A DNA stretch of 64,000 bases, taken from an uncultured virus (IMG/VR IMGVR_UViG_3300033075_000390) (taxonomy: Duplodnaviria > Heunggongvirae > Uroviricota > Caudoviricetes). Position numbers and translations under genes: made by a program. The notes under the pieces are model-generated. The model was not told the origin of the DNA. It saw only the letters and a program-made list of their open reading frames with translations, and made no database searches. The stretch lies in IMG/VR virus record IMGVR_UViG_3300033075_000390; one strand, written 5' to 3'. Shown here piece by piece: positions 1-64,000 of this stretch (positions are counted from its first letter, which is position 1; every line of letters begins with the position of its first letter).

Positions 1-126
1 AGGTAAGATTGATAATAGAGCTTATTTAACCCTAATTAATTATGAGGTTGATATTGATGATTGAGTTAACTTCACCGAGTTTTCAAGGTTTTAGACATAT
101 TGATGATATAAGTTGAGGAGAGTTAG

Positions 127-570
127 ATGGCAACACAGAAACAATTAGATAAAGTTTATATGCAAAATGCTGTAAACATGTCAACAATATCTCACGCTAT
201 ACGAAAGAAAGTTGGGTGTATATTAGTTACTCCTGAAAACTTACATATTGGAGCTTATAACGGTCAACCTAGTGGTTGGGATAATGTGTGTGAAGATATG
301 CACACAACAGAACCTTTTGAGTACCTTGTAACGAAGAGTACGGTAATTCATGCAGAATTAAACGCTATTTTACACGCAGTTAGACAAGGTGTTAGTGTCA
401 AAGGTTCTACAATCTATATTTCGTTATCTCCGTGTGCGAGTTGTTCAGCTATGATTGCTCAAGCTGGTATCAAGAGGGTCGTATATAAAGAGGAATATCG
501 TGATACATCAGGTATTGATTTACTAAGAAAACACGGTATTTTTGTTGAAAAACTCATTGACAATGGTTAA
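127..570 (+). CDS. dCMP deaminase
   Basis: HAELNAI and SPCASCS zinc-binding motifs plus the GAYNG motif of dCMP deaminases. Confidence 0.92.
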   Translation: MATQKQLDKVYMQNAVNMSTISHAIRKKVGCILVTPENLHIGAYNGQPSGWDNVCEDMHTTEPFEYLVTKSTVIHAELNAILHAVRQGVSVKGSTIYISLSPCASCSAMIAQAGIKRVVYKEEYRDTSGIDLLRKHGIFVEKLIDNG

Positions 571-616
571 TCTGTTATGGTAAGTTTAGAGAACAAATTA
601 ATTAAGGAGATTTACT

Positions 617-988
617 ATGAAACTTAAAAACAAACTACTATCCATAGGTGCAATTCTACTACTCTCTTGTCAATATTCACCTGCACAAGCAAAGGTTGTG
701 GATAATTCATTAAACCCTACAGGTTTAGAATTAACCCTTTGTGAGAGTATTGCTGAGTTTGCAGAAGATGTATCTAACCTACGTCAGAATGGTGCAAAAT
801 ATGCAGATGTTATTGCTGTAGCACCTAAACCTACAACACAAGATGAGAAAGATATTAAACTTATCTTAGATGAAATTACTTATACTGCTTGGCAATTAAA
901 TATTGTAGAGAGTAAATATGGTAAAGCTTATTTGAGTAATGAGTTTGGTAAACAAGCTTACATGATATGTGTAGGAGACTTTAAATAA
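617..988 (+). CDS. hypothetical secreted/periplasmic protein
   Basis: Basic N-terminus, hydrophobic core and AQA cleavage-like motif (signal peptide); AAGGAG RBS. Confidence 0.65.
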   Translation: MKLKNKLLSIGAILLLSCQYSPAQAKVVDNSLNPTGLELTLCESIAEFAEDVSNLRQNGAKYADVIAVAPKPTTQDEKDIKLILDEITYTAWQLNIVESKYGKAYLSNEFGKQAYMICVGDFK

Positions 989-1991
989 TGGATGTATTTG
1001 CGGTATTATTTATTGTATCGTTTTTGGCTTTAGTAATTACTCTTGCTGTTATGTACATTCGTAAATGTATGAATAAGGGTAATGGTAATATTGGACGAAG
1101 AAAGACATACGGCTTTACTAAAGACAAGGCTGTAAGAATTTCTTTAAATACTGAAAGGGCTTATGTCCGATCTTATGACCTTGAATCATCTATGATGAAA
1201 CGAGAAGTAAACGAAACACCAGAGAAGTGGAAAGAAACTGTACCTCATCATAAGACAAGGGTTAAGAACAGAAGCAAAAGACAAAGGAAGAAGTAGATGA
1301 AAGTATATATTCTATACTCCTCTAGGACAGATAGAGACGTGTTTGTTGAAGGTGTGTTCTGTTCACTATCAGCTTTACTGACTTGGTTAGATGTTAAAGT
1401 GTGTAGGGTACATGGGCTAGGGACACACAACCAATTAGAAGATCAAAGTGCTGGATGGTTTGATATACCAAGTAAAGATGGTGTATATTACTCTTATGAA
1501 GCTTTTGATGTAATTGGAGAGCATTCACATAAGACAAACACAATACATTTCAGTTGAATCTAAATTAAGAGCTTTTTAGCTCTTTTTTTATTGCCTTATT
1601 GAAAGTATTGGTGTAATATTGACAATATATATTAGGTTAAAGGGGATGTAGAATGGGTTGGGAATTTCCTAATGATTTTAAGTATGGAATATACTCAGAC
1701 GGCAATTACTTAGGTACGCATAAGTTATTTAAACTAGATGGTGTTTGGTGGGGACTGTTTGAATATTACGGTGAAATAAGGTTGAAAGGTTTTGGTTGTC
1801 GTCCACTAAGAGTTTGTTCAATCCAAGATTTAAACAATTTTAAAAGCTACGTTTTAAATAATAATGGGTATGTCTCTTGGGAAGATTATCAAGATGTACT
1901 TATTTCCTTAAACTCTTTAACAGTGAACTACCCTGTAGCGAGAGGTGTAAGCTACTTAAATACTGTTGAGAAGTTTTTATCTAACAGATAG
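988..1991 (+). CDS. three small hypothetical proteins (988-1296 with N-terminal TM helix, 1297-1557, 1653-1991)
   Basis: Co-directional ORFs, first two abutting; no recognisable domain. Confidence 0.65.
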
Positions 1992-2019
1992 GTTAGTAGA
2001 TTAACCACCCTCTTTTTAT

Positions 2020-2048
2020 TTGACACACATAAATGAAATATGTATAAT
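2020..2048 (+). promoter_or_regulatory. consensus sigma70 promoter
   Basis: TTGACA(2020-2025)-17 nt-TATAAT(2043-2048). Confidence 0.85.
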
Positions 2049-2076
2049 TGATTTAATTAAATAAAGGAGGTATGAA

Positions 2077-2151
2077 ATGCAATTTACACCCACACAAGAG
2101 CAACAAGGTATTATCGAGTGTGAAGCTTTACCATATTGGAATATTAACTAA
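2077..2151 (+). pseudogene. 24-aa ORF, possible remnant of a helicase N-terminus
   Basis: AAGGAGG RBS; MQFTPTQEQQGII resembles the Q-motif start of SF1/SF2 helicases, then stops. Confidence 0.35.
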
Positions 2152-2163
2152 GAGGAGTAACAA

Positions 2164-2583
2164 ATGAATAAACATGACATTAACCAAGAAGTACAACTAC
2201 CATCAGATTACTTGCTTGAGAATCGCAATACACTTGAACGCCTTAATGGCTTTGATGAGATGTGTGAAGAGTTGGATGCACTGCAACATGAAGCTATGCA
2301 ATATGCCTTCCAAGATGGTGTTACTGCTGGAGAGGTGAAGGTACTACGTCAATTTGTAAGTGGTCAATTAGACAAAGAGTTTGTACAAGACTTCTTAGAT
2401 GATTATGACCGAGAAATTGAAGATAACACATTCCGTATTGGAGATAGTGTTTGCACAAAAGAAATGGACGATTGTGGTGTTATTACGGGAGTAAATGGTT
2501 ATAAGTTTATTGTGACTTGGGCTTATGGAAGTGATGCAGAATGTAAGACTGAGTTATGCGCTAGTGATTTGATCAAGTGTTAA
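2164..2583 (+). CDS. hypothetical acidic protein
   Basis: GAGGAG RBS; C-terminal FRIGDSV SH3/KOW-like segment. Confidence 0.7.
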   Translation: MNKHDINQEVQLPSDYLLENRNTLERLNGFDEMCEELDALQHEAMQYAFQDGVTAGEVKVLRQFVSGQLDKEFVQDFLDDYDREIEDNTFRIGDSVCTKEMDDCGVITGVNGYKFIVTWAYGSDAECKTELCASDLIKC

Positions 2584-2595
2584 TGTAATAAAATA

Positions 2596-2624
2596 GGGAG
2601 CAACCTTTCGGTTAGCTCCCTTTT
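2596..2624. terminator. intrinsic terminator between convergent genes
   Basis: GGGAGC-AACC-TTTC-GGTT-A-GCTCCC stem followed by T tract. Confidence 0.75.
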
Positions 2625-2626
2625 AT

Positions 2627-3943
2627 TTACTTAACTAAATCTTCATCAGAAGTTTCTAACCATTTAAAATATAAATCCCTCATCTCCTTACTAGGCATGA
2701 TAAGATACATCTTCTCTTTCTTACGAACACTTCCACGAAATATCCATTGTACCATACTGCCAATAGCAAAGAGTTCTTTATCAATAACAACACCCTTAGA
2801 ATGACAGAGGTTCCATAACACAGTATTAGGGTTCTTACCAATCAAGTAGATTAATACACTTTTGTTTGAATAGTCATTAGTAGCTCTTGCATCTGAGTAT
2901 AACCAATCAGCACGACTAAAACCTTTCCCTTTAATTAAGGGGCGTTTCTTAATCTTACCTTTCTCAGACACGTAATCATCGTATTCATCACTATCAGTTG
3001 TCCAATTAGCTTTAGGGCAAGTAACGAGAATATTCTCTGTCTTTGCTTTGGTGATACGAACACAACTTTCAACCGCTTTTCTGATCTTTTCTACAACACT
3101 TTCAACAGCAGAGTTGCCCCACCAAAATTGAGAGTAAGAGTATTTTTCAATGCTCCTTAAAGAGGGTGTAACTATAACTTCAATACAGTCTTTGATATAA
3201 GATTTAACTTCTTCCGTACTTCGATGTAACTCAGGCTTAACACGAACAACTTCAATGTTATTAATCTTACACCAAGCAGACATAAAACTGCCTTCAAACA
3301 GATATGTCAACACCCATACTTCATTAAAAGAAGATAAGATGGATACAGGATATTCCCACACCAACAACTCACCATTCACAAAGAATATACAACCAGCTTC
3401 ACTTAGTTTAATTAATTCACTAAACTCCCAATTATCATCAGGCAGTAAATCCTTCTCTCTGTGGTACACCAACTTAAGGGACTCGTCATCTACACTAAAG
3501 ATACCCTGTTCGATTAGCAGTGCTAGAGATTTCTTACTAATCCCCTTAAACTGTTTGTAAGCATCTAAGCACTCATCAATAACAAGTATGTTATCATAGT
3601 CTTTAATGATTTCAGAACTAGATGAATCAAGATTTAGGAAAAGGTTGTGTGTTGCTGCAATATTCTTACCTTGATGTAACAACTCTAAAGAATGGTGTTT
3701 CTTACTCCCTTTAAGCGGTATAGGATATTTAAACCTCATCTCAGGAAGTTGTCTCTGTATACGACCATCTAGGTACTTGTTTGTCTGGTTGCACTTAACA
3801 CCACCAACTTCTGTAAGCAAAGGAGATAAGTATACAAACTGTTTAAACTTACCAGAGTCATTCCACTCCTTCATCTTGTTCAACATCCAATGAGATTTAC
3901 CACTTGACATGATCTCATCAACCAAATATATTTTCAATTGCAC
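2627..3943 (-). CDS. SF2 (DEAD/DEAH-like) helicase-fold protein, paralog 1
   Basis: Walker A-like MSSGKS, Walker B ILVIDECLD, LTYLF, RATN and QWIFR motifs shared with 42005-43288; likely TTG start at 3937 after GGAGG. Confidence 0.7.
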   Translation of the reverse strand: MQLKIYLVDEIMSSGKSHWMLNKMKEWNDSGKFKQFVYLSPLLTEVGGVKCNQTNKYLDGRIQRQLPEMRFKYPIPLKGSKKHHSLELLHQGKNIAATHNLFLNLDSSSSEIIKDYDNILVIDECLDAYKQFKGISKKSLALLIEQGIFSVDDESLKLVYHREKDLLPDDNWEFSELIKLSEAGCIFFVNGELLVWEYPVSILSSFNEVWVLTYLFEGSFMSAWCKINNIEVVRVKPELHRSTEEVKSYIKDCIEVIVTPSLRSIEKYSYSQFWWGNSAVESVVEKIRKAVESCVRITKAKTENILVTCPKANWTTDSDEYDDYVSEKGKIKKRPLIKGKGFSRADWLYSDARATNDYSNKSVLIYLIGKNPNTVLWNLCHSKGVVIDKELFAIGSMVQWIFRGSVRKKEKMYLIMPSKEMRDLYFKWLETSDEDLVK

Positions 3944-4092
3944 CTCCTTGAGGTTATAAGTTAAGGTTTAAAACACAGAAATATAGTGCTAAAGACTATC
4001 TTCGCACTTTTTATGTTTTCACTTCGAAAGTGGTCTTGTAAGGTATTGATTATAATAAAGAAAAAGACAAGTTTCTTATAACAACTATCTAA

Positions 4093-4114
4093 ATATATAT
4101 ATATATATATATAT
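4093..4114. repeat. (AT)11 dinucleotide tract
   Basis: Directly visible alternating AT run in an AT-rich non-coding region. Confidence 0.95.
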
Positions 4115-4544
4115 AACTATACACCTAATAGAGAAGTATAACACTAAGAAAAGAATAAAACAAGAGAGATAAGAAAGGAAAACTAATCTTTTAAAGAAAA
4201 ACACCAAAGAATAAAATTAAGATATTGGTGTTTTATGAAAATCTTAACCCATAAAATTTAATAATATAAAAATATCTAAATATAAATAAAACAGATAATA
4301 AAAATATCTGTAGGTATATAATAAAATAAATAATACTAATAATTAGTGTCTTAAAATATCAACATACTAAAATATAATAAACAGAGATAATACACCAGTC
4401 TAAGAACACCTCTAACACTATCACAATTAACAATAAATTTAGTATCAAAATATCTATCATATCTATTGTTCTTTCATTGTTATTTTATTGTTATCTTTCT
4501 ATTGTTAAAGCATTGGTATCACTACATTCCTAGTTAAAAACTGT

Positions 4545-4641
4545 ATTAACAGAAGTGTTGCTATTTTGTTCCAATTTAGTGCATCTAAGAAATATCTGTT
4601 TTAGGTTATCCTCAATTTACTAGATTAACAGAAGTGTTGCT
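4545..4641 (+). repeat. 18-bp direct repeat ATTAACAGAAGTGTTGCT x2
   Basis: Identical copies at 4545-4562 and 4624-4641. Confidence 0.9.
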
Positions 4642-4818
4642 TAACAGCGCCCATACTTCCCCATTCTTGTCAACTAATGATTCTAAAATATCTTATAAGA
4701 TAATACCATAGTTATACTCTATCTTGTTTTGGTGCTATGTCTTGAGCGTTCTTAGTTGTAATAGTTACAGGCAATAAAAAAGCCTACTATGAAGCAGGCT
4801 TTTGTTCTTTATTATGTG

Positions 4819-5028
4819 TTAATCTTTATTTTTATGTCTAGGTAATACAGCCTTATTCATGACTGCACAGTAAGGAATGTACTCGTTTAGTTCGCACTCC
4901 AAGTCGAATAGTGCGTCCCCTAGTATTGAAGTATTTAAAACACCCTCTAGACATATAACGATAGCAGATAATAAGTCAGTATCTAAGTCAGTCATATATT
5001 GATCAGCTAATGTATTCATTGTGTCCAC
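4819..5028 (-). CDS. hypothetical protein
   Basis: ORF between a TTGACA-17-TAATAT promoter (5062-5090, minus) and a terminator (about 4777-4803). Confidence 0.65.
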   Translation of the reverse strand: MDTMNTLADQYMTDLDTDLLSAIVICLEGVLNTSILGDALFDLECELNEYIPYCAVMNKAVLPRHKNKD

Positions 5029-5146
5029 CTTTAAAAATAAAATTTGTTTGGTATGACTGTAATATTAAAGTTAATTGTTTTTATTGTCAATTCTTTTTTC
5101 TTATATGTTACTCATTTATTCATAAGTTTTATTGATAAGTATATCC

Positions 5147-5198
5147 TGTGGATAAACCTGTGGATAACTCTGTGGATAATTTTATAACCTGTGGATAA
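5147..5198 (-). promoter_or_regulatory. array of four perfect DnaA boxes (TTATCCACA)
   Basis: TGTGGATAA on + at 5147-5155, 5159-5167, 5171-5179 and 5190-5198, all same orientation, each preceded by C. Confidence 0.85.
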
Positions 5199-5400
5199 TT
5201 TTTAGTGACATGGGGTATGGTCTGGGGTGTGGGTGTTGTCTAACAAAAGATAACAACACATAATAAAAATAATAATAAAAGATAGGCAAAAATACGACAC
5301 AAAAAGATAGTAAGATAAATAAGTTTATATAGTTTATATAACATTATTATAACGTGTTTTATATAGACAATAAAAAAGAGGCTGTAAAGCCTCTCCTTGT

Positions 5401-5490
5401 TTAATCTTGTTTACTATCATATAACAAGATTAGAAAGATAATAAAGCCGATTGATAACAATAATAAAAACATAATTTGATTAATATCCAT
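5401..5490 (-). CDS. 29-aa single-TM peptide (MDINQIMFLLLLSIGFIIFLILLYDSKQD)
   Basis: Hand-translated ORF directly after 5493-5714 and before a terminator hairpin (about 5372-5395). Confidence 0.5.
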   Translation of the reverse strand: MDINQIMFLLLLSIGFIIFLILLYDSKQD

Positions 5491-5492
5491 AG

Positions 5493-7293
5493 TTAAAATC
5501 CTTCAGTTATTTCAATAACGTTCAATCTTGATCTATGACTTACATGATTGATCATAGCCCGCTTAAAGCGTCCCTTGAATAGCTCTAAATCATCTTCAGA
5601 CATTGGATTATATGACTTGATAAGCTTCTCGTTTTTCATGATGTGACAACATACTGATACTTGCCCTGTTTGCGGGTTAGTATATTTATTTATAATAAGC
5701 ATGTTATAAACCACCTTTTAAATTTACATCATAATAACAGTCATATTGGCTATATGAAAATACGTTATCACATAGCCCATCTATTGATATATCATTTTGC
5801 TCTAATATATATGATGCAAGTTTAGTTGATATTTTTACCCATTTATCACCATCATGTTTTTTAAATGAATAGTAATTTTTTCCATTCAAATTTTTACAAT
5901 GATATATTTTAAAGCTTATGCCAAATCCATCAAAGTAAGCTTGATCATGCTTTAATTCAGTGTAGTTTACTAAGTCAATTAAACAATCCACAGCCGTTGT
6001 AATGTCAAAATCACAAATTGAACATGATGCTATATAGTTGCCACAAAATGACATTTCTAAACTATAACCATAAACTTCATTTTCATAACTATGCACAATA
6101 TTAAAACTAAAGCGCTGATCAGTTAGCTTATGCAATGCACTTAAAAACTGTTTTGTATCTTTTTTAAATAACTTACTCATTTTAATATACCCCTTAAAAA
6201 TACTTATTTAATGTCGTATGGCAGTTTACACGAAATACGTTGTGATAACTTTCAAGCTTTGTCTGCAAGCCTAATGCATCGTAACGATAAACTTTATTAT
6301 TTAAGTTAAATATCCTACGTTTCCCACCTTTATATACTATTTCGATTGCAGTTACGTCACACTTATTTAAATTATTTAATGAATATGCCATATTACATAC
6401 TCCCTTCACTATATAGTACTATTGCTAATTGTTTATATTGTTCAATAGTTGCGTACTTTTCGATATACTCGATTAAATGCCATATTGACAAGTAATTAAT
6501 ATTTCGAATTTTACGCCCATCTATTTCATTAACTTCAACTGCAAAAATGCTTTTGAATACTTCAATAAAACAAATGTTATTTTTTAATGTTAAATTTTCA
6601 GTATTTAAGCAAAGTGATTTTAAAAACATTTTATCCAAATAATTCCATACCGTAGAGTTGACACTATAGCAATTTAAATGCAATTGCTTAGTTTTGAACG
6701 TGTAGCAGTTACCTATATTGATTGTATACATTTTAAATCCTTATTTAAACATTAATCATTTTTGTGTAAAAAACAGGGTGCTTCATATGATCAATTAAAA
6801 CATATTTAGCTGTCGAAATGTTTTTATCATCTTCGTTTTTCCAATCACAAGATAACACTAAGTTATAAAAACATTTCCAAGATTTTATATTGTCATTAAG
6901 ACCATTACATTTTAACCAATCTTTATAATTACCATATGCACGAAATACTAAAATAATTGACTCGATAGAATTGTTCATACATTTAATGTACTTTTCACTG
7001 CCGTCATTTAAAACAATTGTTCCTACATCTTTAAAAGTTGCAAACCTAGCGTTGTATAAATTATCAATATTCATTGTCTTATACCTATATTAAACTAATT
7101 TAATCAATCTTTTATGATTTCCAAAATCACAATATTGATAAGCTAATCCAGCACTAACAAATTCCTTTTCAGTTCCCGTAAAATTGTGTTTTTTACTATA
7201 AAACACTTGTTCGTATGTATAGCTTGCCGTTTGCTTATATCCTTTAGATGTTACATCATCGGGTAATTGAATACCGCCATTTCTAAAACTCAT
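5493..7293 (-). CDS. cluster of six small hypothetical proteins, probable early/host-takeover genes
   Basis: Tightly packed co-directional ORFs 5493-5714, 5704-6180, 6194-6409, 6393-6731, 6745-7074, 7090-7293. Confidence 0.65.
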
Positions 7294-7372
7294 TTCTAAA
7301 TACTCACTTTAAAATAATTTTAAATTGTGTGCATCATATCACTATAATACAATGCACGGTTTACTGTGTTGG

Positions 7373-7909
7373 TTAACATTCAACTTGTTCTAAAATACCG
7401 AACAATATAACGCCTTCAATTGTAATTTGTATCTTTTTGTATTTCACCCAAATAAGCATACTAGAATCTGCTATGTCTGTTTCATAATCATGAGGGATAT
7501 GCCCTAGTCCAGATATGCCGATATACATCTCAGTCAATTCTAGCTCACCAAAGTCATAGTTAAAACATTCATCAATAGCGCTTGCAATGTCCTTTGCTAT
7601 TTCATTAATAGCCTCATTGTATGCGCCATTTAAAATAGCCTGCCCTTCAGCTTCAACGCATTCTAAACTTGACTTACAATAACTAAAATCCGGCATTTCG
7701 TAATCGGTATTACGTGCTAAGTCACCCCAAACAATGTCATAAGCTTCTGCTGTAGTGCCAATCTCCGAAGGCTGACAATACCCATTTGCTTCAATATGTT
7801 CAATTAATACATGTTCGTTATCTTGACTATAATCAAAACTGATTTTTGGCAATTGCATAATTTCGCTTGCCACTGCTGATTTAATAAAATTATATGTATT
7901 CATGTTCAT
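7373..7909 (-). CDS. highly acidic early protein (candidate Ocr-like DNA mimic)
   Basis: About 32 D/E versus about 8 K/R by hand count; position in the early cluster. Confidence 0.4.
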   Translation of the reverse strand: MNMNTYNFIKSAVASEIMQLPKISFDYSQDNEHVLIEHIEANGYCQPSEIGTTAEAYDIVWGDLARNTDYEMPDFSYCKSSLECVEAEGQAILNGAYNEAINEIAKDIASAIDECFNYDFGELELTEMYIGISGLGHIPHDYETDIADSSMLIWVKYKKIQITIEGVILFGILEQVEC

Positions 7910-7930
7910 GTTTCCTTGTTTAAATAGAAT

Positions 7931-8203
7931 TTAGCCGTTTAAGTCTTCAATTTGATAAAAGCCATTTTCAATTTTAGCTTGCAACTGTTTTTTACTTTCG
8001 GTAGTGCCTAAAAATTGTTTCAGGTACTTTGTAGTAGTAGCGGAGTAGTCCAATGCTTTACTATCCAAAACGATTTTACCGTTTCTATTTTGAGCAATCA
8101 CATTATTATATGATTGGAACATTGTAACATTTTCGGGCAATGTTACAATAAACTGATTCGCTATTTTATTGCCATTTTGGCTAGTCATGTTTGATACTTT
8201 CAT
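7931..8203 (-). CDS. hypothetical phage protein (N..ANQF..FQSY..YS.TT.KY type)
   Basis: Clear ORF with RBS; motif pattern familiar from phage early proteins. Confidence 0.7.
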   Translation of the reverse strand: MKVSNMTSQNGNKIANQFIVTLPENVTMFQSYNNVIAQNRNGKIVLDSKALDYSATTTKYLKQFLGTTESKKQLQAKIENGFYQIEDLNG

Positions 8204-8303
8204 AACACTTTACACCTTGTTTAAATAGAATGTGCATTATTGCACGGGATAAAATTTATATATTAATGCAATCTAATATTATAAATTGCATTGTATATAA
8301 ACG

Positions 8304-8462
8304 TTATTTAAAAGCTTGTTTGTTATAAAATTCTCTTGCTCGCTTTTCATCTTGTTTGTAGATGAAATGTCCTTGTAATGTTCTAAACATGTAAGGATTA
8401 GCAAAACCACCCAATTTATAAAACTCATCGCTTGAAATTTTAATATACTGTGAACTATTCAT
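8304..8462 (-). CDS. 52-aa hypothetical protein (MNSSQYIKISSDEFYKLGGFANPYMF...)
   Basis: Hand-translated; AAGGTG RBS upstream. Confidence 0.6.
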   Translation of the reverse strand: MNSSQYIKISSDEFYKLGGFANPYMFRTLQGHFIYKQDEKRAREFYNKQAFK

Positions 8463-8487
8463 TTTATTGCACCTTTTTAAACGTTGG

Positions 8488-8682
8488 TTAATTCTCTAAA
8501 TCATCAAAATCATAGTCAAACATTTTATTTAACGACATTTCATCTTTTAAATATTCAGTTTTAAAAGAGTTATCGACCGTTGTCTGTTGCTCAACTGTAA
8601 ATTCTAATAAATCAGTATCTTGTGACATTAGGCATTTTCCGTTTTTTTCTGAACTTGGAGCGAGTATGAATAATTCACTCAA
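8488..8682 (-). CDS. small acidic hypothetical protein
   Basis: ORF track; first ORF of the early cluster. Confidence 0.5.
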   Translation of the reverse strand: MSELFILAPSSEKNGKCLMSQDTDLLEFTVEQQTTVDNSFKTEYLKDEMSLNKMFDYDFDDLEN

Positions 8683-8824
8683 TTAATGCAAGCTCTTTTT
8701 TAAAATAAATTCAAAATAATTACCTAAAATTCTATAAATACCTGAATTACAACAAAAAACAATTATAAATATTTATACAATTAATTAATAAATAAATGAA
8801 TCTGGTTTTTTTGATCATTCAGCT

Positions 8825-8937
8825 ATGCACGAAATAAACTAAGAACAAGCTTTAAGGGCGTACAAGTGGCATCACCTGGAACTGCTGCAGGTGGCATCCT
8901 TACAAGCCTTTTCAATAGGTATATAAGTAACGTGCAT
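8825..8937 (-). ncRNA. candidate rod-like structured RNA or processing hairpin
   Basis: Nested complementary segments ATGCACG/CGTGCAT, AAGCTTTAAGG/CCTTACAAGCCTT and CACCTG/CAGGTG; GC-rich island downstream of TTGACA (8963-8968, minus). Confidence 0.4.
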
Positions 8938-9327
8938 GCGAATACAGTAAATCAACACAATTTGTCAATTTATTTTTAAATATTTTTGTAATTTTAAAAA
9001 TAAATAAAAATTATATGTAAATCAGTTTTATTTATTTTGATTATATGAATATTTTAAATTTGCTTATTAGGTAAATTGATATACGAATGAAGATACCTGT
9101 AGAAATCCTTAGAGGAACAGGTCCAAAATTAAATACCCCTCTGTGATATTTTCCTGATCTTTGAAAGTCTGGGGTTCGATGGAATTTTACCTTGAAATCC
9201 CATAAACATTGGGTCTGCGACTAAGTGGAATTTCTATATTTATCAAGGACTTATGGTCTGAACCAAAAACGCACCTAAGTATGCAATTTCACTAAACATT
9301 GAACAAATAAAAAGAGAGCCGAAGCTC

Positions 9328-10104
9328 TCAATCTGTGATCTCAATTACCCAGTTCATTAAAGCTTCATAAACTCTAGGGTCAATTTGATCTTTCCACTTT
9401 TCAGCTAAAGATTTAATGTATGCTTCTTTAACAGGTTTATAAGCATAGAAAGCTTCTTCAGGTGTATCATAAGTACCTAACGATTCCCACTTATACCCTC
9501 GTTGTATTCTAGCTCTGTATCTTGTTTTGGTGCTATTATAAATAACTCCCTGTGGGAAAGAGCCTCGAACACTCTTGTTATTAGTTAGAGCAACATTAAT
9601 TTCTGATGGCACAATACAACAAGTATCTTCTGAGTATACCTTATTACCTTTAATTAGAATGTCTTTATCTAAATGCCAACCTTCTTGCTCACATCCGATC
9701 TGTGAGTAATACCAAGACTTGAACTTAGAAAAGTGTCGGAATGTTTCAGAGGAAGTGCAAGCCTCGTAAGTTGGATTATTTGTCTTATTTTTCGGGTTAT
9801 AACATCTCTGCATCATACCATTCCATTTCTTGTATAGAGGGTCACACCTACCACCTCTACCAACACTTTTAGGTATGTCCATAACACCATATTTGTGAGT
9901 GTCATGTACTTCGGAGTCTTTTAAAATACCAGTTGTCAAAGCGGATGCTGTGGTATTTTTAATTGCACCTGTATTTAAAAACTTTACAGTGATATTATGA
10001 CTGTCTATGTATTCAGTAACTTCAACATCTCCATAATTGTTCGTTTTAAACACAGTCCCTTCATATTTCTCTTTAGCATCTAATGTGCGTTTATGTACCA
10101 TCAA
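9328..10104 (-). mobile_element. free-standing HNH-like/AP2 endonuclease, family copy 1
   Basis: W..M..RCY, HLDKDIL.KGN..YS..TC...P.EIN core, AP2-like LG.Y.T.EEA segment, ends EITD; stop fused to GAGAGC-TTCG-GCTCTC terminator. Confidence 0.8.
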
Positions 10105-10274
10105 CTCTTTACTCCTCTAATTAAACTTTTCTATAGGATTTTGACTTCCTATTCTGTGTACCGCAGCTTTTTAAAATATCGTAACGTTTTGATATTGCTA
10201 TAGAAATCTCTATATGATTTAAAATATATAGGAAATTCAAAGTTGAATTTTCAATCCTTATATGATTATTTACA

Positions 10275-12541
10275 TCATTTACTCTGCTGAATCAGTGTTC
10301 GTAGTCGCATAATCTTAGCTGAGTTTCTACCAATCTGTTCAGAGATACGGCAGAGGTGTCTTGCATACCTATATGTGTTGTATGCACTAAGGTAATGATA
10401 CTCGCAACGTTGAGCAACCTCTTTATCAATAAGTTTCTTACGTTCACCAGATAACACACGATTCTCTTGTTTGAGTTTATGAATTTTAACTAAACGTCTT
10501 TTGTTTCGTTGTTCGGTTTTTAATAAATCATTCATTTTATTCCTCGTTACAAATACTGATAAAATCTTTTAGAGTTACTACATTATCTTTTGACACATTT
10601 TTTGAGTAGTTAGTAAACGCCTTTAGTGATATATAAACTTCATTGAAGTTTGTGTTGATCTCACCTTGCCACATAGCTTTTTGAAAACCTAACCGAACAA
10701 GACTTTGAATAACTCTCCATTCAGGCTGTTCTGAATTGATTTCTATTTGATAAACTTTATTACTTAACATCTTAATCCTCTCCAATACGTTTCATTTCAT
10801 CATCATATACTTCTTGAATAATATGTTCAATAATGTATTCACTATTATATTCCAATTCATCTAATATACTGTCATTTACACTATCTGATTGTTCTGAAAC
10901 AAACGTTAGTTTAATGTTGTGATTAGTGTCAATATACTCACCAACAAGATCATCAAAATCTGGACGATATTTACAACTACCTGTCCAAGAATATGTAATG
11001 CTCTGACCACAGTACAACACTGTAATAAGGTGCTTATCTAAATCAATATCTTCGAGAGTAACGTTGTTTTTGTAACTAATGAAGTTCATTTTAAATCTCC
11101 TATTTTTAAAATACCTAATACCTTTATTAAAGGTTCATCTTTTCTTGCTAACATCACCTCATATGTTGAGACTGTTTGCAATACCTTTAGGTTATCTTCG
11201 ACTAAGTATTCAACCAAGTGTGTATATCTTCTGTTGTCAAAGTTACTATTATTGAACTTACCATCTCTGACCCTGTTTAACACAAACTCTTTGTTGGGAC
11301 TAAACCATTTAAATTTCCATTTCCAAGCGAAAGGTCTGTCGTTTTCAACATTATTAAACTCTTGCTCTGACATTGCTCTGTATAGTTTCATATCTATCTA
11401 CCTTTAAATCAAATCCACTAAAACAAATTCAATTTTACCATCAGGTTTCTTCTCAAACAAAAAGTCACCTTTACAACCTAAATCGTACAACTTATCTTTG
11501 ATATAGTCAATATTTTTACTAGATTTACCACACACAACTCCTGCATTAATGAAAATTGGTAATTTCTGTCCAGTTTTAATCTCAAACTCTAACAATGTAT
11601 ACAACTCTGTTACAATCTTATCTAATTGTGAGTTCTCTTGCACTTCTTGATAAAGTTTCCCTATGGCACTTTTATAAGATTTTTGGATATTCATTTTGTA
11701 AATCCTCTAAAATTATTTCATATTTTCATTATACACAAAACAAAAAAGGGATCAACCCTAAAGTCAATCCCTTTTGTAAAATTTTAAACTTCAAATACAG
11801 AGTGTATTAAATACTTACCTTTGTATTTAACTAGGAAAGCTTTAATTGCCTCAAACTTAGACTTCGCAATGTAAGTGTTGTCTAAATCTGTAATATGTAA
11901 TGGTGCAAAATAGTATATACGATAAACTTTCATAATCATATCAAATTCTCCTCATCAATATAGAACTCATAATGTTTGAATACTTCCTTATCTTTGCAAA
12001 TGTAAGAGGTAATATGATCTCCATAAATATGAATAAAATTATGGAATTGTAATTTAGCTTTGCCATCTACTGTTTTCAATTTGTTATGAGGTTCTTCAAA
12101 CCCTAGTTGTGTGAAATAGTCTTTATAAACTTTCTCACCTAACGCTGTTGGTTCAAACCAAACATAATTGTTCATATTAAATTTAATCATTTTAACGTCC
12201 TAACACATAATATTCATTTGAAATATTTAATCGTGTATGCTGATTCACTTGTTTAAACTTACCTTTATCATTGTACACAATTGTATAACCTGCTAAATAA
12301 GCTTTTAATGCTTGTTGTTTAGTTAGCAGTTTCATCGTAATTCCTCCACATCATTAGTTGTGTTATCAAGAACCCAACGAACCGTGTTTAACTCAATTAG
12401 ACGCTCTTTAATCTTTTCTTTCATTACATTAAAACCAAACTCGTCACCTTGTCGTAAATATTCAAGTTTCTTTTCTTCAAGTTTTTGTATTAAGTTTTCA
12501 ACATTTCCAATGAAATTCTCTATTTGCTGTTGTGTCTTCAT
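10275..12541 (-). CDS. cluster of small hypothetical proteins
   Basis: Co-directional ORFs 10275-10535, 10537-10785, 10772-11089, 11086-11391, 11404-11694, 11936-12190, 12332-12541. Confidence 0.65.
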
Positions 12542-12551
12542 CCCTTATCTC

Positions 12552-12818
12552 CTATTTCAAAACAATATTACGACAACTAAACTCAATTACAGAGCTTAAC
12601 TTAAAACTTTTATAACTTTTTGACTCCATATCAAAAACCCTTACAATATTAGGATTTGTATTCTGCAATACTCTCTTGTCAGGGCGTTTCGATAAATGAC
12701 GTTTAATACCTGTTTTAGCGTACATTACTCTAGTAGACCCATCTTGCTTAGTAAAACGTACTACAAACATACGAGAGTGCGTAGAAGCGATTGTAGAGCG
12801 TAATTGTTCAATATTCAT
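12552..12818 (-). CDS. WYL-like SH3-barrel protein
   Basis: V.F.K.DGS.R.M....G...V.VFD.E...YKSFK pattern. Confidence 0.65.
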   Translation of the reverse strand: MNIEQLRSTIASTHSRMFVVRFTKQDGSTRVMYAKTGIKRHLSKRPDKRVLQNTNPNIVRVFDMESKSYKSFKLSSVIEFSCRNIVLK

Positions 12819-13101
12819 TGTGTTTCTCCTAACCTTTGATCACAATTTCAAAGTTCTTAACTTTAATCCACTCATCAGCGTCAGTGTCTAGAACTTTCAT
12901 ACCAACAAAATCGTTGCTGTGGTTTTTGTCAGCAGATATGATAACTGCATCATTTTCAGAACTAAACAAAGCATAAGTGTTATAGTGTTGCCACTGCTTC
13001 ACTTGCGGGTATTCTTCGTTAACGTGTTCCCCAATTTGATTAATTTCGGACTTTAACATTTTAATCTCCTTTTGCTCACTAAAGCATTTCTTTATGTATT
13101 A

Positions 13102-13130
13102 AATATACATATAAAGAAAAAGGATGTCAA
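13102..13130 (-). promoter_or_regulatory. sigma70 promoter overlapping the upstream terminator hairpin
   Basis: TTGACA-17-TATATT on minus strand. Confidence 0.7.
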
Positions 13131-13158
13131 CAAATTAATGCTAACATCCTTAAATTAT

Positions 13159-13620
13159 TTAAATATTCGTGCTACCAAAACCACCTGTACCACGTTCTGT
13201 ATCTGATAATTCATCTACTTCAACAAAAGATACTTTAGGGTAGGGTAGGATTACCAGTTGAGCAATACGGTCTCCGATTTCATACTCTTTGACTTCATCT
13301 GTTTTATACACTCCGTTGTTCCAAGTTGATTTACGTAAAGTTGGTTTAAACTTCAAGATAAGTTCACCACGGTAATCTGAATCTATCGTACCCACCGAAT
13401 TAGCTAACACTAGATCATATTTAGAAATGCTTGAACGTGGTCGCAAATCAGCGTAGTAACCCGTTGGGATTTGTATAGCAAGCCCTGTCCCAAAAACCAC
13501 ATTTCCATGTTCATCATACTCTTTAGAAACTGCTGTCAAATCCATACCAACAGAACCAACTGTTTCATACTTTGGAATAACAGCATCTTTGTGTAACTTT
13601 TTAATTTTCACTTCTAACAT
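13159..13620 (-). CDS. dut: trimeric dUTPase
   Basis: Motifs GMDL, RPRSS, GTIDSDYRGE, GDRIAQL, RGTGGFGST. Confidence 0.95.
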   Translation of the reverse strand: MLEVKIKKLHKDAVIPKYETVGSVGMDLTAVSKEYDEHGNVVFGTGLAIQIPTGYYADLRPRSSISKYDLVLANSVGTIDSDYRGELILKFKPTLRKSTWNNGVYKTDEVKEYEIGDRIAQLVILPYPKVSFVEVDELSDTERGTGGFGSTNI

Positions 13621-13948
13621 TCGATTTTCCTCTTAGTTTTTAATTTCAACAGTAATGTTTAACTCATTCTCTAGCACTTTAGCATAATGCAATTCTGAAT
13701 AAATAATCTTTGGTTCAAAGTCATATAACTTAGCAATATAGCTTAATATCTCTCCAACAAAGTTGGCTGAGATTGTCTCTCCATCAATAACACATAAGAA
13801 TGAATCATTAAAATCATCGTATGTGATAATGTATTGTGATTGTTTGGTTGTCATTAGTAATAGCCTATCTCCTGTTTGGTATGAAGTAATATTACAACAA
13901 GTAAAATAAAAAGACAACCACTTTTCAATGATTGCCTTAAAATAATTT

Positions 13949-14635
13949 CTAATCTGTGAGTAAGTTGAAATCAAAATCGTATTGATCTTTCTTGTTCAAC
14001 ATAAACAACTTAATAAAAGCGTTAGTTGCACATGGAGCTTTCTGTAACAGTTCTATTAGTACTTCTTTAGCTACAACACGGTGTTCCTTTTGTGTACTAA
14101 CATGAGTTCGAGAAAGGCAGTAGAACAACCATGAACGCAAGCTTGCATTGAAGTACATCTTGGTTGATGTTAGACCAATCGGCAGTAAACTTCTAGACAA
14201 CTCCTTGGCAATCCCTTTATCGAGAGCTTGTTCGTACAACTTAAAAGCATGATGTTGCAGTTGAAACTGTGCGTTTATCCACCACTGGCTTAACTCTAAA
14301 TCTTCTGATACAAAACTGTTCTGACGGTTCTTCTCATCCTGCACACGACACTCTCGTAACTCTGACTTCATATTTGAGCAATCAGCATACCTTTGTGACC
14401 ACTCTTGAGGTTTAAGTGTCTGATGACGTAGTAATTGAATACCAACATCTTTCTCTGTATTAATCTCAAAGGTTAGATTAACCATGTCTAGGGGAGACCA
14501 ATGTCCTTCACGGATAAGGTAGTTCATTAACCCTTCATACTTGGGATTATCTTGATTCTCACTAGACACTCGTGCTAAAAATACAACCTTTTGATCAATA
14601 TTTTCTGGTGCATCGAATAGTACAACTTGTTTCAA
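13949..14635 (-). CDS. thyX: flavin-dependent thymidylate synthase
   Basis: ARVS, GHWSP, QLLRH, EWSQRY, KELSR.LLP and QKEHR motifs. Confidence 0.92.
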   Translation of the reverse strand: MKQVVLFDAPENIDQKVVFLARVSSENQDNPKYEGLMNYLIREGHWSPLDMVNLTFEINTEKDVGIQLLRHQTLKPQEWSQRYADCSNMKSELRECRVQDEKNRQNSFVSEDLELSQWWINAQFQLQHHAFKLYEQALDKGIAKELSRSLLPIGLTSTKMYFNASLRSWLFYCLSRTHVSTQKEHRVVAKEVLIELLQKAPCATNAFIKLFMLNKKDQYDFDFNLLTD

Positions 14636-15135
14636 TTTACTTCTCCTTTAAATGCAAAATCTTTCTGTAACTCTTCGTATTTTACCTTAACAACAGCTTC
14701 AGCTTCCTGTATGCTTTCATGCATCCCTAAATAGTACCTAACGCCGTCTACATTTACTAATACCTTCCATTTCGACCCGTCTTTATATACACCTTTCACG
14801 CCACTGATAGTGTCTTTATTTGGCTTACAATTCCAACGGTTTTCCTTCTTAGAAGCTTCTCTAAGATTTTCAATTCTATTATTTGTAGGGTTTCCATCTA
14901 TATGATCAACCAATCTCGGTAAATACTTATGGAACATCAAAAATATTAAACGGTGTTGTCTGTGACTTTTATTATCCACACGTACATCATAGTACCCCGT
15001 AGACTTGTTTAGATTCACAGCAATGTCTCCAATTTTTGCTTGACCGTTGACAGTTATTTTCCTCACTAACCACCCGTCCTTGTACTCAAACAGTTCATGT
15101 GCTCGGTCAAATAACTCTAATATTTCACTCATCAT
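14632..15135 (-). mobile_element. HNH endonuclease with AP2-like C-terminus
   Basis: HRLIF...VDHIDGNPTNNRIENLR, SGVKGV, YLG..E..EA. Confidence 0.9.
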
Positions 15136-15196
15136 TTCTCCTCTTTAACTAAACACCTTACAATTCACATAGAGCTTTACAGCTCACACGGAATTT

Positions 15197-15642
15197 CTAT
15201 AATTCACACCAACAAACACTCTGTTGGGTAACTTTCATAATATCTACTACATCAACTTGCATTGTAGTATCTTTATCACTTAAATACGTCTTACAACTTC
15301 GTTCTAGTGCATTAACTGATGCTAATAAATAAACACCTGTTCCTAACAAGATTAACACATTAGCTTCTTTATGCTTAGAGTAATCTACTTTAACTCCAAG
15401 CTGACCAAGCAACCCTTGCATTGTTTGCATAGAGGATGCTGTAAAATAAGACGCTTGCATCAGCACTCTCCTTCGTAAGCATCATAACAATCTTCATTGT
15501 ATGAAACATCTTGACCTTTTAATTTCTCATCTGTTTCTTGAAAGATTATAGTGTTCTTGCTCATTTTCAACTTACGTAATTCCTTACTCTCTTTACGAGC
15601 TTTCTTTACGTCTGTTGTATTCATCTTATTAAATGTACGCAT
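15197..15642 (-). CDS. two small hypothetical proteins (15197-15466, 15460-15642)
   Basis: Overlapping co-directional ORFs. Confidence 0.65.
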
Positions 15643-15651
15643 TTGTGTTTC

Positions 15652-16192
15652 CTACATCTGATTTAACTTTTCAAGTAGTTGTTCAACTTCTTTCTGTTTA
15701 GCGGAAATTAAGTTAGCTAACTTAATTTCTCTTGCTTATCGTAATACGGTTTAAAGAAATAATCAAGAGCTTCTTTCTGTTTATCTCGAAATTCAATCAA
15801 AGTCTCTAAATCTTCAACAAAACCTTCTTTCCCTAAAGACTTATTTAAAGCTTTCCATAATCTAAAACCATAACTACCGTTAGTTACTCCTAGCAAAGCT
15901 GTAGCGTATACTAAATCTCCAAGAGGAACTTCAAACTCACTGTCTCCAATACAAACTTTTACCGTACCCGTTGGTTTCATTTCTCGGTAATTAAGTTTAG
16001 TTTTTTCAGAAACTAATTCAAACCTACTTTCGTGGTAACTGTGCCGTTCAGCGATCTCCTCAAGATGAATAAACTCACAATCTACACAGTAAAATGTGTA
16101 GATTTCACCAAAACCAGCCATTGTCCTTGATCTACTTCAACGCAACGAACTTTATCACCTTTCTTAAATTTACTTGTTACTGAACTACTCAT
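15652..16192 (-). pseudogene. doubly frameshifted hypothetical gene (KFKKGDKVRC-type N-terminus)
   Basis: RBS and ATG at 16192 give MSSSVTSKFKKGDKVRCVEVDQGQWL; frame shifts into ORF 15717-16121, then again into IKLANLISAKQKEVEQLLEKLNQM*. Confidence 0.6.
15704..15729. repeat. perfect 26-bp palindrome GAAATTAAGTTAGCTAACTTAATTTC
   Basis: Reads identically on both strands. Confidence 0.95.
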
Positions 16193-16222
16193 TTACTTTC
16201 TCCTTCGTTTAAGATGTTTAGA

Positions 16223-17298
16223 TTATAACTTACTTGATGAGATTTTGTAAATACCTTTTTCATATATTTCTGCAATTACCTCTTCTGCTTCAACATAAGT
16301 CTTACAAGAGACACTAACTAAGTTGTTATGTGAGTTATAACAATGAAAACGATACGGAGCTTTAATGTCATACACAATACCTTGCTCTGCATAACTTCCA
16401 GCATTGTCTCTAATCTGTAAGTCAGATGGTGTATGTACACGAATCTTAACTTTCTTACCATTAAACTTCAATGTGTAATCACCCCCATTCACTAGCACAT
16501 CATCTAATGTTCGTTCAGATTGTTTAACATCTTTTACTGGTGTATCAAGAACTTGTTGTTGTGCTTCTAAGGCTTTAGAAATAGCTTTTTCTATCTCCTT
16601 ATCTGACATCCATTTGTTAATACCTAATGATTGCATTTGAGCGAGTGTTAAATCTTTCATTTATTCATCTCCTATTCCACATTTACTACAATATTGATTC
16701 TCTGACTTACCAACCCAATTATGATTACAACTGATTTTAATTTCAAGCTCCTTAAACATCTCAAAAGCACCATTTAAATAGAAATAAGGTGTATCATCAA
16801 CAAAATATCCACCAAATTGTTTATAAGTTATTCCACCAATCAACATATCTGCTTCTTTAAAGAGTTTTGTCATTTCAAACTTATCTCTTAGTGTTTCATT
16901 ACTCATTTAATGACCTCCACATTACCACTACCACATTTCGGACAGTAAAACCAATCGTTATCAGAAAGATTAAACTTTCTCTCTGAAACACTAAAAGAAC
17001 AATGACAAGCGTTACAAAACAAATTGTGCATTCACTTCTCCATAATCTTATTCAAACACAATTGAAATGCTTCACGATCTTTATATTCTTGATCATCTTT
17101 CTCTAACTCAAAGATTGTTTCAATAATATCTTCTAAACTATCTTTTTCATCACTACTAAAGATTTCTCTATCTTGATAATAAACTATAAATTTAAGATAT
17201 GTTCCTTCGCAACGTTTGTGATATGAGGTAATACTAATCTTGTATTCACCATACACTAACGTATTCTGTACTACTTTAAACCTTGATAAGTTTTTCAC
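16223..17298 (-). CDS. four small hypothetical proteins (16223-16660, 16661-16906, Zn-ribbon 16903-17031, 17032-17298)
   Basis: Abutting ORFs; 16903-17031 hand-translated with CNAC...CPKC. Confidence 0.65.
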
Positions 17299-17407
17299 AA
17301 CTTTCTCCTTAATTGGTATTGCAACATATTTTCAATAATTAAAGAATATAACAACTACTCTCGAATTACAATACCAATATCAGATTATTTTAAACTATTT
17401 CTTCACC

Positions 17408-17611
17408 TCACTTAAAAAATTTATGATTTCCTATTGTACAGGTATGTGTTAACTTTTTCAACCAATTTCTATTTGTTTTAACATGTACAAAATACAAAGC
17501 ACCTCTACTCACATCTTTGTGTTTACCATCAACCACCTCTTGTGCTAGACGTTTAGCTCTTTCATACTGCTCTTTCTCTTTAACCTTTGGATTATGTTTA
17601 GTCCAAGAAAA
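17408..17611 (-). pseudogene. orphan 3' half of an SleB-like cell wall hydrolase gene
   Basis: Start-less frame FSWTKHNPKVKEKEQYERAKRLAQEVVDGKHKDVSRGALYF...IGNHKFFK* aligns with the C-terminus of 18471-18956. Confidence 0.9.
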
Positions 17612-17633
17612 ATAAAAAGAGGGCTTTTGCCCT

Positions 17634-18410
17634 CTAATCTGTTATTTCAATTTTCCAGTTTACAAGAGCATCGTAGACACGAGGGTCGATCCGATCTTTC
17701 CACTTGTTTGCTACTTCTTTGATGTAAGCTTCTTTAGCTTGCTTGTAAGCGTAGAAAGCTTCTTCCTTTGTGTCAAAAACTCCCAATGCTGTTTCTTGTT
17801 TGTTTATTGAAACTCTTGCTCTAAATTTACTACCTTTAGTTGTGACACCTATTGGTAACAAACCCCTTGTCGACCTACTGTTCAGAATTAAATTGTTAAT
17901 CTCTTGTGGAACAAACACGCACGTATTTGGTGAGTACTCAGTATTACCTTTAATCAAAATATCCTTATCTAAAGCGAATGGTTTACCAAACTCATCAACA
18001 CTGTTATAACCAATTTGAGATTTACTCCAATCAATAAAATCAGAAGCGCAGAAAAATATTTCTGAGCATGTGGTTTGTTCATAAGAAGTGTGTCTGCCTT
18101 TCCATAGCGGGTCAAAACACCTTTGCAGAACTCCATACCATGTCTTCAAAAGTTTACGACTATCTTTACATTTGTTGTCGTATCCGTAACCAATGTAACC
18201 CACACCGTAGTTTGTCTTTGCTAGTAGATCAACAACACAACCTTCCCTAATAGAATACATATCTGTCATGTTTAATCCACCAGTGTTTTCGAACTGAATG
18301 TACACCCTTGTATAGTGTTCATACCGTATTACCGTAAACCTACCACAACCATTACTTTCAAAAGTTTTACCAACAGTGTTATTAATATTTTGCAAAGTCG
18401 ATTTCTTCAA
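17634..18410 (-). mobile_element. free-standing HNH-like/AP2 endonuclease, family copy 2
   Basis: LDKDILIKGN..YS..TC.F.P.EIN, ends EITD; probable TTG start at 18410 after GAGGAG; stop fused to GAGGGC-AAAA-GCCCTC terminator. Confidence 0.8.
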
Positions 18411-18470
18411 GTAATTCTCCTCAGTTTTTAAAACTGATATTTTACAACACATATGTAAAGAAAGAAAGTA

Positions 18471-18956
18471 TTATTTAAAGAAACTGTGATTTCCAATTCT
18501 TACTGTAAGTTTTGTGTTTTTCGGAGCTTTATGATGCGCGTTGAAATAAATCGCCCCACATGTCACGTCTTTGTGCTTTCCACCTAAGACTTCGTGAACC
18601 AATTGTTTAGCCTTGTCGTACTCTTTAGGTTCTTTGATTGTCTTACCTTTACCCCACCACTCAAACTGGTTAGGTTGCGCAATTACTTTACAAGGTGTTG
18701 ATGGAAACCTACTATCTTTAGTCCTGTTTAGTACAACAAATATTGTTGCTAACATACCTTTCTCGCCATCGCCCCTGCTTTCGTGGTATGTATTAAGCGA
18801 AAGACACTCTAATTGAGCTTTAGAGAGCGTTTGAGTTTGAAACTGTTTAGGATTAGTCTCAGCCTGTAAAGTTGCTGCAATCGTAGATGAGAGAGCGAGA
18901 ACAGCACATATTGAGATACTTCTTGTTAGATTCTTTAATTTGATATTTAATTTCAA
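18471..18956 (-). CDS. SleB-like cell wall hydrolase (Hydrolase_2) with signal peptide
   Basis: CL...YHESRG.....VVLNR...FP.T.C.VI.QP.QF...GA.YF...IGNH.FF. Confidence 0.9.
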   Translation of the reverse strand: MKLNIKLKNLTRSISICAVLALSSTIAATLQAETNPKQFQTQTLSKAQLECLSLNTYHESRGDGEKGMLATIFVVLNRTKDSRFPSTPCKVIAQPNQFEWWGKGKTIKEPKEYDKAKQLVHEVLGGKHKDVTCGAIYFNAHHKAPKNTKLTVRIGNHSFFK

Positions 18957-19015
18957 AATTAATTCCTATTTTGTTGATAAAATAAAAAGGGAAGCATTTA
19001 GCCTCCCTTATTTGT

Positions 19016-19045
19016 ATAATAACACTATTTGTTTAGTTTTGTCAA
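19016..19045 (-). promoter_or_regulatory. sigma70 promoter for the hydrolase operon
   Basis: TTGACA-18-TATTAT on minus strand. Confidence 0.6.
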
Positions 19046-19046
19046 A

Positions 19047-20699
19047 TCAACGACAACAATAGATGTAAGCTTCTTTATGTTTGTAGCACTCAGACAAGTA
19101 TCTACACAAGAAGTCAATCAAACCTTCAAATGTTCCCCAACCGTTACTTGGTAAGTAGTCTACTAAACGATCTTCAAACTTTAGTAAGTTTTTAATTAAG
19201 TCTGGTAATGTTTTCAACACCAAAACAGCAGGAACTTCACCATTCTTTAAACCAAACAACTCATCATTTCTCCAAATCAACTCATAATATTCTTTACCTA
19301 CAAGCTTACCGCACTCATCGACAATCTTATTTAGGTTGTGTGTAATGTTTAAACAAACTTGTTGTTCAACATCTTCACCATCGTTATCTAAGAAATAAAT
19401 ACTTAAACTCATACGTTGCTCCCAAACTCTTTAAGCACATCTGCTTTAATAATTGTCTTACGGTTACGAGAATATTCTTCAAATGGTAATTGCTCTAAAC
19501 CTAACACATCAGTACAAGACCAAATATAGTCTTTATCCGTTAAGATGTAGCACTTGTAATTCTTAACTTGTGAAAGATCATCAACACCAAAGAAATCTAA
19601 ACAAGCTATAATCATCTCAGCAGCATAAGCTGTACCAACTCTACGTTGTTTCTCTTTGTCATAAGTATCTAACACCATATTAAAACAAGAGAAACTACCT
19701 TTACCTTCTAACTCAACCCAAACATCTAATATTAGAATCTTACGGTCTTGGTAAGATGTACACACTTTTGTTACGTTACACAATACTTTATTCATTTTAA
19801 ATCTCCTTTAGTTTATATTAATACCTAGTTGTAATACTACTTACTTGTTAGTGCAGAACGTAAGGCTGCTACAACTTGCTTGACTTCTTTTTCGGTGCGC
19901 CATGCACCGAATTGAACAAAACCCCAATTCATTGGTGTATCTTCAAGTGTTGTTTCCGCATACCCCTTCGTTTCATCACTACATAAGAAATAAACATAAT
20001 CACCAACTTTAGGCTCAAAAGGTGCAGGAATCTTTATTTCAATCTTTACAGTGCTTGGTTTGATTCGGAATTGGTAAACATCATCAAGATACCAAGAAAC
20101 TACAAGTTGCTTTGAATCACAACAAACCCATTTATCAGTAAAGTATTCAACATCTTTACCGTCAGCCAATGCTCGTAACGCATCAGCACCACTAATCAAG
20201 CCTTGTTCTTTTTTGCTTTTAGTAACAAGGTCTCTAAGTTGTGGTAAGGTGAGTTCTTCACAGTCATCATAATCTTCAAAAAACTCAACTCTGTCAGTAT
20301 AAACCTTACCGCCTGAAAGACAAACTATTCCAAATTTATCACAAATATGCTCAGAACCACCAAGCACACAAAACAACTCATGAGCTTCTTTACTTTCAGC
20401 TTCGTTATTTACACGTATTTTATAATTACCTAACATAATCAATCTCCTAAGCCTTCAATGAACTCTTGTAATGTTCCATTTGTATAAGGGACATTACAAT
20501 ATGATTCTTCCTGTTGTAAATCAATGTTATTAACACAAATAACACCATCTTTGTAAATATACATCTCATCATTGGTTAAATGAAACAAATAATAATCTCC
20601 ATCTACAAGTTCTGAAACATCTGTATTCAAGAAATCATTATCTTCTATGATTGTAACACGTTCTGTATTATCACACACATACATCTCCTTAACTAGCAA
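19047..20699 (-). CDS. four hypothetical proteins (19047-19412, 19409-19795, 19837-20442, 20439-20699)
   Basis: Overlapping stop/start junctions and RBSs. Confidence 0.7.
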
Positions 20700-20871
20700 T
20701 CTTTAACAATTCAACAAACTTCTCTGCTTGTTGTTGTGTATCAAAATGAAACGATGTATTTGAATTAAAATCTCTATCAGCTTTTAATCTAACACAAACA
20801 CAGTCGTAATAACAATAATCTACAAACACTTCCCACACACGATTACGTTTATCTGTAAACTCAATATTCAT
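20689..20871 (-). CDS. small hypothetical protein, paralog of 28535-28723
   Basis: Shares TD.R.R.WE.FVD.CYYD..CVR...DRDFNS..SFHF. Confidence 0.75.
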   Translation of the reverse strand: MNIEFTDKRNRVWEVFVDYCYYDCVCVRLKADRDFNSNTSFHFDTQQQAEKFVELLKIAS

Positions 20872-21044
20872 CCTAGCACCTCAACATCTAAATCAAATTT
20901 CTCAAATAATTCTTTAATCACCAACTGAACCTCTACAGCTTTAAATTGTTTAGCATAAGAATATTCATCTGACAGATGATCTTGTAGTTTAGATTTGTAT
21001 TCTTCTAAACAAACCTGTTTACAGTCATTCATTACAACCTCCTT

Positions 21045-21800
21045 AACGTTTGTATGAAGCTAAATATACACAACAACAAAATTAAAAGCAAGAACTCTTT
21101 AGCACAAATACAATAATATTTAGATTGTTTGTGACTACTGTAGTATGTAACCAATACATATAACTAAATCTTATTTAAGTATCTTTATGTATTACTATAA
21201 TTTATATAATTACTATAGATATATCTATTAATCTTATATAAGGTATACTGTATGTAATACTAAATATAATTCTTATAATATATATATATATTTAGTATAC
21301 TTAAGTAAATTATAGTATTTAATATATATATATATATATCTTTATCATCTGATCTTGTACTTACTAGGATTCTAATATATAAATATTATTTAATCTAAAT
21401 ATATAAACCTAATCCCCTTCCCCTTGATTTCAATCATAAGTCCTTTGTTTTAGCTTGTCAAGAGGGTGTTTAAGTAAAGTTTTGTAACAACCTTATAAAT
21501 CAATAACTTGTATTTGGGTTCAGAAATACTTTGTAACGGGTTGTCCTATGGTGTTGTTATACTATAACACAAGATTATGTTACCAGTGCATCTGTGTATG
21601 CCTAAGTATTTGTACAGATATGGCATAGATTCAGATATGCACTCACTGAGCGTAGGGGATTAGCTAAACATAGTGTTTAAAGAGCCGTACAGTCGATTCT
21701 AGCGACTTTAGCGGTTTAGACGAATAGTTTTCTTGTTTGAGGATAAAACGTCTGTATGAGTGCCTGAGAGCGTAACACGGATTATTATGAAATGTTTTTA
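21045..21800. other. non-coding region between divergent arms; candidate replication origin
   Basis: No ORFs; very AT-rich block with (TA)n tracts about 21277-21340, then several hairpins. Confidence 0.5.
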
Positions 21801-21818
21801 GAGGTGGTATGATTTTGG

Positions 21819-21848
21819 TTGACAAGGCTGAGGTAGTTGGTGTAGGAT
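21819..21848 (+). promoter_or_regulatory. sigma70 promoter of the replication arm
   Basis: TTGACA-18-TAGGAT. Confidence 0.6.
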
Positions 21849-21886
21849 GTTTCTATCGAAATTAAGAAGTTCTAAGGAGAACACAA

Positions 21887-22597
21887 ATGAAATATATGGG
21901 TAGTAAAGCTCGTATCGCAAAGCACATTCTTCCAATCATGTTAGCTGAATGTGAAAAGCATGGAATTACAACATGGGTAGAACCGTTTGTTGGTGGTGCA
22001 AATATGATTGATAAAGTTCCTGATACGTTTGAGCGTGTTGGGTATGATTTAAATGATCATACAATACACGCTTTGATTGATATTCGAGAACAACCTGAAA
22101 AATTGTTCGATAGTTTCTCAAAAGAGTTAAGAGATTTCCATAAAAAGGGTAAAGCAAAGTCGCTCTATTCTCACGCCTGTATTGTAACATCATTCGGAGC
22201 TGACTTGAACGGTGGGTATGCACGAGAAAAAGGTAGTGATGATACGACTTTTTGTGGTTACGGGAAGCGAAATGCTTTAAAACAATCACCAAAAATCCAA
22301 AACGTGCAATTCATTTGCGATTCTTATGAAAACTTAGATTTTGAAAACTGTTTGGTTTATTGTGACCCTCCGTATCAGGGTACAACAGGGTATAAAACAG
22401 GAGCATTCGATCACGATAAGTTTTTTGATTGGTGCAGAGAGCAAGCGAAACGCAACATCGTATTTGTATCAGAGTACAACGCACCTGAAGATTTTGAATG
22501 TGTTTGGCAAGGTGAGATTAAGACAAATTTTGCATCAACCCGAAAGGCTGCTACACACAAGGCTGTGGAGAAACTATTTAAGGTAAACCCTGAATGA
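21887..22597 (+). CDS. DNA adenine methyltransferase (Dam/D12-like, alpha class)
   Basis: KYMGSK, EPFVGG SAM-binding motif and YCDPPY catalytic motif. Confidence 0.88.
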   Translation: MKYMGSKARIAKHILPIMLAECEKHGITTWVEPFVGGANMIDKVPDTFERVGYDLNDHTIHALIDIREQPEKLFDSFSKELRDFHKKGKAKSLYSHACIVTSFGADLNGGYAREKGSDDTTFCGYGKRNALKQSPKIQNVQFICDSYENLDFENCLVYCDPPYQGTTGYKTGAFDHDKFFDWCREQAKRNIVFVSEYNAPEDFECVWQGEIKTNFASTRKAATHKAVEKLFKVNPE

Positions 22598-22797
22598 ATA
22601 AACAATCTTTAGAATTACATATCGAAACGCTAACTCAAATGCTAGTAGGTTTGATTTTAGGGTATGTAATTCTTAGAGCGTTCGGATTAACAAATTCTCA
22701 AAGTATAACTTTACAGTTTATTTTCTTTGTTGTATCCTACGCTAGAAGTTACACGATATGTTGGTTGTTTAAAGAAGTTATCTTTAAGCAGAAATGA
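22594..22797 (+). CDS. small two-TM membrane protein
   Basis: Two hydrophobic segments, SYARSY motif; ATGA overlap with the MTase. Confidence 0.65.
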   Translation: MNKQSLELHIETLTQMLVGLILGYVILRAFGLTNSQSITLQFIFFVVSYARSYTICWLFKEVIFKQK

Positions 22798-22813
22798 TTT
22801 TAGGAGAAATGTT

Positions 22814-23611
22814 GTGAGTAAAGAAATGAAAGATACGAAAGAAGTTAAAGAATTGAGTGGGGTTGGAACAAAAATAATAGTAGGGGAGATTTTCGATACG
22901 TTAAATTATGGCAGACTCATAGTTACGGAATATAAAGACAGTTACAATTTAAAAGTTAAGTTTATGGAAACTGGGTACGAAACTGTAACAAAAGCAAACC
23001 AGTTAAGAAAAGGTGAGGTTAAAGATAGATTATTACCTTCAGTCTACGGTGTTGGTATCATTGGTGACACCGTAACTAAAGTTAATGGTAAAACTTTAAA
23101 AGAATATATATTGTGGAAAAGTATGCTGTGTAGATGTTATGATATAAAATATTCCAATAAGTACCCCACTTATCAAAATAGCGAGGTATCTGATAGTTTT
23201 AAATACTTCCCTTACTTTAAAGAGTGGTGCAATAAGCAAATTGGTTATGACCAGCAAGGTTGGGCTTTAGATAAAGATATTCTAGTTAAAGGAAATAAAT
23301 TATACTCTGAAGATACTTGTTGTTTTGTTCCTAAAGAGATTAACAATTTACTTGTTAAGTGCGATTCATCAAGAGGAGAGTACCCTGTAGGTGTAAGGTA
23401 TCGTAAAAGGTTTGATAAGTTTGAGTCACAGGTAACGTTATATGGTAAAATGGTATATTTAGGTACTTTTAATACACCTGAAGAAGCATTCTGTGCTTAC
23501 AAGGAGGTTAAAGAAGCTTACATTAAAGATGTAGCTGACAAGTGGAAAGATCGGATTGATCCTCGTGTTTATGATGCTTTAATGAATTATCAAGTTGAAA
23601 TAACAGATTAA
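22814..23611 (+). mobile_element. free-standing HNH-like/AP2 endonuclease, family copy 3
   Basis: WKSML.RCY, LDKDILVKGN.LYS..TCCFVP.EIN, ends EITD; GTG start after AGGAG. Confidence 0.8.
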
Positions 23612-23622
23612 GGAGAAAAGTT

Positions 23623-25443
23623 GTGAAAAAAGTTAAAGAAGTGCAAGGTACTGTTCTTGGGAAGTTCCCGTGTGGGAGCTGTGGTTCACAGGATAATTTA
23701 GTTGTCTATGTTAAGCATAACGAACAAGGTGAAGAGTACCTTGATGCTAGTTGTTTTACACCTAGCTGTGAGAACAAGTATATGACTGAAGCTATGTTGA
23801 AAGAACAAGGTGTATTGGATGAAAACACAGTAATTCCTAAAGTTAAACCAGTAGTTAAGACAGCTATCACGAAAGCGGAGTATAAGGCTCTTATTGCTCG
23901 TACAAGTCATGATACAACTCAACCTGATGGTAGTTTATATCGTTCTATTAAACCTGAAACAGCGCACTTCTACGGACATTTATTTGAGCGTGACTCTACT
24001 GGGGAAATTATCCGCACATATTACCCTGAGACAAAGAGTACATTTAAAGGTGAATTAAACTCTTTACGTGGTTATAAATCTCGTGATTTACCTAAAGCGT
24101 TTGGTCGTCATAATATTGGTATAGTTGGTACTAGCAATGATTTGAGCGGAAGTCATAAGTTTACTTCAGGAGGAAAGTGGTTACTGATTGTGGCGGGTGA
24201 AGAAGACAAGTTAGCTGCTGCACAAATGCTACGTGATTATCAAATTCAACGTAAGCAAGAGGATTATGATCGTATTGCGGTTGTTGGTATTCATTGTGGT
24301 GAAGGTAGTTTATCTAAAGTTTGTGCTAACAGTTATGATTTCATTGATAGCTTTGAAGAAGTCATCCTTTGTATGGATAATGACGAAGCAGGACGTAAAG
24401 CTGTTCAAGAAGCCATTAAGGTGTTGCCTGAAAACAAAGTAAAGGTTATGGTAACTTCACTTAAAGACTGTTCTGAGATGCTACAAACAGGTAAACAGAA
24501 GCAATTTATTAGTGACTTTTATAGTGCAAAACCTTTAACTCCTGATGAAGTTAAAACATCCAAACAAGCGGACGATGAGATTGAAGAGGAGTTAGGTCGT
24601 TGTAAAATTCCTTTACCTCCTTTCATGCACCGATTACAGAAACACATGGCTGGTGGTATCCCTTTAGGTTATATGATTAATCTAGGAGCTATCACAGGTG
24701 GAGGGAAAACGACCATCATTAATGAAATGATTTACTACTGGTTGTTCAACGCTGATGTTAAGATCGGTATCTTGAGTTTAGAATTAACAGCAGGACAATA
24801 CCAAACAACATTGTTGTCACGCCACATCGGGTTTAAACTAGCTTTGATTGAAGACCCGAAAGAGGCTGTAGCTTTTGTTAAACAACCTCACATTATTGAG
24901 AAACGTAAGGAGTTACGTGAAAATGAGTATGGGGAAGAGAGGTACGTTTTATTGGACGAACGCTCAGGAAGTCTTGAATCTGTTAAAAATCAAATTCTTA
25001 AACTAATTAAGAAATACGATTGTAAATTAATCGTCATCGATCCCGTTAACGATTTGTTCGAAAGTTGTAGCTTAGAACAACAGACAGGTTTTATTAAGTT
25101 TTTAAAGACTGTAATCAAAGATGGTGTTTCAATCTTTAATGTCTGCCACCTTACTAAAGGAAAAACGCAAACAGATCGTGATGGTAATCGTATAGTAAGA
25201 CGTTTAACCGAGGATGATTTCTCAGGCGTTAGTAACCTAGTTAAATCTGGTGGTTGTAATATTGCTGCTACTCGTGATAAACTTGCCGAAGATGAAACAG
25301 AACAGAACAGTACAGACATCGAAGTTTTAAAGTGCAGGTGGAGTGGAAATACAGGTTATGCTGGCAGTTGGTACTATGATAACCTGACACACACATTGTA
25401 TGATAAGGAAGATTTTATGGAAAAACAACGTAGTAATTTTTAA
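23623..25443 (+). CDS. DNA primase-helicase (T7 gp4-like)
   Basis: CGSCGSQD...C.T..C zinc domain, TOPRIM (GEED, MDNDEAG), DnaB-like GGGKTT Walker A, LELT, IVIDP, KCRWSG. Confidence 0.92.
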   Translation: MKKVKEVQGTVLGKFPCGSCGSQDNLVVYVKHNEQGEEYLDASCFTPSCENKYMTEAMLKEQGVLDENTVIPKVKPVVKTAITKAEYKALIARTSHDTTQPDGSLYRSIKPETAHFYGHLFERDSTGEIIRTYYPETKSTFKGELNSLRGYKSRDLPKAFGRHNIGIVGTSNDLSGSHKFTSGGKWLLIVAGEEDKLAAAQMLRDYQIQRKQEDYDRIAVVGIHCGEGSLSKVCANSYDFIDSFEEVILCMDNDEAGRKAVQEAIKVLPENKVKVMVTSLKDCSEMLQTGKQKQFISDFYSAKPLTPDEVKTSKQADDEIEEELGRCKIPLPPFMHRLQKHMAGGIPLGYMINLGAITGGGKTTIINEMIYYWLFNADVKIGILSLELTAGQYQTTLLSRHIGFKLALIEDPKEAVAFVKQPHIIEKRKELRENEYGEERYVLLDERSGSLESVKNQILKLIKKYDCKLIVIDPVNDLFESCSLEQQTGFIKFLKTVIKDGVSIFNVCHLTKGKTQTDRDGNRIVRRLTEDDFSGVSNLVKSGGCNIAATRDKLAEDETEQNSTDIEVLKCRWSGNTGYAGSWYYDNLTHTLYDKEDFMEKQRSNF

Positions 25444-25487
25444 ATAATAAACCCTCTTAACTAGAGGGTAACTGATCAGGAGACGTT

Positions 25488-26246
25488 ATGAGTTTAAAAG
25501 TCGGAGATATTCTACCTACATCACGATGGGGTGATATTAAAATTATAGATTATATTAATAGTAAAAACGTAACAGTAGAGTTTATAAATACGGGAGGTGT
25601 TAAAGTAACAAATAGTAGTAATATTTACAGAGGGGCTGTCAAGGATGAGTTACAACCCGATCTCGTTTATGGTGTTGGATATAACAACATAAAGAACTGT
25701 ATCAAGAAAGGGAGTGAGTATGAATTTGAATATAAGCTGCGGACTCGTATGCTTTGGAGATGTTACGACACAACCTATATGAAACAGTTTCCAACTTACG
25801 CCAATAAAACAGTAAGTGAAGAGTGGTTGATATTTAGTAACTTCGTTGAAGATGTTAGAAAATTTGTAGGTTACGATAAAGCTAAATATGAAACATGGGA
25901 GTTGGATAAGGATATTCTGGTTAAAGGTAATACTGTATACTCTAAAAGCACTTGTTGTTTTGCACCTAAACAGTTGAACTACCTACTTATCAATCCTAAA
26001 GGTAATAGAAATAATTACCCTATCGGTGTACACAAGAAGTGTGATCGTAAAAAGTATAGTGTTAAGATGAGTAAGGACAACATTAATGTTTCGTTAGGCG
26101 CTTTCGACACACCTGAAGAAGCTTTCTATGTTTACAAAGAAGCTAAAGAAACTTACATTAAAGAGGTAGCTGAAAAGTGGAAAGATCAGATCGACCCTAA
26201 AGTTTACGAAGCTTTAATGAAGTATGAGGTAGAAATAACCGACTAA
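25488..26246 (+). mobile_element. free-standing HNH-like/AP2 endonuclease, family copy 4
   Basis: ML.RCY, WELDKDILVKGN..YS..TCCF.P, ends EITD. Confidence 0.8.
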
Positions 26247-26329
26247 TGTGTAAACACTTATAGACAACACTGAACAGATAAGGTACTATTGCTTTATCTG
26301 TTCTTTTGCATTTTAAGAAGGAGTAAATT

Positions 26330-28534
26330 GTGTCAACAGAACTAAACTATATTCCAAATGATTATATCTTCGATATTGAATGTTACCCTAACGTGTTCAC
26401 ATTAGCCACGTCTTCTAGTGATGGTAAAGTGGTGCGTGTGTGGGAAGTATCAGATCGTATGAATCAAACGCAAGAGATTCTAAGTTACTTACGACATCTA
26501 GCTAAGAACAAACAACGTATGATTGGTTTTAACAACTTAGGATTTGACTATCCTGTTCTACATGCAATCATGGAACAAGCTAAAGAAGCTAAACGACAAG
26601 GTGTTCAATACTTTATTGATGCTGGTGAAGTTTATAATATTGCTATGGCTCAGATTCAAACAGCTCGTGATGGTTTTGCTAAGGTTATTAAGTCAGAAGA
26701 TGAAATTATTCCTCAGATTGATTTATTTAAGATTAATCACTTTGATAACAAAGCTCGTGCAACATCTTTGAAGATGCTTGAGTTTAATATGCTTTCAGAT
26801 AACATTGAAGATTTACCATTTCCTGTAGGTAAGTATTTAACTCATTCTGAAATTGATGTATTAAAGCACTACAACTTACATGACGTTTTAGAAACTAAGA
26901 AATTCTACCATCATAATATTCCAGCTATTCGTTTACGTGAAGATTTAAGTAAGAAGTATTCCTACAACTTTATGAATCATAACGATACAAAGATTGGTAA
27001 AGATTACTTTATTTTAGAGTTAGAGAAACACCAAAAAGGTATTTGTTATAAGGTAGATTCTTATGGTAGACGTAAGATGAATCAAACTAAGCACAAATCA
27101 ATTGCTCTAAAAGACTGTTTATTTGATTACTATGATTTTAAACGCCCTGAATTTATTGCTTTGAAAGATTGGTTTGCTAAACAAACAATCAAAGAAACTA
27201 AAGGTGTATTTACAGACATTGAAGAACATTTACTTGGTGATGTAGCTAAGTATGCTGAGATGGATGTTAAACGTATTAAGTTTAAATCCAAACCAACAGA
27301 GAAAGAGGTTAAAGACTTTCTTAAATTACATCCGTGTGGTTGGGTTGAAGAACAAGAGTTGAAAGCTTTAGAGACATTAAAAGATTCTCAAGGTAATCCT
27401 GTTAAAGAAACTTACATTGATGAGAAAACAGGTAAAGAGAAACAACGTGTAGTAAGAGTTCCAAAGATGTCTTATTATGGGTGTTTTAAGGTAGCTTCTT
27501 GTTTGAACGTAGTTGTTAATGGTTTCAGGTTAGATTTTGGTCAAGGTGGCGCACATGCGTCGTTATTATCAACAATTGTGAAAGCGGATGATTACTTCAA
27601 AGTCGAGGACGCAGATGTGTCATCATTTTATCCAAACATGGCAATCTCTAATAAGATTTATCCAATGCATTTAGGGGAGACATTTTGTACAATTTATAAA
27701 GATGTATATGTTCAGCGACAATCTTTCAAGAAAGGTACATCTGAGAATGCAATTATGAAATTGGCTTTAAATGGAGTATTTGGTGATTCGGGAAGTGAGT
27801 TTTCACCATTCTTTGATTCAAGTTTCTTATTGAAGATCACAATTAATGGTCAACTATCACTGTGCTTACTTGCTGAAAGACTATTGGGAATTCCAGAGTT
27901 ACAGGTTATTCAAGTAAACACTGATGGTATTACTGTGACATATCCAAGACAACATGAAGAGTTATATTATAAAATTTGTGATGATTGGCAGAAACACGTT
28001 AAATTAGAACTTGAATATGCTGATTACGAAAGTATGCACATTGCAAATGTAAATAATTATATTGCTCGTTATACAAACGGTAAGGTTAAACTTAAAGGAG
28101 CTTATGTATCAGGTGAATTAGGTTGGCATCAAAATCACTCTGCTAAAGTAATTCAGATGGCAGCAGCAGCAGAGATGTTAGATGGTATTCCTGTAGAAGA
28201 GTTTATTCGTAATCACAAGAATAAGTATGATTTCTTATTACGTACTAAAGTTCCTCGTTCTTCTAGTCTTGTGTTATTGACACAGATTGACGATGAAGGG
28301 TTAGAGTTTGAGGAAACTAAGTTACAAAATATTTGTCGTTATTATGCTTGTAAAGAAGGTGGAAAACTTGTTAAAGTAATGCCTCCACTTGAAGGAAGTA
28401 CAGAGTTCCGTAGAATCGGTATCGATACAGAATGGAATGTTAAAACGTGTAATAACATTGAAGCGTTCCGTTGGGATGTAGATTATGATTATTACATTAC
28501 AGAATCTAAAAAATTAGTTATTGAGGAGAAGTAA
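26330..28534 (+). CDS. family B DNA polymerase with 3'-5' exonuclease
   Basis: Exo motifs FDIE, FNNLGFD, YNLHDV; polymerase motifs DVSSFYPN, KLALNGVFG, NTDG. Confidence 0.9.
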   Translation: MSTELNYIPNDYIFDIECYPNVFTLATSSSDGKVVRVWEVSDRMNQTQEILSYLRHLAKNKQRMIGFNNLGFDYPVLHAIMEQAKEAKRQGVQYFIDAGEVYNIAMAQIQTARDGFAKVIKSEDEIIPQIDLFKINHFDNKARATSLKMLEFNMLSDNIEDLPFPVGKYLTHSEIDVLKHYNLHDVLETKKFYHHNIPAIRLREDLSKKYSYNFMNHNDTKIGKDYFILELEKHQKGICYKVDSYGRRKMNQTKHKSIALKDCLFDYYDFKRPEFIALKDWFAKQTIKETKGVFTDIEEHLLGDVAKYAEMDVKRIKFKSKPTEKEVKDFLKLHPCGWVEEQELKALETLKDSQGNPVKETYIDEKTGKEKQRVVRVPKMSYYGCFKVASCLNVVVNGFRLDFGQGGAHASLLSTIVKADDYFKVEDADVSSFYPNMAISNKIYPMHLGETFCTIYKDVYVQRQSFKKGTSENAIMKLALNGVFGDSGSEFSPFFDSSFLLKITINGQLSLCLLAERLLGIPELQVIQVNTDGITVTYPRQHEELYYKICDDWQKHVKLELEYADYESMHIANVNNYIARYTNGKVKLKGAYVSGELGWHQNHSAKVIQMAAAAEMLDGIPVEEFIRNHKNKYDFLLRTKVPRSSSLVLLTQIDDEGLEFEETKLQNICRYYACKEGGKLVKVMPPLEGSTEFRRIGIDTEWNVKTCNNIEAFRWDVDYDYYITESKKLVIEEK

Positions 28535-28723
28535 ATGGAAATTATTAAACGTGTAACAGACAGTCGTAAACGTACTTGGGAGTGTTTTGTTGATCGTTGT
28601 TACTACGATATGTATTGTGTACGAGTAGAGGGAGATAGAGATTTTAATTCTTCTTTATCTTTTCATTTCTGTACAGTAGAAGAAGCTTTTGATTTTATGA
28701 ATCTATTAAAACAATCTCATTGA
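28535..28723 (+). CDS. small hypothetical protein, paralog of 20689-20871
   Basis: Shared CYYD/DRDFNS/SFHF motifs. Confidence 0.75.
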   Translation: MEIIKRVTDSRKRTWECFVDRCYYDMYCVRVEGDRDFNSSLSFHFCTVEEAFDFMNLLKQSH

Positions 28724-28734
28724 GGAGAAGTAAT

Positions 28735-29064
28735 ATGAATGAAATTCTAATTATGCTATCAACTTTACTGTGTTGTCACTTTTTATTAGACTTTGCAATA
28801 CAAGGTGACTTCGTAGCTAAATTTAAAGCTAGGATTGTTGATGGTGAAAATAACATAATGTGGAAATGGGTACTGACAGCACATGCTGCATCGCACACCT
28901 TACCAGTAATTATACTTACAGAATCTTTAGCACTTAGTGGAATTATGTTCTTGTCACATTTTATAATTGATTTTCTAAAGTGCGAACAAAGAATTAATTT
29001 CAACCAAGATCAAACATTACATATTTTTGTGATATTGTTAATCACTTGGTTAAGTTTTGTATAA
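28735..29064 (+). CDS. membrane protein, DUF3307-like
   Basis: HF..DF..Q...K..H...H...HF.ID..K..DQ.LH pattern with TM helices. Confidence 0.7.
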   Translation: MNEILIMLSTLLCCHFLLDFAIQGDFVAKFKARIVDGENNIMWKWVLTAHAASHTLPVIILTESLALSGIMFLSHFIIDFLKCEQRINFNQDQTLHIFVILLITWLSFV

Positions 29065-29748
29065 GGAGTAACAAAATGAAAGCCTTGTTTAATATCAAAG
29101 ATATTTCTGGCATCAAAGATGGTATGCAATTTGATAGGAAGGTAACTTTTTATGATGACAAATCAGGAGAAGTTGAAGCTGAATATTTTTACTACAAAGG
29201 TATGTGTAATTATTTACTAAGTTGGGGTTTCTCAAAAGACAGTTTAGGTGAGTTACGTAAAACTAAAGCAAATAAAACTAAGAAACCGTTTTTCTCATTA
29301 CAAAAGGGTTGGTTTAAGGAGTAATACTATGAACGATAATATTTTATATGAACTGGTAGTAGAGAAGAACCACCTGCACCTAATCAAACAAAGCTTATCT
29401 CTACAAATCAACAACCTCTACGAAGCTGTAGATGCAGATATTGTTAATGCAGAGAAAGCTTATGAAGATATTAAAGTGCTAAACGATATGTTAGCTGTAC
29501 TTCGTGGTAGCTCTAGGGAGCTTAAGCAAACATCTCAGACAACAGGGTTAATTTGGTGTAAAGAAATTAACTTAGATGAAACAAAATCTTTTCTATAAAA
29601 TATTTAAATTATTTTGAAAAAGGTGTTGCGTATTGAAAACAAGTAAGATACAATACACCTCATGATCAGGAACAATTGATTGTATTTGATCATACACACT
29701 AACTATTCACTAAACATGAATTAAACATAAACTAAGAGGAAATTAAAC

Positions 29749-30357
29749 ATGGCTACATTAACACAAAACACTATCGAAGGTACTTTGGTATTCGTTACTG
29801 TTCAAACACCGCAAACTAAGTATCAATCGACAGACAAAGAGTTTAAGGTTGGCATCGTAGTAGATGAAGATACAGCAGATTCATGGAATGAACGCTTCCC
29901 TAAACAAACAGCTAAAGTTGTAAAGACTTCTGATTTTAAAGAGACATACAAGATTGATCCTGTATTCCCTGATGAGAAGAAACAGTATGTTATCACAATT
30001 AAGAAACCTGCTAACTACAAAGATGGAACACCTTTACCTCAGCAGTACACACCTAAAGTATTACTTCAAGATGGGAATACAGCTATTGATGTAACACAGT
30101 CAGTTCTACCTGCTAACGGTAGTAAAGGTAAGGTATCATTTGAAGAGAATAGTAATGACTTCGGTACGTTCTCTCGACTAAAGAATGTATTAGTTACTGA
30201 AATGATTGAGTACAAGAAAGGTGGAGGTAATGCTGCTGACGAGTTTGGATTAGAGGTACAAGGAGCTTCTGATTTTCAAGATATTCCTGAGAAACCTGTA
30301 ACAAAAGTTGCACCAAAGCCTCAAGAAGATGTAGATTCAGAATCATTACCGTTCTAA
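29749..30357 (+). CDS. single-stranded DNA-binding protein
   Basis: Position in replication module, NGS.G motif, acidic tail ending DSESLPF; own promoter TTGCGT-17-TACAAT upstream. Confidence 0.7.
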   Translation: MATLTQNTIEGTLVFVTVQTPQTKYQSTDKEFKVGIVVDEDTADSWNERFPKQTAKVVKTSDFKETYKIDPVFPDEKKQYVITIKKPANYKDGTPLPQQYTPKVLLQDGNTAIDVTQSVLPANGSKGKVSFEENSNDFGTFSRLKNVLVTEMIEYKKGGGNAADEFGLEVQGASDFQDIPEKPVTKVAPKPQEDVDSESLPF

Positions 30358-30430
30358 TGTAACCAAAGGAGAATGTATGTACTTTATGTTATTTGCATAC
30401 ATTCTTCACTATATAAATTAAGGAGAAGTT

Positions 30431-31089
30431 ATGATCAGTCGAAATGGCGTTGAGTTAGAAGTTGGTCAAAATGTTCTAGTTCTTCGTACGCCAGTTGTAG
30501 GACAACATGAATTTTATAATGGTGTGATAACCAAACTAACAGCAAAGCAAGTTATAGTTGAAGGAAATGGAAAACAGCGTAAGTGGAATTGGAAGAATGA
30601 GGAAGATACCTTCACGTTTGAATATAAACGATACCCTGAACAAGTTATCGTAAATTAAGGAGATTTAAAATGACTGAATATTATGTACAAGTAACTGCTG
30701 AATACTATAAAGGTTATACAGTAGAAGCTGACAGTGAAGATGAGGCAATGGAAATTGCTAAGGATAACTTTGAATACGATTATTCTAGTGGTTGGGATAG
30801 TCTTGATGTGAAAGCTGAGGAGATTTAAGTGCTAAATACAGCAATCTTAATTGCAACATTATTGGTGCTTGTAGTATCTGTTAAACGTCTGTATCGTACA
30901 TTAACATTAGGTTCTATGGAACAACTGGTTAAACGAGGTGAAGATGCTTTAACTAAACTAAAAGAAGATGCAAACAAACCTAACTCGAAAGGTGTATTTG
31001 TTTTTGCTTGGTTCTTTAGTGTTGTGTTGTTATCTGCAACAACAGCGTTGAGCGTATACATTTTAACTAACATTTTAAACTTTGCATAA
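30431..31089 (+). CDS. three small proteins (30431-30658; 30670-30828 V.A.SE.EA-type; 30829-31089 membrane)
   Basis: Each with a purine-rich RBS; 30670-30828 hand-translated. Confidence 0.6.
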
Positions 31090-31100
31090 GGGTAACACAA

Positions 31101-31334
31101 ATGAATTTAACTAAAGTAAAGCAACTATTAGAACGTATCATTTCTATTCATCAAGAGATTGATACTTTAAACGAAGAACTTAAAGACATTAAGACTGTAG
31201 TAGAGGAAGAGTTACCTGATATTAAGTTTGCTGATCTAAATAAGATCGGGAAGTTAACTGCCACATCGAAATTAGGTGAAACAGTAGCTAAACTTAATTC
31301 TTTCTTAAAACTTGAAGAAGCTGTTAATACTTAA
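31101..31334 (+). CDS. GapR/DUF2312-like DNA-binding protein
   Basis: K.LLERI..I..E...L.E.LKDI coiled pattern. Confidence 0.5.
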   Translation: MNLTKVKQLLERIISIHQEIDTLNEELKDIKTVVEEELPDIKFADLNKIGKLTATSKLGETVAKLNSFLKLEEAVNT

Positions 31335-31422
31335 TTAAGTATTAAGTGAATTATTCGAGTTAATTAGTTTTAACACAAGGAGAATACTCTAACAGGTGTT
31401 CTCCTTTCTTTGTTTATGAGGA

Positions 31423-32367
31423 GTGAATATGAGTCGAGATTTTAGTCGTTACGACTTCACCAAGTTTGACCCAACACAGAAATATAACTTATATATCGAC
31501 TGTGACACAATCGCCTACGCATGTGCAGCAGCTTGTTCCAAAGACCCTTGTGTGGTTACACACAAAGCAAGTGGTAGAAAGAAAGAGTTTGAAAACTTCA
31601 ATTCTTTCGATGATTTCTTATTAAATGACCCAAAAGGTAAGAACTTTGAAGTGAACGACTTCATCGTACCTACGATTGGTTTTGCTTTATCTAATGTGAA
31701 AAGTAAGGTTGACTCTATCATCGGTTTTGATTGGGTGAATGATTACAGATTGTATATTCAAGGTAAAGGCAACTTCCGATACGATGTTTACCCTGAATAC
31801 AAGTCTAATCGTGGAGCTAAACCAGCTTTACACAAACACTGCTTTAACTATATGTTGAATAAGTATAAAGGTAACATCGAAGTTGTTCATGGTTATGAAA
31901 GTGAAGACTTTGTAATTGCTGATGCTGCTTTAGACCCATTATCAGTTCGAGCATATATTGATAAGGATTTAGAAAATCACAAAGGGTTATTTCTAAACTA
32001 CAATAACCTTGATCTTGGTGTATTCTACATTGACCCTTTACAAGCTTTCTACAATCTCAGTATTCAACTTCTAGTTGGTGATAGCACAGATGCGATACGT
32101 GGAATTGATTTTGTCTCTACAGAGCTTAGAGATGCCTTTAACTTAAAGGTTAAGTCTGTTGGTAAGAAGACAGCAGAAAAACTTTTAGAAGATGTGAAAC
32201 ACTCTAAAATTGAGATGAAGAAACGTGTTATTGAAGTGTATAAATTAACTTATGGTGAAGCTTGGAAAGATGCTCTAACACTCACAGGTAAGTTGATCTA
32301 TATTACTAAAGAACGTGGTAAGGTGTTTGATTTGGATTTATTTATGAAAGGAATTATCAATGATTGA
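31423..32367 (+). CDS. 5'-3' exonuclease / flap endonuclease (T7 gp6-like)
   Basis: IDCD.IAY, GNFRY...YKSNR..KP, ESED, IDKDL, GDSTD.I.G, GKKTAEKLL. Confidence 0.88.
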   Translation: MNMSRDFSRYDFTKFDPTQKYNLYIDCDTIAYACAAACSKDPCVVTHKASGRKKEFENFNSFDDFLLNDPKGKNFEVNDFIVPTIGFALSNVKSKVDSIIGFDWVNDYRLYIQGKGNFRYDVYPEYKSNRGAKPALHKHCFNYMLNKYKGNIEVVHGYESEDFVIADAALDPLSVRAYIDKDLENHKGLFLNYNNLDLGVFYIDPLQAFYNLSIQLLVGDSTDAIRGIDFVSTELRDAFNLKVKSVGKKTAEKLLEDVKHSKIEMKKRVIEVYKLTYGEAWKDALTLTGKLIYITKERGKVFDLDLFMKGIIND

Positions 32368-32866
32368 AAACGATGTAGAACATCTATACACAACAAAAGA
32401 CGTAGCTAGAGTACGAGATAAGCTCAAGCAAGAACAGAACAATCTCGACCCCATAACTGGTTTAGAAATACCTGACAAACAATCTGTACTTGATCACTGT
32501 CACGACAGTCAATTTGTACGTGCTGTACTGCACAGACAAACTAATGCTGTATTAGGTAAGATAGAGAACCTTGAAATGAGGTTCTTGTCTTGGTGGTATG
32601 ATGGTACACTTTCAGACTTCCTCAGAGGTTGTGCTGATTACCTTGATAAGGAACACGAGCAAAAGTACCTACATCCCGCATTCATTAAGAAACTTCAAGT
32701 TCAATTCAACAAATTAAATGAAAAACAGAAACAGAATGTTTTATCTTATTTTGGTGAAGAAAAAGGTTGTAATGCTACACAAAGGAAGCTATACTTTAAA
32801 AAGTTTGTATTAAAGCGAACACACACTATGCAAGAAATACTTGACGTCATCGAAAGGAGTGTATAA
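32360..32866 (+). CDS. recombination endonuclease VII-like protein
   Basis: Q...DPITG....VLDHCH....VRAVLH...N..LGK. Confidence 0.85.
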   Translation: MIENDVEHLYTTKDVARVRDKLKQEQNNLDPITGLEIPDKQSVLDHCHDSQFVRAVLHRQTNAVLGKIENLEMRFLSWWYDGTLSDFLRGCADYLDKEHEQKYLHPAFIKKLQVQFNKLNEKQKQNVLSYFGEEKGCNATQRKLYFKKFVLKRTHTMQEILDVIERSV

Positions 32867-32867
32867 C

Positions 32868-33653
32868 TTGAACGGTTTTAAACAAATAAATAAAGATTTG
32901 TACGAAGGTTTAACATTTGATACAAAATTTAATGGTAAACTAGAGATTGTGGAGTACATTAGTAATAAAAATGTTGTGGTGAAGTTTGTTGATACAGGTT
33001 ACGTGACACAAACAACCTTATCAGAAATACAGAGAGGTTCGGTTAAAGATAGGTTAAGGGCTTCTGTGTTTGGCGTAGGAGTTGTAGGGGACGCACCAAC
33101 CCGTATAGATGGTAAAGAGTTAAGGGAATACGTATTGTGGTCAGGAGTTGTTGAACGATGTTATTGTGGTAAGGCACAAGGAAGAAACGCCAAATCTTAT
33201 GAAGATTGTAGTATGTCTGAAAACTTTAGATATTACCATTACTTCAAAGATTGGTGTAATAATCAGATAGGTTTTGATCAAGCTGGGTGGGAACTAGATA
33301 AAGATATTCTCGTTAAAGGGAATAGGATTTACTCTGAAGATGTTTGTGTCTTTGTTCCTCATGCAATCAACAGCCTATTGTTGACAAACGAATCTAAAAG
33401 AGGGGAATATCCAATCGGAGTGACTTTCGATAAAAGGAACTCAAAGTTTAGGGTTTGTATTAACAAATACGGTAAACATTCGCATGTCGGGCACTACAGA
33501 ACAATACGTGAAGCTTCCCTAGCTTACAAAGACGCTAAGGAGAGGTATGTTAAAGAGGTGGCTACAAGATACCGAGACCAAATCGACCCTAGAGTATACG
33601 AGGCTCTCATGGTTTGGGAAGTTGAAGAAAAGCTATTGTTGCCTATAAATTAA
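32868..33653 (+). mobile_element. free-standing HNH-like/AP2 endonuclease, family copy 5
   Basis: WELDKDILVKGN..YSE..C.FVP..IN; probable TTG start after AAGGAG; C-terminus altered (EEKLLLPIN instead of EITD). Confidence 0.8.
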
Positions 33654-33674
33654 GTTTATTAAAGGAGAAAGAGA

Positions 33675-33887
33675 ATGAAGTTTAAAGTTGGTGACAAGGT
33701 TAAAGTTATCCATTTTATTGAGACTGTGTTGGACGCATCTGTTAAGACTATCGGAGATGTTGGTGAAGTAAATGCAATTGATTTAGATCAAGGTGATTAT
33801 CTATATCATGTGACGTTTCAAAATGATCCTGAAGGTTGGAACTATAAAGAAAGTCAACTAGAAATTGTTAAAGGAGAAGAAGGTTGA
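33675..33887 (+). CDS. small SH3/KOW-like protein
   Basis: MKFKVGDKVKV start; AAGGAG RBS. Confidence 0.65.
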   Translation: MKFKVGDKVKVIHFIETVLDASVKTIGDVGEVNAIDLDQGDYLYHVTFQNDPEGWNYKESQLEIVKGEEG

Positions 33888-34897
33888 GTAAGATAACAGA
33901 AACCGACTACCAAGAGTATTCAAAACTAATTGAAGAAGGTCATTCACAACGATCAGCTTGTTTGATATTAGGTTTGAATAGGTCAACAATTCAACGATAT
34001 ATTAAAGGTGTTTTAGAGGATGAAACTAATGATGTTGTTGAACAGTATTTAGAACTACCAAATAAAGATGATGACACTTTTGAAAACAACCAACCTAAGA
34101 TTTGTTACTTAGATATTGAGAAATCTTTTAATATCTCAGGGCACTTCGGAGCTTGGTCTCAGAATTTACGACAAGAAGCGAAGTTTCGTGAATCTCATAT
34201 CCTTTCATACTGTTATGCTTTTAATGATGATGAAGATATTAAGGGAAGTATTATACCTGCTAAAGAGTTGAAAGATGATTTCGTAAAGTGTTTGGTGGAA
34301 GGTAAGGTACACACAACAGTTGATGAACTTCTTGTTCTTGAGTTATGGGCTTTGTTCAACAATAGTGACGTTATTGTTGCATACAACGGGAGAGGTTTTG
34401 ATGTTAAAGAAATTCAGGCAAGATTCTTAATGTATGGATTACCTCCAACATCTCCTGTTAAGGTTATTGACCCCCTATTGATAGTAAAAGATAAATTCCG
34501 ACTACCTTTTAAATCTTTGAAATATGTTGCTGAGTTTCTAGGTGTTACACAGAAGTTAGAAAACAGTGGTAACGACTTATGGAAGAAAGCTACTATGGGT
34601 GATGAAGAAGCTTTACAGGAGATGTTAGACTACAACAAAGGTGATATTGTTACCTTACGAGAAGTATATAAGAAACTTCAAGGATGGGGTAACTCAGGTA
34701 CTAACCTAGCTTTATACAATACCAACCATGATGCCTTGTGTACCAATTGTGGTAGTGATGATATTTCAAGTATCGAAGGTAAATACACATACACAGCACA
34801 GCGTAAATACTCGTTATATCGTTGCAACTCATGTAAGGCTGTGTTACGCTCTAACCGTAAAGAAGGTAACGGTAATTCATTAGTACGTGTTGTCTAA
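33884..34897 (+). CDS. HTH + DnaQ/RNase H-like exonuclease + Zn ribbon
   Basis: N-terminal HTH (SQRSA...LGLNRSTIQR), LDIE, AYNG.GFD, YN.GD, CTNCGS...CNSC. Confidence 0.82.
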   Translation: MSKITETDYQEYSKLIEEGHSQRSACLILGLNRSTIQRYIKGVLEDETNDVVEQYLELPNKDDDTFENNQPKICYLDIEKSFNISGHFGAWSQNLRQEAKFRESHILSYCYAFNDDEDIKGSIIPAKELKDDFVKCLVEGKVHTTVDELLVLELWALFNNSDVIVAYNGRGFDVKEIQARFLMYGLPPTSPVKVIDPLLIVKDKFRLPFKSLKYVAEFLGVTQKLENSGNDLWKKATMGDEEALQEMLDYNKGDIVTLREVYKKLQGWGNSGTNLALYNTNHDALCTNCGSDDISSIEGKYTYTAQRKYSLYRCNSCKAVLRSNRKEGNGNSLVRVV

Positions 34898-35031
34898 ACA
34901 TTAAGCAAAGAGTAAATCAATAGACACAAAGAGTTGTTATTCGTAGTTAGAAGTTGTATAATATTCTTCTAAGCTGTTATTTTGGTATTACGAGTAACAA
35001 CTTTCTGTTAAATATTTCGAGGAGAGGTTGA

Positions 35032-35529
35032 ATGAAAGCTTTAAAAGTAAATAAGTTTAAAGTTGGTGATGAAGTTAAGATTGTAAAGTTAGATAAAACA
35101 ATAAAGCACTTCGGTGGAGAGTGGGTACTGTCTCCTGTAGGTACAAAAACTTTTGTCACTTATGTTAACGTAACAGGAGAGGAGGTTGAGATTGACAAGG
35201 ATGTTTACTCATACCACGCTGACGATCTTACCATAGTTAAAAACGAAGTGTTAGAAACACAAGCATACAACCCTTTAGTTGCTCAAGAAGGTGGTGGTCA
35301 TTACAAGAATCGTGGTATCCAACCTTTAGAATATACGATGAAGAATAACCTCTCTTTTTGTGAAGGTAATGTTGTAAAGTATATCTCTCGTTATAAGAGT
35401 AAGAATGGTATTGAAGATTTAGCTAAAGTAATTCATTACGCTCTTTTAGCATCTTATGAAGAGTACGGTGAACAAGGAAGTACAGAATTGAAAGAGAAAG
35501 TATTGAAACTATTAGGAGAACATGGATGA
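35032..35529 (+). CDS. DUF3310-domain protein with N-terminal SH3-like module
   Basis: GGHYK...IQP......F..GNVVKY..R...KNG.EDL.K..HY. Confidence 0.8.
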   Translation: MKALKVNKFKVGDEVKIVKLDKTIKHFGGEWVLSPVGTKTFVTYVNVTGEEVEIDKDVYSYHADDLTIVKNEVLETQAYNPLVAQEGGGHYKNRGIQPLEYTMKNNLSFCEGNVVKYISRYKSKNGIEDLAKVIHYALLASYEEYGEQGSTELKEKVLKLLGEHG

Positions 35530-36119
35530 AAGTAAGCGTAACATATACATTGAATGAGTTACAACGAATTACACCAAACTTACGAAAAGATCATTTCTTT
35601 TCAGAATGTCCTAAAGTTACGAAAGCTTTACGTGATTTGTTTTGGAATCTTGGTTGTGAGTTACCTAGCAAACCTGATATAGTTGAGGGTGTTGTAACCA
35701 AGAATAGGTTCGGTTGCATTGATGACAGTATTCGTATTAATTGTTGGGAAAGACAAGATGAATTATGGATTAAGACAAGATTTGCTAGTCATCAAGTACG
35801 GTGTTTAACAGATGATGTTAGTATGATGCGTGAAATGGATAGTATTACAAATCATCGTTCATTTGACGTTTGTAATGGGATAGAGTTAGTTTAGTAGATT
35901 ACTATGAGTAGTAAATACTTGTTGATAATGTGTTACGAGTGTGAAATTAGTGTCAGTGTACACAACTCTTATCACGAAATAGAAGATGAATTAGAAAGAT
36001 TTTCTTTTAACAAAGAAGAAATTGATAAGATTTTAATTGGTGATACGTACAATGATTGGGACGATCATGGTCAAGTTAAAGTACAACGTATTGATGTTTA
36101 ATGTTTAGAGGAAAGATAA

Positions 36120-37374
36120 GTGATTAAAGAAGTAATCAAAGCAGACGGAAGTATTGAGAAGTTTGATTTAGATAAGCTGTCTAAGTGGGCGAAGTACGCT
36201 GCTAAGGTTGGAGGAGATTGGAGTGAGTTAGCTATTGAGACTTTCACTAAACTCCCTGAGTTGTGCCACAGTAAAGATATTCACCAAGCAATGATTGATG
36301 TTTGCTACAGTAAGCAGGATTTAGTTTATAGTCGTGTAGCGTCTCGTTTAGAGACAGCTCAATTACGAAAGAATATTGAACGTCAATTACATATCAAAGT
36401 AACTAAAGCATCATTTAAAGAGATTCGAGATGTTCTTATTGAGAAAGGTGTTTGGTGTAAAGACACCATCCCTGAATATTCAGAGAAACAAGAAGGATTG
36501 TTTGAGGAGTTAAAACAAGTTGATTTAGAATCTTGGCAAGTAAGTCAATGGGTAGATAAGTACCTTTTAAAGATGAACGATGTAACAGTTGAAACTCCAG
36601 TAATCGCAGCTATAGGTATTGGTTTAGGGTTACACGGAGATACTCAAGATGCTTATGACTTAGCTCGTGATATTATCTATTCTCGTACTAATCTACCTAC
36701 ACCTGTTTTGAACGGTATCCGTAACGGAGACTTTAATGGTGTTTCTTGTTGTGTTATTAGTGCAGGAGACAGTGTAGAGAGTATTGAAGTTGCACAGCAT
36801 TTAGCTGTTCGTATGACGGCTAAGAAAGCAGGGATTGGTGTTGAATTTACAACACGTTCTAAAGGTAGTGATGTTAAAGGTGGTCGGATTAAGCACTTAG
36901 GTAAACATCCTATCTACAAACATACCGATTCAGGAGTAAAGCAATTCACGCAAGAGACTCGTGGTGGTAGTGCTACAGTAGGTTTTACTTGTATTGACCC
37001 TGAAGTTTACAATATCGCTTTATGGAAGTCACAGCGAATTGACATCGAGCAACGCTTAGACCGCTTAGATTATAGCTTCATTTTCAATGATGCTTTCTTA
37101 GATGCTGTTATTAATCGTAAAGATTGGTATTTGTTTGATTATAATGATGCTAAACATTTGTACAAAGCTTTCTATGTGTCTGATGCAGAGACATACACCA
37201 AAACTGTTAGTCAGTTAGTTGCTGATGGTGTTAAGCATACGAAAGTACAAGCTTTGGATTTGATTAAACACATTCTTATGATTCGACAAGAAACAGGACG
37301 CATGTACTTCTTTAACGTAAGTCGTGCTAATACGCATACACCGTTTTTAGATGTAATCAAACTCTCTAATCTGT
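36120..37374 (+). CDS. nrdA: ribonucleotide reductase large subunit, exon 1
   Basis: ATP-cone start (VIKADGS.E.FD), PTP, SCC, AGIG, RGGS; ends ...KLSNL + T of the Cys codon. Confidence 0.92.
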
Positions 37375-37626
37375 AAACTGATGCAGCTTTAAATAGAAAT
37401 ATTTATCGAATAACTATGTGAACTCGGTGAAAGCTAAGTTGTTGTGGTAACAATATGCTAATACCGAACCAAGCTCGAAAGAGAAGGTGTAGAGACTATC
37501 CTGTAAAGGAGTAGGGGTTAAGTAACCTCGAAGCGCATAGAACCTTAACGAGTAATGTTGAAGGTTGTGATATAGTCCGACACTCATTGAAAGATGAGGT
37601 GGTGTAACGAACCACATAACAGAAAG
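37375..37626 (+). mobile_element. group I intron (ORF-less, 252 nt, probably IA-type)
   Basis: 5' exon ends in U and pairs with GCAG (P1 U.G); intron ends in G; P7 GACTA(37494)/TAGTC(37573); P3 CTATGTG/CGCATAG; removal restores SNLCQEI in frame. Confidence 0.92.
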
Positions 37627-38567
37627 GTCAAGAGATTTGTTTACCAACAAAACCGTATGAAAGTATGGAAGATTTATACTTAGATAATGGGTGTGAATCA
37701 GAAACAGCTTTCTGTTCACTTGGGGCGATTGTTCCTGTGAATATTAAAGATGATGTAGAGTACAAACGAGTTGCTTATACTTTAGTTAAAACTATTAACA
37801 AACTTATTGTTAAGTGCCCAAAGATGACTAAGAACCACGAACGTACAATGTTAGAACGTATGTCTTTAGGTGTAGGTATTACAGGCTTAGCTGAGTACCT
37901 TTACAAACAAGATTATGATTATGATGGTAGTGAATCTAGTTTAGAGTTCGTATCCGACTTAGCTGAAAAGCATTGTTTTTATCTGTATAAAGCAAGTCAA
38001 AAGCTTTCAGAAGAAACAGGTGTTGAGGTTAAAGGTGTCAATTTAAATTGGCTACCTGTTGATACTAAACTTGGTAAGTTTACACCTAAAATGGATTGGG
38101 AAAGTATTCGTGGTAAACCTCGTGTAAACTCTGTTCTAATTGCTCACATGCCTACTGAAAGTAGTGCTGTAGCTTCTGGTGTTACTAACGGTCTTTACCC
38201 TCCACGTAAGGTTGTTATCAACAAGAAGTCACGTAAAGGTGTTGTTCAATTCATCTGTAAAGGGTTTGAAGAAGGTAAGAATCTTTATGCTTGGGATGTA
38301 GACAACGTAGTGTTAAGTCGTTATTATAGCGCAGTACAAGATTGGTGTGATCAAGGTATTAGTGCAGATACTTACTTTGATCCTCGTAAGTTTGTGAATG
38401 GTAAGAAGCCTTTATCTTTATTACTTAAAGAATGGGTAGCTCACTTTAAACTTGGGAACAAGAGTATGTATTATGTAAACACATATGATGATGATGAGGT
38501 TAGTATCTTTGATTTAATTCAAACTGCTGAGGTACAAGAAGAAGATTGCGAGTCTTGTAAGTTATAA
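37627..38567 (+). CDS. nrdA: ribonucleotide reductase large subunit, exon 2
   Basis: (C)QEICLPT, AFCSLGA, LGVGITGLA, AHMPTESS, DQGISAD, MYY, C-terminal CESCKL. Confidence 0.92.
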
Positions 38568-38575
38568 TGTAACAC

Positions 38576-38600
38576 AGCACCTCTTTATGGGGGTGCTTTT
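38576..38600 (+). terminator. intrinsic terminator-like hairpin between nrdA and nrdB
   Basis: AGCACCTC-TTTAT-GGGGTGCT followed by T run. Confidence 0.55.
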
Positions 38601-38614
38601 AATTAGGAAAGGAA

Positions 38615-39697
38615 ATGACACGTACAGTATTTAATGAATCGAACACAGGACATATTACTAAGACATACCCTATGTTCTTTGGTGATAGTCTTGGTTTAGT
38701 TGACACAGTGAATGTAGTCAATAAAGAAGTTGAAATGTTAAAGGAGAAGCAACGAGGAGGTCGTTGGTATCCTACGGAGATTAGTTTATCTCAAGATAAA
38801 CAAGATATGGATAACGCTCCTAAAGAGATTGTAGATATTATGAATCTTGCTATCTCTTGGCAACATACAACAGATAGTGTAGCTGGACGTTCTATTGGTG
38901 CTATGCTGTTACCTCACGTAACAAACAGTGAAGCAGAGGGAATGATTGGTGAGTGGTCTTGTATTGAGTTTATTCACGGAGAAGCATACGTTCATATTGT
39001 AAAACAAACTCGAATGAACCCCGATCAAGCTTTAATCGACACATATAAGAATATTCGAGTTCTATCTCGTAGTAAGAAGATTATTGAAGTATTTAATTCT
39101 TTGTATAATCTCAACCACGACTTACCTCTACGAGAGAAAAAGAAGATTATGGCGAAAGCTTTAATCACCATTATGGCAATGGAATGTATTAGCTTTATGT
39201 CATCCTTTGGTGTTACATTTGCTATCGCTGAATTAGGTTACTTTCAAGGTATCTCTGAGACAGTATCTACAATTGCACGAGATGAGTTGTATCATGGACG
39301 TATGAGTTATGAGTTAATCAAAGCAACTCGTTATGTAGATGGATGGTCTGATATTTATGAAGAAGTGCTAGATGAATGTTCTGAGATTATTCATTCAATC
39401 ACTAAAGGAGAGCAAAGTTGGAACAGATACCTTTTATCAGAAGGACGTAGCTTACCTAATTTAACGGAAGAAAACTTAAACCAATTAAATTTATACTTCC
39501 ATAACTTTGTTTGTAATTTGGTTGGAATTAAGAACGAACTAGAAGTAGTGACAGAACATCCTTGTAAGTTCATGGACAAGTATATTGACCGTTCACTACT
39601 ACAATTTGCGTCACAAGAGATTCAACATACCAGTTATCGTCAAGGTAGTGTTGTAGATGATTTATCAGACGATTTAGATTTAGATTTTGAGGTGTAA
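38615..39697 (+). CDS. nrdB: ribonucleotide reductase small subunit (class Ia beta)
   Basis: W.P.EI.L..D, DS, EFIH..AY (radical Tyr), ECISF..SF, RDE..H. Confidence 0.92.
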   Translation: MTRTVFNESNTGHITKTYPMFFGDSLGLVDTVNVVNKEVEMLKEKQRGGRWYPTEISLSQDKQDMDNAPKEIVDIMNLAISWQHTTDSVAGRSIGAMLLPHVTNSEAEGMIGEWSCIEFIHGEAYVHIVKQTRMNPDQALIDTYKNIRVLSRSKKIIEVFNSLYNLNHDLPLREKKKIMAKALITIMAMECISFMSSFGVTFAIAELGYFQGISETVSTIARDELYHGRMSYELIKATRYVDGWSDIYEEVLDECSEIIHSITKGEQSWNRYLLSEGRSLPNLTEENLNQLNLYFHNFVCNLVGIKNELEVVTEHPCKFMDKYIDRSLLQFASQEIQHTSYRQGSVVDDLSDDLDLDFEV

Positions 39698-39698
39698 A

Positions 39699-39956
39699 GT
39701 GCTAGTTATTTATTCTAAAGACAATTGCCAACAATGTGATTCAGCTAAGTTGTTGTGCCAAATGAAGGGTGTTGAGTATGCTGTAAAAACACTTAATATT
39801 GATTATACAAGAGAACAATTAAAGCACGTATGTCCCAAAGCTCGTTCTTTCCCAATAATCGCAGTCAAGGTTAAATATGATGGTGTTGAGATGGAAGAGT
39901 ATATAGGCGGACTAACCGAGTTAAAAGAAATACTCGCTACTAAATATAGTAAATAA
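39699..39956 (+). CDS. glutaredoxin
   Basis: YSKDNCQQC, RSFP, YIGG; directly after nrdB. Confidence 0.88.
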   Translation: MLVIYSKDNCQQCDSAKLLCQMKGVEYAVKTLNIDYTREQLKHVCPKARSFPIIAVKVKYDGVEMEEYIGGLTELKEILATKYSK

Positions 39957-40099
39957 CAAACATAAGAGAGTGACTTAGGTTGCTCTCTTTTTATTGATCT
40001 AAATATTATGTTATTTGGTTGACAAGAGAATGCTATGTGAAGTATTCTCTCTATATCGAAATAACTATGCAACGTGCATAAACCACTAGGAGAAGTAGT

Positions 40100-41662
40100 A
40101 TGAAAACATTTAAACTATTAGATTATACAGCTCAGGTGTTCTACAACAAAGACCAACATTACCCTTTCTGCTTGCACCTATACGATAATTGTAGCGGTAA
40201 GCAATTGCACGTAGGTTATTATGTGTCGGTAGAGCAATTATGTTATATGACTCATTTAGAGATGCTAGATTGGCAATATCACGCTCTTAACCCTGTAAAG
40301 ACTTTATTTGCTATAGAGGAGATGAAGGAGAGTCTGTATTTGTTGATGCATGTAATGGGAGAGGAAGATGGACAACAAACTAATCAAAGTATTAACTAAG
40401 AACTCAGTTAAATGCTTAGTGTGCAACACAATCTTAGAATCTAAACATAGGCATGATTTTGTTATGTGCCCATGTCCTAACCAAACCTCTACAGATGGGG
40501 GTTTATCATACAATAGGGTAAGTGGTAAGGATTTAAGTTTAATTGATAACCTGTGTGAGTATAGAACACTTACACAAGAAGAGTACGATAAAGAACAGGC
40601 AGAGATTAAGGCTATACAATTAGCTAAAAACGAACAAGGTGTTAAAGATGGTTTGTTAGTTAAGATTGGTAACGACTATTACAGTAAGGAAATTATAGCT
40701 CTGCTGTATGATAAAGGTTTGTCCAATCTATAAATTTAGATTAAGGAGGTAGATATGTTTACACCAACCGAAACACATGAGTTATTAAAACTACATGAGA
40801 AGTTAGATAATTTAACAAAAGCACTACACAACTTGAATTTAAAAGCTGAAGTGTTTGTAGTAGATTTAGATGCACATAAAACACAAGTTGATGAGATCAA
40901 ATCTGATATATTAAACACATTAGATAAGATTGATCAAATCTATACTGTTAGTGTTGAGTGACAGTGTGTTCAAAACACACAAGGGTAAGTTAACAAGAGC
41001 ATATACATCTACGCATATTATGAGGAGGTAAGTATGGCAGTATTATTTGAATACTTAATGAATTGGTTTATCTTGGTACTAAGTAAGTTCTTTAATAAAC
41101 CACCATAACGTAGCACTGTAACACAATACCATAACACAACATAAGAGGATGCTTTATAGTGTCCTCTTTTTATTTATCTAATGAAATGTACTAAAATATT
41201 TTAACAAGGGTGTTGAAACAAGTTAAATAATTGTTGACACAACATAATCAAACAACTAAGATGAATACACAAACAGCAATAGTGCTGTACAAAGGAGTAT
41301 TTAAGATGAATGATGATCAAGAAATCTTAGAGTATTTAAAAGGTGTTTTAAGCGTAGAGCAAGAGCTTATGCTAGAAGATAATACGGTTGTATTCTTTAC
41401 TACAGACGATGGTTGTTACATTTTAGATAAAGACTATAGTATTTGTGGTAATATATGGAACAACTTATCGTTTGGGCATGAAATAGATAAACAACATTTT
41501 AAATCTTGGAAGTCTTATTCTGGTGATAAAGATTACCCTGTATTAGGTCAAGGTGTTTATAATGAAACATCTAACTTTTGGATTGGTGAACAACTAGAAT
41601 TAAGATTAGATTTAGTTAAGCACTTAGTTAATTGTTATGAGAAAGAATTAGGAGGTCACTAA
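40100..41662 (+). CDS. four small hypothetical proteins (40100-40399; Cys-rich 40368-40733; 40755-40961; about 41306-41662)
   Basis: RBSs; TTGACA promoters at about 40019 and about 41234; CLVC...HDF..CPC...DGG zinc motif in 40368-40733. Confidence 0.65.
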
Positions 41663-42004
41663 TGATGTCACTAATGTTGAAGTATAACGAGATTAAGTAA
41701 CACAATAGAGGTATTATCTGTTTAGGTAGTACCTCTTTTTATTTACTTAAACACAAACAGTTTTTACAATCTTTTCATTTTAGTTATATATACTTATACA
41801 TACTATTTATATAAACGGTGTTTGTTGTTCGGAAGTGTACCATCCGAAACAATGAATTATAGTTAAGTAAAACAAATACTTACAAGACTCTCTCTAAGGA
41901 TAAGGAAGAAGTAAAAAGAATAAATACTTAGACATTATAAGTATTAGACATATTGAATAGATGGGTGTATCATTAAGATAAGTAATTAATAAAGAGGTTT
42001 AAAA

Positions 42005-43288
42005 TTGGCACAAAATATTGAAATATGTTCATTCCTTATGGGGAGTAGTAAGACAAACAAAATTATCCAATGGATGAAAAACCAACCATCAGAGAAGTTT
42101 ATTTATGTCATTCCTAATCTAAGTGAATTAGAAGATAGTGATGACAACCCTTCTAGGATTCTTAGTATTGGTTTCATTACTCCTGAATTGAGTACAGAAC
42201 ACAAGACTAAATCTGAAGCTCTACTTTATCTACTTAAACAAGGTGCTAATATTGCTTGCACACAAAGTCTATATAAGATGTTATCTAAAGTTCACTTAGA
42301 CATCATAAAGAGTTCTCAGTACAATATTATATTAGATGAAGAATTGTCTTTGATTGATGTGTATGAACAAGCTAGTACATCTGACTTAGTATCATTACTA
42401 AACGATGGTAAAGTTAAGATTAATGAAGAAGATGGTATGGTTGTATGGTGTGCTAATGATGCTATCACTAGACCTTATCAAGATAACAAACATAAACATC
42501 ATCTATTCTATAAACATATTGTGTCTGAGTATATTTATGCAGGTAGGTGTGTCATTGAAGATGGTATCTATCAAAAGGTTATTATGGTTAGTCAAATAAC
42601 TAAAGAATTGGTTGCTTGTGCTAAACGGCTTGTAGTAATCACATACCTGTTTAAAGGGAGTACCTTAGACGCTTTTCTCAAGATCAAGGGTTTTAATATA
42701 ATTAAGTTTGAGGATATTGGTATTGTAGAACCTGCACTAGAGGAAGTTGTTAGTAGGATTAATCTATTACCTTACGAAACTAAGTTTACTAAATTAAAAC
42801 TAAACAGTACGTGGTGGAAGAATGCAAGTAAAGAGGATGTCGCATCAATAGGTAGGTATATTCGCAGGATTGCAGATACTTACGGTGGTGATAGGGATTT
42901 AGTAATGTGGACTTGTCCATCAGGAAGGGTTAAAACTGAAGCTAAAGCTGGGACAGTAAACTTCGTAGCACCAAAAGGATACTTGATTGATTCTAAGGGT
43001 AATAAAATTTGGTTGGGCTGTTCTGTACGTGCTACGAATAAATACGCACATAAAAAACTTACTATTCACTGTTTTAACAGGTATCCTCATACTGTCATTG
43101 ATTCTTACTTAAAAGATCATGGTGCTAAGATAGATGAAGATGTATATGCTATTTCTGAGTTACTACAGTGGTTATTTAGATCAAATTGCAGATTACCTGA
43201 TGGTTCTGTTACATTAGCTATCGCTAGTAAGAGAATGTATGATCTATATGTTGATTGGACAAAAGGAAGGTTTAAAGATGAATTTTAA
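42005..43288 (+). CDS. SF2 (DEAD/DEAH-like) helicase-fold protein, paralog 2
   Basis: Degenerate Walker A MGSSKT, IILDEELS, ITYLF, RATN, LQWLFRS; TTG start. Confidence 0.7.
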   Translation: MAQNIEICSFLMGSSKTNKIIQWMKNQPSEKFIYVIPNLSELEDSDDNPSRILSIGFITPELSTEHKTKSEALLYLLKQGANIACTQSLYKMLSKVHLDIIKSSQYNIILDEELSLIDVYEQASTSDLVSLLNDGKVKINEEDGMVVWCANDAITRPYQDNKHKHHLFYKHIVSEYIYAGRCVIEDGIYQKVIMVSQITKELVACAKRLVVITYLFKGSTLDAFLKIKGFNIIKFEDIGIVEPALEEVVSRINLLPYETKFTKLKLNSTWWKNASKEDVASIGRYIRRIADTYGGDRDLVMWTCPSGRVKTEAKAGTVNFVAPKGYLIDSKGNKIWLGCSVRATNKYAHKKLTIHCFNRYPHTVIDSYLKDHGAKIDEDVYAISELLQWLFRSNCRLPDGSVTLAIASKRMYDLYVDWTKGRFKDEF

Positions 43289-43531
43289 TATATCGGATAA
43301 ACAGGTTAAGCACTTGTTAAATGGGACAGAAGTTGTTGTGTTCTCAGGTAAGTTTGTGTTTAACACTATAGTAGAGTGGCATCTAGCAGACCACTTAGAG
43401 GACGCACCACCTTTCTTAGAGGTTCTGTTTGTAGATAGATGCACAGAGGAAGCTATCTTGTGTGTTAGTAACTTAGATCAAGTTGTTTATGACTTAGAGG
43501 GTGTTTTAATTGTATTTGATAAAGGAGAACA

Positions 43532-44122
43532 ATGATGAGTAAAGATTTATATGAAGTGTACGTTGCCTATGACAAACAAGGTAATCCGTTATACGTTGGT
43601 CAAGGTACTAAGGGTAGACACAAGCATTGTACGAGCGGTAAATCACACAATAAACTTTTAAATAAGTTTTACTTTACGCAAGGAGAAAATGAGTTGGTTG
43701 TTAAGGTTATTTATAACAACCTCACTAAAGAGGATTCATTGCGAATTGAGAAAGAGATGATACGAGATTTGAACCCTGAGTTTAATCTGACAAATAAAAT
43801 TCTCAACATTAAAGCAAGAGATTTTAAGACAGATTATGTAACACTTGATATGTTACGAGAATACAAAACACAGTATGTAGGTTACTTTAAAAGTATCTCT
43901 CATCTAAGTGAATACGCTATTGAACAAAAAGTCTTAGAGGATGCTAATATTGCAGAAGATATGTTTAATCGTGGTCATTCGAAGAACCTTGTTAGAATGT
44001 GTGGTGAGGAGTGCTTCTATAATACACCTTTCTTTGTGAAATACAAAGGTTGTTGGGTTGTTAATAAAGCAGCTCGTGATTTGTTTGATTCAACAGCAAA
44101 GAATATTTCCATGTTGTTTTAA
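43532..44122 (+). CDS. GIY-YIG-like endonuclease
   Basis: YEVY......PLYVGQG...R..H...E.EMI..L.PEFN. Confidence 0.7.
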   Translation: MMSKDLYEVYVAYDKQGNPLYVGQGTKGRHKHCTSGKSHNKLLNKFYFTQGENELVVKVIYNNLTKEDSLRIEKEMIRDLNPEFNLTNKILNIKARDFKTDYVTLDMLREYKTQYVGYFKSISHLSEYAIEQKVLEDANIAEDMFNRGHSKNLVRMCGEECFYNTPFFVKYKGCWVVNKAARDLFDSTAKNISMLF

Positions 44123-44527
44123 AGAACACATCAAGAAATGGTGTACGTGGTTATTTAATTATTGGTAAAATTTAAAAGGAAAAGACAATGAGTAACAAGT
44201 TACAAGAGTTTTATAACGCAAGCTACCCTATTCTGAGAAAGGTTGACAACTCAATTAATATTGAAATCGTTAACTCCCTTAGAGCAAATAGTTTGTATAT
44301 TGCAACAACATATTATTCAGAGTATTATGAAGATAACGGTGAGTATATTAAAACTATTGACTGCACTTTCTTTGCTTCATCTGTAAGAAGTTTGAGAAAG
44401 CAATTGAAAGACTTTTATTTGAATTATGATGAATTTTGAATAAACAAGACAAAGTGTATTGCATTTAATATTTAGGTGTAATATATTATGTGTAATACAC
44501 TACGTTTATCAGGTAACAGGAGGTGTT

Positions 44528-45007
44528 ATGGCTGTTGTGAAAAAGTATTTAGGTGGAAGCCAAACAGGTTGGTTGGAGCGTTTCATATTTAATTTTGATA
44601 CAGGTGATGTTTACAGAAACAACGGCACACTTGTAGGGAGATACGATAAGACTAGAGGTTATTACAGATTTGGATACAAATTAAACGGTAATAATTATGA
44701 AACAGCATTGCACAGGCTAGTGTTCTTTGCATATCATGGTTGGATTGATGATTCCTTAGTTATTGATCATATAGATGGTTGCAGTTCAAACAATTCTATT
44801 TCAAATTTAAGGCTGGTTACAGTAAAAGAGAATGCTGCAAATTCAAAATATTCAAGAGGTGGTCTTGTTGGTGCTAGAAAATATAAAGACAAGTGGGAAG
44901 CAGTTGTTGTTAAGAATGCTAAACTATTACACTATGAGATATTTGATACAGAACAAGAAGCTCACGAAAGCTACTTAAACTTTAAAAAACAGCAGAAGTC
45001 TAGTTAA
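44528..45007 (+). mobile_element. HNH endonuclease with AP2-like tail, flanked by direct repeats
   Basis: HRLVF...IDHIDG...NN.ISNLR....EN; F.TE.EA; ATG after GGAGG. Confidence 0.88.
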
Positions 45008-45051
45008 TATCTAGGTGTAATACGCTATATCTATCAACAGAGGAGATAAAT

Positions 45052-45807
45052 ATGAAAGATGTGATTACAGAAAACTACCAACTAATGTTCGGTGATTGTT
45101 TAGAGAGAATGAAAGAGATTCCTGATGGGAGTGTAGATATGGTTCTAACAGACCCACCTTACGGTACTACAGCCTGTAAGTGGGATTCTGTAATTCCGTT
45201 TGATGCAATGTGGGCTGAGTTGAAACGAATTATCAAACCTAATGGAGCTATTGTTCTATTTGGTAGTGAACCTTTTAGTAGTGCCTTACGAATGAGTGAT
45301 ATAAAAAAATGGAGATACGATTGGATTTGGGAAAAGAATAAGCCTACAAATTTTGGAAATGCTAACAAGATGCCATTAAAATCTTATGAAATAATAAGTG
45401 TTTTTTACAACTCTCTTCCAACATATAACCCGCAAGGACTTATTGACATACCTGAAAAAATAGTTAAAAGAAACAAAAATGAAGAACCAGAAGCGTATGG
45501 AAATACTGGTTTAATTGGTGAGTTCAAAAGAAATAAAACTAATTTTCCAAGACAGAACTTAAAATTCGGAATGGAGGGAAAAAACGTCCACCCCACCCAA
45601 AAACCAGTAGCGTTACTTGAATACTTAATTAAAACTTATACAAATGAAGGTGACTCTGTGTTAGATTTTACTTTCGGAAGTTGTAGTACAGGAGTAGCAG
45701 CTTTAAATACAAATCGTAAATTTCTCGGTGTAGAAATGGAAGAAAAGTATTTTGATATTGGTGTTAATAGAATGCAAGAATCTACTATTAAAGGAGATTT
45801 AAAATGA
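45052..45807 (+). CDS. DNA methyltransferase (N6/N4, beta class)
   Basis: GDCLE, LTDPPYG, W.W.K, HPTQKP, LDFTFGS.STG. Confidence 0.92.
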   Translation: MKDVITENYQLMFGDCLERMKEIPDGSVDMVLTDPPYGTTACKWDSVIPFDAMWAELKRIIKPNGAIVLFGSEPFSSALRMSDIKKWRYDWIWEKNKPTNFGNANKMPLKSYEIISVFYNSLPTYNPQGLIDIPEKIVKRNKNEEPEAYGNTGLIGEFKRNKTNFPRQNLKFGMEGKNVHPTQKPVALLEYLIKTYTNEGDSVLDFTFGSCSTGVAALNTNRKFLGVEMEEKYFDIGVNRMQESTIKGDLK

Positions 45808-46140
45808 TTAAGGTTGAACCTCAAGAGTACGAAACGTATTATCAGTGGGTTGTAAACACTCAAACTAGGTGGTGCCACTTTTTAGTTCAAAGGTATTTCT
45901 ATGATGTTGGTGTTGTCTTAGAGGAACTTGATTTTGAAGATGATCGTGTTCTTGAACAGTATGTTTTAGAGGGTTTTAATCCTAAATCCTTACCGTTTTT
46001 CAACCAAGAGAAAGATCAAATTATTGTGATTACTTTAAAGGAGCATTCTAAAACTCAAGGTCATAAAAAACCCAACAGTGATTAGCTGTCGGGTGAGGTA
46101 GTTAGTCGTACAACATAGTTGTTAGTCTTACGACTATTAA

Positions 46141-46172
46141 GGAGAGGGTGTAGAAATACACTTCTCTCTTTT
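46141..46172. terminator. terminator at the convergence of the replication and late arms
   Basis: GAGAGGGTGTA-GAAA-TACACTTCTCTC followed by T tract. Confidence 0.75.
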
Positions 46173-46217
46173 ATTTATTATTCTTATTATAAATCATCAG
46201 CGAAACTGGTATAGTTT

Positions 46218-46469
46218 CTAACGAAACTGATTATAAAAAGCTTTAGCAAAATCAATAAAACTGAGAATAGTTTTAATCCACTTTTCCCAATTCTCACCAA
46301 TCTCAAATAAGAAGCTTTTAATAAAAGCAACTACCCAAGCTTTCTTATCTTGTCCTGATTGTTTCTCTTGTTCAGCAGCATCCATAGCATTTAGAACAGT
46401 TTGATAAACCTCTTGTCCTAACTCGACACCTTGAATTAATACATTTGCTGTTTGTGCAATAGTTGTCAT
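46218..46469 (-). CDS. small lysis-region protein
   Basis: Last gene of the late arm; G..KK..V motif and amphipathic helices. Confidence 0.6.
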   Translation of the reverse strand: MTTIAQTANVLIQGVELGQEVYQTVLNAMDAAEQEKQSGQDKKAWVVAFIKSFLFEIGENWEKWIKTILSFIDFAKAFYNQFR

Positions 46470-46553
46470 TTTATTTTCCTTATCTGCGATATTTATGTTG
46501 TTATTTATTTGTAATATATGTTATATTTGGTTTTTAATGTTATGGAGTTTATA

Positions 46554-47162
46554 ATGTCACGAAGAAAACTTGCATATGGTGTTGGTATTAACGATTGGTA
46601 CACCAATATTAGCAACGGTAGTAGTAAACATATTCCAGAATACAAAATGTGGCTAAGGATGTTGGAAAGGTCTTTAAGTGAAAAATGGAAAGCAGACCAC
46701 CCAACATACAAAGACGTGTCCGTAGACCCTTCATGGTACAGCATGACTGCATTCATCAAAGATGTTTCAACTCTTGTAGGTTATGATCAAGCAATTACTA
46801 ACGGTTGGCATTTAGATAAGGATTTATTAGTTAAAGGTAATAAACTTTATTCAAAAGATACTTGTTGTTTCTTACCTATCGAAATCAACTCTTTGATGGT
46901 AATGCACAGGTCTAGTAGAGGTGCTTACCCTAGCGGTGTCTGTCGTCGTAAAAGACAACCTAAACGTCCATATTGTGCTGTAATCCGCACAAGTGGTATA
47001 ATTAAGACGTTAGGTAATTATGCAACACCAGAAGAAGCTTTCTTAGCTTACAAAGAAGCTAAAGAAGCTTACATCAAAGAAGTAGCTAACAAATGGAAAG
47101 ATAATATTGACCCACGAGCTTATGATGCTTTAATGAATTGGAGTGTTGATATTACAGATTAG
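46554..47162 (+). mobile_element. free-standing HNH-like/AP2 endonuclease, family copy 6 (inverted inside lysis cassette)
   Basis: YGVG.ND, W..MLER, WHLDKDLL.KGN.LYS..TCCF.P.EIN, ends DITD; stop fused to GAGGG..CCCTC terminator. Confidence 0.8.
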
Positions 47163-47182
47163 AGGGCTTCGTTCCCTCTTTT

Positions 47183-47737
47183 CTATTTTTGTGTTTTTAC
47201 ATAATCAAGAACAACCTGAGCTACCGCTTTACCGACTAACCACATCTTATCCTTAAAGACTTGTAATCGTTCTTTATTGCTCAAAAACTCAATTTCAACT
47301 AGGATTCCGCCATTAGATACCCAAGCTAAACGAGAGTGTTGTCCTGAACCCTCTGACTTCCACCCTTTATCACCACGAAGCTTACTTCCCATAACATCAG
47401 CAATCGCTAAGGCGATTTGTTGAGAAACTACTTTATCCTTTTCTTGACTCAGAACCTCTACGCCTTGAGCTGTTTTATTCTCAGAGGCGTTCATGTGAAA
47501 TTCTAGACTTATGGTACTACCCTTAATTAACTTCACAGCCTCTTTTAATGGAAGATTTTGTTTGTTGTAGCCATCAACCTTCAAGTGAATATCTTTATCT
47601 TGCTGTACATAGTAAGCAACAATATTGCGGAATTGTGTAACTAGCTCTGCTTCTGTTGTACCATCTTCTGCAACAGCACCACAATCTGTTGTGGAGTGTC
47701 CCGCACTAAGACTAACATATATTTGTTTATTTGTCAT
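47183..47737 (-). CDS. endolysin, N-acetylmuramoyl-L-alanine amidase (Amidase_3)
   Basis: SAGH...D.GA....E, EFHMNAS...GVE, ILVEI.FLSN; follows holin. Confidence 0.9.
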   Translation of the reverse strand: MTNKQIYVSLSAGHSTTDCGAVAEDGTTEAELVTQFRNIVAYYVQQDKDIHLKVDGYNKQNLPLKEAVKLIKGSTISLEFHMNASENKTAQGVEVLSQEKDKVVSQQIALAIADVMGSKLRGDKGWKSEGSGQHSRLAWVSNGGILVEIEFLSNKERLQVFKDKMWLVGKAVAQVVLDYVKTQK

Positions 47738-47764
47738 TTCATTTCCTCTAAATTAATCTTTTTA

Positions 47765-48055
47765 TTAATCATCAAGACCTAATTTCTTACTAATCCATTG
47801 ACTAATAACATTAGTACCTTTAAAACCTAAGAATCCACCAATCAACACACCTAACTCAGCAGGGAGGTTTAACCAAGTTAATGCGAAGTAAATCCCATAC
47901 GAGAAAAGTGAGCACATTAGAGATTCTAGCCAATCAACCTTACCGTTAGCTTTAGCTGTACGGAATACTGCCATTAGGAAAGCAGTTAGGACTGTTGCGG
48001 GTAGAAACCAATATTCAACAATAACTTTCCAAAAGTCATTTAAGTTCTCTTGCAT
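47765..48055 (-). CDS. holin
   Basis: Three TM segments, GG.LGF.G motif, directly upstream of the endolysin. Confidence 0.8.
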   Translation of the reverse strand: MQENLNDFWKVIVEYWFLPATVLTAFLMAVFRTAKANGKVDWLESLMCSLFSYGIYFALTWLNLPAELGVLIGGFLGFKGTNVISQWISKKLGLDD

Positions 48056-48058
48056 ACC

Positions 48059-48469
48059 TCACTCCGAAATAATAAAATAGGATGCAAGAGGTTTCTCCCA
48101 CATATTATCGACTTGTTCATCTGTTAAACCTAAAGCAATACGAGCTTGATTAATAAAAGGATCAGTACGACTAAAGAATGTTGCACGAGTATAAGCAATC
48201 TTTAACTTAATATCTGATTGAATTAACTCTTGGACTTGATCATACAACCCTGCATCTACTAATTTAATATCAAATTCAATAGGAGTTAAGGTTGGCATAC
48301 GTTCACGATTTAATTGTGCTTTTTCCTCATCGCTAAGGTATTTCTCAGGGTTTACGTGACGATCAACCTCATCATCTGTCATTGGAATCATATCTTCTGT
48401 AACATATTCATCTTGACTACCATCATCTTCAAAAGCATAAACATTGTTATCTAATTTATAGTATTTCAT
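48059..48469 (-). CDS. tail fibre assembly-like protein
   Basis: Follows fibre gene; VYAFE.DGSQD and A..F.R..P.......LGLT.EQVD motifs. Confidence 0.6.
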   Translation of the reverse strand: MKYYKLDNNVYAFEDDGSQDEYVTEDMIPMTDDEVDRHVNPEKYLSDEEKAQLNRERMPTLTPIEFDIKLVDAGLYDQVQELIQSDIKLKIAYTRATFFSRTDPFINQARIALGLTDEQVDNMWEKPLASYFIISE

Positions 48470-49032
48470 TATCTAAGCTCCGCCCATGCAAATACAACAC
48501 CATCAAAACGATAAGATACTGTGTGTGGAACAATTATTTGAGGCATTGAATCCCCATGTACAGGTAATGTGACACCGCCAACTATTAGTGGGGCACTTTG
48601 TGTTCCTGTCATAATGTATATTTGAATAGGCTTACCTGTAGTGTTTGTATAAGTTACACCTGACGCACGACTAGAGGTCAAGTCCTGCCAAGTTTGACCA
48701 ACACCAAAAGATGAGGTTATGGTAGTATTTAACGAATCTTTCAGCACCTTACCTTGAGCAGCAGTAAGGGCTTGGTTTGTATTTGTAGATGTTAAAGTGT
48801 TATTGAACAAACCATCTGCATTAATTGTACCAGCAGATGTCCCATCTTTTTTAATTAAGCTAATTGTTCCATCAGCGTTAGCCTTTGATGCTACAGGGTG
48901 TCCACCAACAGTAACTCCATCGTGAACAACAGGAACGTCTTTAGTTGTATCTACAGTAACTTCACCAACCGCACCCGTAAACGTATTGTGCTCTGTTGTT
49001 GTTCCCTGTCTTAATTGTATTTGTATTGCCAT
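48469..49032 (-). CDS. short tail fibre / receptor-binding protein
   Basis: IQLR.GT......TGA.GE...DT (Mtd-N-like), ALTAAQGK.L, GVGQTWQD.T..R..GVTYTNTTGKPI. Confidence 0.7.
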   Translation of the reverse strand: MAIQIQLRQGTTTEHNTFTGAVGEVTVDTTKDVPVVHDGVTVGGHPVASKANADGTISLIKKDGTSAGTINADGLFNNTLTSTNTNQALTAAQGKVLKDSLNTTITSSFGVGQTWQDLTSSRASGVTYTNTTGKPIQIYIMTGTQSAPLIVGGVTLPVHGDSMPQIIVPHTVSYRFDGVVFAWAELR

Positions 49033-49057
49033 ATCTTAATTATGCAAAGCATCCTCA

Positions 49058-49675
49058 TTAGTAAGTTAAATTGGTGTCAGTAATACTTCCACCTATAATG
49101 TTTGTTATAACTGCTGTATCTGTTATCGAACCAAAACTACGATTACCTGCACTTGTTTGGTATGTGTGCCATATTGCTTGATAGAGAGAATTGACATGAT
49201 CTACAGCAGTATCACAGAAGATTTCTGCTGAGTTGTTGAAGTCGTCTACGCTTTGTGCTCTGTGCATTGGTGCTGATGTTCCACTAACCATAGGTTTATC
49301 TAAATCATAAGAACCTAGACCTACCTCCGCAACAACACTGTCATACCAAACACCTGCACTATTAACAGTAGTAGAATACGCTTCTAAAACTAACCATAAG
49401 TCATCTAAGTCCCCTACGAACTTTGTTCCATCACCAGCATACCCAATATCTGTTAAAAAGGTTTGAGATATTGCAGGGAAGTTCCTAACACCGTTAACTT
49501 TACCAAAGTTCCATTTATTAGGGATGTTAGCATTGATGTAAGTAGCTAGGAGATTCACCTCTGTTCTAAAAGCAGGTAATTTTCCTAAAAACAGTTGTGA
49601 ATCTGTTATGAAAGATGCAGGTTTACTTAACCTAGAAGGTGCTGTTGGTAATGTAATTACTGTTGGTGCTGTCAT
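49058..49675 (-). CDS. tail tip protein with internal repeat
   Basis: Between putative tail-tip gene and fibre; LP.APSR..P..F motif repeated as APMHRAQS..DF. Confidence 0.55.
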   Translation of the reverse strand: MTAPTVITLPTAPSRLSKPASFITDSQLFLGKLPAFRTEVNLLATYINANIPNKWNFGKVNGVRNFPAISQTFLTDIGYAGDGTKFVGDLDDLWLVLEAYSTTVNSAGVWYDSVVAEVGLGSYDLDKPMVSGTSAPMHRAQSVDDFNNSAEIFCDTAVDHVNSLYQAIWHTYQTSAGNRSFGSITDTAVITNIIGGSITDTNLTY

Positions 49676-49724
49676 TGTGTAAGAACCTCATTATTAAACA
49701 CTTTAATCGTATTAAATGCTTTAA

Positions 49725-50621
49725 TCATATTAACCCCTCTACACGTAATGTACATTTACTCACTGTTGGGAATGAGATAGTAGCTTTGAAATCACTATAG
49801 AATCCATAAACAATTAATTCTTCCATTTCAGGATTACCAATAAATACACAAGGTACAGAATCAATATCTGCAAACAGTCTTTGAACATTTGCTAGGTTTA
49901 CATTATCAATATCTACATCGTAATCAGCATACTTAGAGTTCTTACGTTTAATTACTGTAACCTTACCAAATTCATCCACCTCTTTACGAGAGTAGGATTT
50001 AATACCAATTGCTGTACCGTAGTTTGTTCTACCTACAACATATTGCATACCGTACACGACTTCACCAACCTCTACTAAACCTGAACCTGCACTAACATAA
50101 ACTGTTATCGTTGCTGTAGGTTTGTTAGGTAAATCTAAGAATATTGCTGTATCTAAATCACCTAAGTTGATTAGTGGAGCAAAGAAGTAAGAGTAGTAGT
50201 CAATTACATTACTAGATGACCTTAGTTCTTTTGTTCTGTCATAAACAACACCCTCAATAGAGTCATTCATTACAACCCGAACAGTGGAAGCATTTACGTT
50301 TAGTAAAGCAATACCGTTTACAATTTGGTTTGGTGTAAGGGTAAACTCAATACCTCCTGTTCGACTACTAACACTTGAAAGTGTATTGTCAAACATTCGA
50401 TAACGGTTAGTATAACCATCATCTAACCAATTAACTTGATCTAAATCAGGAGGTGTTGTCCCTATCCCTGTTACAATCCGTTGATAAATTTTATGTTGAT
50501 ATATAACTTTGTCCAGAGCAGTATAACTTGTACCAGAAACCCAAGCAGGGTATTCGTCCTCTGGGATGTTACTAGAAGTTAGAATAGTGTCCGTAGTCAC
50601 TACACTTTTAATAACTCTCAT
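49725..50621 (-). CDS. tail tip / distal tail-like protein
   Basis: Directly downstream of tape measure; W..GT.Y...D.V (CBM-like), TNR..MFD, SYSRKE.D.FG. Confidence 0.6.
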   Translation of the reverse strand: MRVIKSVVTTDTILTSSNIPEDEYPAWVSGTSYTALDKVIYQHKIYQRIVTGIGTTPPDLDQVNWLDDGYTNRYRMFDNTLSSVSSRTGGIEFTLTPNQIVNGIALLNVNASTVRVVMNDSIEGVVYDRTKELRSSSNVIDYYSYFFAPLINLGDLDTAIFLDLPNKPTATITVYVSAGSGLVEVGEVVYGMQYVVGRTNYGTAIGIKSYSRKEVDEFGKVTVIKRKNSKYADYDVDIDNVNLANVQRLFADIDSVPCVFIGNPEMEELIVYGFYSDFKATISFPTVSKCTLRVEGLI

Positions 50622-50724
50622 TTAATTTCCTCAAATATTAAAATGCTCTGTTTAAAATAATCTGTTTTATTTAGGATGCAAGGAGAGCCGAAGCCCTCCC
50701 TCCACATCTAAGGTGCTCACTACA

Positions 50725-53700
50725 TTAAGGAGTCACAACAACTGGAACAGGTGTATCACCATTCTCAGGTTGAATACCAACCATAACACGGTTTCCATCA
50801 TCCCAACGCTCTGTACGAGAGTCTACATTCTGAACAAACTTAGCGATAGCAAACAAGCCAACATTAAGCTCTTCACGCATTCCTTTCAGTTCTGTAGTCA
50901 TTGTACTGTTAGTTGTTACGATAGTTGGGGTAGTTGTCCCTGTACCTGTTGAAGGTGTTAGAGTAGTGCTAATTGACGTTCCTAGCCCTTGTTCTTGTAT
51001 GTCTGCACTAACTGTAGCTGCTCGTTGAATAAGAGCTAAATCACGCGCATATTCGCTTCCAGTTACAGAGTAAGTTTTACTTAAACCCATCAAGTCCTTA
51101 CCAAGAGTAAGGAGCTTTTCAGCAGAAGCAGTGTCACCTTGCATAGCAAGAACAGAAGCTTGTTCAAACTGACTACGCAAGTAAGCAAGGTTACGTGGTT
51201 GTTCTGTTTCACCTCTTGCTGCTCTAGCTTGTTCAGCTAAATCACGTAGAGATTGTACAAGAGCATTCACTTCACTATTAGCACTATCCAAAGCATCTTG
51301 AAGATCGTTAAACTCAGGAGCTAATGCAATGATTTGACCATAAAGCTTTTGACCTGCTTCACTACTAATATCAATACTACTTACAAGATTTCTAAATGCT
51401 TTCACATCAGCAGGTAATTCCTTACCAAAGATAGCAAATTCATTTGTCAATCTACGTGTTAACTCAGCAGCTTGTTCAGCAGGAGACAACATCTCAAAGT
51501 AAGCATCTAAACCACTAGCTAAGCCATCTAAACCGCCTGCACCTAGAATCATAGAAGAAGTAAGATAATCACCACTCTTACCTGTCATAAACAATTGTTC
51601 TTGTAAATCTTCTAAGGTGTTAATGAAGTCTGTTATTTCTTCAGCACTACCATCGAAAGTATTTACAAGGTCAGTCATACCACCTTTGATAGTTGAAATA
51701 CCTACCTTAGTTAAGTATGATTGTCTAATGATTTCAGCAGCAAGGTCATCAGCTTGTTTGTTGATAATGTCAGTGTAGTTGATTGAAGTTACGTTTAATC
51801 TATCAGTGTAGTAAGCAGCTTCTTCAACAGCAGAAGCAACTTTCACTAGAGTTTCATAGTAACCTTCACCTACAGATTGGAACTCATCTAAACCACCAAA
51901 AGCTTGTTTAGCAAGGTCATCAGCAGCAGCCCCAAATACAGCTTCTAACTTCTCTTGGATTTCCTCACCACTAAGACCTTTAAGGTTGATCTTACCAATA
52001 GAAACTACAGCATTTTTAAGGTTATTTTCAACTGTACTTAAATCAGCACCAAGAATATCAGTAGCAGATAAGATTGAGTCATAGAAACCACCAAAGATTA
52101 GAGTAAATTGCTGTTTGATTTCATCATCCACAGCAGCATATTGAGTGCTTGTACTTGAACTACTACTAAACCAAGATTTAGTAGTTGTCTCAACATCGGC
52201 GTATTGCTTTAGGTTCAAACCATTGCTCAGAATATCAGATAGTTTTTGATCACTAGCATACAAACCACTTGCCACAACTTCCTGAGAAGTCTTACCAAAC
52301 AAACCACCAAATACGGTTGAAGCAATACCACTAACAAGATTTCCAAGTGCTCCACCTAACAGCAGTTTGTCTAAACCGAGTGTGAGCACGTTCATCATTG
52401 TTGTAGAAATGCCAGTATATATTTTATTAGCAGTACCAATTACACCTGTTAACTTACCATCAAACTCTAAGTTTGAGAAATCTCCACCTAACTCACCACG
52501 TAAGATTAAGTTAGTAACACCACCAATACTACTTTCAATGTTTCTCAAAGAGCGTAACATTGCAGAAGTTAATGGAAGCATTAGGTCACTGTTTTCAGAT
52601 AACAAGTCAATAGAGTTAGCAATACTAGCTGATTGAGCTTCTGAATCACCAAAGACTGTCCCTGTACCTTGATTTGATGTATCAACGTACTCACCACCGC
52701 TACTACCACCTCCACCAATAGTAATACCTAGCCCTGCAACTAAAGCCGCCATTGCTGCAAAACCAACGAAGGCAGCAGGACCGGGTTGTTGTGCAGCAGA
52801 AAGTACCGCACCAATCCCTGCTGAAGCATTAAAGCCTAACTGAGCAGCTACTTTAGTCGCAACAGAAGATAGGAATAACCCTAAGTCTTGAGCATACCCT
52901 GCAAGTTTAATAGCCATAGTTTTAATAGTGTCTTTCTTTTCCCAAAGAGCAAAAGCAATCTTTTTAGCTTGTAAAGCAATCTCTAAAGCGTTGATGATCT
53001 TATAACCTTTACTCTCTTCTTTAAAGAAAGACTTAGCAAACTTCAACCCTTGCCTATAAGCAATATCAATTGTCGCTGCTTTCTCTTTCTGTAAATCCTT
53101 TTCTACAGCAATTTGATTATTCGCTAAATCGAGTAATTGTTGTGATCGTTGTGTTTGTCCTTGTAAGCTAGCTAACTCTGCTTCAGCTTGATATTGACGC
53201 ATAGATTCTTGAACTGTTTTGATCTTTTCATCTAAATTTGTCATACCTGAAACATAAGCGTTTAAACCGTCTAAGGCTTCTTTGAAAGGATTTCCAAAGC
53301 TACCAAACACTTCAAAGTCGACATTACTGAAATCGCCTAAAGGGTTAGCTTTTTGCTCTTTCATCTTATTAGCGTAAGATTCTGCAAGCTCTAAAGATTT
53401 TCTTAGTTGAACAGCACGTTCAGCTTCAGAATCACCAATAGTCGCATAGTCTTCTTTTACTGCACGTAAGGTTTCACTCTCACCAGAAAGTAAACTATTA
53501 ATCTTTACACGAGCCTTAGCGTTTTCATACAACAAATCTAACTCATCTTGTTGCTTCAATTGAGTTTCAGCTTGTGAGAACAATAATCCTTGTGTAGCAC
53601 CAGCTAGTTTAGAAACAGCAATATTAGAAGTTGTGTAACCAAGAGCAATTGCTTTAGTAAGGATACCAGACTCTCTTAAGATTGAGTTAATCTTAATCTC

Positions 53701-56700
53701 AGAGGCTTCAGTAGCTTTCTTAACTCTCAAAGATTTCATCGCATTTTCATAATCTTCACCAAACTGATTATAGACGTTCTTACCGTTACTTAACTTAGCT
53801 ACACGAGATAAAGCAACTTTAAACCTTGCTTCTTCAATTCCCATGCCTTCTTTTAAGTATCTGTTTAATGTTTCTTGTTCAGTTATTTGATCAGACAGAG
53901 CGTAAGATTGTCCAAGTAAAGTATTCATGATAGACTTCTCAGCAGCTTCACGCCCTGAACTATCATTAGCAAAACTTGCAGCAGCTAATCCTTTCGCTGT
54001 TTCGTAATCTACACCTTCTTTAGTTAATTCAGCAATGACACCAAGCTGTTCGATCTGCTCTCTTAAAGATTTAGTATACTCTTGACGATTTTCTTCTCTA
54101 CGAGTCATTTCTTGAATGTTAGCTAACTCAGTAGCAACAGCAAGATTACCCTTGTAAATATTAATATACTCTTTTTGACTAGCAATACGAGCAATATCTA
54201 AGTTATTTACTCTCTTGAGAACATCGTAATATGTTGTCATCTCGATCACTTGGTTTTGAAACTTCTTCAGATCACGTTCAGATTCTTTACGTGTCTTGTT
54301 TAAGTCTTTTTCCGCTTTGTTACGAGACTGTGTTACAGCCGACAACGCTTCTTCTGACTTCTGTTGTTCTTGTAAAGCTTTAACATGATCAATGGTTGCA
54401 TACTTACCTTGACTACGAAGAGCTAAGTCTTGTTTAGCTAAGTCAACAGCTTTTGTCTGATCAAGATTAAAGGCTTTCATATAACGCAAAGCTAACTGGT
54501 TCGTCTTAGTTACGTTTTCTGCATCTTGTAAGAATTTATCAAACTTACTACCAGCAATCTCCGCCTCATCACCAGCACCTTTAGTTGTTATACCTAAAGC
54601 TTTAATTAACTTCTCAGCTTCTTTAGCTTTATTACCTGAAGTCTCTACACCACCAGCTAAGAGGTTAAATTTATCTTTACTCTCTTGAGAGATAATTGAA
54701 GATTTATTAATCTCGTTAGACAATTGAGAAAGTGTAATTTGACCTTCTTTGTATTTCAAACCAAGTTGACTGAGAGCTTGTGCTTGTGTAGAGGACATAT
54801 CGTTATAACGACTGAGAGCGAGAACGTTGGTAACTAATGCCTGTCTTTGATTGTCATATTCTTTAGTTAAATCTGAAACTGTTTTCTTTTCAGAGACCAT
54901 TTGTTCAAGTTGTTTAACTCGACTTAACTCTTTATACTTAGCAACTGCTTGATCAATACTTTCACCTTCTTTACGAAGTGATTCGGTTGTCTTTTCAGAT
55001 TCTTTGTTGAATAGTACATAAGATGCAACTGTTCCAGCTACAGTAAGAGCTAAACCAACCCAACCACCAAAGAACGCTAGAACACCTTTCATTGCGTTAC
55101 CTACGTCAGCGATAGCTACTGACATCACGGTTGCTGAACGGGCTGCACCAGCTTGTGCTGCTGCCATAGATAACAGTGTTGCTTGATAACGTATGCTCTC
55201 AATACGAGCTAATACAATCGCTGCAACATAACGTGATACAATAACAGCAGTCAAGATTTTAAAGGTTTCCACTACAGTTTGAATAGCACCTGAGTTTTCC
55301 TTGAACCAAGCATTTACCTCTTGACCCATTTCACGAGCACCTTGGCCAACTGTAAACATACTCTTAGCTAAATCCATCATAGATTCACCTAGAGCTTGTG
55401 TTATCCCTGCACCCTCGTTAAATTCACCAACAGCAACTAAGAATCCTGTCTTAATAGCGTTAGCTCCTTGCTCCATTGTTACACCTAACTTCTTATTTTC
55501 TTCAATCAATTTAGGGTACTCTTTCAGCAATGCTTTAGCGATAACTTCTGTAGTTAACTCCCCAGCAGAAGCCATCGCTTTTAATTGTTCCGCAGCTCTT
55601 CCTGACCCATCAGCAATAGCTTTGAGGAATCGTGGAGATGCTTCGCTAATTGATCTAAATTCGTCCCCAGCTAGTTTACCCGATGCCATTGCCTGTGAGA
55701 ACTGAATAGTTGCTGAAGCTGCTTCCATAGCTGTAGCACCACCGATACGCATAGACTTACCAAACGCATCTACAACAGATGTAACTGCTGCTGTATTAGC
55801 TCCAATCTTTTGCATAGCAGGGACTAAACGAGTGAACAATGTTGCAGTCTCTCGCAACCCTACGTTATTTTCAACAGAGAATTGAGCAAGTTGACTATTA
55901 ACTTTAGCTAACTCTTGAGTATCTTTGATGTACAACTTCATACGGTTCTGAATAGCTGTGTATTCATCTGCCATTTTAACTGTAGCAACAGCTAAGTTAG
56001 TCACAGCTGTCATAACACCATAGATAGCAGCAGATAGAGCAGCATATATAGCAATACCTTTAACCTGATCTAAGAAATTACTATGACTTGTTGTAACTTT
56101 CTCAACAGCAGGGTTTAATGCTTGTGTAGCTCTTGTTGTAGCTTCAATAGCAGACTTGTAGTTGTTTAATGTAGTTACATCAGCACCACTAACTTCTAAA
56201 CGAGCTAGACGAGTAGAATCTGTTTTACCATAACCTTGAGATACATACTTAGCTTTAGCTTGTTCGAGAGTAATAGCTTTTTGATTAGATTCATTTAAAG
56301 TGTTTTGAGCTTTGACTTGTTTATCAATGGCTTTTTGTCTTGCTTTCTCAGCATCATCTAAAATCTTTTGTTCCGCATCAGCTTTTTTCTTAGCTTCTTT
56401 TTCTTGGTCTCTGTATTGTTTCTTTAATTCCTCAAGACCTTTGTTTTGTTGCTCAATCGAGTCAAGAATACCCCCACCTAAAGATTTGTTTGATAACTTT
56501 TCATACTGAGTGACAGTATCTTGAACCAACTTCGCTTGTTGTTCTTGTTGTTTCTGTTGTTCTTTGCTTAACTGAGCCAAGTCTTTACGAGTTTGTTCTA
56601 AACCTTTATTATTTAGTTGATTTGAAATATACTCGTTTGTTTGGGATACTGTAGCTCCAAGTTGTTTAAAACTTGCAATAGAGGTAGCGGTAGTTTTATC

Positions 56701-56946
56701 TAACCCTTTACCCAAGTAATCCCCAATAATCTTTTGCTTCTCTAAAGCTTTAGAGGTTTTATCAACCTCCTTAGTTACTTGTTGTGTAGAGTCTTTAACT
56801 TTCTTTTGACTGCTCTCGAAATCAGAAGAAGCTTTCTTACCTTTTGTACCAATGTTATCAACTTTATCGAGAAGCTTATCAACTTCTGTATTAGCGTCTT
56901 TTAAACCATTAGCGTTAATCTGAAAACCAATTTTAACTAAATCCAT
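50725..56946 (-). CDS. tape measure protein
   Basis: 2073 aa, helical; tape-measure domain (QFSQAMASGKL.GDEFRSI.E); follows tail chaperones. Confidence 0.93.
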   Translation of the reverse strand: MDLVKIGFQINANGLKDANTEVDKLLDKVDNIGTKGKKASSDFESSQKKVKDSTQQVTKEVDKTSKALEKQKIIGDYLGKGLDKTTATSIASFKQLGATVSQTNEYISNQLNNKGLEQTRKDLAQLSKEQQKQQEQQAKLVQDTVTQYEKLSNKSLGGGILDSIEQQNKGLEELKKQYRDQEKEAKKKADAEQKILDDAEKARQKAIDKQVKAQNTLNESNQKAITLEQAKAKYVSQGYGKTDSTRLARLEVSGADVTTLNNYKSAIEATTRATQALNPAVEKVTTSHSNFLDQVKGIAIYAALSAAIYGVMTAVTNLAVATVKMADEYTAIQNRMKLYIKDTQELAKVNSQLAQFSVENNVGLRETATLFTRLVPAMQKIGANTAAVTSVVDAFGKSMRIGGATAMEAASATIQFSQAMASGKLAGDEFRSISEASPRFLKAIADGSGRAAEQLKAMASAGELTTEVIAKALLKEYPKLIEENKKLGVTMEQGANAIKTGFLVAVGEFNEGAGITQALGESMMDLAKSMFTVGQGAREMGQEVNAWFKENSGAIQTVVETFKILTAVIVSRYVAAIVLARIESIRYQATLLSMAAAQAGAARSATVMSVAIADVGNAMKGVLAFFGGWVGLALTVAGTVASYVLFNKESEKTTESLRKEGESIDQAVAKYKELSRVKQLEQMVSEKKTVSDLTKEYDNQRQALVTNVLALSRYNDMSSTQAQALSQLGLKYKEGQITLSQLSNEINKSSIISQESKDKFNLLAGGVETSGNKAKEAEKLIKALGITTKGAGDEAEIAGSKFDKFLQDAENVTKTNQLALRYMKAFNLDQTKAVDLAKQDLALRSQGKYATIDHVKALQEQQKSEEALSAVTQSRNKAEKDLNKTRKESERDLKKFQNQVIEMTTYYDVLKRVNNLDIARIASQKEYINIYKGNLAVATELANIQEMTRREENRQEYTKSLREQIEQLGVIAELTKEGVDYETAKGLAAASFANDSSGREAAEKSIMNTLLGQSYALSDQITEQETLNRYLKEGMGIEEARFKVALSRVAKLSNGKNVYNQFGEDYENAMKSLRVKKATEASEIKINSILRESGILTKAIALGYTTSNIAVSKLAGATQGLLFSQAETQLKQQDELDLLYENAKARVKINSLLSGESETLRAVKEDYATIGDSEAERAVQLRKSLELAESYANKMKEQKANPLGDFSNVDFEVFGSFGNPFKEALDGLNAYVSGMTNLDEKIKTVQESMRQYQAEAELASLQGQTQRSQQLLDLANNQIAVEKDLQKEKAATIDIAYRQGLKFAKSFFKEESKGYKIINALEIALQAKKIAFALWEKKDTIKTMAIKLAGYAQDLGLFLSSVATKVAAQLGFNASAGIGAVLSAAQQPGPAAFVGFAAMAALVAGLGITIGGGGSSGGEYVDTSNQGTGTVFGDSEAQSASIANSIDLLSENSDLMLPLTSAMLRSLRNIESSIGGVTNLILRGELGGDFSNLEFDGKLTGVIGTANKIYTGISTTMMNVLTLGLDKLLLGGALGNLVSGIASTVFGGLFGKTSQEVVASGLYASDQKLSDILSNGLNLKQYADVETTTKSWFSSSSSTSTQYAAVDDEIKQQFTLIFGGFYDSILSATDILGADLSTVENNLKNAVVSIGKINLKGLSGEEIQEKLEAVFGAAADDLAKQAFGGLDEFQSVGEGYYETLVKVASAVEEAAYYTDRLNVTSINYTDIINKQADDLAAEIIRQSYLTKVGISTIKGGMTDLVNTFDGSAEEITDFINTLEDLQEQLFMTGKSGDYLTSSMILGAGGLDGLASGLDAYFEMLSPAEQAAELTRRLTNEFAIFGKELPADVKAFRNLVSSIDISSEAGQKLYGQIIALAPEFNDLQDALDSANSEVNALVQSLRDLAEQARAARGETEQPRNLAYLRSQFEQASVLAMQGDTASAEKLLTLGKDLMGLSKTYSVTGSEYARDLALIQRAATVSADIQEQGLGTSISTTLTPSTGTGTTTPTIVTTNSTMTTELKGMREELNVGLFAIAKFVQNVDSRTERWDDGNRVMVGIQPENGDTPVPVVVTP

Positions 56947-56984
56947 TACTATTCCTCGTGTTTAGTCTTTGCTTCTCATTGTTC

Positions 56985-57404
56985 TTACTTATTCTTAGAA
57001 GCTTTTTCTTTTTCTTTGTTGTGGTGTTCTAACCACACCTTATCCCACACCCTAATCAGCTCTAACTCATAAGGTTCAGGTAATACATCTTCTAAGGTGA
57101 AGAACGCTAACATTTCTTGGTAACTAATAGCACAAAAACCTCCAAAACCTCCTGACTGCCTCGTTTGATTTAAACGTAAGAAATACGTCCATGCAAATTG
57201 AGCAGCACTTGGAAGTAATGGAGGTTCTTCTGTTGCTTCTTGTAATATCTTTTGATGACCACCCATAGAGGCAAGGAAAGGGTTATCCTTAGCTGCCTCA
57301 ATATGGTCATTTACAGTTGATCCATCAGATGCTCTCTGAGTGTGTTCAATCTGATATTGGCAATACTCAATACAGTCATCAAGAATATTGCTTAGATGAA
57401 ATTT
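56985..57404 (-). CDS. tail assembly chaperone, -1 frameshift extension (gpGT-like)
   Basis: Slippery A AAT TTC (57398-57404, minus); -1 frame is open into MGGHQKILQE... Confidence 0.8.
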   Translation of the reverse strand, partial: KFHLSNILDDCIEYCQYQIEHTQRASDGSTVNDHIEAAKDNPFLASMGGHQKILQEATEEPPLLPSAAQFAWTYFLRLNQTRQSGGFGGFCAISYQEMLAFFTLEDVLPEPYELELIRVWDKVWLEHHNKEKEKASKNK

Positions 57405-57796
57405 GCAGCATTGTCACTTTCTTCTAAGACTTGTCCACGTACCCAATCAAGTTCTTGCATAATACGTTTAATGTTTTCAGGAGTAGGTTCTACAACCTTA
57501 CCATCTTCCTCTAAACCTTTCCAAGTAACGATACGTGCTGCTGCTGATTCAATAAGAGTTGCTTCAGCTTCATCTAAGTCTACAGGTTGTTCACCTTTAC
57601 CTCTGCGCTTAGCTTGCAATTCTTTCATCTGCATTTTATTAAATAAATCTTTACTGTATTTCTTCATCTTAGGTGATTGATTACCACGTACAGTAATGAA
57701 GAAATCTGTTGAAGTACCGTCAGGTAACTTCACTTCAAACTCGTAACCAGCTTCAGCTTTTTCTGAAAGGTTGTTTAATTTAATATCAAAAGCCAT
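57392..57796 (-). CDS. tail assembly chaperone (gpG-like)
   Basis: Between major tail and tape measure genes; W.GL...TPEN...W...QV....NF pattern. Confidence 0.82.
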   Translation of the reverse strand: MAFDIKLNNLSEKAEAGYEFEVKLPDGTSTDFFITVRGNQSPKMKKYSKDLFNKMQMKELQAKRRGKGEQPVDLDEAEATLIESAAARIVTWKGLEEDGKVVEPTPENIKRIMQELDWVRGQVLEESDNAANFI

Positions 57797-57870
57797 GTTC
57801 TTTTCCTCAAAATAAATAAAAATAAAATTTAAAATGAGGGGACTTTCACCCCTCCGTTTTTAATCGTTAA

Positions 57871-59076
57871 TTACACTAATGATGAATCACAAATCATAAT
57901 AGTTGTTGCTTCAAAACCATTTGCACCATTACCTTTAAGGGCTTGGAATGAGTTAGAAGAAACAATACCTTTTTCACCATCATCTTTAGTATCGGTAGAC
58001 AGTTTAAGACGTGGAATAGTGAAAGACATAAACTCTGAATCAGGTAAGCTGTTAGCCGTTAAAGCTACAACCAAACTAATTTCTGTTTCTTCATCAAAGT
58101 AACCAGCGAATGTACCGTCTTGATATAGAGTAGTGAAGTCACCATCTACGATAATACGACCTTCGTAGATTTCAGGTTTGATATTACTACCAACTACTGC
58201 TTCAGAAGTCATGTTACGGTTGATGTTAAAGTTAGCACCAGTAACAAGAGCAACAGGAGCACCGTTTACAATCAAAGCACCATTTACTGCGGCAAAGATA
58301 CCATTGCTGTTTTGAGCTGTAGGGGTAGTGAAGAACTGTGATACGCCACGTTGCTTCAAGTCTTGACCCATAAAACTAAGATCAACAGTTGTCAAACCAG
58401 TTGCAGGAAGTGCAATACCAACAGTATTTACTTTATTACCTACTGTTACTTCTGATTGACCGATATCTGAATACCATTCTTCAAATGTATATGAATCGTC
58501 TGTATGACCAGTTGTAGGAGCGTAAGTTGTTTTACCTGCTACTGTATATGTACCACCTGAAGCTACTGTCTCAGCAGTTAGTTTTACATTGTTTAGGGCT
58601 ACTACAGTAGCTACTGTTGCTGTTAAGGCAATAACAAGCAAGTTAGCATTGTTGTTTGCTGTAGCGAAGCCTGTTAATCGAATAACATTACCAACACGAA
58701 CTGCATCAGTTAACCAACTACCAGTTGTACGAGTGATTGTGTACTTACCAGTAACAGAAGCAATAGTTGTACCACCTAAAGCGGATGGTGTAGATGCTGT
58801 CCAGTTACGAGCTAAAGCAGAAGCTAAGAAATCTGCATAAGTTCCTGCACTAAGTTCACCTGAGATACTGCCTTCTACAGAACGAACACCATGACGGAAA
58901 TCAACCAATTGATAATCTGTACGGATTTCTTCTGATTGATAAGTTTCTTTTGTTAAGTTAAAAGTAGACGATACTCGACGAAGTGTTTGTCCACCAGTTG
59001 TAGGGGAAGGTAATGTACCAAAAGAAGTTTCTTTTTTATAAGATACTACTTTATTAATACCTGAAGCTGTTGCCAT
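57871..59076 (-). CDS. major tail tube protein
   Basis: KETSFG, SEEIR.D.Q....RHG...V.G.I.GEL pattern; gene order. Confidence 0.85.
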   Translation of the reverse strand: MATASGINKVVSYKKETSFGTLPSPTTGGQTLRRVSSTFNLTKETYQSEEIRTDYQLVDFRHGVRSVEGSISGELSAGTYADFLASALARNWTASTPSALGGTTIASVTGKYTITRTTGSWLTDAVRVGNVIRLTGFATANNNANLLVIALTATVATVVALNNVKLTAETVASGGTYTVAGKTTYAPTTGHTDDSYTFEEWYSDIGQSEVTVGNKVNTVGIALPATGLTTVDLSFMGQDLKQRGVSQFFTTPTAQNSNGIFAAVNGALIVNGAPVALVTGANFNINRNMTSEAVVGSNIKPEIYEGRIIVDGDFTTLYQDGTFAGYFDEETEISLVVALTANSLPDSEFMSFTIPRLKLSTDTKDDGEKGIVSSNSFQALKGNGANGFEATTIMICDSSLV

Positions 59077-59130
59077 TATTTACTCCACAATTATTGTTAT
59101 AAATTATTTTAAATTAGATAAAGAGGTGAT

Positions 59131-59541
59131 CTAGTATTGCTCAGAGTAATATCTAATACGAATCGTAATCTCTGCTCTATTATCATTTATATAGACAGAT
59201 GATATTTCGGGTGTTCTGTCTATAATTATTTTATCCGAACCTTCAACTAATGTTGTACCTCTTTTAAAATAATCTTTCACCATATCAGCCATAGTAGCTA
59301 ATGTTCCAACACCTTTACCTTTAGGGTAGGATAATACAACTTGATAGAAACCAATCTCTCTATTGTAATTATCACCAAATGTAGGATTCTCAACAGGTAG
59401 AGGAACTAATCTTGACAGTTGATGAGGGAAATCAGCTTTAGGTGTAAAGGTTGTATTCTCATAAGCTGTGTTTACTGCACCTAAACCTAAAGGCATTGCT
59501 ACAAGCTTCTTCTCGAAAGCCTTTCTTATGTTACTTTGCAT
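59131..59541 (-). CDS. tail terminator
   Basis: YEN..F.P, G.YQV...YPKG.G, F.RG pattern; gene order. Confidence 0.75.
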   Translation of the reverse strand: MQSNIRKAFEKKLVAMPLGLGAVNTAYENTTFTPKADFPHQLSRLVPLPVENPTFGDNYNREIGFYQVVLSYPKGKGVGTLATMADMVKDYFKRGTTLVEGSDKIIIDRTPEISSVYINDNRAEITIRIRYYSEQY

Positions 59542-59552
59542 AACAACACCTC

Positions 59553-60026
59553 TTATATTTTACTAACTTTATCTGCTACTATTTCTAATATTGATTTTGC
59601 TGTTGATATATTCTTTGATACAACGTGATAACCATCTTTAGCTTTCCAACCATATTCAGGGTTATCCCTCCAACCTTCTTCAACCTTATCAGCGTGATCT
59701 ACGTTGTTAGTGACATAAACTTCTTCTTCTAAATTATATCGCTTACCTTTCACAATAGCGTCTGCTACTGCTGCTGTCCCTGCTGTGTCGGCTACTCTTG
59801 TAGATGGGTCAGGAGTACCTAAACCAACGTTCCATGAGTTTTTAAAATCACCAACATCGTTCTGTATTGCCCCTTGTGTAGAAGCATAGAAAGGCGCACC
59901 TAAAGGACTTTCATCTACAAGCATTACTGTAATCTTTTCTAATGATCCACCTACAAGCATTTTACTCTTTAAAGCAATCTTAGCTTTTAAAGCAGCAATA
60001 CCTTGTGAACCTTCGTATATCGCCAT
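59553..60026 (-). CDS. tail completion / HK97 gp10-like neck protein
   Basis: SP...D.G.FKNSW.V, Y.TNN..HA..VE.GW. Confidence 0.7.
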   Translation of the reverse strand: MAIYEGSQGIAALKAKIALKSKMLVGGSLEKITVMLVDESPLGAPFYASTQGAIQNDVGDFKNSWNVGLGTPDPSTRVADTAGTAAVADAIVKGKRYNLEEEVYVTNNVDHADKVEEGWRDNPEYGWKAKDGYHVVSKNISTAKSILEIVADKVSKI

Positions 60027-60052
60027 GTTGTACCTCTTTAATCGTTAAATCG

Positions 60053-60439
60053 TTAAACACTTACACAGAGGACACGCCACATACAAGCTTCACCAAAACC
60101 TTCATATTTACTAACCTCTACAACCTCAACAGATTCATCTACACCTAAGAATATATCAGTAACTAAATCACCAACTTTAGGTCTTACAGCTAGGTCAGTT
60201 GCGGAGATAAGGAATACAGTTAGTTTCTTACCAACAAGGTTAGGAGATTTAACTTCCTTGTACTTAGGTTCTGTCTCAAACATCTTGATTGTATATAACG
60301 TACTTATTGTTTCTACTGTTTGAGTTTCACGATTATATGTTTCACTACCAATACTCTTGTAAACTCGTGTCTTACCATGTTTACCAATCAAGCGTTTTGC
60401 ACCTGATTTGAAACGGTTAGATTGTAAATCCATATTCAC
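60053..60439 (-). CDS. head closure / head-tail joining protein
   Basis: A.RLI.K.G, Y...T, P..GD pattern; gene order. Confidence 0.65.
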   Translation of the reverse strand: MNMDLQSNRFKSGAKRLIGKHGKTRVYKSIGSETYNRETQTVETISTLYTIKMFETEPKYKEVKSPNLVGKKLTVFLISATDLAVRPKVGDLVTDIFLGVDESVEVVEVSKYEGFGEACMWRVLCVSV

Positions 60440-60467
60440 TACCTTAAAGTGTTAGAGTTTAAAAGGT

Positions 60468-60920
60468 TTAAAAAGTATTAGGAAATCTCTTAAACACTTG
60501 TTGGTTTGTGTTATTTGTACAACTAGCATCACCATCTGTAGGGATACCTGCATCTACATCAACAACCAAGTTATCGTAGTTTTCTACGTTAGCTCGAATA
60601 TCTGCTACGCTGATACCACCAGCATAAGGCATTGCACCATTAATAGCGAAACTAAAGTTAGGATCATTCAGATACATTTGTAATGTTTTATAATAGTTGT
60701 TAAACCAATCATGATCCCATGATTCAAGAACATCTGCTTTAGTGTGAGTTAGTTGAGATAGGATGAATAATACAGTCTTACCACAATCTAAACTTGCTCT
60801 ACGAACATTATTCTTATTCTTTTCTAAGTAGTAAGCAATTTCTTCATCAGAAAGTAGGTCATAGGCATTACCAATTAAACCCACGTTTAGTCTCACTTCT
60901 TGGACTAATGTTAATGCCAT
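60468..60920 (-). CDS. head-tail adaptor
   Basis: VRL..G......LSDEEI.Y.L, PYAGGIS; follows capsid gene. Confidence 0.7.
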   Translation of the reverse strand: MALTLVQEVRLNVGLIGNAYDLLSDEEIAYYLEKNKNNVRRASLDCGKTVLFILSQLTHTKADVLESWDHDWFNNYYKTLQMYLNDPNFSFAINGAMPYAGGISVADIRANVENYDNLVVDVDAGIPTDGDASCTNNTNQQVFKRFPNTF

Positions 60921-61007
60921 TATTATTTCCTTTGTTTATAATTCTAATTACTTGTAATTCTAATAGTGATGCAACCTCCTAAGAAGTTGCATTGTATTAA
61001 AACTTAA

Positions 61008-62027
61008 TTATACAGTAGCACCTTTAACAGCACGAACGACCACTTGAGGACGACGCATCAAATTAAGAGTGTTCATCTCTGATTCAATCTCAATCTTAGA
61101 GCCTTTACCATCTTCGTAAACGAATAGGTAGCCACTTTCACCTAATGTGTTAGCAAGGTCAAACTTGTTAGCAGGAGAGAAGTAAGTTTTGAAAGTATCC
61201 GAAGTATCTAGCGGTAGGTAGTAAGCATCACCATCTGGAATAAGAGCTTGTGATACACCTGAAGCATCTTTGAACTTACCATTATAGCGGATCAAAGTGA
61301 TGTCACCATGACGGAATTGAGACCAGTTACCGTTACGTAAAGGTTCTTGTGTAGAAGTGTAGAACTTGTACGCTTCTTTAACACCTGCTTGAGAGATATA
61401 AGCATCAAAGTAAGATGGAGAGCAAAGAGCAATAATCTCAGATGGTGTTTCACCACTCATGATATTGTCTTGGATATGGTCTACGATTTCACGCTGTTTA
61501 CCAAGAATATCAGTAGCAGCATTAGTTAAGTCCATTGCTACTTGTTTACGAGTAACGCCAAAGTCAGTATACACGTTACCAACAACAGTACCATTAGGTG
61601 CATAAATGTCACCTGAAGTAATCATCTTAGCACGAGCAGTTTCTAATGTAGCCGCATGTGATTTACGAATAGTAGTTAGTTTACGAGCTTGAACTGACGC
61701 TAAACGCTCTACACCTTCTTCACCATAAGCACGTTGCCCTTGAACGTCTTGTGGAGTAATGTAGTCATCAAGAGGGAAGTGCGGAATTGCGTATGAACGC
61801 ATAACACGAGTACCGTCTTTAGATACGTTGTTACGTTCACCACGGACTTTATCACCAATAAGACCAATAACACGATTAGATGCTTCAAAAGTTACTGTAT
61901 GTTGAGATACAGGCTCTACGTCAAAGATACCGAGTTGGTTGATTAGACCGTATTCGTTAGGAATTGATACAAGTTCTTCTGTTAGGTCGGTAACTTTAAA
62001 ACCGTTACCATAATCTCGAATAATCAT
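61008..62027 (-). CDS. major capsid protein (lambda gpE-like family)
   Basis: LTE....IPN.YG....LG.F, PHFP.DD.I...D.QG.R..G, T.E, F.T..SPA, ESE.N.L....RP. Confidence 0.9.
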   Translation of the reverse strand: MIIRDYGNGFKVTDLTEELVSIPNEYGLINQLGIFDVEPVSQHTVTFEASNRVIGLIGDKVRGERNNVSKDGTRVMRSYAIPHFPLDDYITPQDVQGQRAYGEEGVERLASVQARKLTTIRKSHAATLETARAKMITSGDIYAPNGTVVGNVYTDFGVTRKQVAMDLTNAATDILGKQREIVDHIQDNIMSGETPSEIIALCSPSYFDAYISQAGVKEAYKFYTSTQEPLRNGNWSQFRHGDITLIRYNGKFKDASGVSQALIPDGDAYYLPLDTSDTFKTYFSPANKFDLANTLGESGYLFVYEDGKGSKIEIESEMNTLNLMRRPQVVVRAVKGATV

Positions 62028-62056
62028 TCTATTTTTGTCCTTTATTATTATTATTA

Positions 62057-62470
62057 TTAGATAGAGTCGTTAGCTAAGATTTCTTTAGTAGCTAAAGAAG
62101 CATAAGCAGCAGCAAGTTTAGTTGCATCGTTGAAAGAGCTATGTGGTTTTAAACCAGTTTTACGTACAATAGTTTCACCACGTACAATAGCTAATACTTT
62201 AGTATCTGTGGTAGCAGGAACAGCAACACTTAGGTTGTGCAAGTCTTTACCAACAACAACAGCTACAGGAGCTTCTGAACCATCAGTTGCAGTTTGTACA
62301 GATTCTTTATATTTACCAGTAAGAGTTACTTTACCAAGCAACATACCAAGTGTAAGGGTCTTAGCAGTATCGTTAACTACAACAAGTTCACGAGTAAGGG
62401 CTAAATCTGGTTTACTTTCGTATTTTACTACATCTGAATAACGTGGGGTGTCTTGTGCAATAATTGTCAT
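62057..62470 (-). CDS. head decoration protein
   Basis: G.LLGK...GKY......DGSE...AV...RG; upstream of capsid gene. Confidence 0.8.
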   Translation of the reverse strand: MTIIAQDTPRYSDVVKYESKPDLALTRELVVVNDTAKTLTLGMLLGKVTLTGKYKESVQTATDGSEAPVAVVVGKDLHNLSVAVPATTDTKVLAIVRGETIVRKTGLKPHSSFNDATKLAAAYASLATKEILANDSI

Positions 62471-62487
62471 TTATTATAATCCTCTTA

Positions 62488-63522
62488 TTATGCTTTTTTA
62501 AGTAATTTATCTAGTTCAGCTTGAACAGCAGATTTAGCAACTTTAACGCCTTCCTCTGGTGAACCTTTCTCTTTAAACATTTCTGATTCATCTACTTTAG
62601 CAGTAAGAGCTTTAACAACATCTACTACATCTTTAAATGCTTCAGCATCTAAGTCTTTAACAGCTTTAAATAGTTTAGCAGAAGCATCTACATCAACTAC
62701 AGCAGCAACTACTTCAGCTTCACGAGCTTTCTCAACAGCTTCTTTTTCTTTAGCTTTGAATAACTCGATTTCTTCTTTAGCTTTCTGAATGTCAGCTAGA
62801 GCTTTTTGAAGTTCTACTTCTTTTGCATCATACTGAGCTTTTTCAATTGTTTCTTGTGTCATTTCATTTTCCTGTGTGTCGGCTTTAGAAGCCTTAGTTT
62901 GTTTAGGATTTACACCCTTTGTAGGCTTACCGCCACTTTCACCATCTAAGTCTTTCTTTACTTCTTGTAACTTGAAAGACTTTTCAATAAACTGTTGATC
63001 TTTTAATAGGTTTAAATATTGATCTTCTGTAAGAGAGTTAATGAAATCTGTACTACCTTTAGCTAATGTAGCTGATTTAAGAATCTCAATACCTTGTAGT
63101 TGATCTTCAACCCATTCTTTACGATCTTGACTTGTAGGTCGAGTAATAGGATCGCCCCAATGATCTAGATTACCTTCTTTAGATGCTTTATCACGATACC
63201 AACACCAAAAGCTTTCCTGACCGTACTCATCAGAGTCATCTTCACTTTCAACATATCCAAACATTGTAGCTAAGACTTCTGCATCATCTCCCCAAATATG
63301 AAAGAATTTTTCTAAGAAGTCTGGAAGGGATAGTGTTACACGAATCTGTGACGCTTTCTGAATAAACTCTGGAGATCGGTTGTCTACGGATTTCATAACT
63401 AATGTTTTATAACCTGATGCAGCACCACCTTGTGCTTTATGTACTAAAGCTAAGTGAGCACCTTCGTGTTCAAATGTAATATCTGTCAATTTTCGTTTTG
63501 CTTTAGTCACTACCTTCTCCAT
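62488..63522 (-). CDS. prohead protease-associated/scaffold protein
   Basis: H.ALV...GGAA.G N-terminus, charged coiled-coil C-terminus; possible internal start at 62862. Confidence 0.7.
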   Translation of the reverse strand: MEKVVTKAKRKLTDITFEHEGAHLALVHKAQGGAASGYKTLVMKSVDNRSPEFIQKASQIRVTLSLPDFLEKFFHIWGDDAEVLATMFGYVESEDDSDEYGQESFWCWYRDKASKEGNLDHWGDPITRPTSQDRKEWVEDQLQGIEILKSATLAKGSTDFINSLTEDQYLNLLKDQQFIEKSFKLQEVKKDLDGESGGKPTKGVNPKQTKASKADTQENEMTQETIEKAQYDAKEVELQKALADIQKAKEEIELFKAKEKEAVEKAREAEVVAAVVDVDASAKLFKAVKDLDAEAFKDVVDVVKALTAKVDESEMFKEKGSPEEGVKVAKSAVQAELDKLLKKA

Positions 63523-63907
63523 CTAAACTCTCTGCATCAGCCTTAGCTCCAATACTTACACCTGTATAATTACCACTCTTAACTTCAGACCATATGTCAT
63601 CGTCTATAAATTGCAAAACTGATAACCAGCTTCCAGCCTTAATGATTGTCTCACCCATTTGCATATCAACTGGCGCAATATAACTCTCAACAACAGAGAA
63701 AGCCTCTGTGTCGAAGAGATGTAAAAGGTTTGCTTTACGGCAGTAGGTGTTAAAGTTATGACAGGCTTTACGAACTTCTGTAGCATCGTAAATATCACCA
63801 TGTAGATCAACTTCATCAGGAGAGAGTACAAGGAATGTTGCTTGTTTTAATTCTTCTTGTGCTTGCTTAAAAATAGGAACATTTGATGTTCGTTTCTTAA
63901 CTGGCAT
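63503..63907 (-). CDS. XkdF-like prohead protease
   Basis: VL.PD.VDLHGD......V.KA..NF, H, VESYIAP, GSW......D..W..VK.G..TG.SIG. Confidence 0.82.
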   Translation of the reverse strand: MPVKKRTSNVPIFKQAQEELKQATFLVLSPDEVDLHGDIYDATEVRKACHNFNTYCRKANLLHLFDTEAFSVVESYIAPVDMQMGETIIKAGSWLSVLQFIDDDIWSEVKSGNYTGVSIGAKADAESLDGEGSD

Positions 63908-64000
63908 TTAACTTACCCTTTTAATTATAGTTGTGAGTAAGCTTATATTTATTCTGTAGCAATTCTCATTGCCTTATAGCTGTATTATATAACCAAGAAT

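Follow-up and report, generated by a model that had tools for sequence, protein, structure and literature searches.

Organization of the hydrolase locus

The window analysed here is a 64,000-nucleotide stretch from an uncultured tailed virus (IMG/VR record IMGVR_UViG_3300033075_000390), in which four features follow one another on the minus strand: an intact SleB/CwlJ-type hydrolase gene of 161 amino acids (18956-18471), a putative homing-endonuclease gene with an AP2 domain directly 3' of it (18452 or 18410 to 17634), an intrinsic terminator (17607..17635), and a start-less hydrolase 3' fragment of 67 codons and a stop, the orphan (17611-17408). These four parts had been listed in a preliminary description of the DNA, and all are confirmed by open reading frames, Pfam and PHROG profiles, and the fold of the terminator. 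An intergenic tail on the same strand (17299..17407) is continuous with a downstream gene of 88 amino acids; it is 93% identical to the stretch after the X-type orphan of a related locus, L018, and 22-46% identical to four other loci compared.

The intact gene belongs to the Pfam family Hydrolase_2 (E 8.4e-20, 71.7 bits vs a cut-off of 27) and matches the endolysin family PHROG 938 (E 2.5e-20). The N-terminus of its product reads like a signal peptide, suggesting a secreted cell-wall hydrolase. The gene represents one allele type, type A, along its whole length. Its 161-codon frame reads through a 3' part (18471..18651, minus strand, gene nucleotides ~306-486) that is shared with other nuclease carriers, ends at its own stop codon, and is followed 18 nt later by the nuclease reading frame.

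The nuclease frame (18452..17634) has 272 amino acids when counted from the first ATG (18452), but a TTG at 18410, lying behind GAGGAG at 18422-18417, is the more likely start. The protein matches PHROG 953, annotated as HNH endonuclease (E 9e-51), and PHROG 953, 374, and 2081 together span E 9e-51 to 2.5e-25. An AP2 domain, which is a DNA-binding domain, is found in nine of ten members of the nuclease family (best E 2e-9), and AP2 structures match residues 187-259 of the nuclease model. Pfam at E <= 1, a PDB profile search, Foldseek, and VIA-align, applied to the whole nuclease model, returned only AP2 and a small N-terminal barrel, and neither a LAGLIDADG nor a GIY-YIG family was found by profile searches. 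The middle domain alone has the HNH nuclease PacI as its best, weak fold match (Z 5.3, rmsd 4.3, 95 residues aligned), with further weak HNH matches by Foldseek (E 0.64) and to I-HmuI (E 2.5). The motif L-D-K-D...K-G-N is invariant in the family and has no histidine at the usual place; canonical HNH nucleases carry the histidine where this motif has L-D-K-D. A tblastn search matched an ICP1_2006_B gene located directly after the DNA polymerase gene (29% identity, 96% of the query, E 4e-21), which by its position probably corresponds to gp59 of the paper PMC10448857. Taken together, these features place the protein, as far as sequence and modelled fold can tell, in the AP2-linked class of divergent HNH proteins ('IPA-HNH') as a putative endonuclease.

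The terminator consists of a 7-bp stem (17635..17618) followed by TTTTTATTTTT, with the T-run extending to about 17607 (dG -13.5 kcal/mol, z -2.9); it shares bases with the stop codon of the nuclease and borders directly on the orphan. The orphan frame has neither a start at its head nor an internal stop, and it retains a match to Hydrolase_2 (E 5.2e-9, 37.1 bits vs a cut-off of 27) at profile positions 37-100 of 100. Relative to residues 98-161 of the intact gene, it shows 33/68 identities (49% at the amino acid level, E 2e-16). The orphan had been described as starting exactly at a QF(S)W motif. The S-W part of this holds, since homology to intact alleles begins at TCTTGG (17608, placed no more finely than about 5 nt), but the F that opens 'FSW' comes from the T-run of the terminator. 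Being start-less and located behind a terminator, the orphan is presumably silent.

A group I intron was sought with Rfam at the gathering threshold, and none lies at the locus; the sole Rfam match in the window covers 37365-37599. The nuclease occupies a reading frame of its own, in another frame and 3' of the hydrolase stop codon, so that no self-splicing element surrounds it, in keeping with the earlier view of an invasion free of introns and splicing. A promoter scan stayed at chance level (8 found vs 7.7 expected).

Alleles, junctions and gene ends among relatives

Type A is not the only allele of this gene. Type A and type B genes occupy the same slot in different contigs, with a 121-aa gene upstream and 88-aa and 145-aa genes downstream, and the slot occurs with and without a nuclease gene, the patchy presence at one locus that typifies homing-endonuclease genes when these are free-standing; three nuclease lineages are found behind this same hydrolase gene. 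The orphan is a fragment of a type-B allele: of 88 candidates, 73 full-length hydrolases match it (the closest with 95% identity, covering 99% of the orphan), its amino acid identity to the full-length protein P0001 is 95%, and its nucleotide identity to the L027 and L041 genes is about 90%. Intact type-B genes at the same locus of cassette-free relatives continue with the orphan allele, as had been predicted in the form QFSWTKHNP. The pN/pS of the orphan against intact type-B genes (0.08-0.19) equals the level among intact genes. The sequence TKHNPKV in the orphan, where type A has WGKGKTI, was considered as a local patch, an idea rejected because it is normal type-B sequence.

Nuclease genes were inspected at loci L002-L046. 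A search for displaced gene ends downstream, proposed at the outset, was productive there: a second hydrolase piece is present at seven of the eight loci that have a complete nuclease gene and at least 90 nt beyond it. The exception, L023, has a related nuclease behind the hydrolase and no orphan, and L020 has two hydrolase copies with no nuclease gene between them; both count against the cassette reading developed below. In its favour, one contig from an RNA library connects 18801 to 17594 and, after that, 17490 to 18506, 37 other letters lying between, and represents an intact gene that lacks the cassette and has a middle resembling the orphan; RNA-library contigs were counted as sequence and not as evidence of transcription. 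Among cultured phages no close relative was found, blastn returning only short matches to the nuclease gene and tblastn with the hydrolase reaching at most 35% identity. Phages S113 and BIS47 were considered as cultured parallels and set aside, their HNH gene lying upstream of the hydrolase in a different arrangement. In IMG/VR, scans with a type-B protein and with the 88-aa gene downstream recovered nothing but the near-identical contig.

The 3' part of the intact gene is linked to the nuclease lineage. Over 18471..18651 the window shares 85-91% nucleotide identity with the other carriers, L012 and L016, and 51-85% with 12 non-carriers (66-85% for the middle segment, 51-74% for the end). Identity to L012 and L016 is 46 and 51% in the signal region and 75 and 57% in the N part, so that the 5' parts are just 46-75% identical, and then 92 and 88% in the core, 91 and 90% in the middle, and 87 and 85% at the end. 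The block common to carriers begins at about gene nt 306-310, and among carriers the spacer and the beginning of the nuclease gene agree at 88-90%. The window gene is a mosaic, its 5' end being closest to L009 and L002 (93% identity to L009 in the signal region) and its 3' part of carrier type. These comparisons support a unit, consisting of the gene 3' part, the nuclease gene, and the terminator, that is common to different 5' gene backgrounds, much as the mobile unit had been proposed. Two observations speak against this reading. The left edge is soft in the window because the adjoining core is 81-95% conserved in all alleles, and in the three carriers the middle block of the gene is about 96-97% identical but the nuclease genes only about 70%, so the two have not always travelled together.

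The right junction, composed of hairpin, T-run, and TC(T/A)TGG, is the same in the window, L016, and L035, and the hairpin and T-run precede all three orphans. These orphans are of two allele types: type B in the window, and type C in L016 (87% identical to the intact gene of L038) and in L035, where the fragment is decayed. Entry at a conserved codon block, as suggested earlier, is supported by this edge at S-W, although the terminator-to-S-W junction is present in three contigs only, which weakens the cassette reading. The further suggestion that the orphan is the silenced old end of the same gene fails; because the 5' part in the window is type A and the orphan type B, the fragment is not simply the window gene's former end. 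Nor is QFEW an immune allele specific to the cassette, since it occurs in L010 and L014 with no nuclease gene in the available sequence past the hydrolase, and in L011, where the contig stops 81 nt after it, and the carrier L016 has QFVW. Related footprints had been proposed at 22802-23650 and 44465-45022; these are nuclease genes without a duplicated flank (best flank match E >= 0.033 or absent, vs 3.7e-14 here), and a search for duplicated flanks at the window's other seven nuclease genes gave nothing better than E 0.033.

A second nuclease lineage, of 253 amino acids, is found in L004, L018, L027, L028, L035, and L041, and it has left a trace in the window. The terminal 26 codons of the orphan (17408..17488, minus strand) form a 'Y-type' end, VHVKTNRNWLKKLTHTCTIGNHKFFK, which in relatives is the replacement end of the second nuclease cassette. 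Y-ended genes are directly followed by the 253-aa lineage in all six cases among the loci, and only in the window orphan does this end occur without that nuclease. Compared with L004, the 88-nt replacement end is 89-99% identical and the nuclease 77-87%, vs 40-80% for the upstream gene and 55-71% for the orphans of L018, L027, and L041; the step in identity falls at a Y-F codon. Both junctions sit on invariant residues, W100 and F138. The orphan is of the same type as the upstream gene in all four readable cases, across type-A and type-B genes. As judged from these alignments, the second cassette is the sharper one: 26 replacement codons plus the nuclease appear to have entered at one codon in two gene types and to have left the recipient's own end behind. 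Since the type-B orphan of the window already carries this replacement end, the locus has been invaded or exchanged more than once.

Origin of the arrangement

The locus is probably best read as a cassette, built around a free-standing homing-endonuclease gene, that has settled in the 3' half of the phage's cell-wall hydrolase gene with neither intron nor intein involved. The anatomy, the allele relationships, the common junctions, and the linkage of gene end and nuclease are directly observed; nuclease activity, a cut site, a direction of transfer, and immunity are inferred. Weighing against this reading are also the weak HNH resemblance of the middle domain, with its motif lacking the canonical histidine, and the different allele families of the 5' part and the orphan in the window. 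The co-inherited unit would run from about codon 102 through the gene's own stop codon, the conserved spacer with its ribosome-binding site, and the nuclease gene to the terminator, and its right edge would abut codons 99-100 (S-W) of the resident allele, the rest of whose 3' half would become the silent orphan. In a mixed infection the nuclease would cut alleles that lack the cassette, at the conserved Q-x-S-W codons or close to them, and the break would be repaired from the cassette-bearing phage, with the conserved gene core or DNA further upstream as left homology arm and the orphan or downstream DNA as right arm. The copied 3' part would keep the hydrolase reading frame complete, and carriers would be immune because the insertion splits the recognition site. 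The type-B orphan may have been left when a whole type-A gene with its cassette replaced a type-B front, or it may have been carried along in later exchanges.

Among other explanations, the one to be taken most seriously, though we consider it rather unlikely, is a recombination scar beside a homing endonuclease of the ordinary intergenic kind, whose gene would simply lie downstream of a complete type-A gene. On this view the orphan was born once by illegitimate or one-ended repair between phages with different alleles and then inherited and shuffled by general homologous recombination; the gene 3' part would have no function in a mobile unit, nor would the S-W junction be a target site. The soft left edge in the window fits this account, as do the different histories of the nuclease (~70%) and the middle block (~96-97%), the differing types of 5' part and orphan, the plain arrangement of L023, and the mosaic character of the hydrolase family everywhere. 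However, one junction is combined with two orphan allele types, a second gene piece recurs at nearly all testable nuclease-bearing loci (7/8), and the second lineage is sharp-edged on both sides with an orphan of recipient type (4/4), a pattern hard to obtain from one scar and shuffling.

It is also improbable that the orphan is a decayed tandem paralogue, whereby a nuclease landed in the second copy of an ancestral tandem of types A and B, or deleted its front, and nothing was replaced. Tandem copies do exist, in L020, where the first of two is cut by the contig start, and in L038, where a nuclease gene lies between two full copies; yet single-copy contigs place type A or type B in the same slot with the same neighbours, 75 of 83 non-self loci have a single hydrolase piece, the codon at which the orphan starts is constant within each nuclease lineage, and in the second lineage the short orphans share their type with the gene that precedes them. 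An assembly chimera, with two hydrolase strain variants collapsed into one contig, could be suspected in uncultured material of which many runs cover only parts at very uneven depth, but its probability is close to nil. The same order of parts is present in an independent near-identical contig (L001), and diverged relatives such as L016 repeat the architecture. From a run of another study, a contig of 2,789 nt spans 17694-19161 at about 95%, covering hydrolase and nuclease, and one of 477 nt bridges 17538-17720, including the nuclease end, the terminator, and the orphan start. The arrangement is not an assembly accident.

The cassette reading can be extended to a more ambitious scenario, which we offer tentatively and hold, taken as a whole, to be more doubtful than probable. 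A full homing cycle would operate within coding sequence without introns or inteins, with at least two competing nuclease lineages, each using its own fixed codon in one and the same lysis-type gene of 160 codons and its own private gene end. Such an end might have four roles: completing the frame; destroying the nuclease's own recognition site and so conferring immunity; supplying expression signals for the nuclease, possibly GAGGT after the replacement stop as ribosome-binding site and a promoter-like TTGAAA-17-TACAAT inside the replacement codons; and forming with the orphan a diverged direct repeat through which the nuclease could be deleted, leaving an immune nuclease-free allele. The window orphan might have survived in this way before the other cassette overran it, and in mixed infections the nucleases might serve also as weapons against a competitor's hydrolase gene.

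Relation to other mobile endonuclease genes

The principle, first thought to be under-described, corresponds to the C-terminal duplication by mobile open reading frames (mORFs) of fungal mitochondria, as set out in passages of PMC3630166. Such mORFs with duplicated C-termini are reported there and in PMC6279837 for Allomyces macrogynus atp6 and Glomus atp6, atp9, cox2, and nad3, and partial duplications of cob and atp6 for Endoconidiophora. According to these passages, an endonuclease frame enters a protein gene with a foreign in-phase C-terminal piece and without splicing, the native C-terminus is kept downstream as a duplicate, unexpressed in some cases, and the native piece is close to the genes of relatives while the inserted piece is divergent. 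In the window, an in-phase C-terminal piece is likewise followed by an endonuclease frame, and a duplicate of a native C-terminus lies downstream, presumably untranslated. Unlike the organellar mORFs, the present system resides in a tailed phage, and a single gene of 160 codons is contested by at least two cassettes that use different sites. The mORFs described in those passages encode LAGLIDADG or GIY-YIG enzymes, whereas the phage nuclease is of the AP2/divergent-HNH kind and is a separate frame with its own ribosome-binding site and terminator rather than an in-phase fusion; it would work alike without being a member by descent. By analogy, the proposed mechanism matches that of the fungal mORFs, relative to which the phage setting and the nuclease class appear new.

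Phage systems offer partial parallels. As in the accounts of T4 SegB, SegF, SegG, and MobE given in parts of PMC2330249, PMC2790892, and PMC2988022, a free-standing nuclease gene adjoins a conserved gene, carriers and non-carriers differ at the presumed target, and, in mixed infections of T4, flanking markers are co-inherited (co-conversion). The passages of these sources on intronless homing describe no displaced gene end, and the T4 review text contains no words starting with 'duplicat'. At the present locus, unlike in T4, the flank that is co-converted stops at a fixed codon, and the recipient 3' end persists as an orphan. A 2011 study is said to have found T4 mobA accompanied by a 50-nt ribosomal bypass element in a topoisomerase gene. 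In T4 mobA, as portrayed in part of bioRxiv 10.1101/2022.08.31.505936, the nuclease gene travels with extra sequence that keeps an interrupted essential gene working, which is similar to the present case, but it does so by translational bypass in a split gene, whereas here a complete replacement gene end brings its own stop codon. In the nrdA/mobE case of Aeromonas phage Aeh1, according to passages of PMC8351571, a homing-endonuclease gene also lies inside a coding region whose function is kept without splicing; both halves are used there, whereas here the downstream half is redundant and apparently silent. The nuclease itself resembles the IPA-HNH class as presented in passages of Barth et al. 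2023 (PMC10448857), with an AP2 domain at the C-terminus, a putative nuclease domain that has diverged beyond the reach of Pfam HNH models, numerous copies in a genome, positions by replication genes, and homologues in the lineages named there (ICP1, Rheinheimera phages, and Pseudomonas phage KIL4). The main-text passages of that paper differ in describing neither replacement gene ends nor orphaned host-gene ends. Full-text literature searches outside subscription journals turned up no description from phages of a nuclease cassette that carries a replacement gene end.

On this evidence, a selfish nuclease gene would be able to colonise a viral coding gene without splicing machinery by bringing along a spare gene end. 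Invasion of this kind would explain start-less gene tails behind HNH genes as well as abrupt allele switches in small phage genes. With at least two cassettes that have different sites and with many natural alleles, a single gene of 160 codons may serve as a compact natural system for the target choice, immunity, co-conversion, and loss of homing-endonuclease genes, and it would connect the homing elements of phages with a mechanism hitherto reported from fungal mitochondria.

The hydrolase locus and its nuclease family

Four elements follow one another on the minus strand of the window. An intact hydrolase gene of 161 aa (18956-18471), which has a signal-peptide-like N-terminus and a Hydrolase_2 (SleB/CwlJ) domain (Pfam E 8.4e-20; PHROG 938, 'endolysin'), is separated by 18 bases from an ORF of 272 aa (18452-17634) that matches PHROG 953 'HNH endonuclease' (E 9e-51) and contains a C-terminal AP2 domain. 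The nuclease gene likely starts at TTG 18410, behind GAGGAG, rather than at the first codon of the ORF. A terminator, consisting of a hairpin (17635-17618) and then a T-run, lies directly before the orphan, an open frame of 67 codons without a start codon (17611-17408), which aligns with the C-terminal two-thirds of the Pfam profile (E 5.2e-9) and shares 49% identity with the intact hydrolase over residues 98-161 of the latter (E 2e-16). The ORFs, the Pfam and PHROG matches, the hairpin and the orphan alignment bear out the arrangement proposed in the preliminary description. The orphan was also said there to start at QF(S)W; the homology does run from TCTTGG (S-W), but the leading F is the terminator T-run read as a codon. 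In addition, a strong promoter-like TTGACA-18-TATTAT site (11/12, with TG; 18987-19045, minus strand) is found just upstream of the hydrolase start, with a terminator-like hairpin (19009-18987) immediately behind it and before that start.

PHROG names, homologues in a predicted class and weak structural similarity to HNH enzymes (PacI, Z 5.3) mark the product of 18452-17634 as a putative nuclease. Homologues occur in 1,460 phage records, including the gene that immediately follows DNA polymerase in ICP1 (E 4e-21) and genes of Rheinheimera and Pseudomonas phages, lineages for which 'IPA-HNH' homing endonucleases are named in PMC10448857. The window holds six paralogues of the family, plus two HNH_3 genes (14632-15135, minus; 44444-45004, plus). 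The five further AP2-linked paralogues (9331-10116, minus; 22727-23611, 25476-26243, 32814-33650 and 46515-47159, plus) share 39-53% amino acid identity among one another, and one lies on either side of the primase-helicase gene. No duplicated flanks were found around these five or the two HNH_3 genes in the 64-kb window, and the 'related footprints' suggested at 22802-23650 and 44465-45022 turned out to be nuclease genes.

The replication genes of this uncultured tailed phage are T7-like (primase-helicase, gp2.5-like protein and DNA polymerase), and tape-measure, major head and split ribonucleotide reductase genes are further encoded; no close cultured phage was found, with hydrolase identity of at most 35%. 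The reductase large-subunit gene (36120-38567, plus) is divided into ORFs 36120-37376 and 37665-38567, corresponding to PHROG 84 positions 61-487 and 503-795, with a group I intron between them (Rfam RF00028, 37365-37599, 70 bits, E 9.9e-16) and no nuclease ORF inside the gap of ~290 nt. Paralogues on opposite strands comprise 60-aa ORFs at 20689-20871 (minus) and 28535-28720 (plus; 61.5% identity) and PHROG 2467 proteins of ~430 aa at 2627-3943 (minus) and 42005-43288 (plus; 26%). In two unrelated cultured phages, Salmonella phage S113 (L089, 2011-2989) and Klebsiella phage BIS47 (L090, 1926-3049), a SleB-type hydrolase gene is immediately preceded by an HNH endonuclease gene; in BIS47, the hydrolase similarity begins ~165 nt before the annotated start, within the end of the HNH gene.

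Linkage of the hydrolase 3′ part to the nuclease

The window gene was compared by segment, as nucleotide identity, with L012 and L016, two contig loci carrying its nuclease lineage, and with 12 non-carriers. In the signal region, L012 and L016 show 46% and 51%, while non-carriers reach 93% (L009, the closest); the N part gives 75% and 57% (carriers only) and the core 92% and 88%, against 81-95% in non-carriers. The middle (nt 295-411) shows 91% and 90% against 66-85%, and the end 87% and 85% against 51-74%. The carrier-shared block starts at ~nt 306-310 of the gene, 10-15 nt from the codon where the orphan begins, and carriers share 88-90% identity in the spacer and at the start of the nuclease gene. 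The hydrolase 3′ part travels with the nuclease gene. Because the nuclease bodies of carriers are only ~70% identical, compared to ~96-97% for the middle block of the gene, exchange has occurred within the cassette unit too. QFEW, the motif of the allele proposed earlier to resist the nuclease, is not a mark of carriers: it is also present in L010 and L014, which have no nuclease gene in the available sequence beyond the hydrolase gene, and in L011, whose contig ends 81 nt past the gene; the carrier L016 has QFVW.

A metagenome scan yielded 80 further hydrolase loci. The proposed survey for downstream orphan ends found a second hydrolase piece in 8 of the 83 loci that are not window copies, seven of them with a nuclease gene of the window's family between both pieces (nuclease genes being looked for in L002-L046 only). 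Conversely, a second piece is present in 7 of the 8 loci where the nuclease gene behind the hydrolase is complete and the contig extends far enough past it, the exception being L023. The window's nuclease lineage was seen again in L016 and L012, the latter contig stopping within the nuclease gene, and L035 shares its 3′ end and terminator. TC(T/A)TGG immediately follows the hairpin and T-run in the window, L016 and L035, where the orphan belongs to allele family B in the window but to C in L016 and L035; L038 has an intact type-C gene with 87% identity to the L016 orphan.

Other loci show further rearrangements. L035 (455-1377) has a chimeric cassette, in which the nuclease is 79% identical to a second, 253-aa lineage, and the last nuclease codons, terminator and decayed type-C orphan with stops are those of the window's lineage; conserved nuclease-gene 3′ ends seem to serve as recombination points. 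L038 (1099-2908) contains two full-length tandem hydrolases, type C and type B, separated by a nuclease gene that runs at its end into the signal region of the second. In L020 (3-1411), the first tandem copy (type A) is truncated by the contig start and the second is full-length; the stretch between them contains two small ORFs but lacks a nuclease gene.

Allelic origin of the orphan and a second cassette

Among longer proteins matching the orphan, 73 of 88 candidates are full-length hydrolases, the best with 95% identity over 99% of the orphan, so that the orphan allele sought in relatives does exist as intact genes. These type-B genes differ from the window's type-A gene over the whole length; since both types occupy the same slot with the same neighbours in different contigs, they are alternative alleles at one locus. 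Mosaicism is strong in this family, with two main body types and several kinds of terminal 25 codons. The changes that separate the orphan from intact type-B genes are mostly silent (pN/pS 0.08-0.19, versus 0.12-0.27 among intact genes), so it has hardly decayed. The orphan is type B and the 5′ part of the gene type A, and this mismatch makes the swap of a single gene's end too simple an account for the window.

The clearest example of a cassette is provided by the 253-aa nuclease lineage, which lies behind the hydrolase gene in L004, L018, L027, L028, L035 and L041. With L004 as reference, identity is 89-99% over the final 88 nt of the gene and 77-87% in the nuclease, compared to only 40-80% for the upstream gene and 55-71% for the orphans of L018, L027 and L041. 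The identity step falls exactly at a Y-F codon, which is also where the short orphan behind the nuclease stop codon sets in. The orphan type tracks the gene type in 4/4 cases: X behind type A (L004, L018) and X′ behind type B (L027, L041). From the matching edges and orphan types, the second cassette thus comprises 26 replacement codons and a stop, GAGGT (the predicted ribosome-binding site of the nuclease) and the nuclease gene, the whole entering different alleles at a single codon.

Each of the six genes with this 'Y-type' replacement end carries the 253-aa nuclease; the window's orphan has this end and no nuclease behind. Past GAGGT, the window resembles the tail behind the X-type orphan of L018 (93%, versus 22-46% for four other loci). 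This fits loss of the nuclease and its orphan via recombination between repeated gene ends, and it also fits a nuclease-free ancestor of the cassette. A promoter-like TTGAAA-17-TACAAT lies within the Y-type replacement codons of the window (17433-17461, minus) and at the same place in the six carriers, ~35 nt before the nuclease start, in a promoter scan at chance level; the replacement end may carry the expression signals of this nuclease.

Probable homing, its rivals and known systems

The cassette, whose anatomy is established along with the link between gene end and nuclease, consists of the gene 3′ part, the nuclease gene and the terminator. It probably spreads by homing: it would enter a fixed codon block, the recipient's own 3′ end would stay behind as the orphan, and the orphan could then provide the right homology arm in later rounds of spread. 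Cutting, immunity and the direction of transfer are presumed in this homing. The mobile unit of the preliminary description stands as to the shared 3′ part, nuclease and terminator and the fixed junction, but not as to the QFEW immunity, the footprints or the orphan as the same gene's old end.

A single recombination scar next to an ordinary intergenic nuclease gene is unlikely, given the junction shared with L016 and L035 and its two orphan types. A decayed tandem paralogue appears still more doubtful: tandem copies do occur in L020 and L038, but 75 of the 83 loci that are not window copies have a single hydrolase piece. An assembly chimera is scarcely credible. Parts of the stretch are present in 20 public sequencing runs, which belong to ten studies. 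One run from a separate study contains both a 2,789-nt contig that spans 17694-19161 at ~95% and a 477-nt contig that extends from the nuclease end across the terminator into the orphan start, diverging afterwards. An RNA-library contig joins 18801 to 17594, then 17490 to 18506 via 37 other letters; it is an intact gene that lacks the cassette and has a middle resembling the orphan. In two runs, contigs with a 3′ part like that of the window continue into dissimilar sequence that lacks the nuclease.

Among known systems, the fungal-mitochondrial mobile endonuclease ORF comes closest: it inserts with a foreign C-terminal gene piece while the native C-terminus remains downstream, as in Allomyces atp6 and Glomus atp6, atp9, cox2 and nad3 (PMC3630166); partial cob and atp6 duplications are described for Endoconidiophora (PMC6279837). 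Phage intronless homing by Seg and Mob enzymes likewise has a free-standing nuclease gene and co-conversion, whereas no orphaned gene end is described in the literature consulted, including a T4 review, in which no word starting 'duplicat' occurs. No phage report of such a cassette was found in the full-text literature, a coverage that excludes most subscription journals; the principle itself is known from fungal mitochondria. What we rate as new is the host class, the nuclease family and the nesting of competing cassettes in one small gene.
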